Source: an uncultured Candidatus Rokubacteria bacterium
GTDB lineage: Bacteria > Methylomirabilota > Methylomirabilia > Rokubacteriales > DASRDR01
Direction of reading: 5' to 3'
NCBI GenBank assembly: GCA_963708025.1
Contig: CAVPSB010000037.1
Span: forward strand, 1 to 64,000
Length of the DNA stretch: 64,000 bases
The notes beneath the pieces were generated by a model, which worked only from the letters and a program-made list of their open reading frames with translations, made no database searches and was not told the origin of the DNA. The position numbers were made by a program, and so were the translations under genes. Shown piece after piece: positions 1 through 64,000 of this stretch. Numbering within the stretch: the stretch's first letter is position 1; each line of letters starts with the position of its first letter.

Positions 1-146
1 GCCTCGCCCCAGCCGGTGAGCCCGTCGTCCGTCTCGAGCTCGACCAGGACGTGACCGCGGCGCGCGGGCGGGGCGCCGTAGCGCGTGGCCAGCCGGATGC
101 CGGGCTCGGTCTCGACCAGGTGCACTCGGGCGGCGCGGATCCGCAT
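1..146 (-). CDS. Mandelate racemase/muconate lactonizing (enolase superfamily) enzyme, N-terminal part, runs off the window
   Basis: Own translation, not in ORF track: MRIRAARVHLVETEPGIRLATRYGAPPARRGHVLVELETDDGLTGWGEA. VLVELETDDGLTGWGE is the typical MR/MLE N-terminal motif; GAGGAG SD upstream. Confidence 0.85.
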   Translation of the reverse strand, partial: MRIRAARVHLVETEPGIRLATRYGAPPARRGHVLVELETDDGLTGWGE

Positions 147-353
147 GGCAGGCCCTCCTCGTCCTCTCTTGCGCCCAGGGAATCGAAACGCGACTTGCCG
201 TCGCCGCTCCTCCGGCTCCGGAGTGACCGATTTCAGCAGGCAGCATAGCCCTTGCGGCCGGGCTCCGCCAGCATGAGATGCTCGCCGCATCGGTCGCGGC
301 GGTGGCTGGGGGGGGCCGGGGGACCGGCTGACCGGCGGGGGAGGTCCCCGCCG

Positions 354-1356
354 TTACGCGTCGAGCGTCACGACCTGGCCGGTGCGGTGGGACCGGTAGG
401 CGGCGTCAACGACCCGCATGACCGCCTCGAGCTCGGCCAGGCCCGCCACCGGCGGCCGCCCGGCCCGCACGTCGGCCAGCGTCCGCTCGACGAACAGCGG
501 GTAGAGGGCGTCGCTGTCCAGCTCGACCGGCACCAGGCGGCCGCCGGCGCCGTCGCGGCGTGCCATCCACAGGCCGCCCTCCGCCCGGTGCGCGTAGATC
601 CGCTCCGAGGCCACGCTGAGGTAGAACTCGCGCTTGGCCCGGGCGTCGGGCGGGAACGTGTAGGAGGTCTCGATCTCGCACACCGCGCCGTCCCGGCCGG
701 TCAGGACCAGCAGCGAGTGATCCTCGACGGCCAGCCGGTGCGTCCGGTGGCTCAGGCGGGCGTAGACCGTCGCCACCGGCTCACCGGTGAGAGCGAAGAA
801 CAGGTCCACGAAATGCCCCGACAGGTTGATGGTGCAGCCGCCGCCCGACTGCGCGGGGTCCAGCAGCCAGGCGTTCCCGCTCGCCAGGTACCGCTGGGGA
901 CCGCCGTGCATGGACCGGAAGGCGAGGTGACCGAACCGGGCGGGAAGCGTCCCCTCGGCGCGGGCGATCTCGGCCAGGAGCGGGCTCACGCGGAAGACCA
1001 GCGGCACCGCCACGAAGACGCCGGCGGACTCGGCGAGCCGCCGGGTCCGCGCGACGTCGGCGGCGCCGAGCCCCCCGGGCTTCTCGATCGCGAAGGGGAT
1101 TCGCCGGGCGAGGAGCTTCTCGGCGATCCCGGGCATGTCGAGGTGGCGCCCGAACGCGAACGCGAAGTTCGACCTCGGCCCCCGCCAGCAGCGCGTCCAC
1201 GCTGCCAAAGGCGGCGGCGCCGGTCTCCGCGGCGACGGCCCGCGCCCGCTCGGGATCGCGGTCGCACACCGCGGCCACCGGCACCCCGAGGGCGCGCAGC
1301 GCCGCCGCGTACATCGGCGCGTGCCAGTGGCCGACCTCGACCAGGGCGACCTTCAC
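354..1356 (-). CDS. Gfo/Idh/MocA oxidoreductase (frameshift near 1168)
   Basis: N-terminus VKVALVEVGHWHA...AVCDRDPERA in ORF 781..1407 joins FAIEKPGG...SGGGCTINLSGHFVD in ORF 354..1208; SD GGGAGGAG before GTG at 1356. Confidence 0.85.
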
Positions 1357-1405
1357 CGGTGGCAAGTCTCCTCCCCTGCCGGGCCGCTGTACAATAGCAC
1401 GCGTC

Positions 1406-2197
1406 ATGCGCCGGTCACTTTCGTCTCCGCGCTGGCAGAAGGTCGCCCTGACCCTGATCGGCGTCGTCGTCGCCTGGGAGCTGGCGGTCCGCGCGCTCGG
1501 CCTGGCGCCCTACGTCCTGCCGGCGCCGAGCCTCGTGTTCCGGGACTTCACGGGGCAGTGGACGCGGATCCTGAGCCACACCCTGGTCACGGCCGAGATC
1601 GTCCTGGTGGGGTACGTCCTGGGCGTCGTCGTGTCGATCCCGCTGGCGCTGCTGATCGCCTTTTCGCCCACCGTGCAGGCCACGCTGTATCCGCTGCTGG
1701 TCCTTTTCCAGATCATCCCCAAGATCGCCGTCGCGCCCCTGCTCATCGTGTGGTTCGGCTTCGGCTTCCTGCCGAAGATCATGCTCGTCTTCCTGCTGTC
1801 CTTCTTCCCGATCGTGATCAGCGCCATCGCGGGGTTCCGCTCGCTCGACGACGACGTGATCGACCTCGCCCGCTCGACCGGCGCCGGCGCCTGGAAGATG
1901 TTCCTGAAGATCCGGCTGCCCCAGTCGCTGCCGAACATCTTCACCGGGCTGAAGGTGGGGGCGGCGCTGGCCGCCACCGCGGCGGTGGTCGCCGAGTTCG
2001 TCGGCTCCGACAAGGGCCTCGGCTACCTGATCCTGGAGTTCAACGGCTTCATCGAGATCCCGCGCGTCTTCGCCTGCATCGTGCTGCTGAGCGCGATCGG
2101 CCTCGCGCTCTACTACGCGGTCGAGCTGATCGAGCACTGGACGATCCCCTGGCACGTCTCGCAGCAGGACGACGAGACCCGGCTCGGCGTGGCCTAG
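1406..2197 (+). CDS. ABC transporter permease, NitT/TauT (SsuC-like) family
   Basis: Hydrophobic helices, PKIAVAPLLIVWFGFG, EAA-like loop DLARSTGAGAWKMFLKIRLP, VVAEFVGSDKGLGYLI. Confidence 0.93.
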   Translation: MRRSLSSPRWQKVALTLIGVVVAWELAVRALGLAPYVLPAPSLVFRDFTGQWTRILSHTLVTAEIVLVGYVLGVVVSIPLALLIAFSPTVQATLYPLLVLFQIIPKIAVAPLLIVWFGFGFLPKIMLVFLLSFFPIVISAIAGFRSLDDDVIDLARSTGAGAWKMFLKIRLPQSLPNIFTGLKVGAALAATAAVVAEFVGSDKGLGYLILEFNGFIEIPRVFACIVLLSAIGLALYYAVELIEHWTIPWHVSQQDDETRLGVA

Positions 2198-2248
2198 GCC
2201 CGGACGCGCCGCGCTGTCACCCGCACCGCCCCGAGGAGGAGACCTCCC

Positions 2249-3226
2249 ATGAAGCGACTCGCGGCCGCTCTCGCCGTCGTCGTCCTCGCGTGCGCCGGGC
2301 TGTCGGCGCCCGCGCTGGCCCAGGACAAGGTGTCGTTCCGCCTCAACTGGGTCCTCATCGGCCAGCACCCCCCATTCCTGCTCGGGAAGGAGCGCGGCTA
2401 CTACGCGGAGGAGAAGATCGACCTCACGATCAACGAGGGCCGGGGCTCGGGGTCCACGGTGACGCTGGTCGCCAACGGCGACGACCAGATCGGCCTGGCC
2501 GACGCCGGCTCGGTCGTCGCCGGCCGCGCCAAGGGCGCGCCGGTCGCGGTCATCATGTCGGTCTTCGGCATCTCGAACCTGGGCATCACCTGCCGGGCGG
2601 ACACCGGGATCGGCGGCCTGAAGGACCTGATCGGCAAGAAGGTCGCGGTGACCGCCGGTGACGCCCTCCACCAGATGTGGCCGGCGCTGCTGGCGGCGAA
2701 CAAGATCGGCCCGGACCAGATCACGCTGGTGTTCATGGACCCGGCCGCCAAGCCGATCGCCACCATGGACAAGAAGACCGACTGCCTGCTCGGCGGCATC
2801 GACGACCAGACGGTCATCATGGAGAGCAAGGGCGTGCCGGTGCGGGTGATCCGCTTCGCCGACGTCGGGGTGAACACGCTCAGCGTGAGCATCTTCACCA
2901 CCACGACCCTGATCAAGAGCAACCCCGACCTGGTCCGCCGCTTCGTCCGCGCGACCACGAAGAGCTGGAAGGCCGCGCTCGCCGATCCGGCGGCGGCGGT
3001 CGAGGCGGCCGTGAAGTGGAAGCCCGGGGCGAGCAAGGAGGTCCTGCTCGGCCAGATGCAGAAGGGCTTCGCGCTCGTCGAGTCCCCCGAGAACAAGGGC
3101 AAGCCGTTCGGCTGGGCCCCGCCGGCTCTCTGGGAGCAGACGCTGGACATCATGAAGAAGTACCGGGAGCTCAAGACCGACGTCCCGACCGCCGACCACT
3201 ACAACTACACGTTCCTCGCCAACTGA
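2249..3226 (+). CDS. ABC transporter substrate-binding protein, NMT1/THI5-like
   Basis: Signal peptide; FRLNW...[24 protein letters not shown] motif; GAGGAG SD. Confidence 0.92.
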
Positions 3227-3307
3227 GCTGAGTTCGAGTCGGAGGGGGGTGTCGGAACACCCAGGCGGTGCTGTTTGTCCTGAAATCAGTCTTTCTGGCA
3301 GTCGCGC

Positions 3308-3322
3308 CCCGAGCTATGCTGA
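3308..3322 (+). promoter_or_regulatory. Conserved upstream motif CCCGAGCTATGCTGA with a TATGCT -10-like hexamer (copy 1)
   Basis: Identical 15-mer at 6165..6179; both lie about 30 nt before a PF04392-type gene. Confidence 0.55.
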
Positions 3323-3353
3323 TGCGCCATCTCGATTTCGACTGGGGGCTGGC

Positions 3354-3851
3354 ATGAGGGCTCCACGGCCCGTCCTCGCGATCATCCTCACCATCGGCCT
3401 CCTCGCCGCGCCGCTCGCCGCCAAGGCGCAGGTAGGAACCGTGCCCCGGATCGGCCTCCTGGACTCCGGCTCTCGCGCTGGCCGGGAGCCCCTGTGGGAG
3501 GCGTTCCGTCGGGGCATGCGCGAGCTCGGGTACGTCGAGGGCCGGACGGTGACCTTCGAGGCCCGGAGCGCCGACGGGAACCTCGATCGGCTGACGGCGC
3601 TCGCGGCCGAGCTGGTCCGGCTCAAGGTTGACGTGATGGTTGTCGGCGCAAGCTCCGCTGCGTGGAAAGCGCGAGAGGCGACGGCAGCGATCCCCATCGT
3701 TGACAAGATCCTCAAGGGCGCCAAGCCGGCCGACCTCCCCGTCGAGCAGCCCACCAAGTTCGAGCTGGTCCTCAACATGAGAACCGCCAAGGCGCTCGGC
3801 CTCACGATCCCCCCGTCGGTGCTGGCGCGGACAGACGAGATCATCGAGTGA
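3354..3851 (+). pseudogene. ABC_sub_bind (PF04392-like) substrate-binding protein with a large in-frame internal deletion
   Basis: N-terminus (RIGLL...[14 protein letters not shown]...ATAAIPIV) joined directly to C-terminus ([25 protein letters not shown]). The middle present in the paralog at 6211..7196 is missing. Confidence 0.8.
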
Positions 3852-4765
3852 CCGGACCGAGGAGACCGGAACCGCCGGCACGCGACGTGGCTCCGGTCGT
3901 GTCCCCGGCCGGGGCGCCCGCCGCCGGGCGTCCCGACTTCATCGCGATCGACGGCGTGTCGAAGACCTTCCGGCGCGGCGCCGCCGAGGTTCGCGCGCTC
4001 GAGCGGGTTGACGCCGCCGTCGCAGCCGGCGAGTTCGTCTGCCTGGTCGGGCCCTCCGGCTGCGGCAAGAGCACGCTCATGCGCATCGTCGCCGGACTCG
4101 TCCCGGCGACCGAGGGCCGGGTCGTCATCGACGGGCGTCCCGTCGCCGGACCCGAGACCCGGCTCGGCATCGTCTTCCAGAGCCCGGTCCTGCTCGACTG
4201 GCGGACGGTGCTGGGCAACGTGCTCCTCCAGGTGGAGCTCCGTAGCCTCGACCCGAAGCGTTACGAGGCGCGGGCGCGCGCGCTGCTCGCCGCCGTCGGG
4301 CTCGACGGCTTCGAGGAGAGCCGGCCCCGCGAGCTGTCGGGCGGCATGCGCCAGCGGTGCGCGATCGTCCGGGCCCTGATCCACGATCCGCCGCTCCTGC
4401 TGATGGACGAGCCGTTCGGCGCCCTCGACGCCCTGACGCGCGAGCAGATGCGGGTCGACCTGGAAGACCTGTGGCTCTCGACGCGCAAGACGGTCTTCTT
4501 CATTACCCACAGCATCGACGAGGCGGTGCTGCTGGCCGACCGCGTGCTGGTCATGTCGCCCCGGCCGGGCCGCATCGAGCGCGTGGTGGACATCCGGCTC
4601 CCGCGACCGCGGGGGCTCGGGGCCCGCAAGGCCCCCGGGTTCACGGCGGCCGCGGAGGCGATCACCGAGATCTTCCTCGAGCGCGGGGTACTGCACGCCG
4701 CCCGGGGAGGCCTGGCCGCGCGGCTGGGGACGCCGTCATCCCGCGAGAAGCCGTCTGGGCGGTAG
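3848..4765 (+). CDS. ABC transporter ATP-binding protein, NitT/TauT family
   Basis: Walker [18 protein letters not shown] signature, [20 protein letters not shown]. Confidence 0.95.
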
Positions 4766-4781
4766 ACTCTCGCCCCCGTCG

Positions 4782-6140
4782 GTGATGCCGGTGCTCAGCG
4801 CGTTCGTCGCCGGCGCCGCCGGGCGGCCGCTGCCTCCCGCCGTCGCCACCCGGACGAAGCAGCACGTCCTCAACACGCTGGCCTGCATGATCTCCGGCAC
4901 CACCCTCCCGCCCGGCCGGCTGGCGATCGAGATGGTGCGCGGCTACGGGGGGGCGCCCCACGCGTCGATCCCGGGGACGGACCTCGTCACCGTGGGCGAG
5001 ATCGCCGCCTTCGCGAACGGCATGACGGCCCGGGGCGGCGAATCCGACGACGTCCACGCCCGCTCCCGCGCCCATCCCGGGGCGTCGGTGGTGCCGGCGG
5101 CGCTGGCCATGGCCGAGCGCGAGGGCGCGACCGGCGAGCGGCTCGTCCGCGCGGTGTGCGCCGGGTACGACGTGGGCTGCCGCATCGTGCCGGGGCTGGG
5201 ACTGGCGCACCTGGAGGACCGGGGCTTCGGACCGCACGCCTTCGGCCAGCTCTGGGGGGCGGCGGTCGCCGCCGGCGTGGTCGCCGGGCTGTCGGAGCGC
5301 CAGGCCCGCTACCTGCTCTCGTACGCCGCCCAGCAGACCGGCGGGCTCGCGAGCTGGATCAACGACGAGGCACACTGCGAGAACTCGTTCTTCATGGGAG
5401 GCGGCCCGGCCCGCGACGGCTACTGGGCGGCGGCGATGGTGGCGGCCGGCTTCACTGCCAACCCCGACGTGCTCGCCGGGCGCTACAACTTCCAGGACAC
5501 CTTCTCGGACGTCGCCAATCCGCGCGAGTTCGTGGACGGCCTCGGCGAGCGCTACGAGGTGATGGAGACCAGCCTGAAGCGCTGGCACGTGGGCGCGCCG
5601 ATCCACGCCAGCCTGGAGGCGCTGCTGGCGCTCCGCGAAGCGCACGGCCTGACGGCCGAGGTCGTCGCCCGTATCACGGCCCGCGTGCCGGCCCGGGACG
5701 GCGCGATCGTCCAGGGACGCCGCGCCCCCAACGTCAACTTCCACCACGTCCTCGCGGTGGCGCTCCTCGACGGCGGCCTCTCGCTGGCCGCGACCCACGA
5801 CACGGCGCGCCTGCGCGATCCGCGCGTCCAGGCGCTGGCCGGGCGGATCGAGATGGTCCTGGACGACGACCTGCAGGCGCTCATGCCGAACCGTAGCGCC
5901 GTGGTGGAGGTGCTCACCACCGACGGCCGGCGGCTCTCCCACCGAACCGACGCGCTCCTCGGCACACCGGCCGCCCCGATGACGCAGGAGCAGGTCGAGC
6001 AGGTGGCCCGCGAGCTGATGGCCCCGGTTCTGGGCGACGGGCGCGCGGAGCGTCTGATCGCCGCCGTCCGGGACCTCGATCGCGTGGCGGACGTGCGGAG
6101 CCTCCGCCCCCTCCTCCGCCTCACTCCGGCCGACCTATGA
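4782..6140 (+). CDS. MmgE/PrpD family protein
   Basis: AAFANG...ESDDVH...HPGASVVPAALAMAE, GYDVGCR, LKRWHVG-type motif, C-terminal GTPAAPMT. Confidence 0.9.
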   Translation: MMPVLSAFVAGAAGRPLPPAVATRTKQHVLNTLACMISGTTLPPGRLAIEMVRGYGGAPHASIPGTDLVTVGEIAAFANGMTARGGESDDVHARSRAHPGASVVPAALAMAEREGATGERLVRAVCAGYDVGCRIVPGLGLAHLEDRGFGPHAFGQLWGAAVAAGVVAGLSERQARYLLSYAAQQTGGLASWINDEAHCENSFFMGGGPARDGYWAAAMVAAGFTANPDVLAGRYNFQDTFSDVANPREFVDGLGERYEVMETSLKRWHVGAPIHASLEALLALREAHGLTAEVVARITARVPARDGAIVQGRRAPNVNFHHVLAVALLDGGLSLAATHDTARLRDPRVQALAGRIEMVLDDDLQALMPNRSAVVEVLTTDGRRLSHRTDALLGTPAAPMTQEQVEQVARELMAPVLGDGRAERLIAAVRDLDRVADVRSLRPLLRLTPADL

Positions 6141-6164
6141 AACGGACCTGCCTCGCGGCGACGA

Positions 6165-6179
6165 CCCGAGCTATGCTGA
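6165..6179 (+). promoter_or_regulatory. Conserved upstream motif CCCGAGCTATGCTGA (copy 2)
   Basis: Identical to 3308..3322; precedes the second PF04392-type gene. Confidence 0.55.
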
Positions 6180-6210
6180 GGCGTCACGATAGCGAGCCGG
6201 AGGGAGGGGC

Positions 6211-7196
6211 ATGACGGCTTCACGGCTCGTCCTCGGAGTGGCCCTGATGCTCGGTCCCCTCTCGGCGCCCTCCGCCGCCGGGGGGCAGACGCTCGGGCAC
6301 GTCTATCGCGTGGGGATCATCCTCCCTGGCGGTCCGTATCACGTACTGGTCGACGGACTGCGGCAGGGGCTCCGGGAGCTGGGGCTCGAAGAGGGCAAAC
6401 ACTTCGTCCTGGACATCCGGGACAGAGAGGGCGATCTGAAAGGGGTCGAGGAAGAGGCGAGGGATCTCGAACGAGGGAAAGTCGACCTCATTTACACGGT
6501 CACCACGTCCGTCACGATGGCGGCGAAACGGGCGACCACGAGCTCCCCATCGTCTTCTACGCCGGGGCCGATCCGGTCGCGGTCGGGCTGGTGGAGGGCC
6601 TCGCGAAGCCGGGCGGGCGGCTGACCGGCGTCCAGAGCCTGTCGGAGGACCTGACCGCGAAGCGCCTAGAGATCCTCAAGGAGATGATGCCGAGACTCGG
6701 TCGCGTCGTGACCTTCTACAACCCTGGCAACGCGATTTCGAGGGAAGGTGCCCGGCGGGGCCGCGAGGCCGCGCGACAGCTGGGCGTGCAGTTCGTCGAA
6801 CGACACGTGCGCTCCGTCGAGGAGCTTCGTCTGGGTTTTGGGGCGCTCAAGCCGCGGGAGATGGACGCGTACTTCTTCACGGCGGACTCGATGGTGCTTA
6901 GCCAGGCCGACCTGATCATCGACGCCGCCAGGGTGAAGAAGTTGCCGACGATGTTTTCTGAATTCAGCCTCGTCGCCAAAGGGGCCCTGGCCAGCTACGG
7001 CCACAGCTACCACGAGGCCGGTCGCCTGTCGGCGAAGCATGTCCAGCGGGTCCTGGCGGGTACCCACCCAAAGGATCTGCCGGTCGAGAGGTACGACAAG
7101 ATCGAGCTCGTCCTCAATCTCCGCACCGCACGGGAGATCGGGCTGACGATCCCGCCGGCTGTCCGCCTCCGGGCGGACAGGCTGATCGATCAGTGA
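6211..7196 (+). CDS. ABC_sub_bind (PF04392-like) substrate-binding protein (frameshift near 6545)
   Basis: ORF 6211..6624 (GLRQGLRELGLEEGK...AAKRATT) continues in ORF 6591..7196 (LAKPGGRLTGV...KRLEILKEMMP...PKDLPVE...LNLRTAREIGLTIPP). Confidence 0.85.
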
Positions 7197-7233
7197 TCGA
7201 GCAAATTCAGGTACCGGTGGACCGTGGGCTGGC

Positions 7234-7986
7234 TCAGGGCGGCATCCCGCCCAATTCCGACTGGTTCAGCAACTGGCCCAGCCTGAGAGTTACCAGCCCC
7301 ATGAGGCGGCGGAAATCTGCCAGGGCGCTGATGGATGCGACGTCTTGCAGATCACGCTCCAAGTAGGTCCGAACGTACCCCTCGAACCACCGCATCCGCT
7401 CTCGGGACGAGTCCGCCAGGACGACGGAGGGATAGCCCCCGATCAAGGCCCGCTCGGTCCAATTGGTCGTCGATGCCCCCTCTCGCTCCAGGAGCCGACC
7501 GAGCTCCTTGGGGGTGCGTGCCTCGAGGAGGCGCCCCCACGGGCCCGGATCGGGAGTCCCCCGTTTCTCGCGCTCCGTCATCGGAAGGAGGGTCAGGTAC
7601 ATGGCCCGGCCGGCGAGCGATTCGGACACCTTCCGCATGAGGAGGAGGTTCGCCGACCCGGTAAGCAGGAAACGCCCCTTCCGGCGATCCCTATCGACGG
7701 TGCGCTTGATGGCCAAGAGTAGGTCGGGGGCCCTCTGAACCTCGTCCAGCGTCAGACGGTTGCTCTCTTCGAGTAGCGTCTCCGGAGAACGCTCGGCGCG
7801 CGCCAAGAGGTCGAGATCGTCCAGGGACCGATAGCGGCGCTCCCGAGCCGAGGGAAGATGCTGGACCAGAGTACTCTTCCCGGTCTGCCGAGCGCCCGTC
7901 AGCACCACGACCGGGAACTGCCCCAATGCCTCCTCGATGACCGGCGTGAGCAGGCGGGGGAAGAACCGGGTCTGCAATCTATTCAT
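7234..7986 (-). pseudogene. AAA_14-family ATPase (usually fused to DUF4143), C-terminally truncated
   Basis: VVVLTGARQTGKSTL Walker A, LDEVQRAP Walker B, FLLTGSA, ESLAGR, GGYP, YVRTYLERDL. Ends just after LLNQSEL, without the DUF4143 half. Confidence 0.8.
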
Positions 7987-8019
7987 GGTGTGAATGATAG
8001 TCATTCATGTGCTGAATAG
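7979..8019. promoter_or_regulatory. AT-rich nested palindrome: two ATTCA-N5-TGAAT boxes over the AAA ATPase start codon
   Basis: CTATTCA tggtg TGAATGA tag TCATTCA tgtgc TGAATAG; overall dyad symmetry; conspicuous in GC-rich DNA. Confidence 0.65.
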
Positions 8020-8183
8020 CAATGCTGATCGACCAGGGTGGGCCCTCGGTAGGGACGGGCCGTCGTTGCGCCGAGGGGCCAGGCGGAGGCCCAGCGCTCC
8101 GCGCGGCGGCTCCGCCACCGGCCCACCCACCCGAGCCGTAACGGGGAGGGCATCCGGGGGGTCTTCCGGCCTCCCCTGACTCA

Positions 8184-9323
8184 CTACCAGAGCGTCGCCG
8201 AGGCGAGCCGGGCGCCCTCCACCATGGCCTGGAGCTTGGCCCAGGCGATCTTCGCGTCCACCTTCCGGCCCCAGGCGGACGTCCCGAAGCCGCAGTCGGT
8301 GCCGGCGATCACGCGCTCCCGCCCCACGGCCTCGGCGTAGCGGACCAGCCGCTGGGCGATCAGCTCGGGATGCTCGATGAAGTTGGTTGTGGTGTCGAGG
8401 ACACCGGGAATGATCACCTTGTCCTCCGGCAGGCGGACCTCCGTTCCATACCTTCCACTCGTGGGCGTGGCGGGGATTGGCCCCCTCGAACGAGATGCCC
8501 ATCGGCCGGGCCCGGAGCACGAGGTCCACGATCTCGCGCAGCGGCACGTCGTGGTGGTGGGGGCCCTCGTAGTTCCCCCAGCACAGATGCATCCGCAGGC
8601 GGTCGGGCGGCAGGCCGGCCAGCGCGTGGTCGATCACCTCGACGTGCATGGCCACCATCGTCCGGAACTCCGGCGGCGTCAGGTCGGCGTACTGGAAGCC
8701 GCGGGTCATCGCCAGGTCGGGGCAGTCCACCTGCAGCACGAACCCCGCCCGCACGATGGCCTGGTACTCCTCCTTCATCGCGTCGGCGAGGGCGTACAGG
8801 TACGCCCGTGGTCGGGATAGTACTCGTTGGGCAGGAAGTGGGCGATCACGCCCGGAGAGGCCGCGGTCATGAAGACCTCCGCGGGGCGGCGCCCGTCGAT
8901 CGCCGCCTGCAGGCGGTCGATGTCGCCCTGGATGGCCTCTCGATCCCGCCGGGCGATCGGGGCGGTGCAGGCCGGCTGCGGCATCGAGGCGGAGGTCTGG
9001 TGCGTGCCCCGGTACCCCGGAAAGTCCGCGAGGTCGCGAGCGGGGTGGACCCGGACCAGCCGCTCGCCCTCGAAGCCGGCCAGCCGCTCCTTGACGTAGG
9101 TGGCGTACTGGACCCGGCCCTGCTCCCCGTCGTTCACCACGTCCAGGCCGGTGTCCGTCTGCTGCCGCACGATGTCGGCCACGGCCTCCCGGACGGCGGC
9201 CTCGAAGGCCGGCCCGTCGGGGAGCCGGCGCTCCTCGCGGAGGCGCAGCAGCTCCTGGAGGTGGGGCGGCCTCGGGAGACTCCCGGTGTGGGTGGTCAGG
9301 ATCCGTGTTGTGCTCCGCTGCAC
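8184..9323 (-). CDS. Cobalamin-independent methionine synthase II-like (core MetE / epoxyalkane:CoM transferase-like) protein; frameshifts near 8810 and 8445
   Basis: ILTTHTGSLPRP, GLDVVNDGEQGR, LQVDCPDLA, MHLCWGNYEGPH, PGVLDTTTNFIEHPE and GTDCGF spread over three ORFs. Confidence 0.88.
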
Positions 9324-9380
9324 GGTCGTCCTCCTCCTCCCGTCAGCCGGGCTTCGCCTCCAGGCCGATCCATGCCGACG

Positions 9381-9408
9381 ATCATGGCGACTTCCCGGTG
9401 GGAGTCAA
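9381..9408 (-). promoter_or_regulatory. Putative sigma70 promoter TTGACT-16-CATGAT for the MetE-like gene
   Basis: Reverse-strand hexamers about 60 nt upstream of the GTG start. Confidence 0.4.
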
Positions 9409-9730
9409 GCGCGACTCGCCTCGAGGCCGGCCTCCCGGGGGTCTCCGGGGTCGTGGACATCCGGTAGGAATGGCTCCAGGCGACACCGGGCGCGCGCGAC
9501 CGTGGATTGGCCCGTTCTCTCGCTCACTTAGGCCGGGCGGTCCGGCGAGCCGATGGCGTCGCCCCGGTGACGTCGCTCCCGGGGGTGAGGCAGCCGGTCC
9601 CCGGTCACGAGATGCGCGCACTCGCGGGCTTGCCCGGGGACGGCGAATCGAGCGATGATCAGGCCAGGTATGAGGCGACGAGGAGCCGCCCGAGACGTAC
9701 CCACGACCTGACAGGCGGAGGACGACAGCC

Positions 9731-10897
9731 ATGGCCAGTCTGCTCGAACAGCTCAACCAGATGACGGTCACCGTCGCCGACACCGGCGACATCCACTCGA
9801 TCGAGAAATTCAGGCCCCGCGACGCGACGACGAACCCGTCATTGATCACGGCCGCCGCCCAGATGAAGGAGTACGCGGACGTCGTCGAGGGAGGCCTGCG
9901 CTGGGCGGAGCGGGAGGCCGGGCCCAACGCGACCGCGGACAAGGTGGTCAAGCTGGCCCTGGACCGCCTGGCCGTCGAGTTCGGCCTGCGCATCCTGAAG
10001 GTGGTGCCGGGGCGCGTCTCGACCGAGGTCGATGCGCGGCTCTCGTACAACACCCAGGCGAGCATCGAGAAGGGGCGATACCTCATCTCGCAGTACAAGG
10101 CCGCCGGCATCGGTCCCGAGCGGGTGCTCATCAAGATCGCCTCGACCTGGGAGGGCATCAAGGCCGCCGAGGTGCTCGAGAAGGAGGGCATCCACTGCAA
10201 CCTGACGCTGCAGTTCGGCATGCATCAGGCCGTGGCCTGCGCCGAGGCCGGGGTCACGCTCATCTCGCCGTTCGTGGGGCGCATTCTCGACTGGTACAAG
10301 AAGGCCGAGAAGCGCGACAGCTACCCGCCGGCCGAGGATCCGGGCGTGAAGTCCGTCACCACGATCTACAACTACTACAAGAAGTTCGGGTACAAGACCG
10401 AGGTCATGGGGGCGAGCTTCCGCAACAAGGACGAGATCATCGAGCTCGCCGGCTCTGACCTGCTGACGATCGCGCCCAAGCTGCTCGACGAGCTCCGGAA
10501 CGGAACCGGGACGCTCGTGCGCAAGCTCGATCCGGCCAAGGCCAAGGCGATGCCCATCGAGCGGATCAAGATGGACGAGCCGACCTTCCGCGCGATGCAT
10601 GCCAAGGACCGGATGGCCCAGGAGAAGCTCGAGGAAGGCATCGTGGGATTCTCGAAGGCCATCGAAGCCCTGGAGAAGCTGCTGACCGAGCGCTACCACG
10701 TGATGCACGACCGGGTCGTGGCGGGAGAGGCCGCGCGCGCGTTCTTCAAGGCCTACGACCACGACGGCGACGGCCACATCACCCGGGAGGAGTGGGCGGG
10801 GAACGCGGCCGTCTTCGAGGCGCTGGACGGCGACCACGACGGCAGCATCACGGTGGAGGAGCTGGCCGCCGGCCTGGGGGCCGCGCACCATCTGTGA
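9731..10897 (+). CDS. tal: Transaldolase with C-terminal EF-hand pair
   Basis: [51 protein letters not shown]-terminal loops [12 protein letters not shown] and [12 protein letters not shown]. Confidence 0.96.
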
Positions 10898-11054
10898 TCG
10901 GACCCGCGCCGTCCCGGGGGCCCTTCGGGCCCAACGGTGACCGCGAGGTCCGGCAACGAGGAGCGCCAGGGGGTCACGGCGCAGGCCGTGACCCCCTGGT
11001 CGTCTCGGGATCCCGGCGACGCCAGCGGCCAGATGTGCCCGGCGAGGCCGCCCC

Positions 11055-11840
11055 GTGACCGCCCGCGGTCCCGGCCCCGACGAGGCCCAGGCCCGGCTGA
11101 TCGACACCGTCCGGAGCTGGATCGCCGCGGCGCGTCGGATCGTCGTGCTCACCGGCGCCGGCATCTCGACGGACTCCGGCATCCCGGATTTTCGCGGCCC
11201 CCAGGGTGTCTGGACGAAGAACCCGGAGGCCGAGAAGCTGGCGACCATCCAGCACTACGTGGCCGACCCCGAGATCCGGAAGCGCGCCTGGCGTACCCGC
11301 GTGGACTCGGGCGCCTGGCAGGCGGGACCCAACGCCGGCCACCTGGCGCTGGTGGCCCTCGAACGCCGCGGGATCCTCGACACGCTCATCACCCAGAACG
11401 TGGACGGCCTGCACGGGCTGGCCGGCTCCTCGCCCGGGCGCGTGATCGAGATCCACGGCACGATCCGCGCGGTGGTGTGCCTGGACTGCGGCGAGCGGGC
11501 GCCCACCGAGCGACTGCTGGCCCGGCTGAGGGACGGCGAGGAGGATCCGCCCTGCCGCTCGTGCGGCGGTATCCTGAAGACGGCCACCATCTCGTTCGGC
11601 CAGGCCCTGGTCCCCGAGGACCTGAGACGGGCCGAGGCCGCCGCGCGCCGGGCGGACCTGCTGCTGGCCGTCGGCACCAAGCTCTCGGTGTGGCCGATCG
11701 CCGGCGTGGTGCCGGTGGCGAAGGAAGCCCACGCCCGGGTGGTGATCGTCAACGCGGAGCCCACCGAGATGGACGGGCTCGCCGACGCCGTCCTGCGCGG
11801 CTCGATCAGCGACCTGCTCCCGCGCCTCGTCGGAGACTAG
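11055..11840 (+). CDS. Sir2-family NAD-dependent protein deacylase
   Basis: LTGAGISTDSGIPDFRGP, ITQNVDGLH, IEIHGT, CxxC...CxxC zinc site, VGTKL. Confidence 0.95.
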   Translation: MTARGPGPDEAQARLIDTVRSWIAAARRIVVLTGAGISTDSGIPDFRGPQGVWTKNPEAEKLATIQHYVADPEIRKRAWRTRVDSGAWQAGPNAGHLALVALERRGILDTLITQNVDGLHGLAGSSPGRVIEIHGTIRAVVCLDCGERAPTERLLARLRDGEEDPPCRSCGGILKTATISFGQALVPEDLRRAEAAARRADLLLAVGTKLSVWPIAGVVPVAKEAHARVVIVNAEPTEMDGLADAVLRGSISDLLPRLVGD

Positions 11841-11996
11841 CGCGCCTCGTTACCGGCCCGCGTCGCCCGGTCCCACCGGGTTCCGTCGGCCGGTCCGGCG
11901 CCAGCCGACGTCGGTCGAGCACTCGACCACGCGGAGGTGTATCGTGAAGCCGTGTCTCGACATCGAGTCCAGGGGCGCCGATTCCAGGAGGGAGTC

Positions 11997-12596
11997 ATGC
12001 GGAACGTGACGGCAGGGCTGATCGTGAGCGGGATGCTGGTGGGGCTGGCCGGGGCCACGTGGGCGGACGCGCCCCGGGTGGCGCAGGCGACGGGGGCGCC
12101 GAAGGCGATGCCGGGCAAGGCGGTGGCGAGCTCGGTGAAGGTCCGGGGGACGATCGACGCCATCGACAAGGAGAAGGGCACGGTCACTCTGAAGGGGCCC
12201 AAGGGCCGTACCGTCACCCTCGAGGTCAGGGACCCGTCGAAGCTCGAGGCAATCAAGGTGGGAGATCCGGTCGTGGCCACTTACATGGAGGCGGTGGCCT
12301 TCCAGGTCCGGAAGGCGGGGACCGCGGCGCCCGGCGCCAGCGTGCAGGAGGCCCGGGTCGGCTCCAAGCCGGGCGAGAACCCGGCCGGGGCCGTCGGCCG
12401 CGAGGTCACGGTGACCGCGACCATCACCGCGATCGACAAGAAGGCGAAGACCGTCACCCTCAAGGGTCCTCAGGGCAATAGCGAGACCGTCAAGGTCCAG
12501 GACCCGAAGAACCTCGAGGGCGTCAAGGCGGGCGACCTGGTCGACATCACCTACACCCAGGCCCTCGCCGTCGCGCTCGACAAGCCGGCGAAGTAG
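11997..12596 (+). CDS. Exported protein with two tandem ~55-aa beta-rich repeats
   Basis: Signal peptide; repeats TIDAIDKEKGTVTLKGPKG...IKVGDPVVATY and TITAIDKKAKTVTLKGPQG...VKAGDLVDITY; GGAG SD. Confidence 0.8.
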   Translation: MRNVTAGLIVSGMLVGLAGATWADAPRVAQATGAPKAMPGKAVASSVKVRGTIDAIDKEKGTVTLKGPKGRTVTLEVRDPSKLEAIKVGDPVVATYMEAVAFQVRKAGTAAPGASVQEARVGSKPGENPAGAVGREVTVTATITAIDKKAKTVTLKGPQGNSETVKVQDPKNLEGVKAGDLVDITYTQALAVALDKPAK

Positions 12597-12793
12597 CCGG
12601 GCTCGGCCTGCCGTCGGCCCTCGCCCCGGGGACGGGCGTGCGGTATGCCGCCTCGGCGCCGGCGGCCGGGGTGGGCGGACTACCCGGTGCGGCGGTGGAG
12701 GACCTCTGCTTGATCAGGGCCGCCACGGGCCGGGGTTGCCGGGCAGGGACCGGCGAGCGAGGAGAAGGGGCATCGTCATGACTACCGCCCCGC

Positions 12794-13297
12794 TCACGGC
12801 CCGATCGCCCGGCGGTAGTCCTCGAAGAACTCCGCAACCAGCGCGTCCGTGAGCGGGATGACCCCGGAGCCCGACCGGTGCCAGGGCACCCGGACGGGGC
12901 GCTCCGCCTGCCAGACGATCGCGCGCACGGGCCCGGCCACCCCTGGCACCGTCACCGCGCGCTCCACCGCGAGACGGACGAAGCCGAGCCCATAATGCCC
13001 CGAGAACGGCAGGTAGAAGCCCCGCAGCTCGGTCGCGCTCACCCGGTGGATCGAGACCGTCAGCCGGAGCGTGTCGGAGCTGCCGGGATCGACGGCGAGG
13101 GCCGGTCAACCGGCGCGCAGGGCGGCATCCAGGCGGCCCACCAGCTCCTCGGCGGCCACGCCGGGGTGATCGGGGGACACGACGACCTCGAGCGCCAGCC
13201 GATCGAGCGCCCCGAGGCCGGCGGCCGGCGCCTGCGTCGCTGCCGCGATCAGCAGCGCTGCGAGCAGCAATGGGAGGATCGTCCGTGTCGGGTACAA
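12794..13297 (-). pseudogene. Exported hypothetical protein interrupted by an in-frame TGA at 13106..13108 (start uncertain)
   Basis: ORFs 13106..13402 and 12794..13042 share a frame: ...LDAALRAG*PALAVDPGSSDTLRLTVSIHRVSATELRGFYLPFSG...; signal-peptide-like N-terminus. Confidence 0.55.
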
Positions 13298-13724
13298 CAG
13301 GTGAGTCCCAACGCAAGGCGTGACCGGGCGCGGCCTCCCGTCCCGGACGGTCCCGCCGGGAGGACCGGATGGCGCCTTCGCCTCGGCTAGACTAGCCGGC
13401 ATTCGAGATGAGCGTCCCAGCGTTCCGTGTTCGCCGGTGTACGCGGCTGCGAGCAGTGACGGCTGGTTACACGAACGACCGGGCGCAATAATACCAAGGA
13501 TGCGGCGAACGAGGCGAGGTCAGCGATGACGCCGCCCGGACGAGGCGATGCAGCGGACGAAGCGTGGCCCGACTGGACACGATGAAGCGCCACGACCGAT
13601 CGAACCGGGCGATCCCGGGGAAGCCCTTCGGCGAGCTGGCGGCGGTGCCGAAGGATGCGGCGCCGTTGCCCGGCGAGGTGGCGCCACGCCCCCGGCTGCG
13701 CCCGGCGCTGACGACGGATTGCCG

Positions 13725-14297
13725 GTGACGGCCCCCGCGCCGCGCCTGCTCTCCACGCCCGACCTGGTCGGCGAGCTGCTGCGCCTCGCCGACCGAGGGT
13801 TTCCCCGGGACGACGTCCACCGCCTGCTCGCGACGACGCGCCTCGAGCCCGCCTCGCTCGATCGCCACGTCCGCTTCGCGCCGGGGCGATACACCCGGCA
13901 CCTGGTGCACAAGAGCCCGGAGGTCGAGGTCCTCGTCCTGTGTTGGGCGCGGGGCAGCCGGGCCCCGATCCATGGTCACGAGGGGGAGCTGTGCTGGGCG
14001 CGGGTTGAGCGCGGGGCGCTGCGCTTTGCGAGCTGGCGGGAGGTATCGCGGACCCCGCTCCGGGTCATCCCGGTGGGCGAGCCGGTGCAGGGCGGTCCCG
14101 GTCACCTCGACGGCCCGGCCGAGCTCCACTCGGTCGAGAACCCGGCGGCGCTGGACCAGGATGCCGTGAGCCTCCACGTCTACTCGAAGCCGTACGACGA
14201 GTGCGACATCTACGATGTGGAGCGAGGTGAGGTACGGCGGGTCCGCCTCCGGTACGACTCGGTCGCGCACCTCGAGCCCCCCGACAGAGGCGCCTGA
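13725..14297 (+). CDS. Cysteine dioxygenase-family (thiol dioxygenase) cupin
   Basis: YTRHLV, VLCWARGSRAPIHGH (HxH), LHSVEN, AVSLHVYSKP; start uncertain (GTG 13725). Confidence 0.88.
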   Translation: MTAPAPRLLSTPDLVGELLRLADRGFPRDDVHRLLATTRLEPASLDRHVRFAPGRYTRHLVHKSPEVEVLVLCWARGSRAPIHGHEGELCWARVERGALRFASWREVSRTPLRVIPVGEPVQGGPGHLDGPAELHSVENPAALDQDAVSLHVYSKPYDECDIYDVERGEVRRVRLRYDSVAHLEPPDRGA

Positions 14298-14578
14298 GAC
14301 GGCCACCTCTGGAGCAGCGCCCCGCTCGCCGCGGTGACGGGCTCGAGCCGGGCGGCGCCGCCCGTCGCCGAGCGAGCACGACCCACGAATCCAGAGAGAC
14401 ACGCGTCTCTTCGGCAATCCGTCCCAGCCGGAGACTCTGCCATCGTACTGCCCCTTCTTGAGCGCGACCGCCCAGAACACGGCGGGCGATGGCGCTCATC
14501 CTGACCTCCCGTGCTTGGCCGAGTCTGGGGCGTTGGACCGGGTCGGGCGGGGTGACCGCGGCCTGGCTGCACCTTACA

Positions 14579-14857
14579 ATGGTGCGACGGAAGGAGTTCA
14601 AGTCGAAGTCGGACCACAACGGCAGCAAGGGCGACACCGGCATGTACGTGGTGAAGGCGGTGACGGACAAGATGGGCAAGCTCGACAAGAAGGGCCTCGC
14701 CCAGGCGATCAAGAGCTCCTGCTTCAGCGCCGAGCAGACGCCGGGGCTGCTGATGGACGTGTGCTTCGACGACGAGGGCGACATCGACCGCCTGGTCGAG
14801 GTGAAGGGCGGCAAGCAGGTGGTGGTGGAGACGCTGCTCCCGCCAGGGAAAAAGTAG
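14579..14857 (+). pseudogene. C-terminal fragment of a LivK-like (branched-chain amino acid type) substrate-binding protein
   Basis: SDHNGSKGDTGMYVVKAVTDKMGKLD...LLMDVCFDDEGDIDR...VKGGKQVVVETL resembles the C-terminus of this family; no N-terminal part or signal peptide. Confidence 0.6.
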
Positions 14858-15628
14858 TTGAAAAGGAAGGTCGGGCTGGCGGCACTGACTTGCATCGAGT
14901 TGGCGCCGCCGGACCTCGTTTCCGCCGCGGCCGGTGCCGGCTACGACTACGTCGGCCTGCGGCTGATCCCGGTGGCGGGACAGACGTTGCCGGTGTTCGA
15001 GCAGCGCGACCTGGAGCGCCGCCTCGCCGACACCGGGGTCCGCGTTCTCGATGTCGAAGTGTTTCGTCTCTCTCCAGACGCCAACATCAATGAGTTCGAG
15101 CCAGCCATGGCCGTCGCCGCCCGCCTGTCGGCCACCGAGCTCCTGGTCCATGGTGCCGACCCGGACGAGGGCAGGCTGGTCGAATCCTTCTCGCGGCTTT
15201 GGGAGCTTGCGGCCCGCTACGGCCTGAACGCGAATCTCGAACCGATGCCCTGGGTCGAAGTCTCGACCGTGGCGAAGGCGAAGCGGATCATCAATGCTGC
15301 ACGTAAGAAGAACGCCGCGATTCTGGTGGACGCGATCCATTTCTACCGCGCCGACAATAGCCTCGACGAGCTGAAAGGCGCCCCGCTGCGCTACATGCAG
15401 CTTTGCGACGCGCATCCCGGGCGCCCGACGGAAGTGCAGGAGCTCATGCGCCAGGCGCGCGGCGACCGGCTGTTTCCCGGCGAGGGCGCGCTCGACCTGC
15501 GCGGGCTGATGCGCGCGCTACCCGCCGACCTGCCGTTGAGCCTCGAAGTGCCGATCGCGCGGAAGATCGAGCCGTTCGAACGTGCCAGGCTCGCTTTGGA
15601 AGCGACCAAGAGATTCCTGGGTGAATGA
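14858..15628 (+). CDS. Sugar phosphate isomerase/epimerase (AP endonuclease 2 TIM barrel)
   Basis: AAGAGYDYVGLRL, NLEPMPW, ILVDAIHF, MQLCDA, RLFPGEGALDL, LSLEVP. Confidence 0.88.
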   Translation: MKRKVGLAALTCIELAPPDLVSAAAGAGYDYVGLRLIPVAGQTLPVFEQRDLERRLADTGVRVLDVEVFRLSPDANINEFEPAMAVAARLSATELLVHGADPDEGRLVESFSRLWELAARYGLNANLEPMPWVEVSTVAKAKRIINAARKKNAAILVDAIHFYRADNSLDELKGAPLRYMQLCDAHPGRPTEVQELMRQARGDRLFPGEGALDLRGLMRALPADLPLSLEVPIARKIEPFERARLALEATKRFLGE

Positions 15629-15814
15629 GGGGAGGACTCGCAGGCAAACCCGCGGACGTCACCGGCTATCGCTGAGCGGCCCCTTCTGGCGTCGTGACGA
15701 CGGCCCTCTGGGCGCCCGGCGCGTCCGCTGATTGGGCATCACGATTGCCGGGGAGCTCTGATGCGGATGAGAATCCCGCCGGATTCGCGCTCGAAGCGAG
15801 CGGGGGGGTAGGGC

Positions 15815-15976
15815 ATGGGAGTGTGGACGCCCGAGGGCTATCTCGAAGCCCTCCGGTTTGCAGCCGAGGCGCACGCAGGGCAGACCGTGCCGGGCACCAA
15901 CCTGCCGTACCTCCTCCACGTCACCTCGGTGGCCATGGAGGTCATCGCTGCTCTGCGGACGGAGGCTGGGCGGTAG
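15815..15976 (+). pseudogene. N-terminal fragment of an HD-domain (RelA/SpoT hydrolase/Mesh1-like) protein
   Basis: Own translation (53 aa, below ORF cutoff): MGVWTPEGYLEALRFAAEAHAGQTVPGTNLPYLLHVTSVAMEVIAALRTEAGR*. FA..AH.GQ...PY..H motif; stops before the HD motif. Confidence 0.75.
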
Positions 15977-16182
15977 CCGCCAGCATTGCCGGCAGCGATC
16001 ACCGCGCCCGGGTCGGTGACGATCCGAACCGTGTCTGCCCATGTGGGCGCTCTGTATCGGAGCGAATAGATCCTCCTCCTCGTGAGAGTTTGGGCCGTCA
16101 GGGCCCCAGATCGGGCCCGGCCAGCCTCACCAATACGACGCCGGTGCCTGGCCCGAATCGACATTCGCCGGATGCGTTCCGC

Positions 16183-16197
16183 TGGTAGGATACGCGC
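16183..16197 (+). promoter_or_regulatory. Extended -10 (TGgTAGGAT) 6 nt before ATG; probable leaderless promoter
   Basis: TG-n-TAGGAT then ACGCGC then ATG 16198, with no SD. Confidence 0.5.
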
Positions 16198-17142
16198 ATG
16201 CCGGCCGGCGCCGTCGATCGCATCCGCGTCACCACCGTCGTCGACAACTACATCGACAACCTGCGCCAGGACGACGCGGTAGCCCGCCGGTACAGCGCGT
16301 TCGTGGCTGGGAAGATGCCGGATCTTCGGGCCGAGCACGGCCTCGCCCACATGGTCGAGGTCACCCGGGGCGGCGACCGGTTCACGATGGCCCTCGACTT
16401 CGGGCTTACGCCCGACACGATGAACCACAATTTCCGCGAGCTGGCGCTCGATCCGGCGGCGATCGACGCGCTCGCCCTCTCCCACGGCCACCGCGACCAT
16501 TGGGGCGGGCTGACCGGCTTCCTGCACGGGTGGCGGCGGCGGCTCCGCAGAGACTTGGCCTTCTACGGCGGCGTCGATCACTTCAGGCCCCGCTGGCAGC
16601 AGCGGGGGGAGCGCCGGGTCTACAGCGGCCGCCTGTCCCGAGACGAGATCGAGCGGTACGAGATCGACGTGCGGCTAGTCGCCCAGCCGACGCCGATCGC
16701 CGAGGGCTTGTGGCTCTCGGGCGAGATGCACGCCACCGAGGAGTGGGAGACCATTCCGTCGAATCTCCGCGTCGAGGAGGAAGGCGAGCTCCTCCAGGAC
16801 ACGTTCATCGGCGAGCAGAGCCTCGTGGCCAACGTGCGCGACCGTGGCCTCGTCGTGGTCACGTCGTGCTCGCACCGGGGCATCGTCGGCATCTGCCGCA
16901 ACGCCGTCCGCTTCACCGGGGTTCCGCGGGTGCACGCCGTCATCGGCGGCTTCCACCTGAGCGGTCTCGACGACGCGCGCATCACGCGGGTCGTCGACGC
17001 CTTTCGTGGCCTCGACGTGGAGCACATCGTGCCGCAGCACTGCACCGGCATCGAGGCCATCTGCGCGGTCATGCAACGGCTGCCCGGGCGCTTCACCGCC
17101 AGCTCGGTCGGCACCACGTTCGAGTTCGCAGCGCCCAACTGA
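16198..17142 (+). CDS. MBL-fold metallo-hydrolase (MJ0448/DHPS-like subgroup)
   Basis: TTVVDN, AEHGLA, DFG, LSHGHRDHWGGL, SCSHRGIV, IGGFHL, PQHCTG. Confidence 0.9.
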   Translation: MPAGAVDRIRVTTVVDNYIDNLRQDDAVARRYSAFVAGKMPDLRAEHGLAHMVEVTRGGDRFTMALDFGLTPDTMNHNFRELALDPAAIDALALSHGHRDHWGGLTGFLHGWRRRLRRDLAFYGGVDHFRPRWQQRGERRVYSGRLSRDEIERYEIDVRLVAQPTPIAEGLWLSGEMHATEEWETIPSNLRVEEEGELLQDTFIGEQSLVANVRDRGLVVVTSCSHRGIVGICRNAVRFTGVPRVHAVIGGFHLSGLDDARITRVVDAFRGLDVEHIVPQHCTGIEAICAVMQRLPGRFTASSVGTTFEFAAPN

Positions 17143-17185
17143 CATTTACAGCGCACACCACCACGCCAACCAGGAGGGATCGACC

Positions 17186-17389
17186 TTGGGCGAGCCGAAG
17201 CAGCTCTTCAGCGCAAGCCTGGCCCAGGACGCCGTCTACAAGACCGGTCTGCGCAGCTTCATGGAGTACCGCGACCTCGGCATCGAGAAGGCCACGCATG
17301 GCAAGTTCCGGGCCCACACCATCCGGATCAAGAAGGAGTCGGCCGGCAACCACGGGCTGCACACGACCGGCCTGCACCAGCACAACTGC
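17186..17389 (+). pseudogene. Cupin-domain protein, N-terminal fragment
   Basis: AGGAGG SD plus TTG; GLRSFMEYRDLGIEKATHGKFRAHTIR...TTGLHQHNC; similarity ends right after the first HxH. Confidence 0.65.
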
Positions 17390-17577
17390 CTAGCCGCCCA
17401 GGACAGCTCACCGACGTGGTCGCTGGAGGCCATGACGAGCTTCAGGTCCACGCCGGCCTGGCGGCCCGCTAGCGCCGCCGGCGTGGCGATCCTGGCTGCG
17501 CCTCACAATGGTGCTACGATACCCGTCCAGGGCCGGTCTCGGGCTTCCGGAAACCCGTGGCGCAAGGGGGGTCGGCG

Positions 17578-18072
17578 ATGAGGATCGTCCAGGGCGACGC
17601 GGTCCCGTTCGAGGAGCGCAAGCACCAGCACCGCCAGGGCACCTTTCGCTTCCGGCGGCTGCTCGAGGGGGAGCCGGGCTCGCCCGGCAACTTCTACTTC
17701 TCTGAGCCGATCATGATGGAGCCCGAGCACTTCGCGTGGGTGCCGGTGGAGGGCGAGCCCGGGGTCTCGGAGAAGCTCCTCGGGGTCTTCACCGAGCGAC
17801 GCACCGAGGCGGGGTTGCTCTGGGTCGAGCCCGGGGCCCGCCACCGGGCCCGCGGGCGGCGGATCTACCTCGTCGTGTCCGGAAGCGGGCGCGTCGGGGG
17901 GGAGCCCTTCCGCGCGTACACCACCGTCCTCCTCGAGCGCGGCGAGACGGCGGACTTCTCGAGCGAGGAGACCGCGGAGATCCTGTTCCTCGGCCTGCCC
18001 CGGGTCGAGCGCCTGGCCGAGGCGGCGGTCGCCGCGGAGCGCCGCGAGCCGGCCGGGCAGCCCGCGAGCTGA
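17578..18072 (+). CDS. Cupin-like hypothetical protein, probably internally deleted
   Basis: N-terminus HRQGTFRFRRLLEGEPGSPGNF joined directly to PIMMEPEHFAWVPV...EKLLGVFTER. From recall, relatives carry a longer middle with a PRHRHNFDQ motif (unchecked). Confidence 0.55.
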   Translation: MRIVQGDAVPFEERKHQHRQGTFRFRRLLEGEPGSPGNFYFSEPIMMEPEHFAWVPVEGEPGVSEKLLGVFTERRTEAGLLWVEPGARHRARGRRIYLVVSGSGRVGGEPFRAYTTVLLERGETADFSSEETAEILFLGLPRVERLAEAAVAAERREPAGQPAS

Positions 18073-18100
18073 CGAGAAGCATCGCGCTCCCGGAGGATCC

Positions 18101-19489
18101 GTGAAGACGGCGGCCGAGCGGCTGGCGGCGTTCGCGACGGAGCTCGCCTACGAGGCGATCCCGCCCGACGTCGTCGAGACGGCCAAGCTCCACCTCCTCG
18201 ACACGCTGGGGTGTGGCCTCGCCGCGCACGGGCTCGACGTCGCGACCGCGGGGCGGGCAGTGGCGGCCGAGATGGGGGGCACGCCGGAGGCGACGGCGAT
18301 CGGCCTCGCCCGCCGGCTGCCGGCGGCGCAGGCGGCGCTGGCCAACGGCATGCTGTGCCACGGCCTCGACTTCGACGACACGCACGCCGACGCCGTCTGC
18401 CACGTGAGCGTCGTCGTCGGGCCGGCGGCGCTCGCGGTCGGCGAGGCGCGGGGCGCGCCGGGCCGGGACGTCGTCGCTGCCCTCGTCGGCGGCAACGAGA
18501 TCGTGGCGCGCCTCGGCATGGCCGCCGGCGGCCTCTTCCACCGCCGCGGCTTCCACCCGACCGGTGTCTGCGGCGTGTTCGGCGCCACCGCGGCCGCCGC
18601 GCGGCTCGACGGCCTCGATGACCGGGCCGCCGCCCGCGCCCTCGGCATCGCCGGGAGCCTGGCCTCGGGCCTCCTCGCCTTTCTCGAGGACGGCTCGCCG
18701 ACCAAGCCGATCCATCCGGGCTGGGCGGCCCACGGCGCGGTCATGGCGGCGCGCCTGGTCGCCCACGGGGCCGCCGGCCCCGCGGCCGTCCTCGAGGGCC
18801 GCTACGGGCTCTACGACGCCTTCGTCGGCCAGGACGGCCGGGCCCTCGAGCGCGAGCTCGCCGACCTGGGCGCCCGGTGGGAGACCCGGCGGATCGCCTG
18901 CAAGCCCTATCCCGCCTGCCACTACGTGCACGGCGTGCTCGGGGCCGTCCGGGAGGCGACCGGCAGCCAGGCGCTGGCGCCCGACGAGATCGTGGAGGTC
19001 GTCGTCACCGTCCCCGAGGCGAGCGTGCCGATCGTGCTCGAGCCGGCCGCGGCGAAGGTCGCGCCCCGGACCGAGTACGAGGGGAAGTTCTCGCTCCCGT
19101 ACTCGACGGCGGCGATGCTCGTGCACGGGACCGTCGGGGTGGCGACCTACACGGAGAAGGCGATCGGTGACCCGGTGGTCCTCGAGGTCGCGCGGCGCGT
19201 CCGCTACGAGACCCGGCCCTACCCGACCGCGGCGCGCGCGTTCCCCGGGGGCATCCGGATCCGCCTCCGGGATGGCCGCACGCTGGAGGCGGACTGCCCG
19301 TACCAGAAGGGCGCCCCCGAGAACCCGCTCTCGCCGGCGGAGGTCGTGACGAAGTTTCGCGGGAACGCCGGGCTCGCGCTCCCGCCCGCGGCGGTGGCGG
19401 CGCTCGAGGCTGCCGTCCTCGACCTCGAGGGCGTTGGCGATCTTCCTGCGGCGCTCGCGCCCCTCCGCGACGCCATCCGGATCCGGTGA
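18101..19489 (+). CDS. MmgE/PrpD family protein
   Basis: LLDTLGCGLA, ALANGMLCHGLDFDDTH, RGFHPTGVCG, TKPIHPGWAA, KPYPACH, KFSLPY, GAPENPLS. Confidence 0.95.
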   Translation: MKTAAERLAAFATELAYEAIPPDVVETAKLHLLDTLGCGLAAHGLDVATAGRAVAAEMGGTPEATAIGLARRLPAAQAALANGMLCHGLDFDDTHADAVCHVSVVVGPAALAVGEARGAPGRDVVAALVGGNEIVARLGMAAGGLFHRRGFHPTGVCGVFGATAAAARLDGLDDRAAARALGIAGSLASGLLAFLEDGSPTKPIHPGWAAHGAVMAARLVAHGAAGPAAVLEGRYGLYDAFVGQDGRALERELADLGARWETRRIACKPYPACHYVHGVLGAVREATGSQALAPDEIVEVVVTVPEASVPIVLEPAAAKVAPRTEYEGKFSLPYSTAAMLVHGTVGVATYTEKAIGDPVVLEVARRVRYETRPYPTAARAFPGGIRIRLRDGRTLEADCPYQKGAPENPLSPAEVVTKFRGNAGLALPPAAVAALEAAVLDLEGVGDLPAALAPLRDAIRIR

Positions 19490-19510
19490 GAGACGGCCTA
19501 GTCATCAGCC

Positions 19511-19544
19511 GCTCCGGCTGGGCGGTGGGCGGGAGGTCCCGAAC
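19511..19544 (+). repeat. Intergenic modular repeat, core-less copy (CTCCGGCT...GGTGGGCGGGAGGTCCCGAA)
   Basis: Shares left and right arms with the copies at 21924 and 23070; GGAGG serves as SD of the CoA-transferase. Confidence 0.5.
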
Positions 19545-20753
19545 GTGAGGCCGCTCGCGGACGTCCGCATCCTCGCGCTCGAGCAGTACGGCGCCGGCCC
19601 GTTCGGGACACTCCACCTCGCCGACCTGGGCGCCGAGGTCATCAAGATCGAGGAGCCCACGACCGGCGGAGACGTCTCCCGCTACGTGCCGCCCGGCCAG
19701 GCGGGCGAGGACAGCCTCTTCTTCGAGACCTTCAACCGCAACAAGCGGAGCCTGTCGCTCGACCTCGGGACCGCGGCCGGCCGGCGGGTCTTCGAGGACC
19801 TGGTGCGCGTCTCCGACGTCGTGTACTCGAACCTCCGGGGCGACGTCCCGGGGCGGCTCCGCATCCGGTACGCGGACCTCCGGTCCCTGAACCCGGCGAT
19901 CGTCTGCTGCTCGCTCTCGGGGTTCGGCATGACCGGCCCCCGCCGGAGCGAGCCGGCCTACGACTACCTCCTCCAGGGGCTGGCCGGCTGGATGAGCCTC
20001 ACCGGCGAGCCCGACGGGCCGCCGACCAAGTCGGGGCTGTCGCTGGTGGACTACTGCGGCGGCTTCGTCGGCGCGCTGGCCGTCCTGGCCGGGGTCCACG
20101 CCGCGCGGCGCGACGGCGTGGGCATGGACTGCGACCTCGCCCTCTTTGACACCGCGGTGAGCCTCCTCACGTACGTGGGGACCTGGTATCTCACCGCCGG
20201 CGTCGAGCCGAGGCGCGCCCCCCACTCCGCCCATCCCTCGCTGGTGCCCTTCCAGAACTTCCAGACGGCCGACGGCTGGATCGTGGTGGCCTGCCCCAAG
20301 GAGAAGTTCTGGCGGCGTCTCTGCGAGGCGATCGGCCAGCCCGGGCTGGCCGACGACCCGCGCTTCGCCGACTTCGCCGCCCGGCACGCCCACGCCGGCG
20401 AGCTGCGGGATCTCCTGGGCAAGGCCTTCGCGGCGGCGGCCTCGGCCGAGTGGCTCGAGCGCCTCGCGGCTGGCGGCGTGCCGTGCGCCCCGGTGCACTC
20501 GGTCGCGGAGGCCCTGGCCGACCCGCAGACGGTGGCGCGAGGCCTCGTGGTGGAGACGGCCCACCCGCGCTTCGGCACGGTGCGGCAGCTCCGGAGCCCC
20601 GTCCGCGTCGGCGGCGAGCCCCCGCCCGACCGGCGGGCCCCGCGGCGCCACGAGGACGGCGACGGACTCCTGGCGGCGCTGCTCGGCTACGACCGCGACC
20701 GGATCGCCACCCTCGCGGCCGGCGGCGCCTTCGGCGTTCCGCCGCCCGCGTGA
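19545..20753 (+). CDS. CaiB/BaiF family (class III) CoA-transferase
   Basis: AGPFGTLHLADLGAEVIKIE, NRNKRSLSLDL, SLSGFGMTGP, AYDYLLQGLAGWMSLTGEPDGPP. Confidence 0.95.
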   Translation: MRPLADVRILALEQYGAGPFGTLHLADLGAEVIKIEEPTTGGDVSRYVPPGQAGEDSLFFETFNRNKRSLSLDLGTAAGRRVFEDLVRVSDVVYSNLRGDVPGRLRIRYADLRSLNPAIVCCSLSGFGMTGPRRSEPAYDYLLQGLAGWMSLTGEPDGPPTKSGLSLVDYCGGFVGALAVLAGVHAARRDGVGMDCDLALFDTAVSLLTYVGTWYLTAGVEPRRAPHSAHPSLVPFQNFQTADGWIVVACPKEKFWRRLCEAIGQPGLADDPRFADFAARHAHAGELRDLLGKAFAAAASAEWLERLAAGGVPCAPVHSVAEALADPQTVARGLVVETAHPRFGTVRQLRSPVRVGGEPPPDRRAPRRHEDGDGLLAALLGYDRDRIATLAAGGAFGVPPPA

Positions 20754-20766
20754 CGGAGTCGAGCCC

Positions 20767-21918
20767 ATGGACTTCGAGCTGAGCGAGGAGCAGCAGCTCT
20801 TCCGCAAGACCCTCCGGGACTTCGTCCGCGACCGGATCGCCCCGGTGGCGCGGGAGTGGGAGCAGGCGGGCCGGTATCCGACCGAGATCGTCGAGGGCAT
20901 GAAGGGGCTGGGGCTCTTCGGCCTGACGGTCCCCGAGGCGTACGGCGGGCTGGCCGTCGATCTCGTCTCCTACGCCATCGCGTTCGAGGAGATCGCCCGG
21001 GGGTGGATGGGGATCGCCGGCATCCTCGGCAGCCACTCCCTGGCCTGCTGGCTGCTGGCGCGGCACGGGACGGAGGCGCAGCGGGGGCGCTGGCTCCCCG
21101 ACCTCGCGACCGGCCGGCGGCGGTCGGGGCTGGCCCTGACCGAGCCGGGGGTGGGGAGCGATCTCCAGGCGATCACGACGCGCGCCGTCCGGGACGGCGA
21201 CGCCTACGTGCTCAGCGGGACCAAGATGTGGATCACGAACGCGCGCCACGCCGATCCCCTCCCGGTCCTCTGCGTGACCGATCCGGCGGCGGCGCCGCGC
21301 CATCGCGGCATCAGCGTGCTGATGGTCGAGGCCGGCACCCCGGGGTTCACGGTGGGCCGTGACCTGGGTAAGCTCGGCTACAAGGGCACCGAGTCGTGCG
21401 AGGTCCACTTCGAGTCCGCCCGGGTCCCGGCGGCCAACCTCCTCGGCGGCGCCGAGGGGCAGGGCTTCCGGCAGGTCATGACCGTGCTCGAGATCGGCCG
21501 CCTCAACGTCGCCGGGCGCAGCATCGGCATCGCCCAGGCCGCCTGCGACGCCGCGCTCCGCTACTCGCGCGAGCGTCACGCCTTCGGTCAGCCCATCGGC
21601 GACTTCCAGGCCGTGCAGCTCAAGCTCGCCGACATGGCCACCGGGATCCAGGCCGCCCGGCTCCTCACGTGGTGGGCCGCCGCCCGCACGGACCGCGGGG
21701 AGCGGGCCGACGCCGAGACCGCGATGGCCAAGCTCTTCGCCTCCGAGCTCGCCCTCCGGGCCGCGCTCGACTCGATGCGGATCCACGGCGGCTACGGCTA
21801 CTCGACGGAGTTCGAGGTGGAGCGCCTCTACCGGGACGCCCCGCTGATGGCGATCGGCGAGGGCACCAACGACATCCTGCGGGTCCTGATCGCCCGCGCC
21901 CTCGCCCGGGAGGCCTGA
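20767..21918 (+). CDS. Acyl-CoA dehydrogenase
   Basis: ALTEPGVGSD, GTKMWITN, KLGYKG, RHAFGQPIGDFQAVQLKLADM, IHGGYGY, IGEGTNDILR. Confidence 0.96.
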   Translation: MDFELSEEQQLFRKTLRDFVRDRIAPVAREWEQAGRYPTEIVEGMKGLGLFGLTVPEAYGGLAVDLVSYAIAFEEIARGWMGIAGILGSHSLACWLLARHGTEAQRGRWLPDLATGRRRSGLALTEPGVGSDLQAITTRAVRDGDAYVLSGTKMWITNARHADPLPVLCVTDPAAAPRHRGISVLMVEAGTPGFTVGRDLGKLGYKGTESCEVHFESARVPAANLLGGAEGQGFRQVMTVLEIGRLNVAGRSIGIAQAACDAALRYSRERHAFGQPIGDFQAVQLKLADMATGIQAARLLTWWAAARTDRGERADAETAMAKLFASELALRAALDSMRIHGGYGYSTEFEVERLYRDAPLMAIGEGTNDILRVLIARALAREA

Positions 21919-21923
21919 GCGCC

Positions 21924-22045
21924 TGTGAAGCGATCGGTTCCTCCGGCTCCCCCCTCCCCCACGGCCAAAGGCCGAAGGCCGTCGAAAGGTAGGGGAGGGG
22001 GGCCAAAGGCCGAAGGCCGTCGAAGGATCGGGTGGGCGGGAGGAG
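21924..22045 (+). repeat. Intergenic modular repeat with two GGCCAAAGGCCGAAGGCCGTCGAA cores (21963, 22001)
   Basis: Left arm TGTGAAGCGATCGGTTCCTCCGGCTC, C-tract, core, G-tract, core, right arm GGGTGGGCGGGAGG. Confidence 0.85.
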
Positions 22046-22049
22046 ATCG

Positions 22050-23042
22050 ATGACCTCCACCGCGCGCATCATCGACGTCCACGCCCACGTGACGCCGCTG
22101 CGCTTCCAGCGGGCGGTCCTCTCCGGCTCCGACTGGTTCGGGATGACCCCGGCCGACGGCGAGCTCGGCAACATCCGGAACCGCTGGGGTCCGGCCCAGC
22201 GCATCGAGGCGATGGACGCGGCCCTGGTCGACGTCCAGCTCCTGTCGCCGACCGACTGCTTCTACCAGTACCACCGCGAGCCCTCCGTCACCGCGCGTAT
22301 CGCCGCCGAGTGCAACGACGAGGTCGCGGCGATGGTGCGGGATCACCCGGCGCGCTTCATGGGGCTGGGGACCTTGCCGATGCAGGACCCGGACCTGGCG
22401 GTGGCCGAGATGGAGCGCGGCCGGCGCCAGCTCGGACTCAGCGGCTTCATGATCGACGACCACGTCAACGGGCTGACCCACGACCACGACCTGTTCGACC
22501 CGTTCTGGGCCGCCGCCGAGGCCCTGGGGGCGTTCGTCTTCGTGCACCAGGGCGCGCCCACCTCCGTGACCTACCGGACGCAGAGCTACTTCCTGCTCAA
22601 CTCGGTAGGGAACCTCGTGGATCGCACGCTGACATATGGCTGTCTGGTCTACGGCGGCGTCATGGACCGATACCCGGCGCTCACGGTGTGCCTGGCCCAC
22701 GCCGGCGGGTACGTCCCCTACGCCATGGACCGCATGGACCACGGCTGGAAGGTCCGGCCGGCTTCGCGGGGCCGATCCCGCGACGTGCCGAGCAGCTATC
22801 TCCGGCGCTTCTACTACGACACCGTGACGTACACCGACCGGAACCTCCGGACGCTGGTCGACATGGTGGGGGCCGACCGCGTGGTCTTCGGAACCGACTG
22901 GCCCGCGCCCATGGCGGTCGAGGACGCGGTCCGCCGCATCCGGTCATCGACCGCGCTGACCGACGAGGAGCGACGCTTGATCCTGACGGACAACACGGAG
23001 CGGATCTTCGCCAGCACCGGCGCCGCCGCCGGCCGGGGCTGA
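22050..23042 (+). CDS. Amidohydrolase_2 family protein (ACMSD-like decarboxylase/hydratase)
   Basis: IIDVHAH, CNDEVA..V..HPARF.GLGTLPMQDP, VFVH, LAHAGG, FYYDTV, VVFGTDWP. Confidence 0.92.
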   Translation: MTSTARIIDVHAHVTPLRFQRAVLSGSDWFGMTPADGELGNIRNRWGPAQRIEAMDAALVDVQLLSPTDCFYQYHREPSVTARIAAECNDEVAAMVRDHPARFMGLGTLPMQDPDLAVAEMERGRRQLGLSGFMIDDHVNGLTHDHDLFDPFWAAAEALGAFVFVHQGAPTSVTYRTQSYFLLNSVGNLVDRTLTYGCLVYGGVMDRYPALTVCLAHAGGYVPYAMDRMDHGWKVRPASRGRSRDVPSSYLRRFYYDTVTYTDRNLRTLVDMVGADRVVFGTDWPAPMAVEDAVRRIRSSTALTDEERRLILTDNTERIFASTGAAAGRG

Positions 23043-23051
23043 CGGAGACTC

Positions 23052-23127
23052 CCCGAAGATCTCAGAGGGTGTGAAGGAATCGGGTCCTCCGGCTCGGGGG
23101 GTGGGAGGGAGGTCCCGAAGATCTCAG
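23052..23127 (+). repeat. Core-less copy of the modular repeat, bracketed by direct repeat CCCGAAGATCTCAG
   Basis: TGTGAAGGAATCGGGTCCTCCGGCTC + GGGGGGTGGGAGGGAGGTCCCGAA; the 14-mer occurs at 23052..23065 and 23114..23127. Confidence 0.7.
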
Positions 23128-23684
23128 CGACCCAGGACGAGGCGACGGACCTCGGCGGCGGCGGCGGAGACCGCCGCCGGGTCCCGGAAGTTGGTGGTGT
23201 TCATGAACCGCTCGGTCAGCGTCTCGAGCCGGAGGATGAGGTTCCCGGTCACCTGGGATCCGGTGATGATGCCCTGCGTGACGGCCGAGATGCCGGCCTC
23301 GCAGGCGATGTCGGTCTGGCCGGTCAGCGGCTTCTCGGATCCCGTCTCGCTGGGCCGGGAAAGCCCGCTCACCCGGACACGCTGGGCATTGTCGGAGGCC
23401 TGGAAGACGACGGCCAGGGTCAGCCCCTTCGCGTCCGGGACGGACCAGTTGCCGAAGGCGTCGCTCATGCCCTGGGCCACCACCGGCACACCGGGTTGAT
23501 TCAGGTCGAGCACGACGAACCGGGAGTTGGCGACGGGACCGCCCCCGACCAGCTCCGGGAACGTCGCGGTGCCGCGGAGCGTCGACTGGGAACCCGAGCC
23601 GCCGCCGCCGCAGCCCAGCGTGACGAGCAGACAGAAAACGACCAGCGAGCCAGCCGTGGCCGACCGACGCACGCCCCCCCGCAT
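23124..23684 (-). CDS. Hypothetical lipoprotein
   Basis: Basic N-region, hydrophobic core, lipobox-like VTLGC followed by a GGGGSGS linker. Confidence 0.7.
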   Translation of the reverse strand: MRGGVRRSATAGSLVVFCLLVTLGCGGGGSGSQSTLRGTATFPELVGGGPVANSRFVVLDLNQPGVPVVAQGMSDAFGNWSVPDAKGLTLAVVFQASDNAQRVRVSGLSRPSETGSEKPLTGQTDIACEAGISAVTQGIITGSQVTGNLILRLETLTERFMNTTNFRDPAAVSAAAAEVRRLVLGR

Positions 23685-23715
23685 GACCTTCCCCCCGTGA
23701 GCGAGAGCGTCAGGG

Positions 23716-24645
23716 TCATGGGTCCACCGTTCCCTCCCGAGGACCCGCGGACAAGACACCCCGACAGGGTACGGCAGGCGATACGGCTACACCAAGGAAC
23801 CTGTCAAGCGAGGGCGAGGCAGAGGGCGGGCGGTCAATGCGTCGCGGCGGGGGGCGGCGCCCCGTCGTGACCGGCATGGACCCCGCCGTCCCGGACCGGT
23901 AGTCGAAGCCAACCGGCGCGTCGGATCGTCCGCCGCGCGGCTCCGGGGCGAGGTTCAAGCTCTCCTTGACCGGCGCGGTGTGCTCGCGCATGAGCGCCTC
24001 CGCCCGCGCGCCTTCGCCGGCTTCGAGCGCCTCGACGATCGCGTGATGCTGGCGGTGAGCGTACCGGAGGATGTCGAACATCGAGGCCTTGTCGAGCCGG
24101 TCGAAGGCCACCGCCCGGGCGGCCGCGAACGGCACGTGGTCGTTCCGGGCGAGGGCGTCGGCGATGGCGCGGCTGCCGGCGGTCTCGACGACGAGCGCGT
24201 GAAAGCGCCCGTTCAGCTCGCTGTATCGCGACTCGTCGGTCTCGAGCAGGTGGCCGCGGGCGAAGATCTCGTCACCGTCCGCCAGGCAGCGTCGCAGCTC
24301 CCGCAAGAGGTCCGGTGACGCGCCGCGCTCGGCCACCAGGCGGGCGGCCAGCCCTTCCAGCACCCCCCGCACGTCGAGCGCCTCGAGAACGTCGCGGGCG
24401 CTGAAGGCGCGGACCACGTAGCCGCGCGCGCCCGCGGGGGCAAGGAGCCCTTCCCGGGCCAGAGCGGGGAGCGCCTGCCGGATCGGCGTGCGCGAGACGC
24501 CGAGTCGCTCGGCCAGGGCGACCTCCCCGAGCCGCTCCCCGGGCGCCAGGTCGCCCCGCAGGATCATCTCCCGCAGCTCCACGACGATGCGCGACTCTCG
24601 GGTGGCCATGTCTCTCTGCCGCTCGGCGGCGCCGTTTGTATCCAT
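23716..24645 (-). CDS. GntR/FCD family transcriptional regulator, VanR-like (C-terminal tail may be read-through)
   Basis: LREMILRGDLAPGERLGEVALAERLGVSRTPIRQAL HTH; FCD domain with NGRFH, VPFAA, QHHAIVEALEAGEGARAEALMREH. Confidence 0.9.
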   Translation of the reverse strand: MDTNGAAERQRDMATRESRIVVELREMILRGDLAPGERLGEVALAERLGVSRTPIRQALPALAREGLLAPAGARGYVVRAFSARDVLEALDVRGVLEGLAARLVAERGASPDLLRELRRCLADGDEIFARGHLLETDESRYSELNGRFHALVVETAGSRAIADALARNDHVPFAAARAVAFDRLDKASMFDILRYAHRQHHAIVEALEAGEGARAEALMREHTAPVKESLNLAPEPRGGRSDAPVGFDYRSGTAGSMPVTTGRRPPPRRIDRPPSASPSLDRFLGVAVSPAVPCRGVLSAGPREGTVDP

Positions 24646-24697
24646 TCATGCCATACGAGCCGTCATCCGGCCACGTCGTGGGCTGGTTTGGATCCAA
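24636..24697. promoter_or_regulatory. VanR-type operator pair: TTGTATCCAT (24636..24645) and perfect palindrome TTGGATCCAA (24688..24697)
   Basis: Lies in the divergent region between the VanR-like gene and the catabolic operon; matches the core of the Caulobacter vanO operator ATTGGATCCAAT. Confidence 0.75.
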
Positions 24698-24816
24698 CTT
24701 TTCGGTTAGAGTAGCCATCCGAGGCCCCAACGGTCAAGAGCGGGAGGGTGGGACGCCGGCCCCGCGGTCCGGGAACCCGACCCCACGCGGCGGAGGTCCC
24801 GGCAAGGAGACCCGAC

Positions 24817-25939
24817 ATGCACGCGAGATCGATTCCACCATTTCGCGCCGACCACGTCGGCAGCCTGCTGCGGCCGCCCGAGCTGCTGGCGGCCCGGGAC
24901 CGGTACGCGCGCGAGGAGATCCCCGCGGCCGAGCTCCGCCAGGCGGAGGACCGCTCGATCCGCGACGCGGTGCGGCTTCAGGAAGAGCTGGGGTTCCGGG
25001 CCGCCACGGACGGCGAGCACCGGCGGACGTTCTTCCACATCGACTTCCTCGAGAAGCTGGAGGGGGTCGCGGTGCGGGGCGGGCTGGCGACGCGGTTCCA
25101 CGGCGCGAAGGGTGACGTGGACTTCGCCCCGCCCCGCCTGGAAGTGACCGGCAAGCTCCGCCGCGTCCGGCCGATCCAGCTCGAGGACTTCCGCTACCTC
25201 CAGTCGGTGGCGCGCGTGGTTCCCGAAGGTCTGCATCCCCTCGCCGACCATGGTACATTTCCGCGGAGGGCGGGGGGCGATCAGCCGCGAGGCGTACCCG
25301 GACCTGGAGGAGTTCTTCGGCGACCTGGCCCGCTGCTACCGGGAAGAGCTCGCCGACCTGGCCGGCGCCGGCTGCCGGTATGTCCAGCTCGACGACACCA
25401 ACCTGGCCTACCTCTGCGATCCGAAGCTCCGCGAGGGGGCGCGGGAGCGGGGCGACGATCCCGAGGCGCTGCCGCGCCGGTACGCCCGGCTCATCAACGC
25501 GGCGCTGCGCGATCGCCCGGCCGGCCTCACCGTGGGCATCCACCTGTGCCGCGGTAACTTCAAGAGCGCCTGGGTCGCCGAGGGAGGCTACGAGCCGGTG
25601 GCCGAGGTCCTCTTCAACGAGCTCGACGTTGACGGGTACTTCCTGGAGTACGACGACCATCGATCGGGGGACTTCGCCCCGCTCCGGTTCGTCCCGCGCG
25701 GCAAGAAGCTGGTGGTGCTCGGGCTCGTCACCTCCAAGGTGGGCGCACTCGAGCCGAAGGCCGAGCTGGCGCGGCGAATCCAGGACGCCGGCCGCTACGT
25801 GCCGCTGGAGCAGCTCGCGCTGAGCCCCCAGTGCGGCTTCTCCAGCACGGTGCACGGGAACCAGGTGACCTTCGAGGAGCAGCGGGCGAAGCTCGGGCTG
25901 GTGGTGGAGACCGCGGCCGAGGTCTGGGGCTCTCTCTGA
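24817..25939 (+). CDS. Core MetE-like (methionine synthase II, YxjH-type) zinc enzyme (frameshift near 25223)
   Basis: PPFRADHVGSLLRP, ATDGEHRR, YVQLDDT, IHLCRGN, FLEYD, LSPQCGFSST; AAGGAG SD. Confidence 0.9.
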
Positions 25940-25943
25940 GAGC

Positions 25944-26040
25944 CTGAAGGACTCGGGTCTTCGGCTCCCGCTCCCCCCGGCCACAGGCCGAAGGCCGTGA
26001 AGGGTGGGGGAGGGGGGCTGGGGGGGTAGGCGGGAGGCCC
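25944..26040 (+). repeat. Intergenic modular repeat (core at 25979) with a four-G-tract arm
   Basis: CTGAAGGACTCGGGTCTTCGGCTC...CCCCCCGGCCACAGGCCGAAGGCCGTGAAGGGTGGGGGAGGGGGGCTGGGGGGGTAGG. Confidence 0.85.
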
Positions 26041-26058
26041 GATCAGGAGGACGCCGTC

Positions 26059-26712
26059 ATGGCGATCGACGTCGAGAAGCTGAGGCGGACGGGGACGCCG
26101 AGCGACCTGCCGTTCTCGATCCGGAAGATCGGACACGTCGTCCTCCGCGCCTCCGACCTCCAGCGCTCGGTTGACTTCTACACGAAGGTGCTCGGGTTCG
26201 AGATCTCCGACGTCTACCCCGAGGAGATGGTGCCGGGCGGGATGGTCTTCATGCGCTGCAACGCGGACCACCACGGCGTCGCCCTCGTGGGCGGCATGTC
26301 CGGTCCCGCCGCCAAACGGGAGCTCGACCACTTCGCGTTCGAGGTCGCCACGCTCGACGAGGTATTCCGTGCCCGCCGGCACCTGCGGGAGCGCGGGGTG
26401 CCCGTCGTCTTCGAAGGCCGCCGCCGGGCCGGCGTGCAGATCGCCATCGAGTTCAACGACCCCGACGGGCACCACCTCGAGATCTACTGGGGGGTGGACC
26501 AGGTCGGCCCCGACGGCCGGGTCCGCCCCGCCGCGGAGTGGCGGGGCGCCAAGACGCTGGAGGAGGCGGTGGCGAACCCCGTGCCCGGCCAGCATCCGGC
26601 GCTCTCCGACCCAACCCTCCTCCAACCGGGGGCCATCGTTCCGGCCCCCCCCTCCCCCCCGGCCACAGGCCGAAGGCCGTCGAAGGGTGGGGGAGGGGGG
26701 CTGGGGGGGTAG
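26059..26712 (+). CDS. VOC-family protein resembling a one-domain type I extradiol dioxygenase
   Basis: IGHVVL, FYTKVLGF, NADHHGVAL, LDHFAFEV, FNDPDGHHLEIY; the last ~25 codons are repeat-derived. Confidence 0.85.
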   Translation: MAIDVEKLRRTGTPSDLPFSIRKIGHVVLRASDLQRSVDFYTKVLGFEISDVYPEEMVPGGMVFMRCNADHHGVALVGGMSGPAAKRELDHFAFEVATLDEVFRARRHLRERGVPVVFEGRRRAGVQIAIEFNDPDGHHLEIYWGVDQVGPDGRVRPAAEWRGAKTLEEAVANPVPGQHPALSDPTLLQPGAIVPAPPSPPATGRRPSKGGGGGLGG

Positions 26713-26726
26713 GAGGGAGGTCCCGA
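26641..26726 (+). repeat. Modular repeat copy overlapping the VOC 3' end and supplying the galB SD
   Basis: About 58 nt nearly identical to 25973..26030; ends GGAGGGAGGTCCCGA-ATG. Confidence 0.88.
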
Positions 26727-27434
26727 ATGACGGCCCTCGTGGTGAGCGCGCACGCGGCGGACTTCGTCTGGCGCTGCGCCGGCGCGATCGCTCTGTACGC
26801 CCGGCGCGGTTACGAGGTCACCATCCTGTGCCTGTCCTACGGCGAGCGCGGCGAGTCGGCCAAGCTCTGGCGCGAGCCGGGGATGACCCTGGAGCGGGTC
26901 AAGCAGAGTCGCCACCAGGAGGCGCAGGCGGCGGCGGACGTCCTGGGGGGGCGGCTCGTCACGTTCGACGCCGGCGACTACCCGCTCCGGCTCACCGACG
27001 AGCTGTTCGCCCGGCTGGTCGACCTGTACCGGGACGTCCGCCCGGCGTTCGTGCTGACCCACGCGCTCGAGGACCCCTACAACCGCGACCACCCGGACGC
27101 CGCGCGGCTGGCCCAGGAGGCGCGCATCGTCGCCCAGGCGCACGGCCACCGGCCAGAGCAGAAGGTGATCGGCGCGCCGCCCGTGTTCCTGTTCGAGCCC
27201 CACCAGCCGGAGCAGTGCAACTTCCGGCCGCAGGTGCTGCTCGCGATCGACGAGGTGTGGGAGGTCAAGCGGAAGGCGATGGAGTGCATGGCGGCCCAGG
27301 AGCACTTGTGGGAGTACTACACGCGCGTCGCGCTGCAGCGAGGCGTGCAGGCCGCCCGCAACTCGGACCGCCAGGTGAAGTACGCCGAGGCCTACCAGCG
27401 GATCTACCCCCAGGTCACGGACGCCCTGGCATGA
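26727..27434 (+). CDS. galB: 4-oxalomesaconate hydratase (PIG-L family)
   Basis: LVVSAHAADFVWRCAGAIA, LSYGERGESAKLW, DPYNRDHP, FLFEPHQPEQCNF, MAAQEHLWEYY. Confidence 0.9.
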   Translation: MTALVVSAHAADFVWRCAGAIALYARRGYEVTILCLSYGERGESAKLWREPGMTLERVKQSRHQEAQAAADVLGGRLVTFDAGDYPLRLTDELFARLVDLYRDVRPAFVLTHALEDPYNRDHPDAARLAQEARIVAQAHGHRPEQKVIGAPPVFLFEPHQPEQCNFRPQVLLAIDEVWEVKRKAMECMAAQEHLWEYYTRVALQRGVQAARNSDRQVKYAEAYQRIYPQVTDALA

Positions 27435-28585
27435 ACGGCGGACCGATGGGGCAGACCCGGATTCCCTGCCTGATGATGCGAGGCGGCACCTCGAAGGGTG
27501 CGTACTTCCTCGCCGCCGACGTCCCCGCGGATCCCGCGCGGCTCGAGCGGGTCCTGCTCGCCGTCATGGGCTCGCCCGACCGGCGGCAGATCGACGGGCT
27601 GGGCGGCGCGGATCCGCTGACCAGCAAGGTGGCCATCGTCGGCCCGCCGACCCGGGCCGACGCCGACGTTGACTACCTGTTCGCGCAGGTGGTCGTTGAC
27701 GAGCCGCGGATCGACCTCAACCAGAACTGCGGGAACCTCCTGGCCGGGGTGGCGCCGTTCGCGATCGAGCGCGGCCTGGTCGAGGCACGCGAGGGCGAGA
27801 CGCGGGTCCGCATCCACATGGTCAACAGCGCGAGCCTGGCCGAGGCCACCGTGCAGACGCCGGACGGGCGCGTCCGGTACGACGGCGAGGCCCGCATCGA
27901 CGGCGTGCCGGGGACGCACGCCCCGGTGCTGATCGACTTCCTGGACGTCGCCGGCTCGTCCTGCGGCGCCCTGCTGCCGACCGGCAACGCCGTTGACGTT
28001 CTCGATGGCGTCCCCTGCACGCTGATCGACAACGGGATGCCGGTGGTCGTGGTGGCGGCGGCCGCCCTCGGCCGCACGGGCTACGAGTCCAAGCCGGAGC
28101 TGGACGCGGACGACGAGCTCAAGCGTCGCGTCGAGGCGGTCCGCCTGAAGGCGGGACCGCTGATGAACCTGGGCGACGTCGCGCGGAAGAACGTGCCGAA
28201 GGTGTCGCTGGTGGCGCCGCCCCGGGCGGGCGGCGCCCTGTGCACCCGGACCTTCATTCCCCGCGACTGCCACGCGGCGATCGGCGTGCTCGGCGCGGTG
28301 ACGGTGGCGGCCGCCTGCGTGTGGCCGGGCTCGGTCGCGGCCGGGGTGGCGGTGGTGCCCGCCGGCGCCCGCAAGCGCCTGGCGATCGAGCACCCCAGCG
28401 GCGAGTTCACCGTCGAGCTGGACGTCGAGGAAGCCGGCGGCCGTCCCCGGCTCCGGCGCTCGGCGCTGCTGCGGACCGCCCGGCTCCTGTTCGACGGCTA
28501 CGTGCACGTGCCGGCCGGCGTCTGGGACGGCCGGAGCGGTCGGCCGGGGCCGGAGCAGCGGGCGGCCGCGGCGCCGGGACGCTGA
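27431..28585 (+). CDS. galD: 4-oxalomesaconate tautomerase (PrpF family)
   Basis: MMRGGTSKGAYF, MGSPDRRQIDGLGGADPLTSKVAIV, QNCGNLLAGV, IDNGMP, CHAAIGVLGAVTVA, EHPSG, LLRTARLLFDG; ATGA overlap with galB. Confidence 0.92.
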   Translation: MNGGPMGQTRIPCLMMRGGTSKGAYFLAADVPADPARLERVLLAVMGSPDRRQIDGLGGADPLTSKVAIVGPPTRADADVDYLFAQVVVDEPRIDLNQNCGNLLAGVAPFAIERGLVEAREGETRVRIHMVNSASLAEATVQTPDGRVRYDGEARIDGVPGTHAPVLIDFLDVAGSSCGALLPTGNAVDVLDGVPCTLIDNGMPVVVVAAAALGRTGYESKPELDADDELKRRVEAVRLKAGPLMNLGDVARKNVPKVSLVAPPRAGGALCTRTFIPRDCHAAIGVLGAVTVAAACVWPGSVAAGVAVVPAGARKRLAIEHPSGEFTVELDVEEAGGRPRLRRSALLRTARLLFDGYVHVPAGVWDGRSGRPGPEQRAAAAPGR

Positions 28586-28597
28586 CCGGGCGCCGCC

Positions 28598-30076
28598 GTG
28601 ATCCTCCACGCCAACCACATCGGGCCAGGCGGCGCTGCGCTGCCGGCGCTCAGTGAGAAGGCCGGCGAGGTCGTCCGGACGGTGCTGGGCCTCGTCGGGG
28701 AGGGGCGGTTCGACCCGCGCGTGGTGTCGGGTCTCCGCCTCCACCTCGACTGGATCCAGTACCGGGCCAACTTCCGGGAGCCGGTGACCGTCCGCCGGGC
28801 GACCGATCCGCGCGGGGGGACGGCCGCCCTCGCCGAGATCGCCGTCGACCTCCGCCGGGTCGAGCCGGCGTCCCTCCGCACCGCCCTCGCCGACGCCTTC
28901 CGCGCCGTGAGCGACGACGCGGCCCTCGATCCCTCCGGCGCGTCCGGGCGCCTCTACCTCGACGACTGGGTGCCGCTGCGCGACAGCGTGATCTGGCGGT
29001 TCAACCACCTCTTCTGGCAGCACGTGGCCGACTGGGAGGCCGCCGTCGGGCGGCGGTTCGAGGAGGCGCTGCCGAGCGGTCGCTCCGACGCCAACCACCC
29101 GGAGGCGGTGGCGGATTCGGTGGCCGACTTCTGGACCCTCCTGCGCGACCTGGAGAAGCGGGGGCGGCTTCCCGCCGAGCTGTTCGTGCTGGAGATCGGC
29201 GTGGGATCCGGGATGCGCGCCGGGCTCTGGCTGGACCGCTTCCGCGCGCTGGACGAGGAGCGGGGCACGACCTACTACCCGCGCCTGCGGTTCCTGCTCG
29301 GCGACTACTCGCTGCCGACGCTGGACCGCGCCCTGGCGGCGGTGGCGTCCCACGGCGACATCGTGAGCGTCATCGCCATGGACGCGCTGAACCCGCTCAA
29401 GACGCTTGCCTTCTTGCGATACAAGATCCTCTACGTCCACCTCACGAACGTCTACGACAACCTGCCCCACGACGAGCTGGTCCGTCGCGATGGCCGCCTC
29501 TACCTGGTCGAGGCCCGCGGCTACCTCTCGCGGGAGGACGCCGAGCGGATCGCGGCCGCCGCCGGGCTGGCGCCCGAGGCCGTCGGCCCGACGGTGGAGC
29601 ACCTGCTCCGGATCGGCCCCGGGGCCCTGGGGACGACGGATCGGGGGGTCGCGTTCTGGCGGGCGGTGTGGGACGCCCTCCGCCTGGAGGAGCGGCTCGT
29701 ACAGCTGGACGACGTCGCCCAGGCGCCCATCCCGCCCGGGCTCGACCGGAGCCATCTCGAGGACCTGCTGGGCGAGGCCCCGGACGACGTGCGCTTCCAC
29801 CTCTCGCGGGGCGCCGCCGAGAGCTTCGTCCACACCGTGCCCCTCCTCCATCCGCGCGGCTACCTCCAGGTCCAGGACATCTTCGTGACCGACATGCACG
29901 AGTACCGGCAGGGCTTCCGCGGGCCCGGCAAGCTCGACGGGTCGGTCGTGAACTGGGTCAACGGCGCCCTCCTGCGCGCGATCGGGGCGCGCGCGGGCTA
30001 CGACGTCCACTTCGCGCCGTTCCGGTACCGGGCGGGGTCGCGGACGTCGATCCTCTACACCACCCCGCGGGAGTGA
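28598..30076 (+). CDS. Class I SAM-dependent methyltransferase-like protein (MidA/NDUFAF7-like) with an extra N-terminal domain
   Basis: Motif I VLEIGVGSG; acidic end of strand 2 (LRFLLGDYS); LTNVYDNLP resembling the SNELFDALP motif; LLHPRGYLQVQD. Confidence 0.75.
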   Translation: MILHANHIGPGGAALPALSEKAGEVVRTVLGLVGEGRFDPRVVSGLRLHLDWIQYRANFREPVTVRRATDPRGGTAALAEIAVDLRRVEPASLRTALADAFRAVSDDAALDPSGASGRLYLDDWVPLRDSVIWRFNHLFWQHVADWEAAVGRRFEEALPSGRSDANHPEAVADSVADFWTLLRDLEKRGRLPAELFVLEIGVGSGMRAGLWLDRFRALDEERGTTYYPRLRFLLGDYSLPTLDRALAAVASHGDIVSVIAMDALNPLKTLAFLRYKILYVHLTNVYDNLPHDELVRRDGRLYLVEARGYLSREDAERIAAAAGLAPEAVGPTVEHLLRIGPGALGTTDRGVAFWRAVWDALRLEERLVQLDDVAQAPIPPGLDRSHLEDLLGEAPDDVRFHLSRGAAESFVHTVPLLHPRGYLQVQDIFVTDMHEYRQGFRGPGKLDGSVVNWVNGALLRAIGARAGYDVHFAPFRYRAGSRTSILYTTPRE

Positions 30077-30081
30077 CGTCG

Positions 30082-31080
30082 ATGTCGGAGCTCTTGCCCA
30101 CCGCCGTCGTCGGAAGCTACGCGATGCCCGGGTGGCTCGAACGGGTGAAGAACGACTACCTGCACCGCCGGCTGTCCCGCCACGACCTCGACGACATCCA
30201 CGACACCGCGGTGAAGGCGGCGATCAAGGACCAGGAAGTGGCCGGCGTCGACATCGTCTCGGACGGGGAGCTCCGCCGGGAGAACATGATCGATCACTTC
30301 ACGACCCGGCTCCCCGGGGTCGAGATCGACCACGCGTCGAAGCGCTCCTACTACGATCTGTACGACTGCGTGGTGCGCGGGCGGCTCCCCACCGGCTCGC
30401 TCGGGCTGGTCGAGGAGTTCCGCTTCCTCCGGCGCTTCACCGACCGGCGCGCGAAGATCTCCGTCACCGGCCCCCACTCGCTCGTCAAGCGCATCCGCAA
30501 CGCCCACTACCCGAGCGACGAGGCCTTCGCCCTCGACATCGCCCGCGTCCTGAACGTCGAGCTGCGCGAGCTGGTGCGGGCGGGGGCGACCGACATCCAG
30601 ATCGACGAGCCGTACTACTCGGGGTTCCCCGAGGACCTGCCGTGGGGCGTGCGCGCGATCAACGCGCTCGTCGAGGGCGTGGGGGCGTGGCTGTCGCTCC
30701 ACGTCTGCTACGGGAACCGCTACGGCAAACCCTCGTGGGAGGGGAGCTACCGCTACCTGTTCCCGGCGATCCTCGACGCGCGCGTGAACCAGCTCACGCT
30801 GGAGTTCGCGCGACGAGGCGACGAGGACGTCCGGCTCTTCAAGGAGTTCGATCCGCCGTTCACTCTTGGCCTCGGCGTCATCGACGTGAAGAGCCACGAG
30901 GTCGAGACCCCGGGGATGGTCGCCGAGCGGGTCCGCGCCGGCCTCGACGTCGTGCCGGCGGCCCGGCTCGCGATCAACCCGGACTGCGGGCTCCTGCACC
31001 TCCCCCGGGCCGTCGCGTTCGCGAAGCTGGGGGCGATGGTGGACGGGACGCGGATCGTGCGCCGGGAGGTCGGCGGCTGA
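30082..31080 (+). CDS. Core (single-barrel) cobalamin-independent methionine synthase
   Basis: PTAVVGSYAMP, DQEVAGVDIVSDGELRR, TGPHSL, IQIDEP, Zn ligands LHVCYGN / LEF / NPDCG. Confidence 0.88.
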   Translation: MSELLPTAVVGSYAMPGWLERVKNDYLHRRLSRHDLDDIHDTAVKAAIKDQEVAGVDIVSDGELRRENMIDHFTTRLPGVEIDHASKRSYYDLYDCVVRGRLPTGSLGLVEEFRFLRRFTDRRAKISVTGPHSLVKRIRNAHYPSDEAFALDIARVLNVELRELVRAGATDIQIDEPYYSGFPEDLPWGVRAINALVEGVGAWLSLHVCYGNRYGKPSWEGSYRYLFPAILDARVNQLTLEFARRGDEDVRLFKEFDPPFTLGLGVIDVKSHEVETPGMVAERVRAGLDVVPAARLAINPDCGLLHLPRAVAFAKLGAMVDGTRIVRREVGG

Positions 31081-32583
31081 ACAGTCTGGCGGCGGCGCTC
31101 CAGGGTGGCCGCTTCTGCTACGTCGTGGAGCTGGTCGCCTCGGCCCTCAGTCGCGAGGCGAAGCTCCTCGAGGTGGCCTCGGGCCTCGCCCGTCTCCCTG
31201 ACGTGGTGGCCGGGAGCGTCACCAGCTACGCGGGGGGCGCCATGGGCCACGACCCGATCCGGGTCGGCGCCGCCGCCCGCGCCCGGGGGCTCACGCCCAA
31301 CGTCCACCTGACGTGCGTCAGCCAGGACCGCCAGGCCGTGCGCAAGACGCTCGAGGACCTCCACGCCCTCGGGATCGAGAACGTCTTCGCGCTCACCGGC
31401 GACTATCCGCGATCCGGGCCCGCCGGGAAAGACCGGCCGGCCGAGCCGCCGGTGTTCGACCTCGACTCGGTCCAGCTCGTCCGCCTGATCGACGACCTCC
31501 GCCGGGCGGGCCGGGGCTTCCACGTCTCGGTCGCGGTCTCCCCGTTCAAGTACATCGAGGCGGACTGCCTCTGGCAGTACCTGAAGCTCGAGAAGAAGAT
31601 CGCCGCCGGCGCCGACTGCGCCATCACCCAGGTCGGCTGGGACGCGGAGAAGTTCCGCGAGCTCAAGCGCTACCTCGGCGAGCGCGGGCTGACCACGCCG
31701 CTCCTCGGCAACGTCTACGTCCTCGGCCCGCGCACCGCCGAGCGGATGAGCCGGGGCGAGCCGCCGGGGTGCTGGGTGTCGCCGGCGCTGCTGGCTACCG
31801 TCCAGCAGGAGAGCCGGGCCCCGGACGGCGGCCGGCGCGCCCGCCTGGAGCGCGCCGCGCGGACGGTCGCGGTGCTCCGCGGCCTCGGGTACGCCGGCGC
31901 CTACATCGGCGGCACCCACGACCCCGCGCACATCGAATGGATCGTCCGCCGGGCGGCGGAGCTGGCCCCGCGCTGGGAGGAGCTGGCCGTGGAGCTAGCC
32001 TACGGCGCCGAGGACGGGTTCTACCTGTACGCGGATCGCGGCCGCGGCGCCCGGTCGGCGACGCCGGCCGGCGCGCCCCCGCTCCGCCCGCCGCCGGGCC
32101 AGGGGCGGCTGGTCACGGCGATCGTGCCGCGCGCCCTCGACCTCCTGGGCCGGCTCTTCCCGGTGACGCGCGACACCTGGCTCCGCCGGGCCCTCCGCCG
32201 GCTCGGCGCGCGGGTGGACCGGATCCCGGCGCTGGCGGGCGCGGTCGAGCGCGTCGAGCGGGCGGTGAAGACGCCCCTCTTCGGCTGCCAGTCCTGCGGC
32301 AACTGCGTGCTCGGCCACCTGGAGTACGTCTGCCCGCAGACGTGCCCGAAGCAGCTCCGGAACGGCCCGTGCGGGGGCACTCACCTCGGGCGCTGCGAGG
32401 TGGTGCCGGACCAGCCGTGCATCTGGGTCGGGATGTACGAGCGCGCCCGCGCGGGCGGCCGGGTCCACGGGCCTGCTCACCTACGTGCCGCCGCCGGCCC
32501 GGTCGCTCCAGGGCACCAGCTCCTGGCTCAACTACCTCCTCGAGCGCGACAGCCGACCCTCGACCCTCGCCCCCGACCCGTAG
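31077..32583 (+). CDS. metF: Methylenetetrahydrofolate reductase fused to a Cys-rich MTHFR_C (MetV-like) domain; CTG start; frameshift near 32470
   Basis: NVHLTC, NVFALTGDYP, VSPFK, KKIAAGADCAITQVGWD; C-terminal FGCQSCGNC...CPQTCPKQLRNGPCGG...CEV...CIW; tail LQGTSSWLNY in shifted frame to TAG 32583. Confidence 0.88.
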
Positions 32584-32608
32584 CTGGCCCGACCTCCTCA
32601 CGGACGCG

Positions 32609-32662
32609 CCCTGCAAGCTGGTCCCCAATGCCCACATTGAGAGCTTCCGCAGTCGATTCCGT
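32609..32662 (+). mobile_element. Degenerate IS3-family transposase (integrase core) remnant
   Basis: Translates PCKLVPNAHIESFRSRFR, matching the PGKPxQNAxIESFNGRxR motif around the catalytic Glu; locally lower GC. Confidence 0.5.
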
Positions 32663-32702
32663 GCTCCCTCTCCCTCCCGTGGGAGGGCGAGGTTAAGAAG
32701 GG

Positions 32703-33692
32703 TCAGCCGTCGCCCACCTCGAGGAGGAGCTTGCCGCTGACGCCCCGCCCCTCCAGGTGCCGGTGCATGTCCGAGCAGGCCGCCATCGGATAGCGCGCTT
32801 CGATCGGGATCGCGAGCCGCCCCTGGAGCAGCGCATCCAGGACGTAGCGGACCCCGCGCCGCCAGCGCGGCGAGCCCGGCCGGGCGTGCAGGAGCTCGAA
32901 CCCGGCCAGGCTCGTGGAGCGCTCGTAGAGCTTGGGTCGGACGGGGAAGTCGGGATAGCCGGCCGCCTCGCCGATGTTGATCACCCGGCCGAAGGGTCGC
33001 AGCAGTTCGAAGCTGCGCGGCAGCACGTCGGCCCCCAGCGAGTCGATCACCAGATCCACGCCGCGCCCCCGGGTGAAGGCCATCGTGGCGGCGACGAAGT
33101 CCTCCCGGCTCCGGTCGATCACGCGGTCGGCGCCGAAGGCCAGCGCGCGGGCGGCCTTGGCCGCCGACCCGGTGGTCCCGATGACGCGGGCCCCGAACGC
33201 CTTGGCGAGCTGCGTGAGGCAGAGCCCGACGCCGCCGCCGATGGCGTGCACGAGGATCGTCTCGCCCTCCCGCACCCGGTGGGCGGTGCGCAGGAGGTGA
33301 TACGCGGTGAGCGCGACGACCGGAAAGGCGGCGCCGAGCTCGAGCGGTAGCGCCTCGGGAAGCGGAACGACGTAGGACGCCGGTACCGCCACGCGCTCGG
33401 CGTAGCCCCCCAGCATGCGGGGACCGGTCAGGGCCGCCACGCGGGCGCCGACCGTCACGTCGCGCACGGCCGACCCGACGGCCGCCACCCGCCCGGAGAC
33501 TTCGAGCCCGATGATCGCCGGGTAGCTGACCGGCTCGGGATAGACCCCTTGCCGCTTCTGGACGTCGCTCCAGTTACAGCCGGCCCAGGCGACCTCGATC
33601 AGCACCTCGTCGGGCTCGGGGAGCGGCGCCGGGAGCTCGCGCAGGGCGAGCGCCTCGGGGTCGCCCGGGGACTCGACCACGATGGCCCGCAT
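32703..33692 (-). CDS. NADPH:quinone oxidoreductase-like MDR enzyme
   Basis: MRAIVV, GCNWSDVQKRQGVYP, GLEVSG, LVHAIGGGVG, TRGRGVDLVIDSLG, SGKLLL. Confidence 0.93.
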   Translation of the reverse strand: MRAIVVESPGDPEALALRELPAPLPEPDEVLIEVAWAGCNWSDVQKRQGVYPEPVSYPAIIGLEVSGRVAAVGSAVRDVTVGARVAALTGPRMLGGYAERVAVPASYVVPLPEALPLELGAAFPVVALTAYHLLRTAHRVREGETILVHAIGGGVGLCLTQLAKAFGARVIGTTGSAAKAARALAFGADRVIDRSREDFVAATMAFTRGRGVDLVIDSLGADVLPRSFELLRPFGRVINIGEAAGYPDFPVRPKLYERSTSLAGFELLHARPGSPRWRRGVRYVLDALLQGRLAIPIEARYPMAACSDMHRHLEGRGVSGKLLLEVGDG

Positions 33693-33727
33693 CCGGTCGG
33701 AGGCGACTCGGCGATCTCCGGCGACGG

Positions 33728-34534
33728 TCACGCTGGGCGGGCAGGGGGCCGGGCGCCCGCGCGGGGGAACGCGGCCTCGAGCGAGTGGACCACGAGCTCC
33801 ACGCACTCGTCGGTCAGCAGCCGGCCGATCTCGGCCGTCGCGGCCTTCGCCGGGGACAGCACCCCCGTCGGCGGGATCCAGCTCGTGTCCGTGGGGTAGA
33901 CGTCGTAGGGTGGGGGCGCCGCCGGGGGATCGTTCGGGACCTGGCCCATGTCTACGCGGTCCGGGAAGAGGTGGAGCATCAGCGCGGTCTCGAGGACGCC
34001 GGCGTGCTCGAGATCGAGGCCGGGGAAGCCGTGCGGGAAGATCCGGGCCAGGGTCTCCGGCCGGATCGTCTCGCAGTACCGCATCTTGAGGACGCGGAGG
34101 TCCTCCGGTCCCTCGGCCCGGGCGTCGCGGATCGCGAGGTCGATCCCCTCGGTGAGGAACATCTGGTTCTCGTAGTGACCGTCGATCAGGGCGATCCGCC
34201 GGGCGCCGTGGCGGGCGAACTCGCGGAGGAGGTCGCGGACGGTTGACGTCAGGGTCCCGCCGTCCAGGCTGGTGGTGCCGCAGAAGTGGTTGCCGCCGCC
34301 GGTGCGCGGCTGGGACTTGTAGCCGTAGGTCAGCGCGGGGGCGACGACGCCGCCGAGCCGCTCGGCCACCCGGCGCGCCATCTCCGTCGCCAGGATGGCG
34401 TCGGTCCCCAGCGGGAGGTGCGGGCCGTGCTGCTCGAGGGCGCCGACCGGAAGCAGCACGACGGCGCCCTCCGTCGCCACCCGCTCCCGGTACTCGATCC
34501 ACGACATCTCCGACATGAAGACCGAACGGGCCAT
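33728..34534 (-). CDS. Creatininase (creatinine amidohydrolase) family
   Basis: LLPVGALEQHGPHLPLGTD, YGYKSQPRTGGGNHFCGTTSLDG, IDGHYEN, EHAGVLET; AAGGAGG SD. Confidence 0.92.
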   Translation of the reverse strand: MARSVFMSEMSWIEYRERVATEGAVVLLPVGALEQHGPHLPLGTDAILATEMARRVAERLGGVVAPALTYGYKSQPRTGGGNHFCGTTSLDGGTLTSTVRDLLREFARHGARRIALIDGHYENQMFLTEGIDLAIRDARAEGPEDLRVLKMRYCETIRPETLARIFPHGFPGLDLEHAGVLETALMLHLFPDRVDMGQVPNDPPAAPPPYDVYPTDTSWIPPTGVLSPAKAATAEIGRLLTDECVELVVHSLEAAFPRAGARPPARPA

Positions 34535-34584
34535 CGGCTCCTCCTCCTTGGTCGCGCGGTGTCGGCTGTGTGCCGCCGCCCCGT

Positions 34585-34613
34585 ATTGCACGGCGGGGGC
34601 GCGGTGGTGTCAA
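34585..34613 (-). promoter_or_regulatory. Sigma70-like promoter TTGACA-17-TGCAAT for the creatininase operon
   Basis: Perfect -35 and 17-nt spacer; -10 deviates at position 2. Confidence 0.55.
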
Positions 34614-34654
34614 GCCGTCCGTCCCCGCGGTTCCCGTCCGTGCGGGCGGGCGGG

Positions 34655-34683
34655 TTGACACTCTCTCGATGCCCTCCTAGAGT
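34655..34683 (+). promoter_or_regulatory. Sigma70 promoter TTGACA-17-TAGAGT for the ureohydrolase operon
   Basis: Perfect -35, 17-nt spacer, TAnnnT -10; divergent from the previous promoter. Confidence 0.75.
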
Positions 34684-34730
34684 GAGTCGTCAGCTTCGTC
34701 GCAGCGCACGCTCATCGCGGGAGGGCGCGG

Positions 34731-35786
34731 ATGTCCCAGGGTCCGATGCACCACCATCACGGCGCGGGACGGCTGAACATGCCGTTCGTCGGCATCCCCT
34801 CGTTCCTGCGGGCGGCGATCTGCACCAACCTGGGCGCGCTCGATGCCGACATCGCCGTCATGGGCGTCCCCACCGACGAGGGCTCGCCGTTCATGCCCGG
34901 CTCGCGTTTCGGCCCCCGCGCGATCCGGGAGCACTCGATGCGCTTCGTCACCGGCGACCCCGGCTACTACGACCCCGAGGCGCGGCGTCACTTCCTCGAG
35001 CACGAGATGGGGGAGGGCCGGATCGTCGACGTCGGCGACGCCGACATCCTGCCGACCAACGTGGTCGACACCTTCCACAACGTCACCGGCATGACCGGCC
35101 TGGTCCTCGGGCAGGGGGCGATGCCGGTCGCCATCGGCGGCGACCACGCCATCAGCTTCCCCATCGTGCGGGCGTTCAGCGAGCCGCTCCACGTCGTGCA
35201 CTTCGACGCCCACCTGGACTACGCCCCCTTCATCCACGGGCTCGAGTACACGAACTCCCACGCCTTCCGCCACATCACCCGCCTGCCCCACGTCCAGAGC
35301 CTGACCCAGGTCGGGATCCGCAGCCTCCGCAACACCCAGGCGATGATGGAAGACTCGCTGCGTGACGGCAACCGCGTGGTGACGATGGAGGAGTTCCGCG
35401 ACGTCTCCTACCGGGGGTTCCTCGACCGGATCCCGCGGAACGCGCGCTGCTACGTGAGCCTCGACATCGACGTGCTCGACCTGCCGCTCGTCCCCGGCTG
35501 TGTCTCGGCCGAGCCCAACGGCCTCCTGTACGCCGAGCTGCGCGACACCCTCTTCGCGCTGGCCGAGCACGCCGAGATCGTCGGCTTCGACCTGGTCGAG
35601 GTGAACCCCTTGCTCGACGTCGGCACCGGCATCACCTCCTACCTGGCCGCCCACACGATGGTCGAGTTCCTGGGGCGCATCTGCGACCAGCCCCGGTGGA
35701 TCGCCGGCCGAGACGCCCGGGCCGCCCGGCGGGAGGCCGCCGCCCGGCAACGTTTGGACGTGGGAGACGCGGGCCCCGGGGCCTGA
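34731..35786 (+). CDS. Ureohydrolase (agmatinase/arginase family)
   Basis: PGSRFGPRAIR, DVGD, IGGDHAIS, HFDAHLD, QVGIR, SLDIDVLD, FDLVEVNP. Confidence 0.93.
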   Translation: MSQGPMHHHHGAGRLNMPFVGIPSFLRAAICTNLGALDADIAVMGVPTDEGSPFMPGSRFGPRAIREHSMRFVTGDPGYYDPEARRHFLEHEMGEGRIVDVGDADILPTNVVDTFHNVTGMTGLVLGQGAMPVAIGGDHAISFPIVRAFSEPLHVVHFDAHLDYAPFIHGLEYTNSHAFRHITRLPHVQSLTQVGIRSLRNTQAMMEDSLRDGNRVVTMEEFRDVSYRGFLDRIPRNARCYVSLDIDVLDLPLVPGCVSAEPNGLLYAELRDTLFALAEHAEIVGFDLVEVNPLLDVGTGITSYLAAHTMVEFLGRICDQPRWIAGRDARAARREAAARQRLDVGDAGPGA

Positions 35787-35811
35787 CGCGCAGGAGAGAG
35801 GAAACCACCGG

Positions 35812-36753
35812 ATGGCCAGCCCGATCGTCGTCGACGCCCACATGCACGTCTACGAGACCAAGGCCGAGGGGGCGCGGCAGAAGGCCGGCTACGAGATCTG
35901 GGAGTACGGCGAGAAGCCCGGGGTGCCGTTCAGCCGGTACGCCGGCGACGTCGACGACGTGGTGGCCGCCATGCGCCAGGCCGGCTACGCGCACGCCGTC
36001 TCGGTCAACCTGTTCGCGGCCGACCTGGCCCGCGAGGAGGCGCTGGCGACGCTCCCGCCCGGCGCCGACCGGGCGCGGGCGCTCGCCGAGGTCGACGCCA
36101 CCATGGGGGACCGGCTGCGCGCGTTCAACCGGTGGGCCTGCGGCGTGGCCGGGACGCACCCGGAGATCACGCCGTTCGTGGCGGTGGATCCCGGGGTCCT
36201 GAGCGTCGAGGCCAACGTGGCCCACCTCCGGGAGTTGGCGACGCTGGGTGCCCGTGGCGTCAAGCTCCACCCGGTGGTCCAGCGGTTCTCGCCCGACGAT
36301 CCGCGGATGCTGCCCGTCTATCGCGCCTGCGTCGAGCTGGGCCTGGTCGTGCTCTCCCACTCGGGCACGGCCCGGGGCGCGGCCCAGTACGCCGAGCCGC
36401 GGGCGTTCGCCGAGGTGCTGCGGCGGTTCCCCGACCTCACCGTGGTCCTGGCCCACCTGGGCGGCGGCTCGTGGCGCCAGACCGCGGAGCTGGCGCGGAC
36501 CTTCCCGAACGTCACCTTCGATTGCTGCGAGATCGTCGAGTGGACGGGGGCGCCGAACGCCCCCAGCGACGAGGCGCTGGCCCGCCTGATCCGCGACGTC
36601 GGCCCGCACCGGGTCATGCTCGGCACCGACTTCCCCTGGTACGATCTCGATCACACCGTCGAGCGCGTCATGGCGCTGCCCCTCCTCTCCCGGGAGGAGA
36701 AGGAAGGCATGCTCGGCGCCAACGCGGTCCGGATCCTGCGCCTCCGGCTGTGA
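35812..36753 (+). CDS. Amidohydrolase_2 family protein
   Basis: VVDAHMH, GARGVKLHP, LSHSG, VLAHLGG, VMLGTDFPW, GANAVRIL. Confidence 0.92.
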   Translation: MASPIVVDAHMHVYETKAEGARQKAGYEIWEYGEKPGVPFSRYAGDVDDVVAAMRQAGYAHAVSVNLFAADLAREEALATLPPGADRARALAEVDATMGDRLRAFNRWACGVAGTHPEITPFVAVDPGVLSVEANVAHLRELATLGARGVKLHPVVQRFSPDDPRMLPVYRACVELGLVVLSHSGTARGAAQYAEPRAFAEVLRRFPDLTVVLAHLGGGSWRQTAELARTFPNVTFDCCEIVEWTGAPNAPSDEALARLIRDVGPHRVMLGTDFPWYDLDHTVERVMALPLLSREEKEGMLGANAVRILRLRL

Positions 36754-36782
36754 GCCGGACGGCCGACGAGGTCAGGGCGACC

Positions 36783-37398
36783 ATGAGCATCGCCGAGGGG
36801 CTGAAGGTCGGGGCGCGAGCATCACGTTCCGGCCCGGACCGGGATCGCGTTCCGCGTGGACGCCGGCGACCACATCCGGATCGTTGACCTCCAGGGCGAG
36901 CAGGCCGCCGACTTCTGGGCCTTCCACGAGAACGACCTGACCGAGTACCTGTCGGCCCCGCACACGCGGATCGGCCTGATGCGGCTCCTGCCGCGTCCGG
37001 GCGAGTGCTTCCTGACCAACCAGCGCCGGCCGATCATCCGCGTCGTCGAGGATCCCGTCGGCGTCCACGACTTCCTCTCGGCCGCCTGCGACCGCTGGCG
37101 CTACGAGGAGCTCGGCCACAAGGGCTGGCACGCCTCCTGCCAGGAGAACCTCGAGCTGGCCATGAAGCGCGCAGGCTACGGCTGGGTCGTCACGCCCCAG
37201 CCCTTCAACGTCTGGACGAACTTCCACCTCCACCCGGACGGGACGTTCGAGATCCGGCGTCCCCGCAGCAAGGCCGGAGACCACATCCTGCTGCGGGCGG
37301 AGATGCCGTCCGTCATCGGCATCTCCGCGTGCCCCCAGGACATCACGCTCACCTGCGGCCAGCACCCGACCGACCTGCTGGTCCAGATCCTCCGATGA
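36783..37398 (+). CDS. DUF1989 / urea carboxylase-associated family protein (frameshift near 36812)
   Basis: HVPARTGIAFRVDAGDHIRIVDLQGEQAADFWAF, HDFLSAAC, HASCQENL, PFNVWTN, SKAGDHILLRAEM, SACPQD. Confidence 0.88.
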
Positions 37399-37460
37399 GA
37401 CCTCCGGTGCCGGCCTTCTCGACCCGCCCGCGCCACGCTGCGTCGGGACGGCGCGGCGCC

Positions 37461-37552
37461 ACCCCTCCCCCCGCCACAGGCCGAAGGCCGTCCGATCAGT
37501 GGGGAGGGGTCGCCAAAGGCCGGAGGCCGTCGAAGGGTGGGGGAGGACCCGA
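37461..37552 (+). repeat. Modular repeat with two cores (37473, 37512), ending at the next start codon
   Basis: ACCCCTCCCC...core...GGGGAGGGGT forms an outer stem; second core, then GGGTGGGGGAGGACCCGA-ATG. Confidence 0.85.
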
Positions 37553-38912
37553 ATGACCGCGCCGGCCGGCCGCACGGCGCTCTTCACCAACGCCCACGTC
37601 GTCACCATGGACGACGCCGGCACCGAGCACCCGGGCGGCTGGCTCCTGGTCGGCCAGGGCCGGATCCAGGCGGTGGGCGGCGGGCGGCCGCCGGCGGCCG
37701 ACGAGACCGTGGACCTCGGGGGCGCCGTCGTCACCCCGGGCCTCGTCAACGTGCACCACCACATCTACCAGAACCTCACCCGGACCCGGGCCCAGGAAGG
37801 CAACCTCCTCGAGTGGCTCCAGGCCCTGCTCCCGATCTGGGCGGGTCTCGACGCCGAGGCCGAGTACGCCGCCGCCCGCGCCGGGCTGGCCGAGCTCGCG
37901 CTCTCGGGCTGCACGACCGTCTTCGACCATCACTACGTGTTCCCCCACGGCCGCCCCGGCCTCGTGGAGGCCGAGGTCCAGGCCGCGCGGGAGCTGGGCG
38001 TCCGCATCGTGGCCGCCCGGGGCTCGATGGACCTGGGGCAGTCGCGGGGCGCGCTGCCGCCGGACTCGATCGTGGAGGACGTCGACCGGATCCTCGCCGA
38101 CACCGAGCGGGTGGCCCGGCTCCACGAGCCGGGCCCCGGCGCGTGGGTGCAGATCGTGGTGGCGCCCTGCACGCCGTTCACGGCGTCGCGGGAGCTCATG
38201 CTCGAGTCCGCCCGGCTCGCGCGACGGCTGGGGCTGCGGCTCCACACCCACCTGGCCGAGACGGTCGAGGACGAGGCCCTCTGCGTGCAGCAGTACGGCT
38301 ACCGGCCGATCGACTACCTGGCGGACGTCGAGTGGCTGGCGCCGGACGTCTGGTGCGCCCACTCCATCCACCTCGGGTTCGCGGACGTGCAGCGGCTCGC
38401 CCGGACGCGCACCGGGGTCGCCCACTGCCCCACGTCGAACCTGCGCCTCGGGCGCCGGGGTGGCCCCCATCCGGGCCATGCTCGACGCCGGCGTTCCGGT
38501 GGGCCTCGGGGTGGACGGCCCGGCGTCCAACGAGCGGAGCGACATGCTGGCCGAGGCGCGCCAGGCGCTCCTGGTGGCCCGCGGTCACGGCGGCCCGGCG
38601 GCCATGACCGTCCGCCAGGCGCTCCGGCTGGCGACGCGGGGCGGGGCGACCGTGCTGGGGCGCGCGGACATCGGCGCCCTCGAGCCGGGCAAGTGCGCGG
38701 ACTTCGCCGTCTGGCGGACCGACGGCCTGGCCTTCGGCGGCGCCGACGATCCGGTGGCCGCCCTCCTCCTCTCCGGCCCCTACCGGGTCGACCGGCTGTA
38801 CGTCGGGGGCGCGGCGGTCGTGGCCGACGGCGCCCTCGTGCGCGCCGACGAGCGGGAGATCATCCGGTTACACCGCCAGCAGGCCCGCCGCTTCGTGGGG
38901 CAGGGCCGATGA
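37553..38912 (+). CDS. 8-oxoguanine deaminase-like amidohydrolase (frameshift near 38452)
   Basis: TPGLVNVHHHIYQNLTR, LSGCTTVFDHHY, APCTPF, LHTHLAET, AHCPTSNLRLG, GLGVDGPASNE, GALEPGKCAD. Confidence 0.9.
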
Positions 38913-38974
38913 GCTTCGCATCACGTCGTGGTTCGGACCCTTCGGCCTTTGGGTCGTCGTCCGTCCTCCGCCTC

Positions 38975-39148
38975 CTACTTGTCCTTGATGGCCGCCTGGA
39001 CCTTCTTGGCCACGTCGGGCGGGATACTGGACATGCCGTGCGCCTTCTTGGCGTGCTCGGCGCCCTTGGCCATCACCTCGGCCTCGTCCTTGCCCTCGAT
39101 CACGGCGTTGCAGCCGGGCATGAGATCCCCGCATCGAAGTTGCTTCAT
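38975..39148 (-). CDS. DUF1059-like small metal-binding protein
   Basis: MKQLRCGDLMPGCNAVIEGKDEAEVMAKGAEHAKKAHG (Cx6C...Hx4H); GAGGA SD. Confidence 0.85.
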   Translation of the reverse strand: MKQLRCGDLMPGCNAVIEGKDEAEVMAKGAEHAKKAHGMSSIPPDVAKKVQAAIKDK

Positions 39149-39159
39149 GTCGTTCCTCA

Positions 39160-40776
39160 CTACTTCGCCAGGAATGCCTTCGCCTGGCGAATCTCGGGTC
39201 GTTCGGAGTCCGCCTTGTCGGCCAGCGCCAGCACGCGGTCGTAGTACGCGCGCGCCCGGGCGCGGTCGCCGGCGGCCTCGGCGGCACGGGCGGCGCCGAA
39301 GAGACCGCGGAAGCGGTTCGGGTCGTTCTTCTGCGAGCGGTCGAACTCGGCGAGCGCCGCCGCCGGCTGCCCCAGGTCGAGCAGCATGTCGGCGAGCATC
39401 TCGCGGGCCGGGAAGAGCGCGCCCGGCGTCACCGGGTGCTTCTCGGTCGCGTCCTCGCGGTCGGCCGCCTGCCGCATCAGCATCAGCGCTTCCTCGTTCC
39501 GGCTCTCGGCGCGCGCGATCCAGGCGGAGACCGCCAGCCGCTGGATCTCGCTCTGCTCGGCCCAGTAGCCGACCTTGGCGGCGGTGAGGGCGTCCCGGAG
39601 CGCCTCCAGGCGCGCCGCGCTCTGTTGCGCGTCGGCCACGTTGCCGCTGCGGGCGGCGCCGATGCCGCGCGCGAACCAGGTGATCGACTCCGCCTGCGGG
39701 TACTTGTTCCACGGCAGCTCCTTCGGCGTCGGCGTCAGCGCCGCCGCCGAGACCCAGTCGCCGCGCTCGAGCGTGTAGCGCGCAGGGATGGCGGCCAGCG
39801 CGAAGGCGCCCGCGAAGTGGTCGACGTTGACCTTGCGCGTGGCGAGGACCTCCTCCACGAGCGCCCTGGCCTCGCGGTCCCTCGCCAGCTGCATGTACGC
39901 GTACATCATGTAGTCGTAGGCGTGCAGCGCCTCGTAGGAGCGCAAGCCGGTGGTGTTGTCGCGGAGCGCCTCCTGGGCGGCGCGGGCGGAGGCGCGGTTG
40001 GAGTCGATCGACTCCTGCCAGGCGCCCACGCGCGTGAAGATGTGCGAGGGCATGTGCTGGGCGTGGGGCGCGGCCGGCGCGATGGACGCGTAGCGCCGCG
40101 CGGCGCCGAGGCCCTTCTGCGCGATCGGCGGGAAGTCGTAGGAGTGGATGAGGTAGTGCGCCACGCCGGGATGGTTCGGCTGCTCGGCGAAGACCTTCTC
40201 GAGGATCGAGGCGGCCTTGAGCTGGTTGGCGTAGGTCTTGTCGGCGGGATTGAGCGTCATGTTGAGCGCGAGCGAGTAGAAGACCGCCGCCTCCCGATCG
40301 TCCGGATAGCGCGCGGCCAGCTGCTCCATCGCCTTCTCGTACGCCGTCGCGCGCGTCTTGTGGTCGACCTTGTCGGCGTCCTTGTAGATCTGCTCGATGG
40401 CCGCCACGTAGTCTCGCTCGCGCTGGGTCTTCGCCCCGGCCGCCTTCGCCTTCTCCACCGCCGCCCAGCCTTCCTTGAGGCCCTGCGCGCTCGGCGGCGC
40501 CGCCAGCGGGTTCCCCATCCACGCCATCGCCACGCCCCACCAGGCGATGCCGCAGCTGGGGTCGGTCTGCGCCGCCTCTGTGAAGGACTTCATGGCGGCG
40601 TCGAGCCAGAAGGAGTGCAGCAGGGCGACGCCCCGAGTGAAGGACGGCTGCGCCGCCGCCGCGCACGAGGTCTGGAAGCTGACCTGCCCGAGACGATCCG
40701 CCGACGGCGCCTGCGCGAACACCACGCCGGCCACGATAACGACGAGGACGCTCAGCAGCCCGATGACTCTCCGCAT
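39160..40776 (-). CDS. Exported TPR-like helical protein
   Basis: Signal peptide; LGQVSFQTSC, GVALLHSFW, HPGVAHYLIHSYD, HAQHMPSHIFTRVG, PNRFRGLFG. Confidence 0.88.
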   Translation of the reverse strand: MRRVIGLLSVLVVIVAGVVFAQAPSADRLGQVSFQTSCAAAAQPSFTRGVALLHSFWLDAAMKSFTEAAQTDPSCGIAWWGVAMAWMGNPLAAPPSAQGLKEGWAAVEKAKAAGAKTQRERDYVAAIEQIYKDADKVDHKTRATAYEKAMEQLAARYPDDREAAVFYSLALNMTLNPADKTYANQLKAASILEKVFAEQPNHPGVAHYLIHSYDFPPIAQKGLGAARRYASIAPAAPHAQHMPSHIFTRVGAWQESIDSNRASARAAQEALRDNTTGLRSYEALHAYDYMMYAYMQLARDREARALVEEVLATRKVNVDHFAGAFALAAIPARYTLERGDWVSAAALTPTPKELPWNKYPQAESITWFARGIGAARSGNVADAQQSAARLEALRDALTAAKVGYWAEQSEIQRLAVSAWIARAESRNEEALMLMRQAADREDATEKHPVTPGALFPAREMLADMLLDLGQPAAALAEFDRSQKNDPNRFRGLFGAARAAEAAGDRARARAYYDRVLALADKADSERPEIRQAKAFLAK

Positions 40777-40824
40777 GGGACCCTCCTGGAGATATGCCGG
40801 TCGATACGAGCGAGTGGTGGAGAA

Positions 40825-40853
40825 ACTATAGGCCCGGGTGCGGGAAGTGTCAA
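40825..40853 (-). promoter_or_regulatory. Near-consensus sigma70 promoter TTGACA-17-TATAGT
   Basis: Reverse strand, about 50 nt upstream of the TPR gene and its GGAGG SD. Confidence 0.8.
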
Positions 40854-41053
40854 CGCCGCCATGGTCTCTTTGCCGCTGTGACGGTGGGCAAGAGGCGCGA
40901 GTCGAGGAGCGGCCCCTGCTGACAGGGTGGACGATCTCTCGAGCCGCGACTAGTGCCGTTCCAACTTGATGCGGCTATTGCTCGGCGCCAGGTCGCACGG
41001 CGCCGCGCCCGTGACAGGGCCGTCGGCAACTCGTTGAGAAAGCTCGAACGGCA

Positions 41054-41993
41054 CTAGCTCTCTTCCTTCCGGTAGGGGATCCCCGCCGCCGCCGGGGCCG
41101 GTGAGCGCCCGACCAGCCCGCACATGGCCAGGAGGGCGAGGACGTAGGGGAGCATGACCGGGAGCTGGTAGGGGATCCCGAGGTCGTAGGTCTGGATCCG
41201 GAGCTGGAGGGCGTCGGCGGCCCCGAAGATGAGGCAGGCCGCGAAGGCCCCGACCGGGTGCCACTTCCCGAAGATGATCGCGGTCAGCGCGATGAAGCCC
41301 CGGCCGGCGCTCATGTTCTCCGTGAACATGTTGACGTGGGAGATCGACAGGAACGCGCCGCCGATCCCGGCCATGATGCCGCTGACGATGACGCAGGTGT
41401 AGCGGATCCCGGCGACGCTCAGCCCCGCGGTGTCGGCCGCCCGCGGGTACTCGCCGACGGCGCGCACCGCCAGACCCCAGGGCGTCTTCAGCAGCACCAC
41501 GGTGGCGATCGGGAGCAGGACGGCGAGGAGGTAGACGAGCGGGGTCTGGCGGAAGAGCGATCGGACCGAGCACCGGGATGTCGCCGAGCAGAGGGATCGG
41601 CAGCATCTCGAAGGCCCGCACCCGCTCGACGTTGGCGCCGCGCAGGATGACGCGGCTCAGATACGTCGTGCCGCCGAGTGCGAGCAGGTTGAGCGAGACG
41701 CCCGTCACGACCTGGTTCGCCCCGAACGAGACGCAGGCGACCGCGTGCACCAGCGCGAGGGCCCCGCCGGCCAGCCCCGCCACCAGGACGGCCACCCAGA
41801 GGTTCCCGGTCAGGTGGCTCCCCATGACCGCGCCGAACGCCCCGCCCAGCATCATGCCCTCGAGCGCGATGTTGAACACGCCGGAGCGCTCGGAGAACAC
41901 CCCGCCGACGGCGGCGAACCCCAGCGGCGTGGCCATCCGGACGTGGCGGTCGAGGAAGTCGACCAGGACCTGGAAGCTAAGAAAGCTCGACAT
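41054..41993 (-). CDS. Nucleoside/simple-sugar ABC permease 2 (frameshift near 41555)
   Basis: FSERSGVFNIALEGMML, ANQVVTG, TPWGLAVRAVGEYPRAADTAG, GRGFIALTAIIFGKWHP, MLPYVL. Confidence 0.9.
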
Positions 41994-43082
41994 TCGTCCG
42001 ACTCGACGGCCGGCGCCGGCGCCGGCCGGCCGTCGCCGCCGCGGAGGAAGCGCCGGGCCGGCTGCCAGTGATGGAGCACGAGCCCGAGGGTCAGGAGGAA
42101 GATGGACAGGCCCTGGATGACGATGACGATGGCGACCGGCGTCCCCACCGCCCGCTGCATGAGGCTGCCGCCGCTCCGGAGCGCGCCGAAGAACAGCGAC
42201 GTGGCGATGACGAGCAGGGGCTCGTTGCCGGCCAGGAAGGCAGCGGCGATCGCGTCGAAGCCGTAGCCGGGCGAGAACCGGTCGAAGAGCCGATACTTCA
42301 GGCCCATGACCTCACCGGCGCCCGCGAGTCCCGCGAGGGCGCCGGAGCGAACATGACGCCGAGCATCGTCCGCCGCACCGACATGCCGCCGTAGGCCGCC
42401 GCCGACGGGTTGAAGCCGACCGCGCGGATCCGGTAGCCGAGGGCGGCCCGGTGGAGCACCCAGTGCAGCACGACCGCGGCCGCCGAGGCCGAGCAGGATC
42501 CCGGCGTGGGCGTCGGCCTCGGGCAGGATGAGCGGCAGGTGCGCCGACTCGAGCAGCACCGGCGAGAAGGGGTACGGCGCGCCGGGCTCCATCATGGGAC
42601 CGTTCACCACGTAGCCGACCCCGTAGATCGCGATGTAGTTCATGAGCAGGGTGGTGATGACCTCGTTCACGCCCCGGCTGACGCGCAGGTAGGCCGGCAG
42701 GAGCGCCCACAGCCCGCCAGCCACGCCGCTGGCGGCCAGCGCGAGCGGGATGTGGAGCAGCGGCCGGGAGCCCGGGAACGTAGAGTCCGACCCACGCCGC
42801 GCCCAGGCCGCCCAGGTAGATCTGCCCCTCGGCGCCGATGTTGAAGAGGCCGACACGCGCGGCCAGGGCGACGCCGAGGCCGGCCAGGAGGATCGGGGCC
42901 ATCTTGGTGAGGGTGGCGCCGAAGCCGAAGACGTCGCCGAAGGCGCCGTGGGCGACCGCCCAGTAGGCGGTCCACGGATTCCCGCCGGCCAGGCTGATGA
43001 AGGCCGCGCCGAGTCCGAGCGCGAGACAGAGCGCCCAGACCGGGACCAGCCGGAAGACGAACCGCCGCCAGCGCCCGCTCAC
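41990..43082 (-). CDS. Nucleoside/simple-sugar ABC permease 1 (about three indels; 3' end approximate)
   Basis: GLFNIGAEGQIYLG, GVNEVITTLLMNYIA, GYRIRAVGFNP, SGALAGLAG, GYGFDAIAAAFLA across several frames. Confidence 0.85.
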
Positions 43083-43135
43083 CGGTTTCCCCTCGGGTCA
43101 GCCATGGCAGGAGCGCCGGCCCGGGCCCGGGCCGC

Positions 43136-44639
<1,504 letters not shown>

Positions 44640-44700
44640 TCGCTGCGGTGGGGAGGGCCGGCCCCCGCGCTTCCGCTCGAGGACCGGCCTCGCCGGTCGC

Positions 44701-45665
44701 CTACTGTCTGCTTGAGCTTACCGTCCAGCATCATCTTCTTGGCCTCGGCCACCTTGTCCTTGACCTTCTGGGGCACCGTGTCGCCGAACTTGCCGTAGCC
44801 GGCGGCCTTCTCGTTCTCGACCCCGATCAGGTACGACTTGCCCTGGAGCTTGCCGCCCTGCGCGAGCTTCGCGACCTCGAGCATGCCGATGTCGATGTTC
44901 TCGATCGCGCTCGTCAGGATCGTCTTCGGGGCCAGCGCGTACTGGTCGCCCACGAAGCCGATGGCGAAGACGCCCTTCTCCCGGGCCGCGTCGATCCCGC
45001 CCTGCTGGGCCAGGTCCAGGTTCGGGGCGATGACGTCGGCCCCCTTGGCGATGTGGGCCAGCGCCGCCTCCTTCGCCTTGCCGACGTCGTCCCAGTCGCC
45101 GGTGTACGACATCGTCGCCTCGACCTTCGGGTTGACCCACTTCGCCCCGTCGCGGAACCCGGCGAAGGCGTCGTCCATCGCCTTGAACTTCTGGGCGGTG
45201 ATCAACGCCAGCTTGTTCGTCTTGGTCATCATGCCGGCCGCCACGCCGCCCAGGAAGGCGACCTGCCAGTGGTTGATCTGCATGGAGGCGATGTTGGTCC
45301 CGGAGATGTTGCCGTTCGTCACCACGAACCACGCCTTGGGGAACTTCGCCCCGACCTGCTTGGCCGCGGCGTCGAACTCGCCGCCGTGCCCGAAGACGAG
45401 GTCGAACCCCCGCCGGGCGAAGTCCCCCATGGCCTCCGCCTGGTCGGGCTGGGCGACCTTCTCGACGAACGCCACCTCGGCGCCCAGATCCTTCTCGATC
45501 GCCTTGATCCCCTTGTGCCCCAGCTCGTTCCACGCCTTGTCGGTGATGACGCCCGGCAAGCACGATCGCGACCTTGAGCTTCTTGGCCTGGGCCTCGCTG
45601 TCGGTGGCGCTGCCCACCAAGAGCAAGGCGAGCCCGGCCATCAGCACGATCCATGTCCGCTTCAT
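44701..45665 (-). CDS. BMP-family (purine nucleoside-type) ABC substrate-binding protein (frameshift near 45560; 3' end approximate)
   Basis: Signal MKRTWIVLMAGLALLL; KVAIVL/PGVITDKAWN, LVFGHGGEF, YTGDWDDVGKAKEAA, GADVI, TILTSA. Confidence 0.88.
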
Positions 45666-45882
45666 TGACTCCTCCCTTTTTGGCGCTCTCGTCGGATCTC
45701 GCATCGCACCGCCGTGACGGTGCGGCACCTTCGGAAGGGCTGGCGGTGCTCGCGATGCCTCGAGGGCCGTGCGCCGCGCCCGATCGACGAGGCGAGTCCT
45801 GCGGAACTTCACGACACGCCTCCTTGATAGGACGCTGGTCGGAGACGCGCGGTACCCGAGAGCGTGAGACCGACTGGACCTG

Positions 45883-45912
45883 AGGCTACTTGGACGCTGC
45901 TCTCGGTGTCAA
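45883..45912 (-). promoter_or_regulatory. Sigma70-like promoter TTGACA-18-TAGCCT for the BMP ABC operon
   Basis: Reverse-strand hexamers; implies a leader of about 210 nt. Confidence 0.55.
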
Positions 45913-46033
45913 GGCGGCCCGAGGCCGCTCGAGGTCCCACCGGGCCGTGTCGCCTCGATCGGGGCTGCTGCCGGCCTCGCCGGTGTCGTGACCGGCGCCG
46001 CCGCTCGAACCGCGGAAACCACGGGTGCGCGGC

Positions 46034-46062
46034 TTGACAGGGCCGGGGCCGCCCTCTAAGGT
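46034..46062 (+). promoter_or_regulatory. Sigma70 promoter TTGACA-17-TAAGGT for the NMT1-ABC/Gfo/UbiD operon
   Basis: Perfect -35, 17-nt spacer, TAnnnT -10. Confidence 0.7.
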
Positions 46063-46105
46063 GAAACGCACTCTTCCGATCACACTTGACGGAGGTGGCA
46101 CGCCG

Positions 46106-47107
46106 ATGCGACTCGCCTGGAGATGGGTCGGGACGGGGATCCTGGGGCTCGCTCTCGCGCTGGCGCCGGTGGTGGGCCGGCCGGCCGACAAGCCGACGAA
46201 GAAGGTCACGTTCCTCACCAACTACGTCTTCCACGGCCGGCACTCTCCGTACTTCGTCGGCCTCGAGAAGGGCTTCTACCGCGACGCCGGCTTCGACGTC
46301 ACCATCGCGCCGGCCACCGGCAGCGGCTTCGTCATCACCGCGCTGGAGGGCGGCAAGGCCGACTACGGGATGGCGGAGTCAACCTCGGTCGTGCAGGCGG
46401 TGGCCAAGGGCGCCAAGGTGCGCGGCTTCGGCGTGTTCATGGACGTCACCACCAGCGGCCTGGCGTCGCTGACGCCGTACCCCACGCCCGAGTCGCTGGC
46501 CGGCAAGACGATCGCGGCGGGGCTGACCGACAGCGCGCGCGTCATCCTGCCGATCGTCTTCAGCCTGAAGGGCCTCGACGCCGGCGCGATCAAGTGGCAG
46601 GCGGCCGACCCCGGCGTCTACGCGTCGCTCCTGCTGGAAGGCAAGGTCGATCTCTACACCGCCTCCATCGACGGCGACGTGCCCGCCCTGATGCGGGTGG
46701 CCACGCCCCGCGGCAAGACCGTGCACTTCGCCGCGTTCGCCGACTGGGGCTACGACGTCTTCGGCTACCTCCTGGTCACGACCGCCGACCGGATCGCCGG
46801 CCAGCCGGACGAGGTGCGGGCGTTCGCGGCGGCGACCGTGAAGACGGTGCGGTACTCCATCGAGCACCCCGAGGAGACCGCCCAGATCATGGTGAAGCAC
46901 AACCCCACCCTGAACTACGACACGACGCTGGCCCAGTGGCGCCAGTCGATCAAGGCGATCGAGACCGCCTACGTCAAGCAGCACGGCTACGGGATCGCCA
47001 CCCCCGACCGGCTCCAGCGGACCATCGACCTCGTGAAGCAGGCATTCAAGCTGGACCTGGCCCTAACGCCGGGCGACGTCTACGCCACCGGGTTCATCGC
47101 CCGATGA
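46106..47107 (+). CDS. ABC substrate-binding protein, NMT1/THI5-like
   Basis: Signal peptide; VTFLTNYVFHGRHSPYFVGLEKGFYRDAGFDVTI...GSG; GGAGG SD. Confidence 0.9.
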   Translation: MRLAWRWVGTGILGLALALAPVVGRPADKPTKKVTFLTNYVFHGRHSPYFVGLEKGFYRDAGFDVTIAPATGSGFVITALEGGKADYGMAESTSVVQAVAKGAKVRGFGVFMDVTTSGLASLTPYPTPESLAGKTIAAGLTDSARVILPIVFSLKGLDAGAIKWQAADPGVYASLLLEGKVDLYTASIDGDVPALMRVATPRGKTVHFAAFADWGYDVFGYLLVTTADRIAGQPDEVRAFAAATVKTVRYSIEHPEETAQIMVKHNPTLNYDTTLAQWRQSIKAIETAYVKQHGYGIATPDRLQRTIDLVKQAFKLDLALTPGDVYATGFIAR

Positions 47108-47120
47108 CGGCCGGCCCGGC

Positions 47121-47882
47121 ATGCCTGCGACGGCGGCGATCACCGTCGAGCGCCTGACCAAGGTCTTCGACACGCGGGCGGCGCTCGAGCGGCTCTCGTT
47201 CGAGGTCGGCGAGAACGAGTTCGTCACGCTGGTCGGCCCCAGCGGCTGCGGCAAGTCGACCGCGCTCCGGATCGTGGCCGGGCTGGTGGCGCCGACGGAC
47301 GGCGCGGTGCGAATCCGGGGCCGCGTCGTGGACCGGCCGATCCGGGACGTGGGCATGGTCTTCCAGGCCCCCGTGCTCCTGCCCTGGCGGTCCACCCTGG
47401 CCAACATCCTCTTCCCGGCCGAGATGGCCGGCCGGCGCCCGGGCGCCTACCGCGACCGCGCGCGCGAGCTGATCCGGCTGGCCAGCCTGGAGGGCTTCGA
47501 GGGCAGCTACCCCCACCAGCTCTCGGGCGGAATGCAGCAGCGGGTGGCCATCTGCCGGGCCCTGCTCCTCGGCCCGTCGCTCCTGCTCATGGACGAGCCG
47601 TTCGGCGCGCTCGACATCATGACCCGGGAGAAGATGGGCTTCGAGCTCCTGCGCATCTGGGGCGCGAGCCGGACTGCCGTCCTCTTCGTCACCCACAGCA
47701 TCACCGAGGCCGTCCTGCTCTCCGACACCATCGTCGTGATGACGGCCCGGCCGGGCACCGCGAAGGCGGTGATCCGGGTGGATCTGCCGCGGCCCCGCGA
47801 CGTGAAGATCCTCCAGGACCCCCGCTTCGTCGAGCTGGCCGGCGCGGTGCGCGACAACATCGAGGCGCAATGGATCGAGTGA
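47121..47882 (+). CDS. ABC ATP-binding protein, NitT/TauT family
   Basis: [36 protein letters not shown]. Confidence 0.95.
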   Translation: MPATAAITVERLTKVFDTRAALERLSFEVGENEFVTLVGPSGCGKSTALRIVAGLVAPTDGAVRIRGRVVDRPIRDVGMVFQAPVLLPWRSTLANILFPAEMAGRRPGAYRDRARELIRLASLEGFEGSYPHQLSGGMQQRVAICRALLLGPSLLLMDEPFGALDIMTREKMGFELLRIWGASRTAVLFVTHSITEAVLLSDTIVVMTARPGTAKAVIRVDLPRPRDVKILQDPRFVELAGAVRDNIEAQWIE

Positions 47883-47942
47883 GCGACTCGGGATCGCCCC
47901 TCTTGCTTCGCCGGGCGCGTCCCGGTTGGGCGCAGCAGGTCG

Positions 47943-48015
47943 CCCCCCCTCCCCCCGGCCAAAGGCCGAAGGCCGTCAATGGGTCGGGAGGGGTCGGGGG
48001 TGGGGGGGGTCCCAA
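47943..48015 (+). repeat. Modular repeat copy (core at 47957) ending at the permease ATG
   Basis: CCCCCCCTCCCCCCGGCCAAAGGCCGAAGGCCGTC...GGGTCGGGAGGGGTCGGGGGTGGGGGGGGTCCCAA-ATG. Confidence 0.85.
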
Positions 48016-48789
48016 ATGATCGCCCGGCGGGAGCGGCTCCGGCGAGCCGGCGAGGCGCTGGCCGGGCTGGCCGGGCTCCTCCTGGCCTGGGAGGTCGGCG
48101 TGCGGCTGGCCGGCACGCCCGAGTACATCCTGCCGGTCCCGTCCGTCGTCGTGGCGAAGTTCTGGCAGACGCTCCCGGTCCAGGTCCACCACCTCGGGAT
48201 GACGGCCCTGACGACGGTCATCGGCCTGGCGCTGGCGCTCGTCGTCGGCGTGCTGCTGGCGCTGGCCGTCGTCTACGTCCGACCCCTCCGGACGCTGATG
48301 CTGCCGGCCCTCGCCGCGTTCAACAGCATCCCCAAGATCGCCATCGCGCCCCTCTTCGTCATCTGGTTCGGCCTGGGCGCCGAGCCCAAGGTGCTGCTCG
48401 CCTTCCTCCTCGGGCTGTTCCCGGTGTTCGTGAATTCGGTGACGGGGCTGGGGGAGATCGAGCCGGACGTGCTGGACCTCGCCCGGCTCTGTGGGGGGAC
48501 GGGGTGGCGGATCTTCGCCAAGGTCCGCCTGATGAACGCCCTGCCGTACATCACCGACGCGGTCAAGGTGGCCCTCCCGCTCGCCCTGGTCGGCTCGATC
48601 GTGGGCGAGTTCATCGGCGGGAACGCCGGCGTGGGCTACCTGGTGCTGTCGGCACAGTTCAATCTGGACACCCCGCTGGTCTTCGCCTGCCTGATGTCCA
48701 TCACGCTGTTCACCACGCTGGCCATCGGCGCCGTCGTGCTGCTGGAGCGCGTCTTTCTCGTCTGGCGCCCGTCCCAGCGCAAGCGCTGA
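48016..48789 (+). CDS. ABC permease, NitT/TauT family
   Basis: YILPVPS, IPKIAIAPLFVIWFGLG, DLARLCGG...KVRL, IVGEFIGGNAGVGYL. Confidence 0.93.
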   Translation: MIARRERLRRAGEALAGLAGLLLAWEVGVRLAGTPEYILPVPSVVVAKFWQTLPVQVHHLGMTALTTVIGLALALVVGVLLALAVVYVRPLRTLMLPALAAFNSIPKIAIAPLFVIWFGLGAEPKVLLAFLLGLFPVFVNSVTGLGEIEPDVLDLARLCGGTGWRIFAKVRLMNALPYITDAVKVALPLALVGSIVGEFIGGNAGVGYLVLSAQFNLDTPLVFACLMSITLFTTLAIGAVVLLERVFLVWRPSQRKR

Positions 48790-48792
48790 CCC

Positions 48793-49848
48793 ATGGCGCG
48801 GCTGAGAATCGGGATCCTCGGGCTCAGCCACGACCACGTGTGGGACAACCTCGCCACGCTCGCCACGAGCGACCTCGGCCGGGCGGTCGCGGCGGCCGAC
48901 CCCGATCCGCGCCTCCGGGAGCGGCTCGAGGGCCTGCACGCGGGCGTCCAGGTCCACGCGACCTACGAGGCGCTCCTCGAGCGAGCCGACCTCGACGGCG
49001 TCCTGGTGTTCGCCGACAACCGCGCGTCCGCGGAGCTCGGGGTCGCGGCGCTGGGACGGGGGCTCGCGGTGATGCTGGAGAAGCCCATGGCGGCGGACCT
49101 CGCGGGCGCGGAGGCGCTGCTGGCGGCGGCGCGCGCGGCCCGCGCCCCGCTCATGATCAACTGGCCGACGGCGTGGCGCCCGGCCCTGCGTCACGGGCTC
49201 GCGCTCGTCGCGTCCGGGGTCGTGGGGGAGCCGGTCCAGGTCAGCCACCGCGGCGGGCATGCCGGCCCGCGGGAGTTCGGCTGCTCGGCGCAGTTCGTCG
49301 ACTGGCTCTACGACCCCCATCGCAACGGGGGCGGGGCCCTGGTCGACTACTGCGGCTACGGGGCGGTCCTCTGCCGCACCCTCCTCGGCCGGCCGGCCGC
49401 CGTCACCGCCGTCGCCGCGCACCTGCGCAAGGAGGGGCTGGCCGCCGAGGACAACGCCGTCGTCGTCCTCCGGTATCCGCGGGCGCTCGGGCTGCTCGAG
49501 GCCAGCTGGACGCAGATCGGCGCCGAGCCCGCGCTGGCCATGGTCGTGTACGGCGACGCCGGCAGCCTGCTGGTGCACCAGCCAAGGCCCACCCGCGCGG
49601 GACGGGCGGCCGGGCCCGGGAAGGTCCAGCTCGTGACCGGCGACCACGACGAGTGGATCGATCCGCCCGCCCTGCCGGCGGCCGAGCGGGACGGGCCGAC
49701 CTACTTCATGTCCCGGCTCGGGGCCGGGCGGCCGGTCGAAGGGCTGTGCGCGCCGGAGGTGGGGCGGGACGTCCAGGAGGTGCTCGCGGCCGCGCTCCGC
49801 TCCAGCGCGACTGGCCGCGAGGTCACCCTTCCGTTCGCCGGCGACTGA
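48793..49848 (+). CDS. Gfo/Idh/MocA oxidoreductase
   Basis: IGILGLSHDH, VMLEKPMA, MINWPTAW, GHAGPRE, NGGGALVDYCGYG. Confidence 0.92.
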   Translation: MARLRIGILGLSHDHVWDNLATLATSDLGRAVAAADPDPRLRERLEGLHAGVQVHATYEALLERADLDGVLVFADNRASAELGVAALGRGLAVMLEKPMAADLAGAEALLAAARAARAPLMINWPTAWRPALRHGLALVASGVVGEPVQVSHRGGHAGPREFGCSAQFVDWLYDPHRNGGGALVDYCGYGAVLCRTLLGRPAAVTAVAAHLRKEGLAAEDNAVVVLRYPRALGLLEASWTQIGAEPALAMVVYGDAGSLLVHQPRPTRAGRAAGPGKVQLVTGDHDEWIDPPALPAAERDGPTYFMSRLGAGRPVEGLCAPEVGRDVQEVLAAALRSSATGREVTLPFAGD

Positions 49849-49886
49849 CTCACGGTCACACCGAACCCGAGGCAGGAGAGATCGGC

Positions 49887-51269
49887 ATGGCGAAGGACCT
49901 GCGGCACTTCCTGACGACAGTGGAGGAGCGGGCGCCGGAGCTGCTGCTCCGCATCCCCAAGCCGGTGAGCCCGCGGTGGGAGGTCTCGGCCGTCCAGAAG
50001 CGGCTGGAGGCGGCGGAGCGGCTGCCGGTCCTGCTCTTCGAGCAGCTCGACGGCCACGATCTCCGGCTGGTGACCAACCTCTTCGCCACCAAGCGTCACC
50101 TCGCGCTGGCCCTCGACACGGAGCCCGCCCAGGTGGCCGCGCGCTTCGCCGAGGCCCAGGCCCGGCGCATCCCCCCCCGCGCGGTGGACGGCGGCCCGGT
50201 CAAGGAGGTCGTGCTGACCGGCCCGCGCGCCGACCTCCGGAGCCTCCCCATCGTCACCCACTGCGAGAAGGACGCGGGCCCCTACCTGACGGCCGGGGTG
50301 ACGATCCTCCGAGATCCCGCCTCCGGGCAGCTCAACGCCGGCATCTACCGCAATCGAGTCCTCTCGCCGACCCGGGTCACCGTCAACATGGCGCCCCTCT
50401 GTCACGCGGCCGAGGTCACCCGGCAGGCCGAGGCCCGCGGCGAGCACGTCGAGGCGGCGATCGTGCTCGGCCACCACCCGGCGATGGGCATGGCGTCCCA
50501 GCAGCGCGGCACCCTCGGCGAGTTCGAGCTGGAGACGATGGGCGGGCTGCTCGGCGAGCCGGTGGAGGTCGTCCGGGGCGAGACCGTCGACGTGCCGGTG
50601 CCGGCTCACGCCGAGATCGTGATCGAGGGACGGATCCGCACCGACCTCTGGGAGGACGACGGCCCGTTCGGAGACTACTGGCTCTACTACGCGCCGGCCA
50701 AGAAGGCCCGCGTGCTCGAGGTCACCGCGATCACCCGCCGGCACGACGCGATCTTCCACGACGTCTTCAACGTCGGCCCCGAGCACCTGGTCCTCTTCTC
50801 CCTCGGCATGGAGGGCGTGGCCCTCGGCCAGCTCCGGCAGCTCATTCCCCAGATCACGGCCATCAACGTCCCCGTCTCCGGCTCCGGCAACCTGGTCTAC
50901 GTCCAGATCCGGAAGGACATGGAGGGGCTGGGGGTCAACGCGGCCCTGGCCGCCCTCGGCGCCTACCGGTTCAAGTGCGCGATCGTGGTCGACGAGGATG
51001 TGGACATCCAGGACGACCGGAAGGTCATCTGGGCGGTGATGACGCGGACCCAGGCCGACCGCTCGTTCTTCACCGTGCCCGGCTCCTACATCTCGCGCGT
51101 CGATCCCACCGGCTACCCGGCGTGGCACGGCGGCGGCCAGGGGGCCCGTCTCCTCAGCACGCGGCTCGGCGTCGACGCGACGAAGCCGCTCGACCCCTCC
51201 TTTCCGGAGGTCGCCGAGCCGCCCCGCGATCTCTGGACGCGCCTCGACCTCGGCCAGTATCTCGGGTAG
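49887..51269 (+). CDS. UbiD-family (prFMN-dependent) decarboxylase
   Basis: LPIVTHCEKDAGPYLTAG, NAGIYR, VPAHAEIVIEGRI, DGPFGDY, IVVDEDVDI, VIWAVMTR, LGVDATKP; AGGAG SD. Confidence 0.93.
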   Translation: MAKDLRHFLTTVEERAPELLLRIPKPVSPRWEVSAVQKRLEAAERLPVLLFEQLDGHDLRLVTNLFATKRHLALALDTEPAQVAARFAEAQARRIPPRAVDGGPVKEVVLTGPRADLRSLPIVTHCEKDAGPYLTAGVTILRDPASGQLNAGIYRNRVLSPTRVTVNMAPLCHAAEVTRQAEARGEHVEAAIVLGHHPAMGMASQQRGTLGEFELETMGGLLGEPVEVVRGETVDVPVPAHAEIVIEGRIRTDLWEDDGPFGDYWLYYAPAKKARVLEVTAITRRHDAIFHDVFNVGPEHLVLFSLGMEGVALGQLRQLIPQITAINVPVSGSGNLVYVQIRKDMEGLGVNAALAALGAYRFKCAIVVDEDVDIQDDRKVIWAVMTRTQADRSFFTVPGSYISRVDPTGYPAWHGGGQGARLLSTRLGVDATKPLDPSFPEVAEPPRDLWTRLDLGQYLG

Positions 51270-51330
51270 GTCCATCGATCGGGGAGTGGCCAGACCCGGC
51301 GAAGCCCGAGGGCGCCTTCCTGGAACCAGG

Positions 51331-52686
51331 CTACCTGGGGGAGCGGCCGGCCAGGCGGGACGCGAGCGGATTGGCCGCGGGGTGTAGCACGTCGATCGCC
51401 CAGCCCAGGTCGAGGCGCTCGCCCAGCCAGCTCGGGCACCCCGTCCGCGCGCCGATCGCCAGGCCGCGCGCTCGATTCGCCGTGACCAGCGCCCAGATCG
51501 GGTCGGCCGGCACCCCCGGCGGCGCCGGGACTTCGGGGATCGGTCGGCCGCCCGGCGTGCGGAAATGGAGCGTCCCGTCGGCGTCCCGCTCGACCTGGTA
51601 GCCCTCCTCGTGGACGGCCCCGTGGTGACGGCGACACAGAAGGGCAAGATTGTCCAGCCGCGTCGGGCCGCCGTTGGCCCAGTGGTGGAGGTGGTGCCCC
51701 TGGGCGTGGCGCACCCCGCAGCCCGGGAAGCGGCAGCCGTGGTCCCGCGCCTGGAGCGCTCGGCGTAGCGCCGGCGGGATTGCTCTGGTCCGCCGCCCGA
51801 CGTCGAGCACCGAGCCGTCGCCCGCGTGGTGCATCACGACCCGGGTCGCGTCACACGCCAGCCGCCGGGACGTTTCCGCGGGAACGCGCACGCCGTCCTC
51901 GAGCGCCGACTGGCCCGGCTGATTGGGGTCGGCCAGCACCGGCGCATCGACGTGGACCACGACCTGGTACCGCTCGCTCCCCGCGCCGGGATCGAGCCCG
52001 TGCGCGAGGGCCGTCTCTGCCACCAGCGCCAGGGCATCCGCCCGCTGCTGGCCCTGCGTCGGCCGGTCCCCGTCGGCCCCCGCCTCGGGCGTGGCCCGGG
52101 CCCGCGCGTACAGCGCCTCCCGCGCCGCCTCCAGCGCCCGCACCAGCACCGCCCCCACCTCCGGCTCCAGCCGCCCCCGCACCACCAGCATCCCGTCCTC
52201 GTCCGGGTACACCTGGAGCGACCGGCCCCGGTGACGCGCTTCTGCCTCCCGCCCCTCCACCTGCCGGTCCACCCGCCGCCACGCCCGCACGATCCGCTCC
52301 ACGTGGGAGGCCGTCCCCGCCCGCCCCACCGCCAGCAGCCGCGCCTCCGTCTCCGGCGTCGCGACCCGCGTGATCGCGCGAACCTTCGAGTAGGACAGCT
52401 CCCCTCGCTCCAGGGCCGTGGCCAACTGAGGCAGCGCCCCCAGCGCCCGCGCCACCCGCACGCGCTCCCGGGCCGCCCCCAGATCCAGTCCGACGCGCCA
52501 GCTCAACCACTCGGCGCAGGAGCGGGCGCCGTTCGCCCAGCCGCCCCGCGCATCGAACTCGCGGATCAGATCCAGCAGCCGGGCGGTGGCGGCGTCGAGG
52601 TGGGCCGAGAGCGTGGCGATCTCGTCGCCGAGCCGGTCGAGATCGGCCGCGGGGGTGGCGGGCGCGAGCGTCGGCGCGAGCTGCAT
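51331..52686 (-). CDS. DUF222 domain + HNH endonuclease protein
   Basis: SCAEWLSWRVG, LSYSKVRAITR, QQRADAL, RRLACDA, LDVGRRTR, RDHGCRFPGC...HHLHHWANGGPTRLDNLALLCRRHH. Confidence 0.93.
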   Translation of the reverse strand: MQLAPTLAPATPAADLDRLGDEIATLSAHLDAATARLLDLIREFDARGGWANGARSCAEWLSWRVGLDLGAARERVRVARALGALPQLATALERGELSYSKVRAITRVATPETEARLLAVGRAGTASHVERIVRAWRRVDRQVEGREAEARHRGRSLQVYPDEDGMLVVRGRLEPEVGAVLVRALEAAREALYARARATPEAGADGDRPTQGQQRADALALVAETALAHGLDPGAGSERYQVVVHVDAPVLADPNQPGQSALEDGVRVPAETSRRLACDATRVVMHHAGDGSVLDVGRRTRAIPPALRRALQARDHGCRFPGCGVRHAQGHHLHHWANGGPTRLDNLALLCRRHHGAVHEEGYQVERDADGTLHFRTPGGRPIPEVPAPPGVPADPIWALVTANRARGLAIGARTGCPSWLGERLDLGWAIDVLHPAANPLASRLAGRSPR

Positions 52687-53036
52687 GGCGAGCCTCCTCG
52701 CTCGCACCCTACCACGCGATTTTCGACCGCCCTGGGAGGCTGCCTGGCCGCGGTCTATTGGACGGGAATGATTTTCGCCTCGACATGGCCGGCGCGCGGG
52801 GCGGCGGGCCGGGGCAGCCCGCTGGGCGCCATTGAAGGTGCTGGCCGCGACTGCCGCCAGCGCCCGGTCAGAAACCGTGTCAAGCAGAAAGTGCGGCACC
52901 TGATGGGCGCGAAGGGTTCCGCTCGTGGAAGTGGTACGGCGCCCGATCCGGGCCTGGATCAGCTCCCCACCGCTCGCTTGCGCGCGTCCTGACCTCCTCT
53001 GGCGCCGTGTGGCCGGATGGCCTATTCTGTCCGGCG

Positions 53037-54360
53037 ATGACGACACGCCACGCCCGGCAGGCTCTCCTGGACCGCTACGTGCGCATCCCCACCGTGAGCC
53101 GGCGCGTGACGCCGGAGATGGTCGAGCAGATCCGCGCCTTCTGGGGAGAGCAGGGACTGGCCCTCGAGCCGCTCTCGCCCCCCGACGGGAAAGGCACCCC
53201 CGCGCTGTGGGGCGAGATCCCGGGTCCGGCCGGCGCGCCGACGGTCCTGCTGTACGGTCACTACGACGTCCAGCCGACCGGCGAGCTCTCGCGGTGGGTA
53301 TGGAACGACGTCGCCTGCGACCCGTTCGTCCCCACCTACTTCCACGCGGACCGCCGCGTCGATCCGGCGAGCCTCGACGAGGCCGCGCTCGACGCCGTCA
53401 CGATGGTGGCGCGCGGCGGCGCCGACAACAAGGGCCAGCACGTCGCCAACGTGCTCGGCGCCCTCGACGCCGCGCGGGCGGGCACGCTCCGCTGGCGCGT
53501 GCGGATCATCCTCGACGGCGAGGAGGAGCACGGGAGCCCCAACCTCGGCGCGATCGCCGGCGCCCACCGCGATCGCCTCGCCGCCGACGTCATCGATCTG
53601 CTCGGACGGGCCCAAGCAGAAGAACCGGCCCACCCTGGTGATGGGCGTGCGCGGGATGCTCGAGGTGCACCTCACGGTCGAGAACGGCCAGCGGACGGCC
53701 GTCCACTCCGGCAACTACGGCAACATCGTGGCGAACCCGGTGCTCCCGCTGGCGCGGCTCATCGAGGACCTCCAGGTGCGCGCGACCGACCTCGCCCGCG
53801 AGAACGGGGCGTTCCGGGAGGAGGCCGAGGTGGCGTTCGGGCAGTGGGAGCGCGAGGCGGTCTGGAAGCCGTTCCTCTGGCCCTACGTCAACGCCAACCA
53901 CTTCGCGAGCGACGGCACCTCGCTCGAGCAGCGGCGCACGGTCATCCCGCGCGCCGCCCACGCCCGGGTGGACATCCGGCTCACGCCCGACACCTCGCCC
54001 GAGGCGATGGCCGCGCTCGTCCACCGCGCGGTGGCCGACCACGCGAAGGCCGCCGAGGGCGTCACCTTCGACGTCCGGACCCACGGCCAGCCCGCCAGCT
54101 ACACCTCGCCGGCGCGGCCCGAGTTCGCCTGGCTGCTGCGCCTGCTCGGCGAGCAGGGCGACGGCCCGCCGGTCGCGCTCCCCATCCTGGGCGGCACCCT
54201 GCCGACCTGGGTCTTCACCCAGCTCCTCGGCATGCCGGGCTTCGTCATCCCCTCGGCCAACAGCGACAACCAGCAGCACGACGTCAACGAGCACTACGTG
54301 CTGCGCCACTTCTTCGCGCAGACGAGGCTGTACAACCAGATCGTGTCCTCGCGGCCGTAG
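53037..54360 (+). CDS. M20/M25/M40 metallopeptidase/dipeptidase (frameshift near 53597)
   Basis: VLLYGHYDVQP, ARGGADNKGQ, DGEEEHGSP, HSGNYGN, LGGTLP, DNQQHDVNE. Confidence 0.9.
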
Positions 54361-54390
54361 GTCTGGCGCCGGGCCGCTGGAGGCTCGGGG

Positions 54391-57300
54391 ATGCAGTGCC
54401 CCAAGTGCCGGCGGGAGAATCCTCCGCAGTCGCTCTTCTGCCTCGAGTGCGGGAGCCGACTGGGCCTCGCCTGCGGCTCCTGTGGCTCCGACCTGCCCGC
54501 CGGCGCCCGGTTCTGCAATCGGTGCGGCAGCCCCGTCGCCGCCGGGCCGGCTCCATCCCGATTCGCCTCCCCGGAGGCGTACACGCCGCGGCACCTCGCC
54601 GAGAAGATCCTCTCCACGAAGGGCGCGCTCGAAGGGGAGCGCAAGCAGGTCACGGTCCTCTTCGCCGACCTCAAGGGGTCGATGGAGCTGCTGGCCGACC
54701 GCGACCCCGAGGAGGCGCGGAAGCTGCTCGATCCGGTCCTCGATCGCATGATGGACGCCGTCCATCGCTACGAGGGGACCGTGAACCAGGTGATGGGCGA
54801 CGGGATCATGGCGCTGTTCGGCGCGCCGGTGGCCCACGAGGACCACGCGGTCCGCGCCTGCTACGCGGCCCTCGACATGCAGGCGACCATCCGCCGCTAC
54901 GCCGACGAGGTACGCAGATCACAGGGCGTCCGGGTGGAGGCGCGGGTCGGGCTGAATTCCGGCGAGGTCGTGGTGCGGGCGATCGGGGGCGACCTCCGGA
55001 CCGACTACACGGCGGTGGGCCAGACGACGCACCTGGCGGCCCGGATGGAGCAGCTCGCCAGCCCCGGCACCACGCTGCTGACGGCGGACACGCTGCGGCT
55101 GGCGGAGGGGTACGTCGAGGTGCGGCCGCTGGGGCCGGTGCCGGTGAAGGGCCTGGATGGCCCCGTGGAGCTCTACGAGCTGACCGGGGCCGGCCCCCGG
55201 CGCTCCCGGCTCCACGCGGCCGCCGCGCGGGGGCTCACGCGGTTCGTCGGCCGGGACGCCGAGCTGGAGCAGCTCCGCGAGGCCCTGGCCCGCGTCGCGA
55301 CCGGCCACGGGCAGGTCGTGGCTCTGGTCGGGGAGCCCGGCGTCGGCAAGTCGCGCCTCGTGTGGGAGGTGACCCATTCTCACCGCACCCACGGCTGGCT
55401 GATCCTCGAGGCCGGCTCCGTCTCGTACGGCAAGGCCACGCCGTACCTGCCGGTGGTCAGCCTCCTCCGGGGCTACCTCCAGGTCGGCGACCGGGACGAG
55501 CCCCGCGCCATCCGGGAGAAGGTCACGGGCAAGCTCCTCGCGCTCGACCGCGCCCTCGAGCCGGCGCTGCCGGCCTTCCTCGCGCTCCTCGACGTGCCGG
55601 TGGAGGACCGCCGGTGGGAGGTCCTGGACCCGCCCCAGCGCCGGCAGCGCACGCTCGACGCCCTGAAGCGGCTCCTCCTGCGGGAGAGCCAGGTCCAGCC
55701 GCTCCTGGTCGTGTTCGAGGACCTCCACTGGATCGACGCCGAGACGCAGGCGGTGCTCGACCGCCTGGTCGAGAGCCTGCCGACGGCCCGGCTCCTGCTC
55801 CTCGTCAACTACCGCCCGGAGTACCGGCACGACTGGGGCGGGAAGACCTACTACCGCCAGCTCCGGCTGGACCCGCTCGCACCGGAGAATGCGACCGCGC
55901 TGCTGGAGACCCTGCTCGGGGGCGACGCCGGCCTCGAGCCCCTGAAGCGGCTCCTCCTCGCGCGGACCGAGGGCAACCCGCTCTTCCTCGAGGAGAGCGT
56001 GCGGAGTCTCGCGGACGACGGGGTGCTCGCGGGCGAGCGCGGCGCGTATCGGCTCGGGAAGGCACCGGAGACCATCCACGTGCCGGCGACGGTGCAGGCG
56101 ATCCTGGCGGCGCGCATCGACCGGCTGCCGGCCGGAGGACAAGGACCTCCTCCAGACGGCCTCGGTCGTCGGCACCGACGTCCCGGTGGCCGTCCTCGCG
56201 GCCGTGACCGGAACGTCGGCGGACGCGCTCGGCCGAGGGCCTCGCCCGGCTCCAGGCCGCCGAGTTCCTCTACGAGACGAGCCTGTTCCCCGACGTCGAG
56301 TACACCTTCAAGCACGCGCTCACCCACGAGGTGGCCTACGGAAGCCTCCTCCAGGATCGTCGGCGCGCGCTCCACGCCCGGGCCGTCGCGGCCATCGAGG
56401 GCGCTCTACCCCGAGCGGCTCGCGGAGCACGTCGAGCGCCTGGCCCACCACGCGCTCCGCGGCGAGGCGTGGGAGAAGGCGGTGGCCTACCTCCATCAGG
56501 CCGGGGGGAAGGCGACGGAGCGCTCGGCCCACCGGGAGGCGGCCGCCTGCTTCGAGCAGGCGCTCGAGGCGCTCGAGCATCTCCCGCCGCAGACGGAGTG
56601 GCGGGAGCGGGCGATCGACCTCCATTTCGACGCCAGCAACGACCTGGTGATGTTGGGGGAGCGGGCGAAGAGCATCGATCACGCCCGACGGGCCGAGGCT
56701 CTCGCGGGGTCGCTGGGCGACGAGCGCCGGCTGGGGCGGGCCCTCGTGCTCCTCGCGCGCGGAAGCCAGAACTGGGGTGACCCGGATCGCGGGCTCGCGC
56801 TGGCCCGGCGGGCTCTGGCCATCGCCATCGGCCTCGGTGACGTCTCGCTCCAGGCATCGGTGAACTACCAGCTCGGCGCGATCGGGCACAGCACGGGGGA
56901 CTCTCGACAGAGCGCGGAGACTCTCGGCCGGCTGGTCGAGACTCTGCAGGGCGATCGGCGTTACGAGCGGTGCCATGGCCGGTCGTCATTTCGCGAGGAC
57001 GGCTCGCCTGGTGCCTCGCCGAGCTGGGCGAGTTCGCGGAAGCGACGGCGCACGCCGAGGAGGCCGTCCGGATCGCGAGCGAGGCCGATCATCTCGGCAG
57101 CCTCGTCTTCTCGTACCGAGGCCTGGGCTTCGTCTTCCTCCGCCGGGGCGCGATCCCCCAGGCCATTCCGCCGCTCGAGCGTGCCGTGGAGCTGTGCCGG
57201 GTCGCCGTGCGGGTCTCTCTTCGACATCACGGCCGCGCATCTCGGTTACGCGTATGCGCTGTCGGGCCGCCTCCCGGAGGGCGTGGCCCTCATGGAGGAG

Positions 57301-57739
57301 GCGCTCGCCGACCCCGAGTCGACGGGCACCGCCCTCCATCCGCTCCTCCTGGCCTACCTCGGGGAGGCGCACCTCCTGGCCGGCCGCCCGGACGACGCGC
57401 TCGCCGTCGCCCGGCGCGCCCTCGACCTCGCCCACCGGCAGAAGGAGCGCGGCAGCGAGGCCTGGGTCCTTCGTCTCCTGGCCGAGATCGCCGCCCGCCA
57501 CGATCCGCCGGACGCCGAGGCTGCCGAGCGCTACTACCGCGAGGCCCTGGCCCGGGTCGAGGAGCTCGGGATGCGCCCCCTGGCGGCCCACTGCCACCTG
57601 GGCCTGGGCCAGCTCTACTCCCGAGCCGGGGACCGCGCGAAGGCGCGCGAGCACCTGACCACGGCGGCCGACGATGTACCGTGGGATGGACATGCAGTCC
57701 TGGCTGGCGCGAGCCGAGGCCGAGGGCGCGATGCTATAG
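54391..57739 (+). CDS. Double zinc ribbon - class III adenylate/guanylate cyclase - AAA_16 - TPR protein (about six indels after 56130)
   Basis: Four CxxC; ERKQVTVLFADLKGS, MGDGIMALFGAP, GEPGVGKSRL, VFEDLHW, TEGNPLFLEE, YTFKHALT; true C-terminus MYRGMDMQSWLARAEAEGAML* at 57739. Confidence 0.9.
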
Positions 57740-57762
57740 TGTCGGGGCCAAGGAGGCCAACC

Positions 57763-58965
57763 ATGGGTGCCAACAAGCGCTACGCGGGTTACCGATCCTA
57801 CCAGTACCTCGAGGAGAACGCCGACTACCGGGGGTTCCACCTGACCAAGGAGATCGGGCGGGTGCCGTCCCGGCAGGTGGACGTGACGCCGGCCGAGGAG
57901 GCGCGCGTCCAGGACCTGATGGCCCGGAACGTCGTCGTCTCCATGCACGACCACCCGGTCGTGTCGCCCGAGGACATCTCGCTGATCTTCGAGCAGAAGC
58001 GGCGGGGCCGCGACTTCACCGGGTTCGAGGGGCTGGCCGCCTCCGGCCTGGACTGCGTCTTCGACAACCTGATGGACGGCATCTGCACGATCACCGGGCC
58101 GGCCGGCTGGAAGTGGAACGACATCCTGTTCGACCTGGGCATGCGGCTCAGCGACCTGGCCCACCAGGAGTTCGTGGTCGTGTGCGACGGCGTGCGCGAC
58201 ATCGTGAAGGCGCACGCGGAGGGCCGGATCGCGCTGGTCCCCACGCTGGAGGCGGCCACCCCCATCGAGAACGAGGTGGACCGGGTGGACGTGCTCTACG
58301 GCTTCGGCGTCCGCAGCATGGGCATCGTCTACAGCGAGGCCAACGCCCTCGGCTGCGGGCTCCGCGAGTCGTTCGACGGGGGGCTCACCGACCTCGGCCG
58401 GGCGGTGGTGCGCCGCATGAACAAGCTCGGCATGCAGATCGACGCCGCCCACGTCGGCGACCGGTCGACCCTCGACATCATCGAGGCCAGCGAGCACCCG
58501 ATCGTCATCTCCCACGCCGGCTGCCGGTCGCTCTGGAACACCCGCCGCATGAAGCCGGACAACGTGCTGGAGGCGATGGCGAAGAAGGGTGGCGTCCTGG
58601 GGATCGAGGCGGCGCCCCACACCACGCTCACCGAGCGCCACCGGCTCCACAGCATCGAGTCCTACATGGAGCACTTCGAGCACGCCGTGAAGCTCATCGG
58701 CATCGATCACGTCGGGTTCGGGCCGGACACGCTCTTCGGCGACCACGTGGGGCTCCACCACGCCTTCGCCACCCAGCTCTCGATCGGCAAGGCCCACGCC
58801 GGCGTGAAGTTCCAGGAGGTGCCGTACGTGGACGGGCTCGAGAACCCGGCCGACTATCCCAACATCGTGCGCTGGCTCGTCAAGCACGGCTACAAGGACG
58901 AGGACATCGTCAAGGCGATCGGGGGGAACGCGCTCCGGGTCATGAAGCAGGTCTGGATTCGCTAG
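57763..58965 (+). CDS. Membrane dipeptidase (peptidase M19) family
   Basis: Own AAGGAGG SD and upstream TGcTATAGT; SMHDHP, GLTDLGRAVVRRMNKLGM, ISHAG, IDHVGFGPD, GGNALRV. Confidence 0.92.
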   Translation: MGANKRYAGYRSYQYLEENADYRGFHLTKEIGRVPSRQVDVTPAEEARVQDLMARNVVVSMHDHPVVSPEDISLIFEQKRRGRDFTGFEGLAASGLDCVFDNLMDGICTITGPAGWKWNDILFDLGMRLSDLAHQEFVVVCDGVRDIVKAHAEGRIALVPTLEAATPIENEVDRVDVLYGFGVRSMGIVYSEANALGCGLRESFDGGLTDLGRAVVRRMNKLGMQIDAAHVGDRSTLDIIEASEHPIVISHAGCRSLWNTRRMKPDNVLEAMAKKGGVLGIEAAPHTTLTERHRLHSIESYMEHFEHAVKLIGIDHVGFGPDTLFGDHVGLHHAFATQLSIGKAHAGVKFQEVPYVDGLENPADYPNIVRWLVKHGYKDEDIVKAIGGNALRVMKQVWIR

Positions 58966-58978
58966 CGGGAACGGCGAT

Positions 58979-59017
58979 CCCCCTCACCCTGGCCCTCTCC
59001 CCCCGAGGGGGAGAGGG
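58979..59017. repeat. REP-like hairpin CCCTCACCCTGG-CCCTCTCCCCC-cga-GGGGGAGAGGG between convergent genes
   Basis: Perfect 11-bp stem 58993..59003/59007..59017; a related degenerate hairpin lies near 32665..32692. Confidence 0.7.
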
Positions 59018-59035
59018 AAAAGGGAATGCATCCGA

Positions 59036-61045
59036 TCAGCGGGGGGGTGACCCCGGGGGCTCGTCCGGGCCGAGCCCGAGCACCGCGCCGGCCGCGACGG
59101 GGAGCTCCACCGTGAAGAGCGCGCCGCCGCCGGGCGCCGACCCGACGCGGATGGTCCCGCCGTGCGCGCTGACGAACATGTGACACAGCGCGAGCCCGAG
59201 CCCCGTTCCCTCTCCCGGCGGCTTGGTCGTGAAGAACGGCTCGAAGACCCGGGCCCGGATCTCCTCCGGAACCCCCGGGCCCGAGTCCCCCACCTCCAGG
59301 ACGATCCGATCGGCCGCCTCATCGAAGCGGGTGGCGATCCGCAGCCACCGGGGTGGTGGCCCTCCCCGAAGGGTCTGCGTGGCGTTCCGGACCAGGTTCG
59401 TGACCACCTGGTGGAGCTGGTCGGGGTCGCCGGAGAGAGTGGGCAAAGCCGGGGCCAGCGCCCGGATGACCTCGATGCCGTCGTTCCCGAGCGAGCGCAC
59501 AACCGCGTCCAGGGCACACGAGACCACGTCGTTGAGCGCCACGGGCCGTGGCTCGGGCGTCCCCCGGCGGGCGAGGCCGTGGAACGCCTTGACGATCCGG
59601 AAACACCCGGTGGCCGAGTCGAGGATCCGCTGGGCCATGGCGCTGAGAGGGCTGTCCCCGCGATTCGCGGCCGCGACGCCGAGCAGCTCGGCCTGGGCGA
59701 CCACCGCGGCCAGCGGGTTGGTCAGCTCGTGGGCCACGCCCCCCAGCAGCGCCAGCTTCTCGGCCTGCTGGAGGCTGCGCTGGACCCGCGTCTGCTCGGT
59801 CATGTCCCGGATGATCGCGACGCCGCCGCTGACCTGGCCGGCCGAGTCGCGTAGCGGTGCGACGGCGGCACTCGCCTCCAGGCAGCGGCCGTCGGGGGTG
59901 CTGATGAGGGTCTCGTAGCCCTTCACGGTCTGGCCGGCGGCGATCCGGCCGGCGAGGCCGCCGAACGCGCGCGGTCCATCACGCCAGCACGCATCGAGCT
60001 CCCGGACGCTCCGGCCCACCAGCCGCACCGCCTGGCACCCGAACAGCTCCTCGGCGCGGCCGCTGACATAGGTCACGCGGCCCTCGAGGTCCGTCGCGAC
60101 GATCGCGTCGACCGAGGTCTCCGCGATCGAGTGGATCAGGTCCCGGGCCGCCCGGAGCTCTTCGCGAAGTCGGGCGTTCCGGATGACGACCGCGGCCTGG
60201 GCGACGAATCCCTCGAGCAGATCGTGTTCGTCCGGGGCGAGCATGAACGGCGCCGGGCCGGCCAGGGCCAGCACCCCCAGCAGGTCGTCCCCGTGCGACA
60301 CCGGCAGCGCGAGGACGCTGGCGAAGCCGCGCGCCCGGAACCACTCGCGGTCGAGCACCCACGGATCGGCCCCGACGTCCGGGACGTGCAGCGCCTGCCG
60401 GTGCGTCGCCACCCAGCCGACGACGACCTGCCCGTAGGGCGCGATCCGGCGCGGATAGGGGGCGCCCCCGGTGGTGTCCGACCAGGCGCGCAGGGTAAGT
60501 GTCCGGGCGGCCTCGTCAGCCAGCCACAGCGACACGAAGCGCGCGCTCGTCGTCGGGCCGACCGCCTTCGCGATGGCGCCCAGCGCCTCATCGACGTCCT
60601 GACAGGACGCGATCAGGTTCGTGACGTCCACGAGCGCTCGGAGCCCGGCGGCCCGGGCATCCCGCCCGCCGGCAGCCGCCGAGGGCTCCGACCCTCGCAC
60701 GGCCTCGACGACACTCGACGCGAACGCCCACTTCCCGACGTACCCGTCGGCCCCGGCCGCCTCGGCCATCCGTCGCAGCTCGTGGCTGTCGTGCATGCTG
60801 ACCACGACGATCCGCGGGGGGACCGGTCGGGCCTTGATCCGGCGGGTCGCCTCCAGGCCGCCCATGCCCGGCATGCTCACATCCATGAGCACGACGTCGG
60901 GATCGAGCCGCTCCACCTGCCGGATGGCCTCCTCACCCGAGCCCGCGCACCCGACGATGTCCAAGCCAGGCTGGCCTGCCAGGAACCGGGCCGCCACTTC
61001 CAGAAACTGGTTGCTGTCGTCAACGAGCAGAATCCGCACCGCCAT
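59036..61045 (-). CDS. Hybrid sensor kinase REC-GAF-PAS-HisKA-HATPase
   Basis: N-terminal ILLVDD...VVLMDVSMPGMGG receiver; GAF; DAIVATDLEG PAS; VAHELTNPL H-box; NLVRNA, DSGPG, FEPFFTTK, GTGLGL. Confidence 0.92.
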   Translation of the reverse strand: MAVRILLVDDSNQFLEVAARFLAGQPGLDIVGCAGSGEEAIRQVERLDPDVVLMDVSMPGMGGLEATRRIKARPVPPRIVVVSMHDSHELRRMAEAAGADGYVGKWAFASSVVEAVRGSEPSAAAGGRDARAAGLRALVDVTNLIASCQDVDEALGAIAKAVGPTTSARFVSLWLADEAARTLTLRAWSDTTGGAPYPRRIAPYGQVVVGWVATHRQALHVPDVGADPWVLDREWFRARGFASVLALPVSHGDDLLGVLALAGPAPFMLAPDEHDLLEGFVAQAAVVIRNARLREELRAARDLIHSIAETSVDAIVATDLEGRVTYVSGRAEELFGCQAVRLVGRSVRELDACWRDGPRAFGGLAGRIAAGQTVKGYETLISTPDGRCLEASAAVAPLRDSAGQVSGGVAIIRDMTEQTRVQRSLQQAEKLALLGGVAHELTNPLAAVVAQAELLGVAAANRGDSPLSAMAQRILDSATGCFRIVKAFHGLARRGTPEPRPVALNDVVSCALDAVVRSLGNDGIEVIRALAPALPTLSGDPDQLHQVVTNLVRNATQTLRGGPPPRWLRIATRFDEAADRIVLEVGDSGPGVPEEIRARVFEPFFTTKPPGEGTGLGLALCHMFVSAHGGTIRVGSAPGGGALFTVELPVAAGAVLGLGPDEPPGSPPR

Positions 61046-61129
61046 GCTCACCCTCACCCTCCGCCGGACCGTCTTCGGGACGCGGTCCGGTGATGGTGAA
61101 ACGGTACGCGCGCCGGGGGGCGGCGCCAA

Positions 61130-61238
61130 TCGGGTGGACCCTGACGGCGCGGGGAGATAAGCCCGAGAAGGCCCGACGGCGGGGACCTCCGGGAGGCCAC
61201 TCGGGGAATCCCCGAGTAGGCCCTCGGGGAAAGCCTGA
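61130..61238. promoter_or_regulatory. Three TCGGG-N5-CCYGA inverted-repeat boxes; probable NarL/LuxR-type binding sites
   Basis: TCGGGTGGACCCTGA (61130), ACTCGGGGAATCCCCGAGT (61199, perfect 8-bp arms), TCGGGGAAAGCCTGA (61224); upstream of the hybrid kinase. Confidence 0.6.
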
Positions 61239-61357
61239 TGGCCGCGTCAGGCGCCGCCAAGAAATGGCCGGCAGCCCCCGGTCCGGACCGCGCACGGGCT
61301 TCTCGCAGCCCGCTGACTCTGGCCACGCGGTCGTGGCGTTCCACTTCGAGCCGCGGC

Positions 61358-61436
61358 CCACAGGCCGAAGGCCGTCGAACAGTCGCGGCCTCCGAGGGGG
61401 GCATCGGGGGGGTCTTCCGAGACCCCCCCGAAGATC
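61358..61436 (+). repeat. Modular repeat core plus CGGGGGGGTC-ttccga-GACCCCCCCG hairpin ending in CCCGAAGATC
   Basis: CCACAGGCCGAAGGCCGTCGAA at 61358; terminal CCCGAAGATC as in the 23114 copy, abutting a minus-strand stop codon. Confidence 0.7.
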
Positions 61437-62088
61437 AAGCGTCCGGGGACACGAGGCCCATCCGGACGGCGAAGCGGACCAGCCCGGCGAGGTCGTGGAT
61501 GTCGAGCCGGTCCATGATCTGCGCGCGGTGAGTCTCGACCGTCTTGCCGCTGACCCGGAGGCGAAAGGCGATTTCCTTGGTGGAGTGCCCCTCGGCGAGG
61601 AGCTGGAGCACCTCCCGCTGGCGCGGGGTCAGACGCGCCAGCGCATCGGGGGCCTCGGCCAGTCGTCGCCGGTAGTCCGCGACGACGTGCGTTGACACGG
61701 CGGGGCTCAGGTACGTCTCCCCCCGGGCCACCGCCTCGATGGCGAGCTCCAGCTCCCTCAGGTCGGCGTCCTTCGGCAGGTAGCCGGCGCCACCGGCCCG
61801 GAGCGCCCGCGCCGCGTACTCCTCGCTCACGTGCATCGACAGGATGATCACGCGGGTCTCGGGGTGGTCGCGGGCGATCCGGGCCGTGGCCTCCAGCCCG
61901 TTGAGGCCCGGCATGGCGATGTCCATGAGCACGATGCGAGGACGCAGGGTCTCGACGAGGTCAAGGGCCTCCTGCCCGTCGCGGGCCTCGCCGACGACCT
62001 CGACGCCCGGCAGCGTGCCGAGCAGCGACCGGATCCCGGCGCGCACCAGCAGGTGGTCGTCGGCGAGCAGGACCCGGACGCCCGTCAT
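61435..62088 (-). CDS. NarL/FixJ-family response regulator (REC + LuxR HTH)
   Basis: VLLADDHLLVRAG, VLMDIAMPGLNG, ILSMH, LTPRQREVLQLLAEG, KTVETHRAQIM. Confidence 0.96.
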   Translation of the reverse strand: MTGVRVLLADDHLLVRAGIRSLLGTLPGVEVVGEARDGQEALDLVETLRPRIVLMDIAMPGLNGLEATARIARDHPETRVIILSMHVSEEYAARALRAGGAGYLPKDADLRELELAIEAVARGETYLSPAVSTHVVADYRRRLAEAPDALARLTPRQREVLQLLAEGHSTKEIAFRLRVSGKTVETHRAQIMDRLDIHDLAGLVRFAVRMGLVSPDA

Positions 62089-64000
62089 GGCCGCGCCTCG
62101 AGGCGGGCCTCGCCGGCCGGCGACGCTTCCAGGGGAAGCCACACTCGGACCGTCGTGCCCCGTCCCGGGCCGGACTCGATCACGCTCCGTCCCCCCGCCA
62201 GCTCCACGCGCTCCTCCAGGCTCAGGAGGCCGAGGCTGGTGCCGCTCCGGGCCCGCCGATAGGCGGCCTCCACGTCGAAGCCCACCCCGTCGTCCCGAAT
62301 GACCAGCTCGAGCTCGCCGGCCCGACGTCGCAGCTCGACCCACAGTTGCGTGGCGCGGGCGTGGCGCATGACGTTGGTCACCGCCTCCTGGACGACCCGG
62401 AAGCACGTGATCGCGAGGTCGTCGGGCACCGCGCCCTCGGGGAGATCCGCCACGACGGCGCCGACCAGGCCGGCGCGTTCCCCCCGCACGCGAACGAGCC
62501 ACTGGAGCGCGGGGATCAGTCCCAGATCGTCCAGGAGCGACGGCCGGAGGTCGAGCGACAGCTGGCGGACGTCCTGGAGGGTCCGGTCGACGATGCCCAG
62601 GGTCTCGTCGATGCGGGCTTCCGTCACACCGGGCGCCGGCGGAGGCTGCTTCAGCAACTGGAGGTTGATCTTGACCGCGGTCAGCGCCTGGCCCACCTCG
62701 TCGTGCAGCTCCCGCGCGATGCGCCGCCGCTCGGCTTCCTGCACCGCCAGCATGCGCGCCGACAGGGTCTGGAGCCGCTGGCGGGCCTCCCGGGTCTCGG
62801 CGAAGAGCTGGGCGTCGTGGATCGCCAGGGCCGCGTGGTCGGCGAGCTGCATCAGCACCGCCTCGTCCCGGTCGGTGAAGGGACGGCGGACCCGGTTGTC
62901 CACGTACAGCAGGCCCTCGACCCGCTCCTCGATGCGGATCGGTACCGCCAGCATGGCCACGATCTCCTCGGCCTCGACGCTCGGGAGGGCCTCCTTGCTG
63001 ATCCGGGGATCGTGCAGCCAGTCGTCGGTCCGGAAGGGCTGCCCGGTGACCATGACCTGCCCGCCGACGCCCTGGCCGCGCTCCACGGGGACCGGTTCGT
63101 ACCCGGGGTAGCGGGCGTTGACCCAGTACCGGAGCACCATCGCGCCGGACTTGGGGTCGCGGAGGGCGATCCGGGCCAGGTCGCTCGCGCACAGCTCGCG
63201 GGCCCCGTCCGCCACCTTCTGGAGGATCGCGTCGAGGCTCAGGGACCCGCTGACGGTCCGGGCGATGCGGGCGACCACCTCCGCTTCCCGCCGCTGCCGC
63301 TGGGCCTCCTCGAACGACTGCGCGTTCGCGAGGGCGATGGCCGCGTGGGCGGCGGCGGTCTCGAGCAGCCGCACCTCCTCGCCGGTGAACCGCCCGGGCT
63401 CCCCGCGCGCGGTGATGAGCGCGCCCAGGACCTGCTCCCGGGCGACGATCGGCACGGCCAGGACCGCCCGCTGGCCGGTGCTCTCGATGAACCGGCGAGT
63501 GGACGGCGACAGGTCGAAGGCCGGGTCGTTCAGGATGTCGACGGACCCCACGGGCCGCCGCTCGGCGATGGCGGTGGCGATGGCGCCGTCGCGCGGATGG
63601 CGGGGCTCGAACGCCAGGAACGTTGCCGGAATGCCCTTGAGGGACGCGAAGCGCCACAGGCCATGCGAGACGAGCGCCACCGCCACCGGCGCCCCGAGGA
63701 GGTCGGGGACCCGGGCGACGATCGTGTCGAGCACCTGTTGCGTGTCGAGCGAGGCGACCGACCGGGCCAGGTCGGCCAGACCCTCGGCCTCCCGGCGCCG
63801 CTGCCGGGCATCCTCGAAGAGCGTGGCGTTCCGCAGCGCCAGGGCCGCCTGGCCGGCGAAGCGCGCGAGCACGGCGTGGTCCTCGTCGCCGAACGGGGGC
63901 GCCTCGTCGCCACGCCGGCTCATCGAGATCACGCCGAGCAAGGCGTCGGCCACCCGGAGCGGCTGGACCATGACCCGGCGGACGCCGCGCGCCAGCGATT
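62085..64000 (-). CDS. Multi-GAF sensor histidine kinase, HisKA_3 (NarX/UhpB-type), 5'-partial
   Basis: At least three GAF segments; ERRRIARELHDEVGQAL, LRPSLLDDLGL, QEAVTNVMRHA, DDGVGF, LGLLSLEER; overlaps the regulator start. Confidence 0.95.
   Translation of the reverse strand, partial: SLARGVRRVMVQPLRVADALLGVISMSRRGDEAPPFGDEDHAVLARFAGQAALALRNATLFEDARQRRREAEGLADLARSVASLDTQQVLDTIVARVPDLLGAPVAVALVSHGLWRFASLKGIPATFLAFEPRHPRDGAIATAIAERRPVGSVDILNDPAFDLSPSTRRFIESTGQRAVLAVPIVAREQVLGALITARGEPGRFTGEEVRLLETAAAHAAIALANAQSFEEAQRQRREAEVVARIARTVSGSLSLDAILQKVADGARELCASDLARIALRDPKSGAMVLRYWVNARYPGYEPVPVERGQGVGGQVMVTGQPFRTDDWLHDPRISKEALPSVEAEEIVAMLAVPIRIEERVEGLLYVDNRVRRPFTDRDEAVLMQLADHAALAIHDAQLFAETREARQRLQTLSARMLAVQEAERRRIARELHDEVGQALTAVKINLQLLKQPPPAPGVTEARIDETLGIVDRTLQDVRQLSLDLRPSLLDDLGLIPALQWLVRVRGERAGLVGAVVADLPEGAVPDDLAITCFRVVQEAVTNVMRHARATQLWVELRRRAGELELVIRDDGVGFDVEAAYRRARSGTSLGLLSLEERVELAGGRSVIESGPGRGTTVRVWLPLEASPAGEARLEARP

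Follow-up and report, generated by a model that had tools for sequence, protein, structure and literature searches.

Inspection of the window, the whole stretch of 64,000 nucleotides analysed here, revealed a gene for a GntR-family regulator with an FCD domain on the minus strand, followed by genes for a MetE-like protein, a one-domain VOC protein, GalB and GalD, all on the plus strand. The regulator (23716..24645, minus strand; PF00392 57 bits, PF07729 57 bits) is divergent from the operon and reaches no NCBIfam equivalog, the best match being phnR_burk (108 bits, cut-off 271). The original prediction called it VanR-like; membership is shown at the level of the GntR/FCD family. Upstream of the cluster, a neighbouring gene (22032..23042, plus strand; PF04909 149 bits) encodes an Amidohydrolase_2 protein resembling ACMSD/LigW decarboxylases; its best PDB matches are ACMSD (E 7e-51) and, at E 3e-33, 5-carboxyvanillate decarboxylase, and it matches LigJ only at E 4.5e-13. 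The operon continues past 28585 with three further co-directional genes, each starting shortly after the preceding one (12, 5 and about 44 bp). The first of these (unk492; 28598..30076, plus strand) begins a lineage-typical block and encodes a conserved 492-residue protein without a match in Pfam, NCBIfam or PDB; at E<=1e-5 its homologues number 2436, those with names coming from Methylomirabilota/Rokubacteria, and it is syntenic in relatives. It is followed by a core, single-domain MetE-type methionine synthase (30082..31080, plus strand; PF01717 136 bits, NF003317 270 bits, below the cut-off of 406) and an MTHFR-like protein with a C-terminal DUF5981 (31125..32696, start uncertain, plus strand; PF02219 81 bits, PF12225 83 bits).

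The galB gene (26727..27434, plus strand) encodes a 4-oxalmesaconate hydratase of the PIG-L/LmbE fold (PF02585 72 bits) that matches the P. putida 4-oxalmesaconate hydratase 5CGZ over its full length (E 6.4e-96, residues 2-235 of 235). The galD gene (27431..28585, plus strand), whose start overlaps the galB stop (ATGA), encodes a 4-oxalomesaconate tautomerase of the PrpF family (NF033377 531.6 bits, cut-off 440; PF04303 364 bits). These sequence matches show GalB and GalD to be true orthologues of the enzymes responsible for converting 4-oxalomesaconate (OMA) to 4-carboxy-4-hydroxy-2-oxoadipate. As in the gal cluster of P. putida KT2440 (galA, galB, galC and galD) and in galBCD of Pseudomonas sp. 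NGC7, the orthologous genes are adjacent and co-directional. Unlike in those systems, the VOC gene heads galB-galD, the regulator is of the GntR/FCD rather than the LysR type (GalR), and GalA (a LigB+LigA fusion) and GalC are missing from the window and, above cut-off, from the genome. According to a report on strain NGC7, its upper syringate genes are under a GntR-type repressor (PMC12314914).

We looked for the remaining pathway components in the window and beyond. As the original prediction held, the window has no galA/ligAB, galC or vanAB; indeed, LigA, LigB, RraA/LigK and Rieske matches are absent from the entire contig. Elsewhere in the genome there are two matches to LigA, four to LigB, two weak LigK-like matches and 13 to Rieske proteins. 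The prediction had counted co-regulated galA/ligAB elsewhere in the genome as evidence against it, and it is partly weakened by four distant LigB-family genes on other contigs. All four score below the cut-offs for gallate and protocatechuate 4,5-dioxygenases, the best with 145 of 412 bits. LigK/GalC above cut-off is absent from the whole genome (best 97 of 179 bits), and no orthologues of LigJ, LigI-like proteins or DUF1932 proteins were found in it. By the enzymes recognisable in its sequence, the OMA route in this genome is incomplete. A GalB orthologue is found in 0 of 40 relatives (best identity 37%), and the closest relatives of VOC, GalB and GalD in the genome collection are mainly from Proteobacteria (64-83% identical).

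The MetE-like gene was predicted as a member of the operon. It does belong to the PRK06520/YxjG-YxjH type and occupies 24817-25939 on the plus strand, but not as one open frame: its N-terminal part (24817..25224; profile positions 3-129 of NF005085, 95 bits) is in frame 1 and its C-terminal part (25220..25939; profile positions 134-368, 347.5 bits, cut-off 313) in frame 2, owing to an extra base near 25222 (break about 25216-25225). The gene is intact in soil contigs of about 97% identity, the base at 25222 being absent at all depth in three soil runs, and contigs of such identity from three soil studies keep the order MetE-like, VOC, GalB. Since further frame breaks occur in the window (8187-9296 and 40950-43082), an assembly error may account for the frameshift. 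Like the YxjG/YxjH-type "methionine synthase II" proteins (NF005085/NF004875; PDB 1YPX), the gene product matches NF005085, and its homologue at locus L125, in a single frame and 84-85% identical, matches 1YPX at E 1e-103; unlike theirs, the window gene is split and placed between a GntR gene and VOC. We know of no member of this group with a proven substrate.

The same prediction cast the MetE-like protein as a stand-in for GalA/LigAB or as a demethylase of the pathway, which the comparisons support poorly. Apart from the window, the gene adjoins VOC only at L125 and L139, making 3 of 161 loci in all, and it is frameshifted in this assembly. Of 11 loci from relatives, 6 have a member of its family as the first gene of a conserved operon of MetE-like, unk492, core MetE and MTHFR genes that is free of gal genes. 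A demethylase role is thus weakly supported, and VOC-galB-galD looks to have been inserted into this lineage-typical operon.

The VOC gene (26059..26712, plus strand; PF00903 91 bits) encodes a protein conserved over residues 1-189 (to 26625). It is flanked by copies of a REP-like palindromic element detected by blastn. One, between the MetE-like and VOC genes (25973..26037), has 361 blastn matches in the genome, and summed contig depth is very high in the bins that match it. The other, between VOC and galB (26625..26729), takes the place of 33 nt that close relatives have, and three soil runs (X1, X2 and X6) carry the joint 26624>26730 with 33 other letters in its place. The last 28 VOC codons (26626-26712) derive from the repeat element and are unconserved.

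The motifs GHVVL, NADHHG, LDHFAFEV and HHLEIYWG are present as originally reported, and the best PDB match of the protein is the BphC catalytic domain; the family profile retrieved 1HAN (74.7 bits), then 3B59 and catechol 2,3-dioxygenases. Alignment of 24 sequences revealed His26, His71, His72, His91, Arg121-Arg123, Glu131 and Glu141 as invariant, and the residues aligned to BphC His146, His195, His210, Glu260 and Phe187 are the same in 24 of 24 family members. The likeness to type I extradiol catalytic domains thus holds for the VOC fold, the length of about 190 residues, the 2-His-1-carboxylate triad, the catalytic His and the Phe187 equivalent, but not for BphC His241 and Tyr250, whose equivalents are invariantly Arg122 and Glu131, within a clade-wide GRRRAG-Q-A-EF motif. 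To our knowledge, His and Tyr at these positions are conserved in all characterised type I extradiol enzymes, and all eight two-domain relatives aligned (30-34% identity) keep GRH...Y-x-x-DP. The replacement would fit a changed chemistry at least as well as a changed substrate. An AlphaFold2 model (pLDDT 82.7) has the VOC fold (Z 12-14) with small VOC isomerases as top structural neighbours; single-domain ring-cleaving neighbours are L-DOPA dioxygenase 6ON1 (Z 11.2) and 9U42, titled homogentisate dioxygenase (Z 12.3). By description the protein is akin to the one-domain subfamily I.1 (BphC2/BphC3 of Rhodococcus globerulus P6; AromaDeg "lineage 2"), a lineage described as largely uncharacterised (PMC4250580). 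Unlike type I extradiol enzymes, it has OMA-pathway rather than biphenyl or catechol genes as neighbours.

The original prediction named a lack of conserved linkage to galBD as evidence against it; linkage of VOC to OMA-pathway genes is conserved well beyond the window. Among 160 related loci (80 from genomes and 80 from metagenomes), such genes adjoin VOC in 42, namely LigK/GalC in 21, a DUF1932 dehydrogenase in 26, LigJ in 17, GalB in 9 and GalD in 9; where at least 2.5 kb is available on both sides, 20 of 76 loci are linked. LigK neighbours (354-363 bits, cut-off 179) and LigJ neighbours (PDB 2GWG/6DWV, E about 1e-152) were verified. The linkage spans Alpha- and Betaproteobacteria, Binatia and this genome in differing gene orders, recurrent operons being LysR | VOC-LigK-DH-SBP-LigJ, VOC-LigK-SBP-LigJ, DLH-VOC-GalB-LigK and esterase-GalD-LigK-VOC-DH. 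The DLH-VOC-GalB-LigK arrangement occurs in a Burkholderiales isolate. Related loci thus resemble the route for 4,5-cleavage of protocatechuate in Sphingobium sp. SYK-6 and its relatives (LigAB, LigC, LigI, LigU, LigJ and LigK) in joining true LigJ/LigK orthologues, and sometimes GalD/LigU and a LigI-like hydrolase, to VOC in one operon. They differ in lacking LigAB and the GFO/MocA-type LigC and in pairing VOC with a DUF1932/6PGDH-like dehydrogenase, whose nearest solved structures (PDB 4EZB and 3QSG) are both uncharacterised.

We also compared LigB content between carriers and non-carriers. Among the 42 linked loci, L014 alone has a LigB gene, and some carriers (L014 and the genomes G041, G042 and G046) have LigB-type genes in or near their OMA clusters. 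A strong LigB/GalA-type match (at least 217 bits to NF009904) was found in 2 of 12 VOC-positive genomes with LigK above cut-off, or in 4 of 12 if divergent LigB genes beside GalD (G041 and G042) are counted, versus 11 of 13 VOC-negative, LigK-positive controls drawn from a 400-genome class sample (Fisher p 0.0012 or 0.015, from related genomes and different classes that are not independent samples). This supports the original prediction, for which co-occurrence of VOC with galBD where galA is absent was the proposed test. All 5 of 5 known carriers were picked up by the VOC search. In 15 of 19 linked genomes, scoring covered the one or two best LigB-superfamily genes; in six (G049, G055, G061, G064, G068 and G094) these match no model but that of YgiD/DOPA-dioxygenase, whether or not they pass its cut-off. 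LigK is enriched about sevenfold in VOC-positive genomes (12 of 54 versus 13 of 400 sampled). On a quick tree the linked loci are clustered (19 changes versus a shuffle mean of 31, with 0 of 500 shuffles as low), and in the window's half 21 of 65 rows are linked and 30 unlinked rows form one betaproteobacterial clade. No pathway gene lies within 7-8 kb of VOC in 118 of 160 loci, and Vineibacter terrae and Marinibaculum pumilum are among the carriers of unlinked copies. The family is untied to the full OMA pathway, since most carriers, many of them incomplete MAGs, lack GalD (34 of 52) or LigK (42 of 54) above cut-off.

We tentatively favour the reading, which in our estimate falls a little short of an even chance, that VOC opens the ring as a non-canonical dioxygenase and thereby supplies OMA. 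VOC-galB-galD would be a lower meta-cleavage module of the gallate type, gained by horizontal transfer in a Methylomirabilota-like genome from soil and lying between the MetE-like gene and a lineage-typical methyl-metabolism block. As a member of a conserved clade of putative one-domain relatives of type I extradiol dioxygenases, VOC would most likely hold Fe(II) or Mn(II) by His26, His91 and Glu141, with His72 as the probable acid/base, and use O2 to open a gallate-, 3-O-methylgallate- or protocatechuate-type ring to an OMA/4-carboxy-2-hydroxymuconate skeleton. GalD and GalB (elsewhere LigJ and LigK) would then process this skeleton, such that VOC could fill the role of LigAB/GalA without being homologous to them. 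Arg122 and Glu131, specific to the clade, may tailor the pocket to substrates that are both carboxylated and polyhydroxylated. In relatives where VOC is accompanied by a lactone or ester hydrolase and a DUF1932-type NAD(P) dehydrogenase, a protocatechuate-like or methylated substrate is probable, and the route may run via a hemiacetal, lactone or methyl ester.

The main rival, which we regard as rather unlikely, makes VOC a metal-dependent isomerase, tautomerase or other non-oxidative enzyme acting on a ring-fission tricarboxylate, converting 4-carboxy-2-hydroxymuconate to OMA or OMA to 2-keto-4-carboxy-3-hexenedioate as a non-homologous counterpart of MgaD/DesD or LigU/GalD. The metal would be chelated by the 2-oxo/2-hydroxy acid and His72 or Glu131 would shift a proton, as in glyoxalase I and methylmalonyl-CoA epimerase. 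Such a role would accommodate the Arg122/Glu131 replacement, the three arginines of the GRRRAG motif, which suit a tricarboxylate, and the first rank of isomerases among structural neighbours. PrpF is listed in only about 7 of 26 hydratase loci (17 LigJ, 9 GalB), and hydratase and VOC occur without a GalD match in G045 (E<=0.001) and in G048, G049 and G050 (E<=1e-60); at L182, VOC lies within an esterase-GalD-LigK set resembling MgaC/MgaD-GalD-GalC of Pseudomonas sp. However, an accessory enzyme predicts the usual ring-opener alongside, and strong LigB/GalA-type genes are instead rare in LigK-positive carriers. In nine loci, the window among them, VOC has GalD next to it, where a LigU-like VOC would be superfluous; dioxygenase catalytic domains top the sequence and profile searches, and the dioxygenase HH motif is invariant in the clade.

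We consider it unlikely that the cluster here is a fragment, gained by horizontal transfer and now decaying or incomplete, that has no working pathway, with the MetE-like gene and VOC brought together by chance when it inserted into a native operon. The missing GalB in relatives, the proteobacterial kinship of the three genes beside a Methylomirabilota-typical 492-residue neighbour, the gal-free operon of relatives, the frameshift, the VOC 3' end rewritten by a repeat element and a genome without LigK, LigJ or GalA orthologues all speak for it. Yet the order persists, with MetE-like intact, in the contigs of three soil studies, the frameshift may be artefactual, and the VOC, GalB and GalD frames are open with all family-invariant residues kept; moreover, the window's MetE-like gene is closer to the VOC-adjacent copies at L125 and L139 (70-79% for the latter) than to the relatives' operon gene (38-54%). 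More improbable still is a general role of the clade outside aromatic ring fission, such as detoxification of reactive dicarbonyls or quinones, with OMA genes as occasional neighbours. The predominance of unlinked loci, the wholly unlinked betaproteobacterial clade and copies beside housekeeping genes (L25, Pth, YchF) or unrelated transporters would suit it, whereas the recurrence of linkage in different orders and phylum-level groups, the LigK enrichment of carriers and the clustering of linked loci on the tree argue against it.

In this genome and in dozens of further soil bacteria, most of which lack the usual ring-opener, VOC has genuine gallate-pathway genes as neighbours. If it opens the ring, operons of the VOC-LigK-SBP-LigJ type would constitute a complete gallate route, and VOC may provide this route of plant-phenol breakdown with an alternative first step that has gone unrecognised.

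The gene list that the original prediction gave for 23716-28585 holds on a contig (C37) of 74,199 nucleotides, of which the window takes in positions 1-64000 and which is one of the 49 contigs of a genome (G000) of 8.17 Mb with a G+C content of about 72%: a GntR-family regulator with GntR and FCD domains in Pfam (23716-24645, minus strand) is followed on the plus strand by a MetE-like gene (NF005085/PRK06520 family; 24817-25939), a VOC gene of 217 codons (26059-26712; PF00903, 91 bits), a PIG-L gene (26727-27434) and a PrpF-family gene (27431-28585) whose start overlaps the PIG-L stop. The PIG-L protein aligns over its full length with the 4-oxalmesaconate hydratase of P. putida (PDB 5CGZ, E 6.4e-96, residues 2-235 on 3-240), and the PrpF-family protein scores 531.6 bits against the equivalog model for 4-oxalomesaconate (OMA) tautomerase (NF033377, cut-off 440), versus 213 bits against PrpF proper (TIGR02334, cut-off 440). 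Because of the full-length match and the score over cut-off, we regard the two genes, by sequence, as genuine galB and galD. The cluster does not stop at galD, as had been listed, since three more co-directional genes lie beyond it at gaps of 12, 5 and about 44 bp: one for a conserved 492-residue protein (28598-30076), a core MetE gene (30082-31080) and an MTHFR-like gene (31125-32696). A promoter and terminator scan returned no promoter-like and two terminator-like sites, the same as in shuffled sequence.

By known enzymes the route in G000 is incomplete. Whole-genome family searches bear out the claimed absence of galA/ligAB, galC and vanAB from the window, as LigA, LigB, LigK-like and Rieske matches all fall on contigs other than C37, which carries no ring-cleavage dioxygenase of the LigB type (GalA, LigAB, DesB). 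The best LigB-type match in the genome reaches 145 bits against a cut-off of 412 (NF009904) and 124 against 837 (NF009912), and four distant LigB-family genes are present. For the CHA aldolase GalC/LigK the best score is 96.9 bits against a cut-off of 179 (NF006731), from a gene that passes the model of another RraA-like family instead (NF006093), and G000 holds no orthologue of LigK, LigJ, a LigI-like protein, a DUF1932 protein or GalA. LigA/LigB loci on two other contigs (C13 and C16) were considered and not counted as galA/ligAB because they score far below the gallate/protocatechuate dioxygenase cut-offs; their surroundings are unrelated (DUF1989, L-PSP, xanthine-dehydrogenase-type and AMP-ligase genes). 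A GalB orthologue is absent from all 40 relatives examined, one of which (G038) is flagged as unpublished, and the VOC, GalB and GalD proteins of G000 most resemble proteobacterial genes, which together point to horizontal acquisition.

Among solved structures searched with the VOC protein by sequence and by profile, extradiol dioxygenase catalytic domains come first, in the order BphC 1HAN, 3B59 and catechol 2,3-dioxygenases, and an AlphaFold2 model (pLDDT 82.7) has the VOC fold, with Z scores of 12-14 to small VOC proteins and of 9 to HsaC/BphC. The iron ligands of BphC, His146, His210 and Glu260, correspond to VOC His26, His91 and Glu141, none of which varies among the 24 family members aligned. 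Catalytic His195 of BphC corresponds to His72, in a stretch where CNADHH aligns with CNERHH, and Phe187 to Phe64; His71, His72 and Phe64 are likewise invariant in the 24 members. As far as is known, characterised type I enzymes also conserve the second-sphere residues His241 and Tyr250 in a G-x-H ... Y-x-x-D-P signature. The predicted likeness to these enzymes thus extends to the metal triad and the catalytic histidine but not to the second sphere, as the His241 and Tyr250 columns hold Arg122 and Glu131, both invariant in the clade and part of an invariant motif, G-R-R-R-A-G-x-Q-x-A-x-E-F-x-D-P-D. A search of 1.8 billion representatives returned 77 homologues at E<=1e-30. In an 18-sequence alignment, G-R-H ... 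Y-x-x-D-P is kept by all eight two-domain relatives (30-34% identical) and not by the one-domain clade, and on this pattern we read the clade as a branch that derives from type I extradiol dioxygenases, two of its active-site residues having changed and then become fixed.

By its conserved length of 189 residues, the VOC protein is a candidate for the one-domain subfamily I.1 of BphC2/BphC3 (a single catalytic domain of about 190 residues). Structural neighbours include isomerases and transferases (GlxI, FosA) as well as the single-domain ring-cleaving 6ON1 and, by its title, 9U42. Both Foldseek and VIA-align bear out the VOC fold without telling dioxygenase from isomerase, so the modelled fold does not settle the chemistry. 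The 56 plasmid records found by tblastn are all less than 60% identical (30-37% in the listed rows) and carry generic annotations, and the homologue P0039 falls in generic "VOC family" clusters of the protein Atlas.

The VOC gene has many relatives at 60-92% identity, and we surveyed the neighbourhoods of 160 loci, the top 80 each of species genomes and of metagenomes. Verified probes place an OMA-pathway gene beside the VOC gene in 42 of the 160 loci and show none in the other 118; where at least 2.5 kb is available on both sides, 20 of 76 loci are linked. These counts supersede an initial survey that relied on the window proteins as sole probes and on rough GC3-based gene calling; it found 7 of 80 loci linked and missed LigK, LigJ and the dehydrogenase. 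The genes found are a dehydrogenase with DUF1932 and NAD_binding_2 domains (26 loci), LigK/GalC (21 loci; 354-363 bits, cut-off 179), LigJ (17 loci; PDB 2GWG/6DWV, E about 1e-152), and GalB and GalD (9 loci each, by tblastn with the window proteins). Gene order differs between lineages: LysR | VOC-LigK-dehydrogenase-SBP-LigJ; VOC-LigK-SBP-LigJ; DLH-VOC-GalB-LigK ... LigI-like ... dehydrogenase; GalB <-> VOC-GalD; and carboxylesterase-GalD-LigK-VOC-dehydrogenase. A LigB gene occurs in only one of the 42 linked loci (L014, from a genome flagged as unpublished). Linked loci group together in a quick tree, where one betaproteobacterial clade of 30 rows is wholly unlinked, and some unlinked VOC copies adjoin housekeeping genes. 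The expected conservation of linkage to OMA-pathway genes is borne out for the VOC gene; the MetE-like gene lies beside it in just 3 of 161 loci. The hydrolases beside VOC operons vary between lineages, among them an MBL-fold protein (L135, 4964-5833), a dienelactone hydrolase (L016, 3052-3885), a LigI-like amidohydrolase (L015, 4096-4893) and a carboxylesterase (L182, 4595-6121), which is what a lactone or methyl-ester intermediate, if one forms, would lead one to expect.

Co-occurrence across genomes gives indications rather than proofs, the genomes being related, partly incomplete and of different classes. GalD is over cut-off in 18 of 52 VOC-positive genomes, and LigK in 12 of 54, versus 13 of 400 in a one-class genome sample (Fisher p 4e-6). 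We scored LigK-positive genomes for a strong LigB/GalA-type match, defined as at least 217 bits to NF009904: 2 of the 12 with VOC have one, or 4 of 12 when the divergent LigB beside GalD in two further genomes (G041, G042) is added, compared with 11 of 13 VOC-negative controls (Fisher p 0.0012 or 0.015). VOC was found in none of these 13, by a search that recovered the gene in 5 of 5 known carriers. PF02900 proved too broad a discriminator, matching 19 of 19 linked genomes, and in 15 of these the one or two top-scoring genes of the LigB superfamily were re-scored with NCBIfam models; in six (G049, G055, G061, G064, G068 and G094) the scored genes match the YgiD/DOPA-dioxygenase model only.

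The recurrent head position of VOC in operons that hold both the OMA hydratase and the CHA aldolase, the scarcity of LigB genes in them, and the complementary distribution with LigB/GalA-type genes lead us to favour, at slightly under an even chance, the earlier suggestion of a ring-opening dioxygenase, here one that supplies an OMA-type substrate. The enzyme would open gallate-like rings; for protocatechuate-like or methylated substrates it would work alongside the dehydrogenase and a hydrolase of lactones or esters. The Arg and Glu in the BphC His241 and Tyr250 columns, the invariant run of three arginines and the many VOC-LigJ operons that lack GalD/LigU speak instead for a metal-dependent isomerase acting on a ring-fission tricarboxylate, a serious alternative that we consider less likely. 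The AromaDeg paper places protocatechuate 4,5- and gallate dioxygenases in the LigB superfamily and terms the one-domain VOC lineage largely uncharacterised (PMC4250580), and a paper on syringate in strain NGC7 gives the current 3-O-methylgallate route as the LigAB-like MgaAB, an esterase and a tautomerase (PMC12314914). In the open-access literature searched, we found no paper with a VOC enzyme in a gallate or protocatechuate 4,5-cleavage pathway.

Two kinds of irregularity affect the reading frames of the cluster. The MetE-like gene matches NF005085 but spans two frames rather than one: the N-terminal part (24817-25224) covers profile positions 3-129 with 95 bits, and the C-terminal part (25220-25939), in another frame, covers positions 134-368 with 347.5 bits (cut-off 313). 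Contigs about 97% identical in three soil metagenome runs from three studies lack one base at 25222 at all depth, and the 84-85% identical homologue at locus L125 reads in one frame. The window has further breaks, in a second MetE-like gene that reads in three frames (8187-9296, minus strand) and in branched-chain-type permease genes (40950-43082, minus strand), and for this reason we hold an assembly indel at 25222 to be at least as likely as a pseudogene. Another MetE-like gene of G000 is also frame-broken (contig C14, 357990-359014), and the several broken genes suggest either assembly indel errors or several pseudogenes. The second irregularity is a REP-like palindromic intergenic element, with a C-rich arm, a core GGCCACAGGCCGAAGGCCGT and a G-rich arm, that gives 361 blastn matches over most contigs of G000, five of them on C37 (21942-22003, 25973-26037, 26625-26729, 37512-37546 and 47943-47977). 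Since C37 shares this genome-wide element it belongs to G000, and we rule out a binning contaminant. The copy at 25973-26037 separates the MetE-like and VOC genes, and that at 26625-26729, in the VOC/galB interval, stands where near relatives have 33 nt and forms the stretch just upstream of galB. The VOC reading frame is thus present as described, except that its last 28 codons are non-native and read from this element.

The three genes beyond galD form a lineage-typical operon (28598-32696). Among 11 loci of relatives (L251-L261), a PRK06520-type gene directly precedes the genes for the 492-residue protein, core MetE and the MTHFR-like protein in six and a PrpF-like gene does so in two; in G000, VOC-galB-galD sits between the MetE-like gene and this block. 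Because relatives keep this block without any gal genes, we down-weighted the idea that it forms one functional unit with them. The 492-residue protein contains a GxGxG-like stretch, VLEIGVGSG, and has 2436 homologues but no match in Pfam, NCBIfam or the PDB; the names on its homologues suggest that G000 is a Methylomirabilota/Rokubacteria-like soil bacterium. The MTHFR member carries DUF5981. Headed by a MetE-like or PrpF-like gene, this operon may represent a methyl-transfer module, so far undescribed, of Methylomirabilota-like bacteria. The MetE-like protein of the window is 84-85% identical to that of L125 (beside VOC) and 70-79% to that of L139 (beside VOC, convergent), against 38-54% to the operon gene of relatives. 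Since it is so much closer to the former, a functional tie with VOC is possible on sequence grounds, resting on 3 of 161 loci. One conceivable role of the putative enzyme is to capture a methyl group from a methoxy substituent or, more plausibly in chemical terms, from a ring-fission methyl ester. The same open-access search yielded no paper assigning a substrate to PRK06520-type proteins, of which G000 has four paralogues besides about a dozen other MetE-like matches. On contig C19 (96286-128293), a PRK06520-type gene lies beside an NMT1-like binding protein gene, two further MetE-like matches, a gene of the MBL fold (with 57% identity to its counterpart adjoining the L135 VOC operon) and a PrpF-like gene (43% identical to GalD).

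Two other co-directional groups lie in the window. At 46076-51176, an NMT1-type ABC transporter, a GFO/IDH/MocA oxidoreductase and a UbiD-family decarboxylase (TIGR00148, 287 bits, over cut-off) make up a possible hydroxyaromatic-acid decarboxylation module. At 18101-21918, genes for a protein of the MmgE/PrpD family, a CoA-transferase of family III and an acyl-CoA dehydrogenase stand upstream of one for an ACMSD/LigW-like amidohydrolase.

The decay of tannin and lignin yields gallate, syringate and protocatechuate as major products, and annotation of their meta-cleavage route, in genomes as in metagenomes, looks for LigAB/GalA-type genes. We propose, tentatively and with some doubt, that a widespread, uncharacterised VOC clade of about 190 residues is a third, non-homologous opener of gallate/protocatechuate-type rings into the OMA pathway, often paired with a DUF1932 dehydrogenase that would replace LigC, and that in the sub-lineage of the window a YxjG-type MetE-like zinc enzyme travels with it and could capture a methyl group, from a methoxylated substrate or a ring-fission methyl ester, as methionine. 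If VOC opens the ring, many soil bacteria that seem to lack its first step would turn out to be competent degraders, including Proteobacteria, Binatia and Methylomirabilota-like genomes with LigJ/LigK or GalB/GalD and no recognisable LigB-type enzyme, and lignin valorisation would gain a compact new enzyme, for example for PDC or OMA-derived products. Should VOC prove to be an isomerase, it would supply the step missing from operons without LigU/GalD. Either way, the annotations "VOC family protein" and "DUF1932" become assayable hypotheses with defined candidate substrates.

What the first reader, a model, noticed from the sequence alone, without database searches (positions are those of the whole stretch)
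28598..32583. Coupled methyltransferase-like protein + core methionine synthase + MetF-MetV fusion: candidate new methyl-transfer or methionine system
Seen: three tightly coupled genes (5-nt gap, then CTGA overlap). The first is 492 aa with an unrecognised ~110-aa N-domain and a MidA/NDUFAF7-like SAM fold. The second is a 332-aa single-barrel MetE with all Zn ligands (HxC, E, C). The third is an MTHFR with a Cys-rich MetV-like tail. Known: single-barrel Met synthases lack the N-terminal MetE half needed to use methyl-THF; described groups use corrinoid proteins (MesA/B/C), a DUF1852 partner (MesD/MesX) or a separate N-half (split MetE). None of those partners is in this window. Inference: the MT-like protein could be a new partner or methyl shuttle linking methyl-THF to the core enzyme. 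Alternatively the trio is a dedicated SAM-regeneration module serving an unknown methylation.
Basis: partly seen in the sequence, partly recalled or inferred. Interest (0 to 1): 0.82.

Follow-up and report, generated by a model that had tools for sequence, protein, structure and literature searches.

The report
Unknown partner of half-size methionine synthase
A soil bacterium carries a half-size methionine synthase that is always encoded next to an uncharacterised methyltransferase-shaped protein and a folate reductase, which points to an undescribed vitamin-B12-free way of making methionine.

Summary
The three genes are real. UNK492 (28598-30076) has no Pfam, NCBIfam or PDB sequence match. 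Its AlphaFold model (pLDDT 82.8) is closest to MidA/COG1565 methyltransferases. MetEc (30082-31080) is a single-barrel MetE with all Zn and homocysteine ligands. The third gene is MTHFR+DUF5981 (MetFV). In this window it has a CTG at the start position and one extra base near 32468.

UNK492 is followed directly by MetEc in 78 of 80 genomic loci from five phyla; the other 2 loci end too early. In 151 genomes of the phylum, both genes occur in the same 26, and all 26 also carry DUF5981. Rare database proteins fuse UNK-MetEc, MetEc-MTHFR and MTHFR-UNK, and join MetEc to MetK, PfkB or SAH hydrolase.

Three Bryobacterales genomes have no MetH, no full MetE and no other MTHFR. MetEc lacks MetE's folate contacts; its closest solved relative is the MesD structure 3RPD.

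Best reading (about 0.5): a new multi-protein, B12-independent methionine synthase in which UNK492 presents the methyl group of methyl-THF. Rivals: a SAM-dependent methylase with its own methyl cycle, or a SAM sensor or protein-modifying subunit. The mechanism is untested. I found no paper on it. An earlier finding of this scan (e1-3174818), on other DNA, reached the same reading.

The parts
28598..30076 (+). UNK492: 492-aa protein with a MidA/COG1565-like class I methyltransferase fold and an unassigned N-terminal ~115 aa. It is the obligatory neighbour of MetEc.
   Evidence: ORF and translation. No Pfam, NCBIfam or PDB sequence hit. 2436 homologues at E<=1e-3 among 8000 candidates scored; all named ones among the 120 listed are 'hypothetical'. 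AF2 model pLDDT 82.8. Foldseek top hits 4f3n, 4g67, 5zu0 and 1zkd. VIA-align gives 1zkd Z 17.0 over 272 aa and 5zu0 Z 17.0 over 287 aa.
30082..31080 (+). MetEc: 332-aa single-barrel (core) MetE-family homocysteine methyltransferase.
   Evidence: PF01717 at 5e-40. Best NCBIfam model PRK04326 at 277 bits, below its 406-bit cut-off. Zn and homocysteine ligands invariant. Closest solved structure 3RPD at 145 bits. The orthologues form one clade with 95/96 support.
31077..32583 (+). MetFV: MTHFR fused to a Cys-rich DUF5981 (MetV-like) tail. CTG stands at the homologous start position. One frame change lies near 32455-32470.
   Evidence: PF02219 and PF12225. Start codons. Two tblastn pieces in different frames with each of 3 homologues. 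Related contigs lack one base at 32468/32469.
32455..32470 (+). Site of the frame change in MetFV, probably one extra base in the window.
24838..25927 (+). Broken PRK06520-like MetE-family gene with a frame change near 25203-25226. Intact orthologues lie within 8 kb upstream of UNK492 in 17 of the 80 loci. It is probably not part of the module.

Best explanation
The three genes encode one cobalamin-independent methionine-synthesis module.

- MetFV reduces methylene-THF to methyl-THF. This is inferred from family membership.
- MetEc activates homocysteine on its zinc site and receives the methyl group. This is inferred from the intact ligands.
- UNK492 is an obligatory partner of MetEc. It stands in for the folate-handling half that MetEc lacks and presents or relays the methyl group coming from methyl-THF.

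Shown here: the strict genomic pairing, the fusions, the MidA-like fold, and the loss of MetE's own folate contacts in MetEc. Inferred, not shown: that the proteins bind each other, that methyl-THF is the donor, and how a SAM-methyltransferase-shaped protein would hand the methyl group over.
For: 1. Pairing. MetEc starts a median of 30 nt (by tblastn) after UNK492 in 78 of 80 loci from Methylomirabilota/Rokubacteria, Acidobacteriota, Binatota, Chloroflexota and Actinomycetota. The other 2 loci end too early. In gene calls on 9 loci, the two called ORFs share or overlap their stop and start by 1 or 4 nt in 4 of them: L061, L079, L016 and L024.

2. Exact co-occurrence. UNK492 is in 26 of 151 genomes of the phylum. 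MetEc orthologues (67-84% identity) are in the same 26 genomes. The next-best MetE-like proteins are only 41-46% identical. DUF5981 is in all 26.

3. MetFV lies downstream in 59 loci and upstream in 11 of the 80.

4. Fusions.
- UNK492-MetEc: P0291, 865 aa, with a two-residue joint, and the partial P0305.
- MetEc-MTHFR: P0289, P0303 and P0304.
- MTHFR(+DUF5981)-UNK domain: P0153, P0164, P0181, P0229, P0253 and P0316.

5. Pathway context. MetEc is fused to MetK in 6 database proteins, to PfkB in 5 and to SAH hydrolase in 1, out of 27 long hits. Operons in Actinomycetota and Chloroflexota read MetV-MetF-UNK492-MetEc-MetK(-PurU-PfkB). Formate-THF ligase follows the trio in 12 loci.

6. In three Bryobacterales genomes (G018-G020) there is no MetH match at 1e-20, no S-methyl_trans domain and no full MetE. 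The only MTHFR hit in each genome is the one next to MetEc. Its methyl-THF has no other known consumer there.

7. MetEc cannot bind folate the MetE way. The T. maritima contacts are named in passages of PMC539065. I mapped them by hand on the alignment. W539 maps to an invariant Arg137. E583 lies in an 8-residue loop that MetEc lacks. R493 and R496 have no equivalent.

8. I did not check that locus.
Against: - UNK492 keeps the sequence hallmarks of SAM binding. Invariant in 30 sequences are E199-x-G201-x-G203-x-G205, D236, and N284-x-Y286-D287-N288-L289-P290; D262 is near-invariant. My assignment of these to SAM contacts is recalled, not computed. This points to SAM chemistry. No class I methyltransferase fold that uses methyl-THF is known to me.
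- There is no invariant Cys in UNK492 that could carry a methyl group.
- The module is usually redundant. 22 of 33 genomes with the pair have a full MetH, and 5 have a full-length MetE, one of them across a frame break. The window's own genome has metE-metF on another contig.
- In the one context I could see for a distant MTHFR-like-UNK fusion (L114), the next gene is not MetE-like.
- Most fusion proteins are single database entries and could be gene-calling merges across sequencing errors.
- Nothing here shows binding or activity.
Confidence: 0.5

Rival explanations
1. UNK492 is an ordinary SAM-dependent methyltransferase acting on an unknown, high-demand acceptor (a small molecule or macromolecule). 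MetFV, MetEc and, in some phyla, MetK, PfkB and PurU form a private methyl cycle that regenerates SAM for it.
For: MidA-like class I fold with every top structural neighbour a SAM methyltransferase. Conserved motif I, D236 and an N-V-Y-D-N-L-P motif. Operons that add MetK, PurU and a PfkB kinase. MetEc fused to MetK, PfkB and SAH hydrolase.
Against: It does not explain why this particular MetEc clade never occurs without UNK492, and the reverse (26 and 26 of 151). Many of these genomes also have MetH or MetE that could recycle homocysteine. It leaves MetEc, which lacks folate contacts, without a methyl donor. No candidate acceptor-pathway gene is conserved beside the trio. SAH hydrolase is not in the operons I annotated.
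Confidence: 0.2
2. UNK492 is a non-catalytic or protein-modifying subunit. Either it senses SAM/SAH and throttles MetFV and MetEc, the role played by the regulatory domain of eukaryotic MTHFR. Or, like MidA/NDUFAF7, it methylates a residue of its partner and acts as a maturation factor.
For: Repeated fusion of the UNK domain to MTHFR. This mirrors eukaryotic MTHFR, which appends a SAM-binding regulatory domain (abstracts of PMC5995969 and PMC11018872, seen in the listing). The closest folds are MidA proteins, whose PDB entry titles describe protein arginine methylation and Complex I assembly. No riboswitch was found in the loci scanned with Rfam: 10 at the gathering threshold and 4 of those at E<=0.5, so control could be allosteric. 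The glycine-rich motif I is degraded to E-I-G-V/I-A/S-S in the fused forms.
Against: 90 invariant positions out of 492 across four phyla, many outside the nucleotide-binding core, are more than a sensor would be expected to need. The eukaryotic regulatory domain is described in the abstract of PMC11018872 as unique; that it is not a class I fold is recalled. The reading again leaves MetEc without a methyl donor, unless MetF itself presents methyl-THF.
Confidence: 0.2
3. The module works in catabolism. Methyl groups from methylated compounds pass to homocysteine (MetEc) or to THF, and MetFV runs in reverse to oxidise methyl-THF towards formate.
For: In the window the trio follows catabolic genes, with a 12-nt gap after PrpF. 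PurU, formate-THF ligase and, in the one Bryobacterales locus I annotated there (L043), formate-dehydrogenase-like genes are neighbours. The genome has about 20 MetE-family hits.
Against: The catabolic neighbours of the window are not conserved in the other 80 loci: only two weak PrpF/PrpD-type hits. The conserved additions are anabolic (MetK). The homocysteine-binding residues of MetEc are intact. Three genomes depend on this MTHFR as their only one.
Confidence: 0.07

Closest known systems
MesD/MesX (Price, Deutschbauer and Arkin 2021, PMC7857596; abstract and passages read)
   Same: A core, single-barrel MetE in aerobic bacteria that needs an unrelated, non-corrinoid partner protein and no B12. 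According to that paper the MesD structure is 3RPD, and 3RPD is the closest solved relative of MetEc (214 bits with the profile, 145 bits with the single sequence).
   Different: The partner is a MidA-fold protein, not DUF1852. No MesX match was found in the window's genome, but the control rang nowhere, so this is weak. The paper shows that MesD does not need methyl-THF and does need oxygen. This module is linked to an MTHFR by gene order and by fusions. MetEc is far below the paper's 560-bit MesD criterion as far as 3RPD can stand in for the reference protein.
Split MetE (PMC7857596; listed as predicted in PMC13759103, passages read)
   Same: The catalytic barrel is encoded apart from a second protein, and methyl-THF is the presumed donor. 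PRK04326 is the best NCBIfam model for MetEc. That this model represents split MetE is my guess.
   Different: In split MetE the partner is a Meth_synt_1-type barrel. Here it is a Rossmann-type methyltransferase fold. MetEc lacks the folate contacts of MetE's C-terminal barrel. The window's genome has a separate split-MetE-like pair on another contig.
Canonical MetE (T. maritima structure, PMC539065; passages read)
   Same: Same catalytic barrel, Zn ligands and homocysteine ligands.
   Different: There is no N-terminal barrel. W539 maps to an Arg, the loop carrying E583 is absent, and R493 and R496 have no equivalent.
MidA / NDUFAF7 / COG1565 (Pfam Methyltransf_28; PDB 4f3n, 4g67, 5zu0, 5ztz, 1zkd)
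   Same: Best overall structural match, with the longest aligned stretches: 272-290 residues at Z 16.8-17.0. 10 of 27 family members touch PF02636 at E<=1, the best at 1e-7. Atlas neighbours carry PF02636 in 15-18% of their members.
   Different: UNK492 itself does not reach PF02636, and the family search of the own genome finds none. Sequence identity to the structures is 9-12%. UNK492 has an extra N-terminal ~115 aa. Its genomic partners are MetE and MTHFR, not respiratory Complex I.
Eukaryotic MTHFR with its SAM-binding regulatory domain (PMC5995969, PMC11018872; abstracts only)
   Same: An MTHFR joined to a SAM-binding module, as in the MTHFR-UNK fusions.
   Different: That the two domains have different folds is recalled. 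In this window the module is a separate protein tied to a core MetE.

Membership tests
Meth_synt_2 (PF01717), MetE catalytic barrel | Match over the Pfam gathering score | tested here: met
   138.2 bits against a cut-off of 21, over residues 5-322.
Meth_synt_2 (PF01717), MetE catalytic barrel | Zn ligands His-x-Cys, Glu, Cys and homocysteine ligands Ser, Glu, Asp | tested here: met
   H207, C209, E241, C302, S12, E63 and D175 are invariant in 25 orthologues. The residue roles come from PMC7857596.
Canonical MetE (TIGR01371 / PRK05222) | Two barrels, with a score over the curated cut-off | tested here: not met
   90 bits against 930, and 91 bits against 541. Only the C-terminal half aligns.
Canonical MetE (TIGR01371 / PRK05222) | Folate contacts of the C-terminal barrel (W539, E583, R493, R496 in T. 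maritima) | tested here: not met
   Hand mapping on the alignment, using residues named in PMC539065.
MesD | At least 560 bits (about 72% identity) to ACIAD3523 (PMC7857596) | tested here: inconclusive
   I did not have the reference protein. Against the MesD structure 3RPD, MetEc scores 145 bits, well below that level.
MesD | Co-occurrence with MesX (DUF1852, PF08908) | tested here: inconclusive
   There is no match in the own genome, but the control search rang in no genome. None was seen among the neighbours annotated.
MesA, MesB, MesC | Sequence membership; corrinoid-protein donors in anaerobes with methanogenesis or the Wood-Ljungdahl pathway | not tested
   No reference sequences were available to me. 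PRK00957 scores 147 bits against a cut-off of 258. No corrinoid-protein gene was seen among the window ORFs scanned.
Split MetE | A separate Meth_synt_1-type partner next to the catalytic gene | tested here: not met
   No PF08267 match on the window's contig; such a pair lies on another contig. In 78 of 80 loci the neighbour is UNK492.
Methyltransf_28 (MidA/COG1565) | Pfam match of the protein itself | tested here: not met
   No family at E<=0.01. No PF02636 match anywhere in the own genome.
Methyltransf_28 (MidA/COG1565) | Shared three-dimensional architecture | tested here: met
   Foldseek ranks 1, 2, 5, 7, 8 and 9 are COG1565/MidA entries, with E from 1.4e-7 to 4e-6. VIA-align gives Z 16.8-17.0 over 272-290 residues.
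Class I SAM-dependent methyltransferase | SAM binding and methyl-transfer activity | not testable with these tools
   Only the motifs and the fold are available.
MetFV-type MTHFR | MTHFR domain together with the DUF5981 (MetV-like) Cys-rich domain | tested here: met
   PF02219 at 81.8 bits and PF12225 at 84.2 bits. The reading frame is broken once in this window.

The most novel reading that the evidence does not exclude
UNK492 with MetEc is a third, unrecognised chemical solution to methionine synthesis, beside MetH and MetE. In it, a MidA-fold protein, possibly with tightly bound SAM or SAH as a cofactor, takes the methyl group of methyl-THF made by the attached MetFV and delivers it to the zinc-activated homocysteine of a core MetE. 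It would be the sole methionine synthase of some soil Acidobacteriota.
Probability: 0.3. Interest if true: 0.9.

Novelty: new variant of a known kind. Interest (0 to 1): 0.75.

Why it matters
Methionine synthesis is a core step of metabolism, and only two folate-dependent enzymes for it are well understood: MetH and MetE. The methyl donor of core MetE enzymes in aerobes is an open question; for MesD/MesX it is still unknown.

This module offers a second partner-dependent core enzyme, and unlike MesD/MesX it has a clear link to methyl-THF. It is widespread in uncultured soil phyla: 2436 homologues at E<=1e-3 among 8000 candidates scored. It is also present in cultured Nonomuraea, so it can be tested.

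If it is real, pathway-reconstruction tools would need it in order to stop calling some soil bacteria methionine auxotrophs. It would also add a new function to the poorly understood bacterial MidA/COG1565 fold.

Tried and rejected
- As a stand-in I folded the natural UNK492-MetEc fusion P0291 with a 16-row alignment. It gave mean pLDDT 67.2 and pTM 0.47, which is too poor to say anything about how the halves sit together.
- A first 39-row alignment for that job was misaligned and was not used.
- Sequence-profile searches of the PDB with UNK492 alignments gave nothing or only marginal methyltransferase hits (7dmb, E 0.044).
- No Rfam family was found at the gathering threshold in 10 loci, apart from one tRNA, nor at E<=0.5 in 4 of those loci, apart from chance microRNA-like hairpins. 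No known riboswitch was seen.
- The promoter and terminator scan of 24000-33800 found nothing useful.
- I tried to see the neighbourhoods of the MTHFR-UNK fusions. P0210 found nothing in the metagenome contigs. P0219 gave one locus, whose downstream 351-aa gene is not MetE-like. P0288 was not found in 121 genomes around a Binatia genome.
- The idea that UNK492 replaces a missing SAH hydrolase was rejected: the own genome has AhcY next to MetK.
- The public runs hold at most a third of the sampled words of the stretch. They show relatives, not this strain, so I draw nothing on habitat or expression from them.
- Literature searches that found no description of this pairing: 'folate-independent methionine synthases', 'core methionine synthase', 'Methyltransf_28'+'methionine synthase', MetE/MetF/MetV/methyltransferase/Actinobacteria, and 'DUF1852'. 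The library lacks most subscription journals, and I opened no supplementary files.

Full report
**What is there**

The window is about 72% G+C. A codon-position gene call and the ORF list give three co-directional genes.

- UNK492 runs from GTG 28598 to the stop at 30076 and is 492 aa.
- After a 5-nt gap, MetEc runs from ATG 30082 to TGA 31080 and is 332 aa.
- The third gene overlaps that stop. The CTG at 31077 is the only candidate codon where homologues have ATG or GTG, and the next canonical start is GTG 31125.

Pfam calls MetEc a Meth_synt_2 barrel (5e-40). It calls the third protein MTHFR plus DUF5981, the MetV-like Cys-rich domain.

As the window stands, the third frame runs on to 32696. 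The conserved C-terminus, '...YVPPPxRSLQGTSSWLNYLLERD', lies in another frame that ends at 32583. Three homologues each align in two pieces that change frame near 32455-32470. Contigs of two related public runs lack one base at 32468/32469.

I read this as one extra base in the assembly or a strain difference, not as evidence of decay. A second MetE-family gene at 24838-25927 is broken in the same way, and several other window genes are in pieces.

**UNK492**

It has no Pfam or NCBIfam family at E<=0.01 and no PDB sequence relative. Of 8000 candidates scored, 2436 database proteins match at E<=1e-3. The 120 listed are 70-92% identical, 456-504 aa long, carry no precomputed Pfam domain, and are named 'hypothetical' where they are named at all.

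In 30 sequences from four phyla, 90 positions are invariant. They include E199-x-G201-x-G203-x-G205, D236 and N284-x-Y286-D287-N288-L289-P290, and many Trp, Tyr and Phe residues outside that core; D262 is near-invariant. My reading of the first group as SAM-binding motifs is recalled, not computed.

The AF2 model from this alignment has mean pLDDT 82.8 and pTM 0.80. Foldseek against the PDB puts COG1565/MidA structures on top: 4f3n at E 1.4e-7, then 4g67, 5zu0, 5ztz and 1zkd. All further hits are class I SAM methyltransferases.

In the VIA-align second look, all class I enzymes score Z 16-17.7. The MidA-family rows align over by far the most residues: 1zkd Z 17.0, rmsd 3.4, 272 aa; 5zu0 Z 17.0, 287 aa; both span model residues ~116-492. 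The first ~115 residues are not covered.

Weaker sequence signs agree. 10 of 27 wider family members touch PF02636 at E<=1. Language-model neighbours of the homologue P0060 carry PF02636 in 15-18% of their members.

**MetEc**

The zinc ligands (H207, C209, E241, C302) and the homocysteine ligands (S12, E63, D175) are invariant in 25 orthologues. The roles of these residues are taken from PMC7857596.

No curated NCBIfam methionine-synthase model is reached. The best is PRK04326 at 277 bits against a cut-off of 406, and orthologues from two other phyla score 251-291 bits.

The closest solved structure is 3RPD (145 bits with the single sequence, 214 bits with the profile). Price et al. treat 3RPD as a MesD.

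In a tree with the paralogues of the own genome, 14 orthologues from five phyla form one clade (95/96). That clade is apart from the full MetE and the split-MetE catalytic half. No MesA-D references could be included.

I then mapped the folate contacts of T. maritima MetE onto MetEc. They are named in passages of PMC539065, and I used the alignment, where chain index equals native number plus 32.
- W539 corresponds to the invariant Arg137.
- E583 sits in an 8-residue loop that MetEc (and 3RPD) lacks.
- R493 and R496 have no equivalent.

MetEc is therefore a true core enzyme and cannot hold methyl-THF the way MetE does.

**Conservation**

A scan of one genome per species returned 80 loci. MetEc follows UNK492 directly in 78 of them, and the other two loci end too early. 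MetFV lies downstream in 59 loci and upstream in 11. It is absent, although there is room, in 5 loci (L053 and four Acidimicrobiales loci). In 5 more loci it is not assessable.

In 151 genomes sampled from the window's phylum, UNK492 is found in 26. MetEc orthologues at 67-84% identity are found in exactly those 26 and are always adjacent. The next class of MetE-like proteins is only 41-46% identical. DUF5981 is in 32 of the 151, including all 26.

**Wider context**

In Actinomycetota and Chloroflexota the operon reads PucR-type regulator, homocysteine S-methyltransferase+MTHFR, MetV, MetF, UNK492, MetEc, SAM synthetase, and in Nonomuraea also PurU and a PfkB kinase.

Over the 80 loci the counts are:
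- MetK in 8
- PurU in 6
- PfkB in 4
- homocysteine S-methyltransferase in 9
- PucR-type regulator in 10
- formate-THF ligase in 12, following the trio in Bryobacterales and relatives

The catabolic genes that precede the trio in this window (PrpF, PIG-L, glyoxalase) are not conserved elsewhere.

**Fusions**

A profile search of 1.84 billion representatives found 1048 relatives of UNK492 at E<=1e-3. I picked 17 of the listed hits for a Pfam scan, 13 of them 637 aa or longer. Six of the 17 carry an MTHFR domain N- or C-terminal to the UNK domain, two of these with DUF5981. Four more belong to the same architecture with a diverged MTHFR-like half. They come from Gemmatimonadaceae, Planctomycetota, Elusimicrobiota and Binataceae.

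Among 27 long relatives of MetEc:
- 6 are MetEc+MetK
- 5 are MetEc+PfkB
- 1 is MetEc+SAH hydrolase
- 3 are MetEc+MTHFR
- 5 are ordinary MetE
- P0291 is UNK492 joined to MetEc through two residues, and P0305 is a partial case of the same

Many of these are single entries and could be gene-calling merges. Taken together, they tie the three proteins pairwise and place MetEc in the methionine/SAM cycle.

**Is it needed?**

Usually not. 22 of 33 genomes with the pair have a full MetH, and five have a full-length MetE, one of them across a frame break. The window's own genome has metE-metF on another contig, a split-MetE-like pair, no MetH activation domain, and about 20 MetE-family hits.

Three Bryobacterales genomes (G018-G020, 5.7-7.4 Mb; completeness not reported) are different.
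- They have no MetH match at 1e-20.
- They have no S-methyl_trans domain at all.
- They have no full MetE.
- Their best MetE-family hit is the MetEc beside UNK492.
- The only MTHFR in each genome is the one in the trio.

A second core paralogue in these genomes sits beside a luciferase-like monooxygenase. In these genomes the methyl-THF made by the trio's reductase has no other evident consumer.

**Interpretation**

I consider it well supported (about 0.65-0.7) that UNK492, MetEc and MetFV form one functional unit that makes methionine. How UNK492 contributes is open.

I favour a donor-presenting or methyl-relay role, for three reasons. MetEc has lost the folate site. UNK492 is the only invariable neighbour. 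The UNK domain is repeatedly joined to MTHFR.

Against this, UNK492 looks like a SAM-binding enzyme, and no folate-using class I methyltransferase is known to me.

The two main rivals each explain the SAM motifs but not the missing methyl donor of MetEc:
- a SAM-dependent methylase with a private methyl cycle
- a SAM sensor or MidA-like modifier of its partners

A catabolic reading fits only the local neighbours of this window.

**Novelty**

Five full-text searches found no paper that links a MidA-like protein to a core MetE. The GapMind 2026 paper lists only split MetE and MesC among predicted methionine synthases in the passages I read. The algal 'MetE-fusion' has different domains.

An earlier agent of this scan reached the same reading on an acidobacterial operon (e1-3174818). 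My adjacency counts and the MesD comparison were made independently of it.

I class the finding as a new variant of a known kind: a core methionine synthase with an obligatory partner.

Noticed in passing
window 24838-25927 (+): A PRK06520-like MetE-family gene (an intact orthologue scores 286 bits against a cut-off of 313) is broken by a frame change near 25203-25226. Intact orthologues lie within 8 kb upstream of UNK492 in 17 of the 80 loci. Its function and its relation to the trio are unknown.
   Followed up: partly
whole genome G000; window 8196-9323 (-): The genome has about 20 Meth_synt_2 matches (27 with the PRK04326 model). They include a third, fragmentary copy in this window. This is a large expansion of MetE-like barrels, and most of them cannot all be methionine synthases.
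   Followed up: no
L112 7393-8451 and L113 7214-8272 (G020, G019): In Bryobacterales that lack MetH and MetE, a second core MetE (best model PRK09121 at 273 bits, cut-off 392) sits divergently beside a luciferase-like monooxygenase in both genomes. This may be another partner-dependent, perhaps oxygen-dependent, core enzyme.
   Followed up: partly
L114 7001-11016: A 987-aa MTHFR-like+UNK-domain fusion is followed, with a 4-nt overlap, by a 351-aa protein that has no Pfam match and is not MetE-like. The pair lies between fatty-acid synthesis genes and SMC.
   Followed up: partly
window 3354-3851, 6591-7196, 37499-38912, 41054-42724, 53638-54360: Several genes appear only as fragments (ABC substrate-binding protein, amidohydrolase, BPD_transp_2 permease, M20 peptidase). 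This suggests many small indels in this assembly, or real gene decay.
   Followed up: no
window 54391-58965 (+): A 1524-aa ORF combines a zinc ribbon, an adenylate/guanylate cyclase domain, an AAA_16 ATPase, TPR repeats and a C-terminal M19 membrane dipeptidase domain. The last domain may have been merged in by a frame error.
   Followed up: no
window 9731-10897 (+): A transaldolase carries a C-terminal EF-hand motif.
   Followed up: no
window 27431-28598: PrpF ends 12 nt before UNK492. Upstream of it lie PIG-L deacetylase, glyoxalase, PrpD, CoA-transferase and acyl-CoA dehydrogenase genes. This catabolic context is specific to this genome and is not seen in the other loci.
   Followed up: partly
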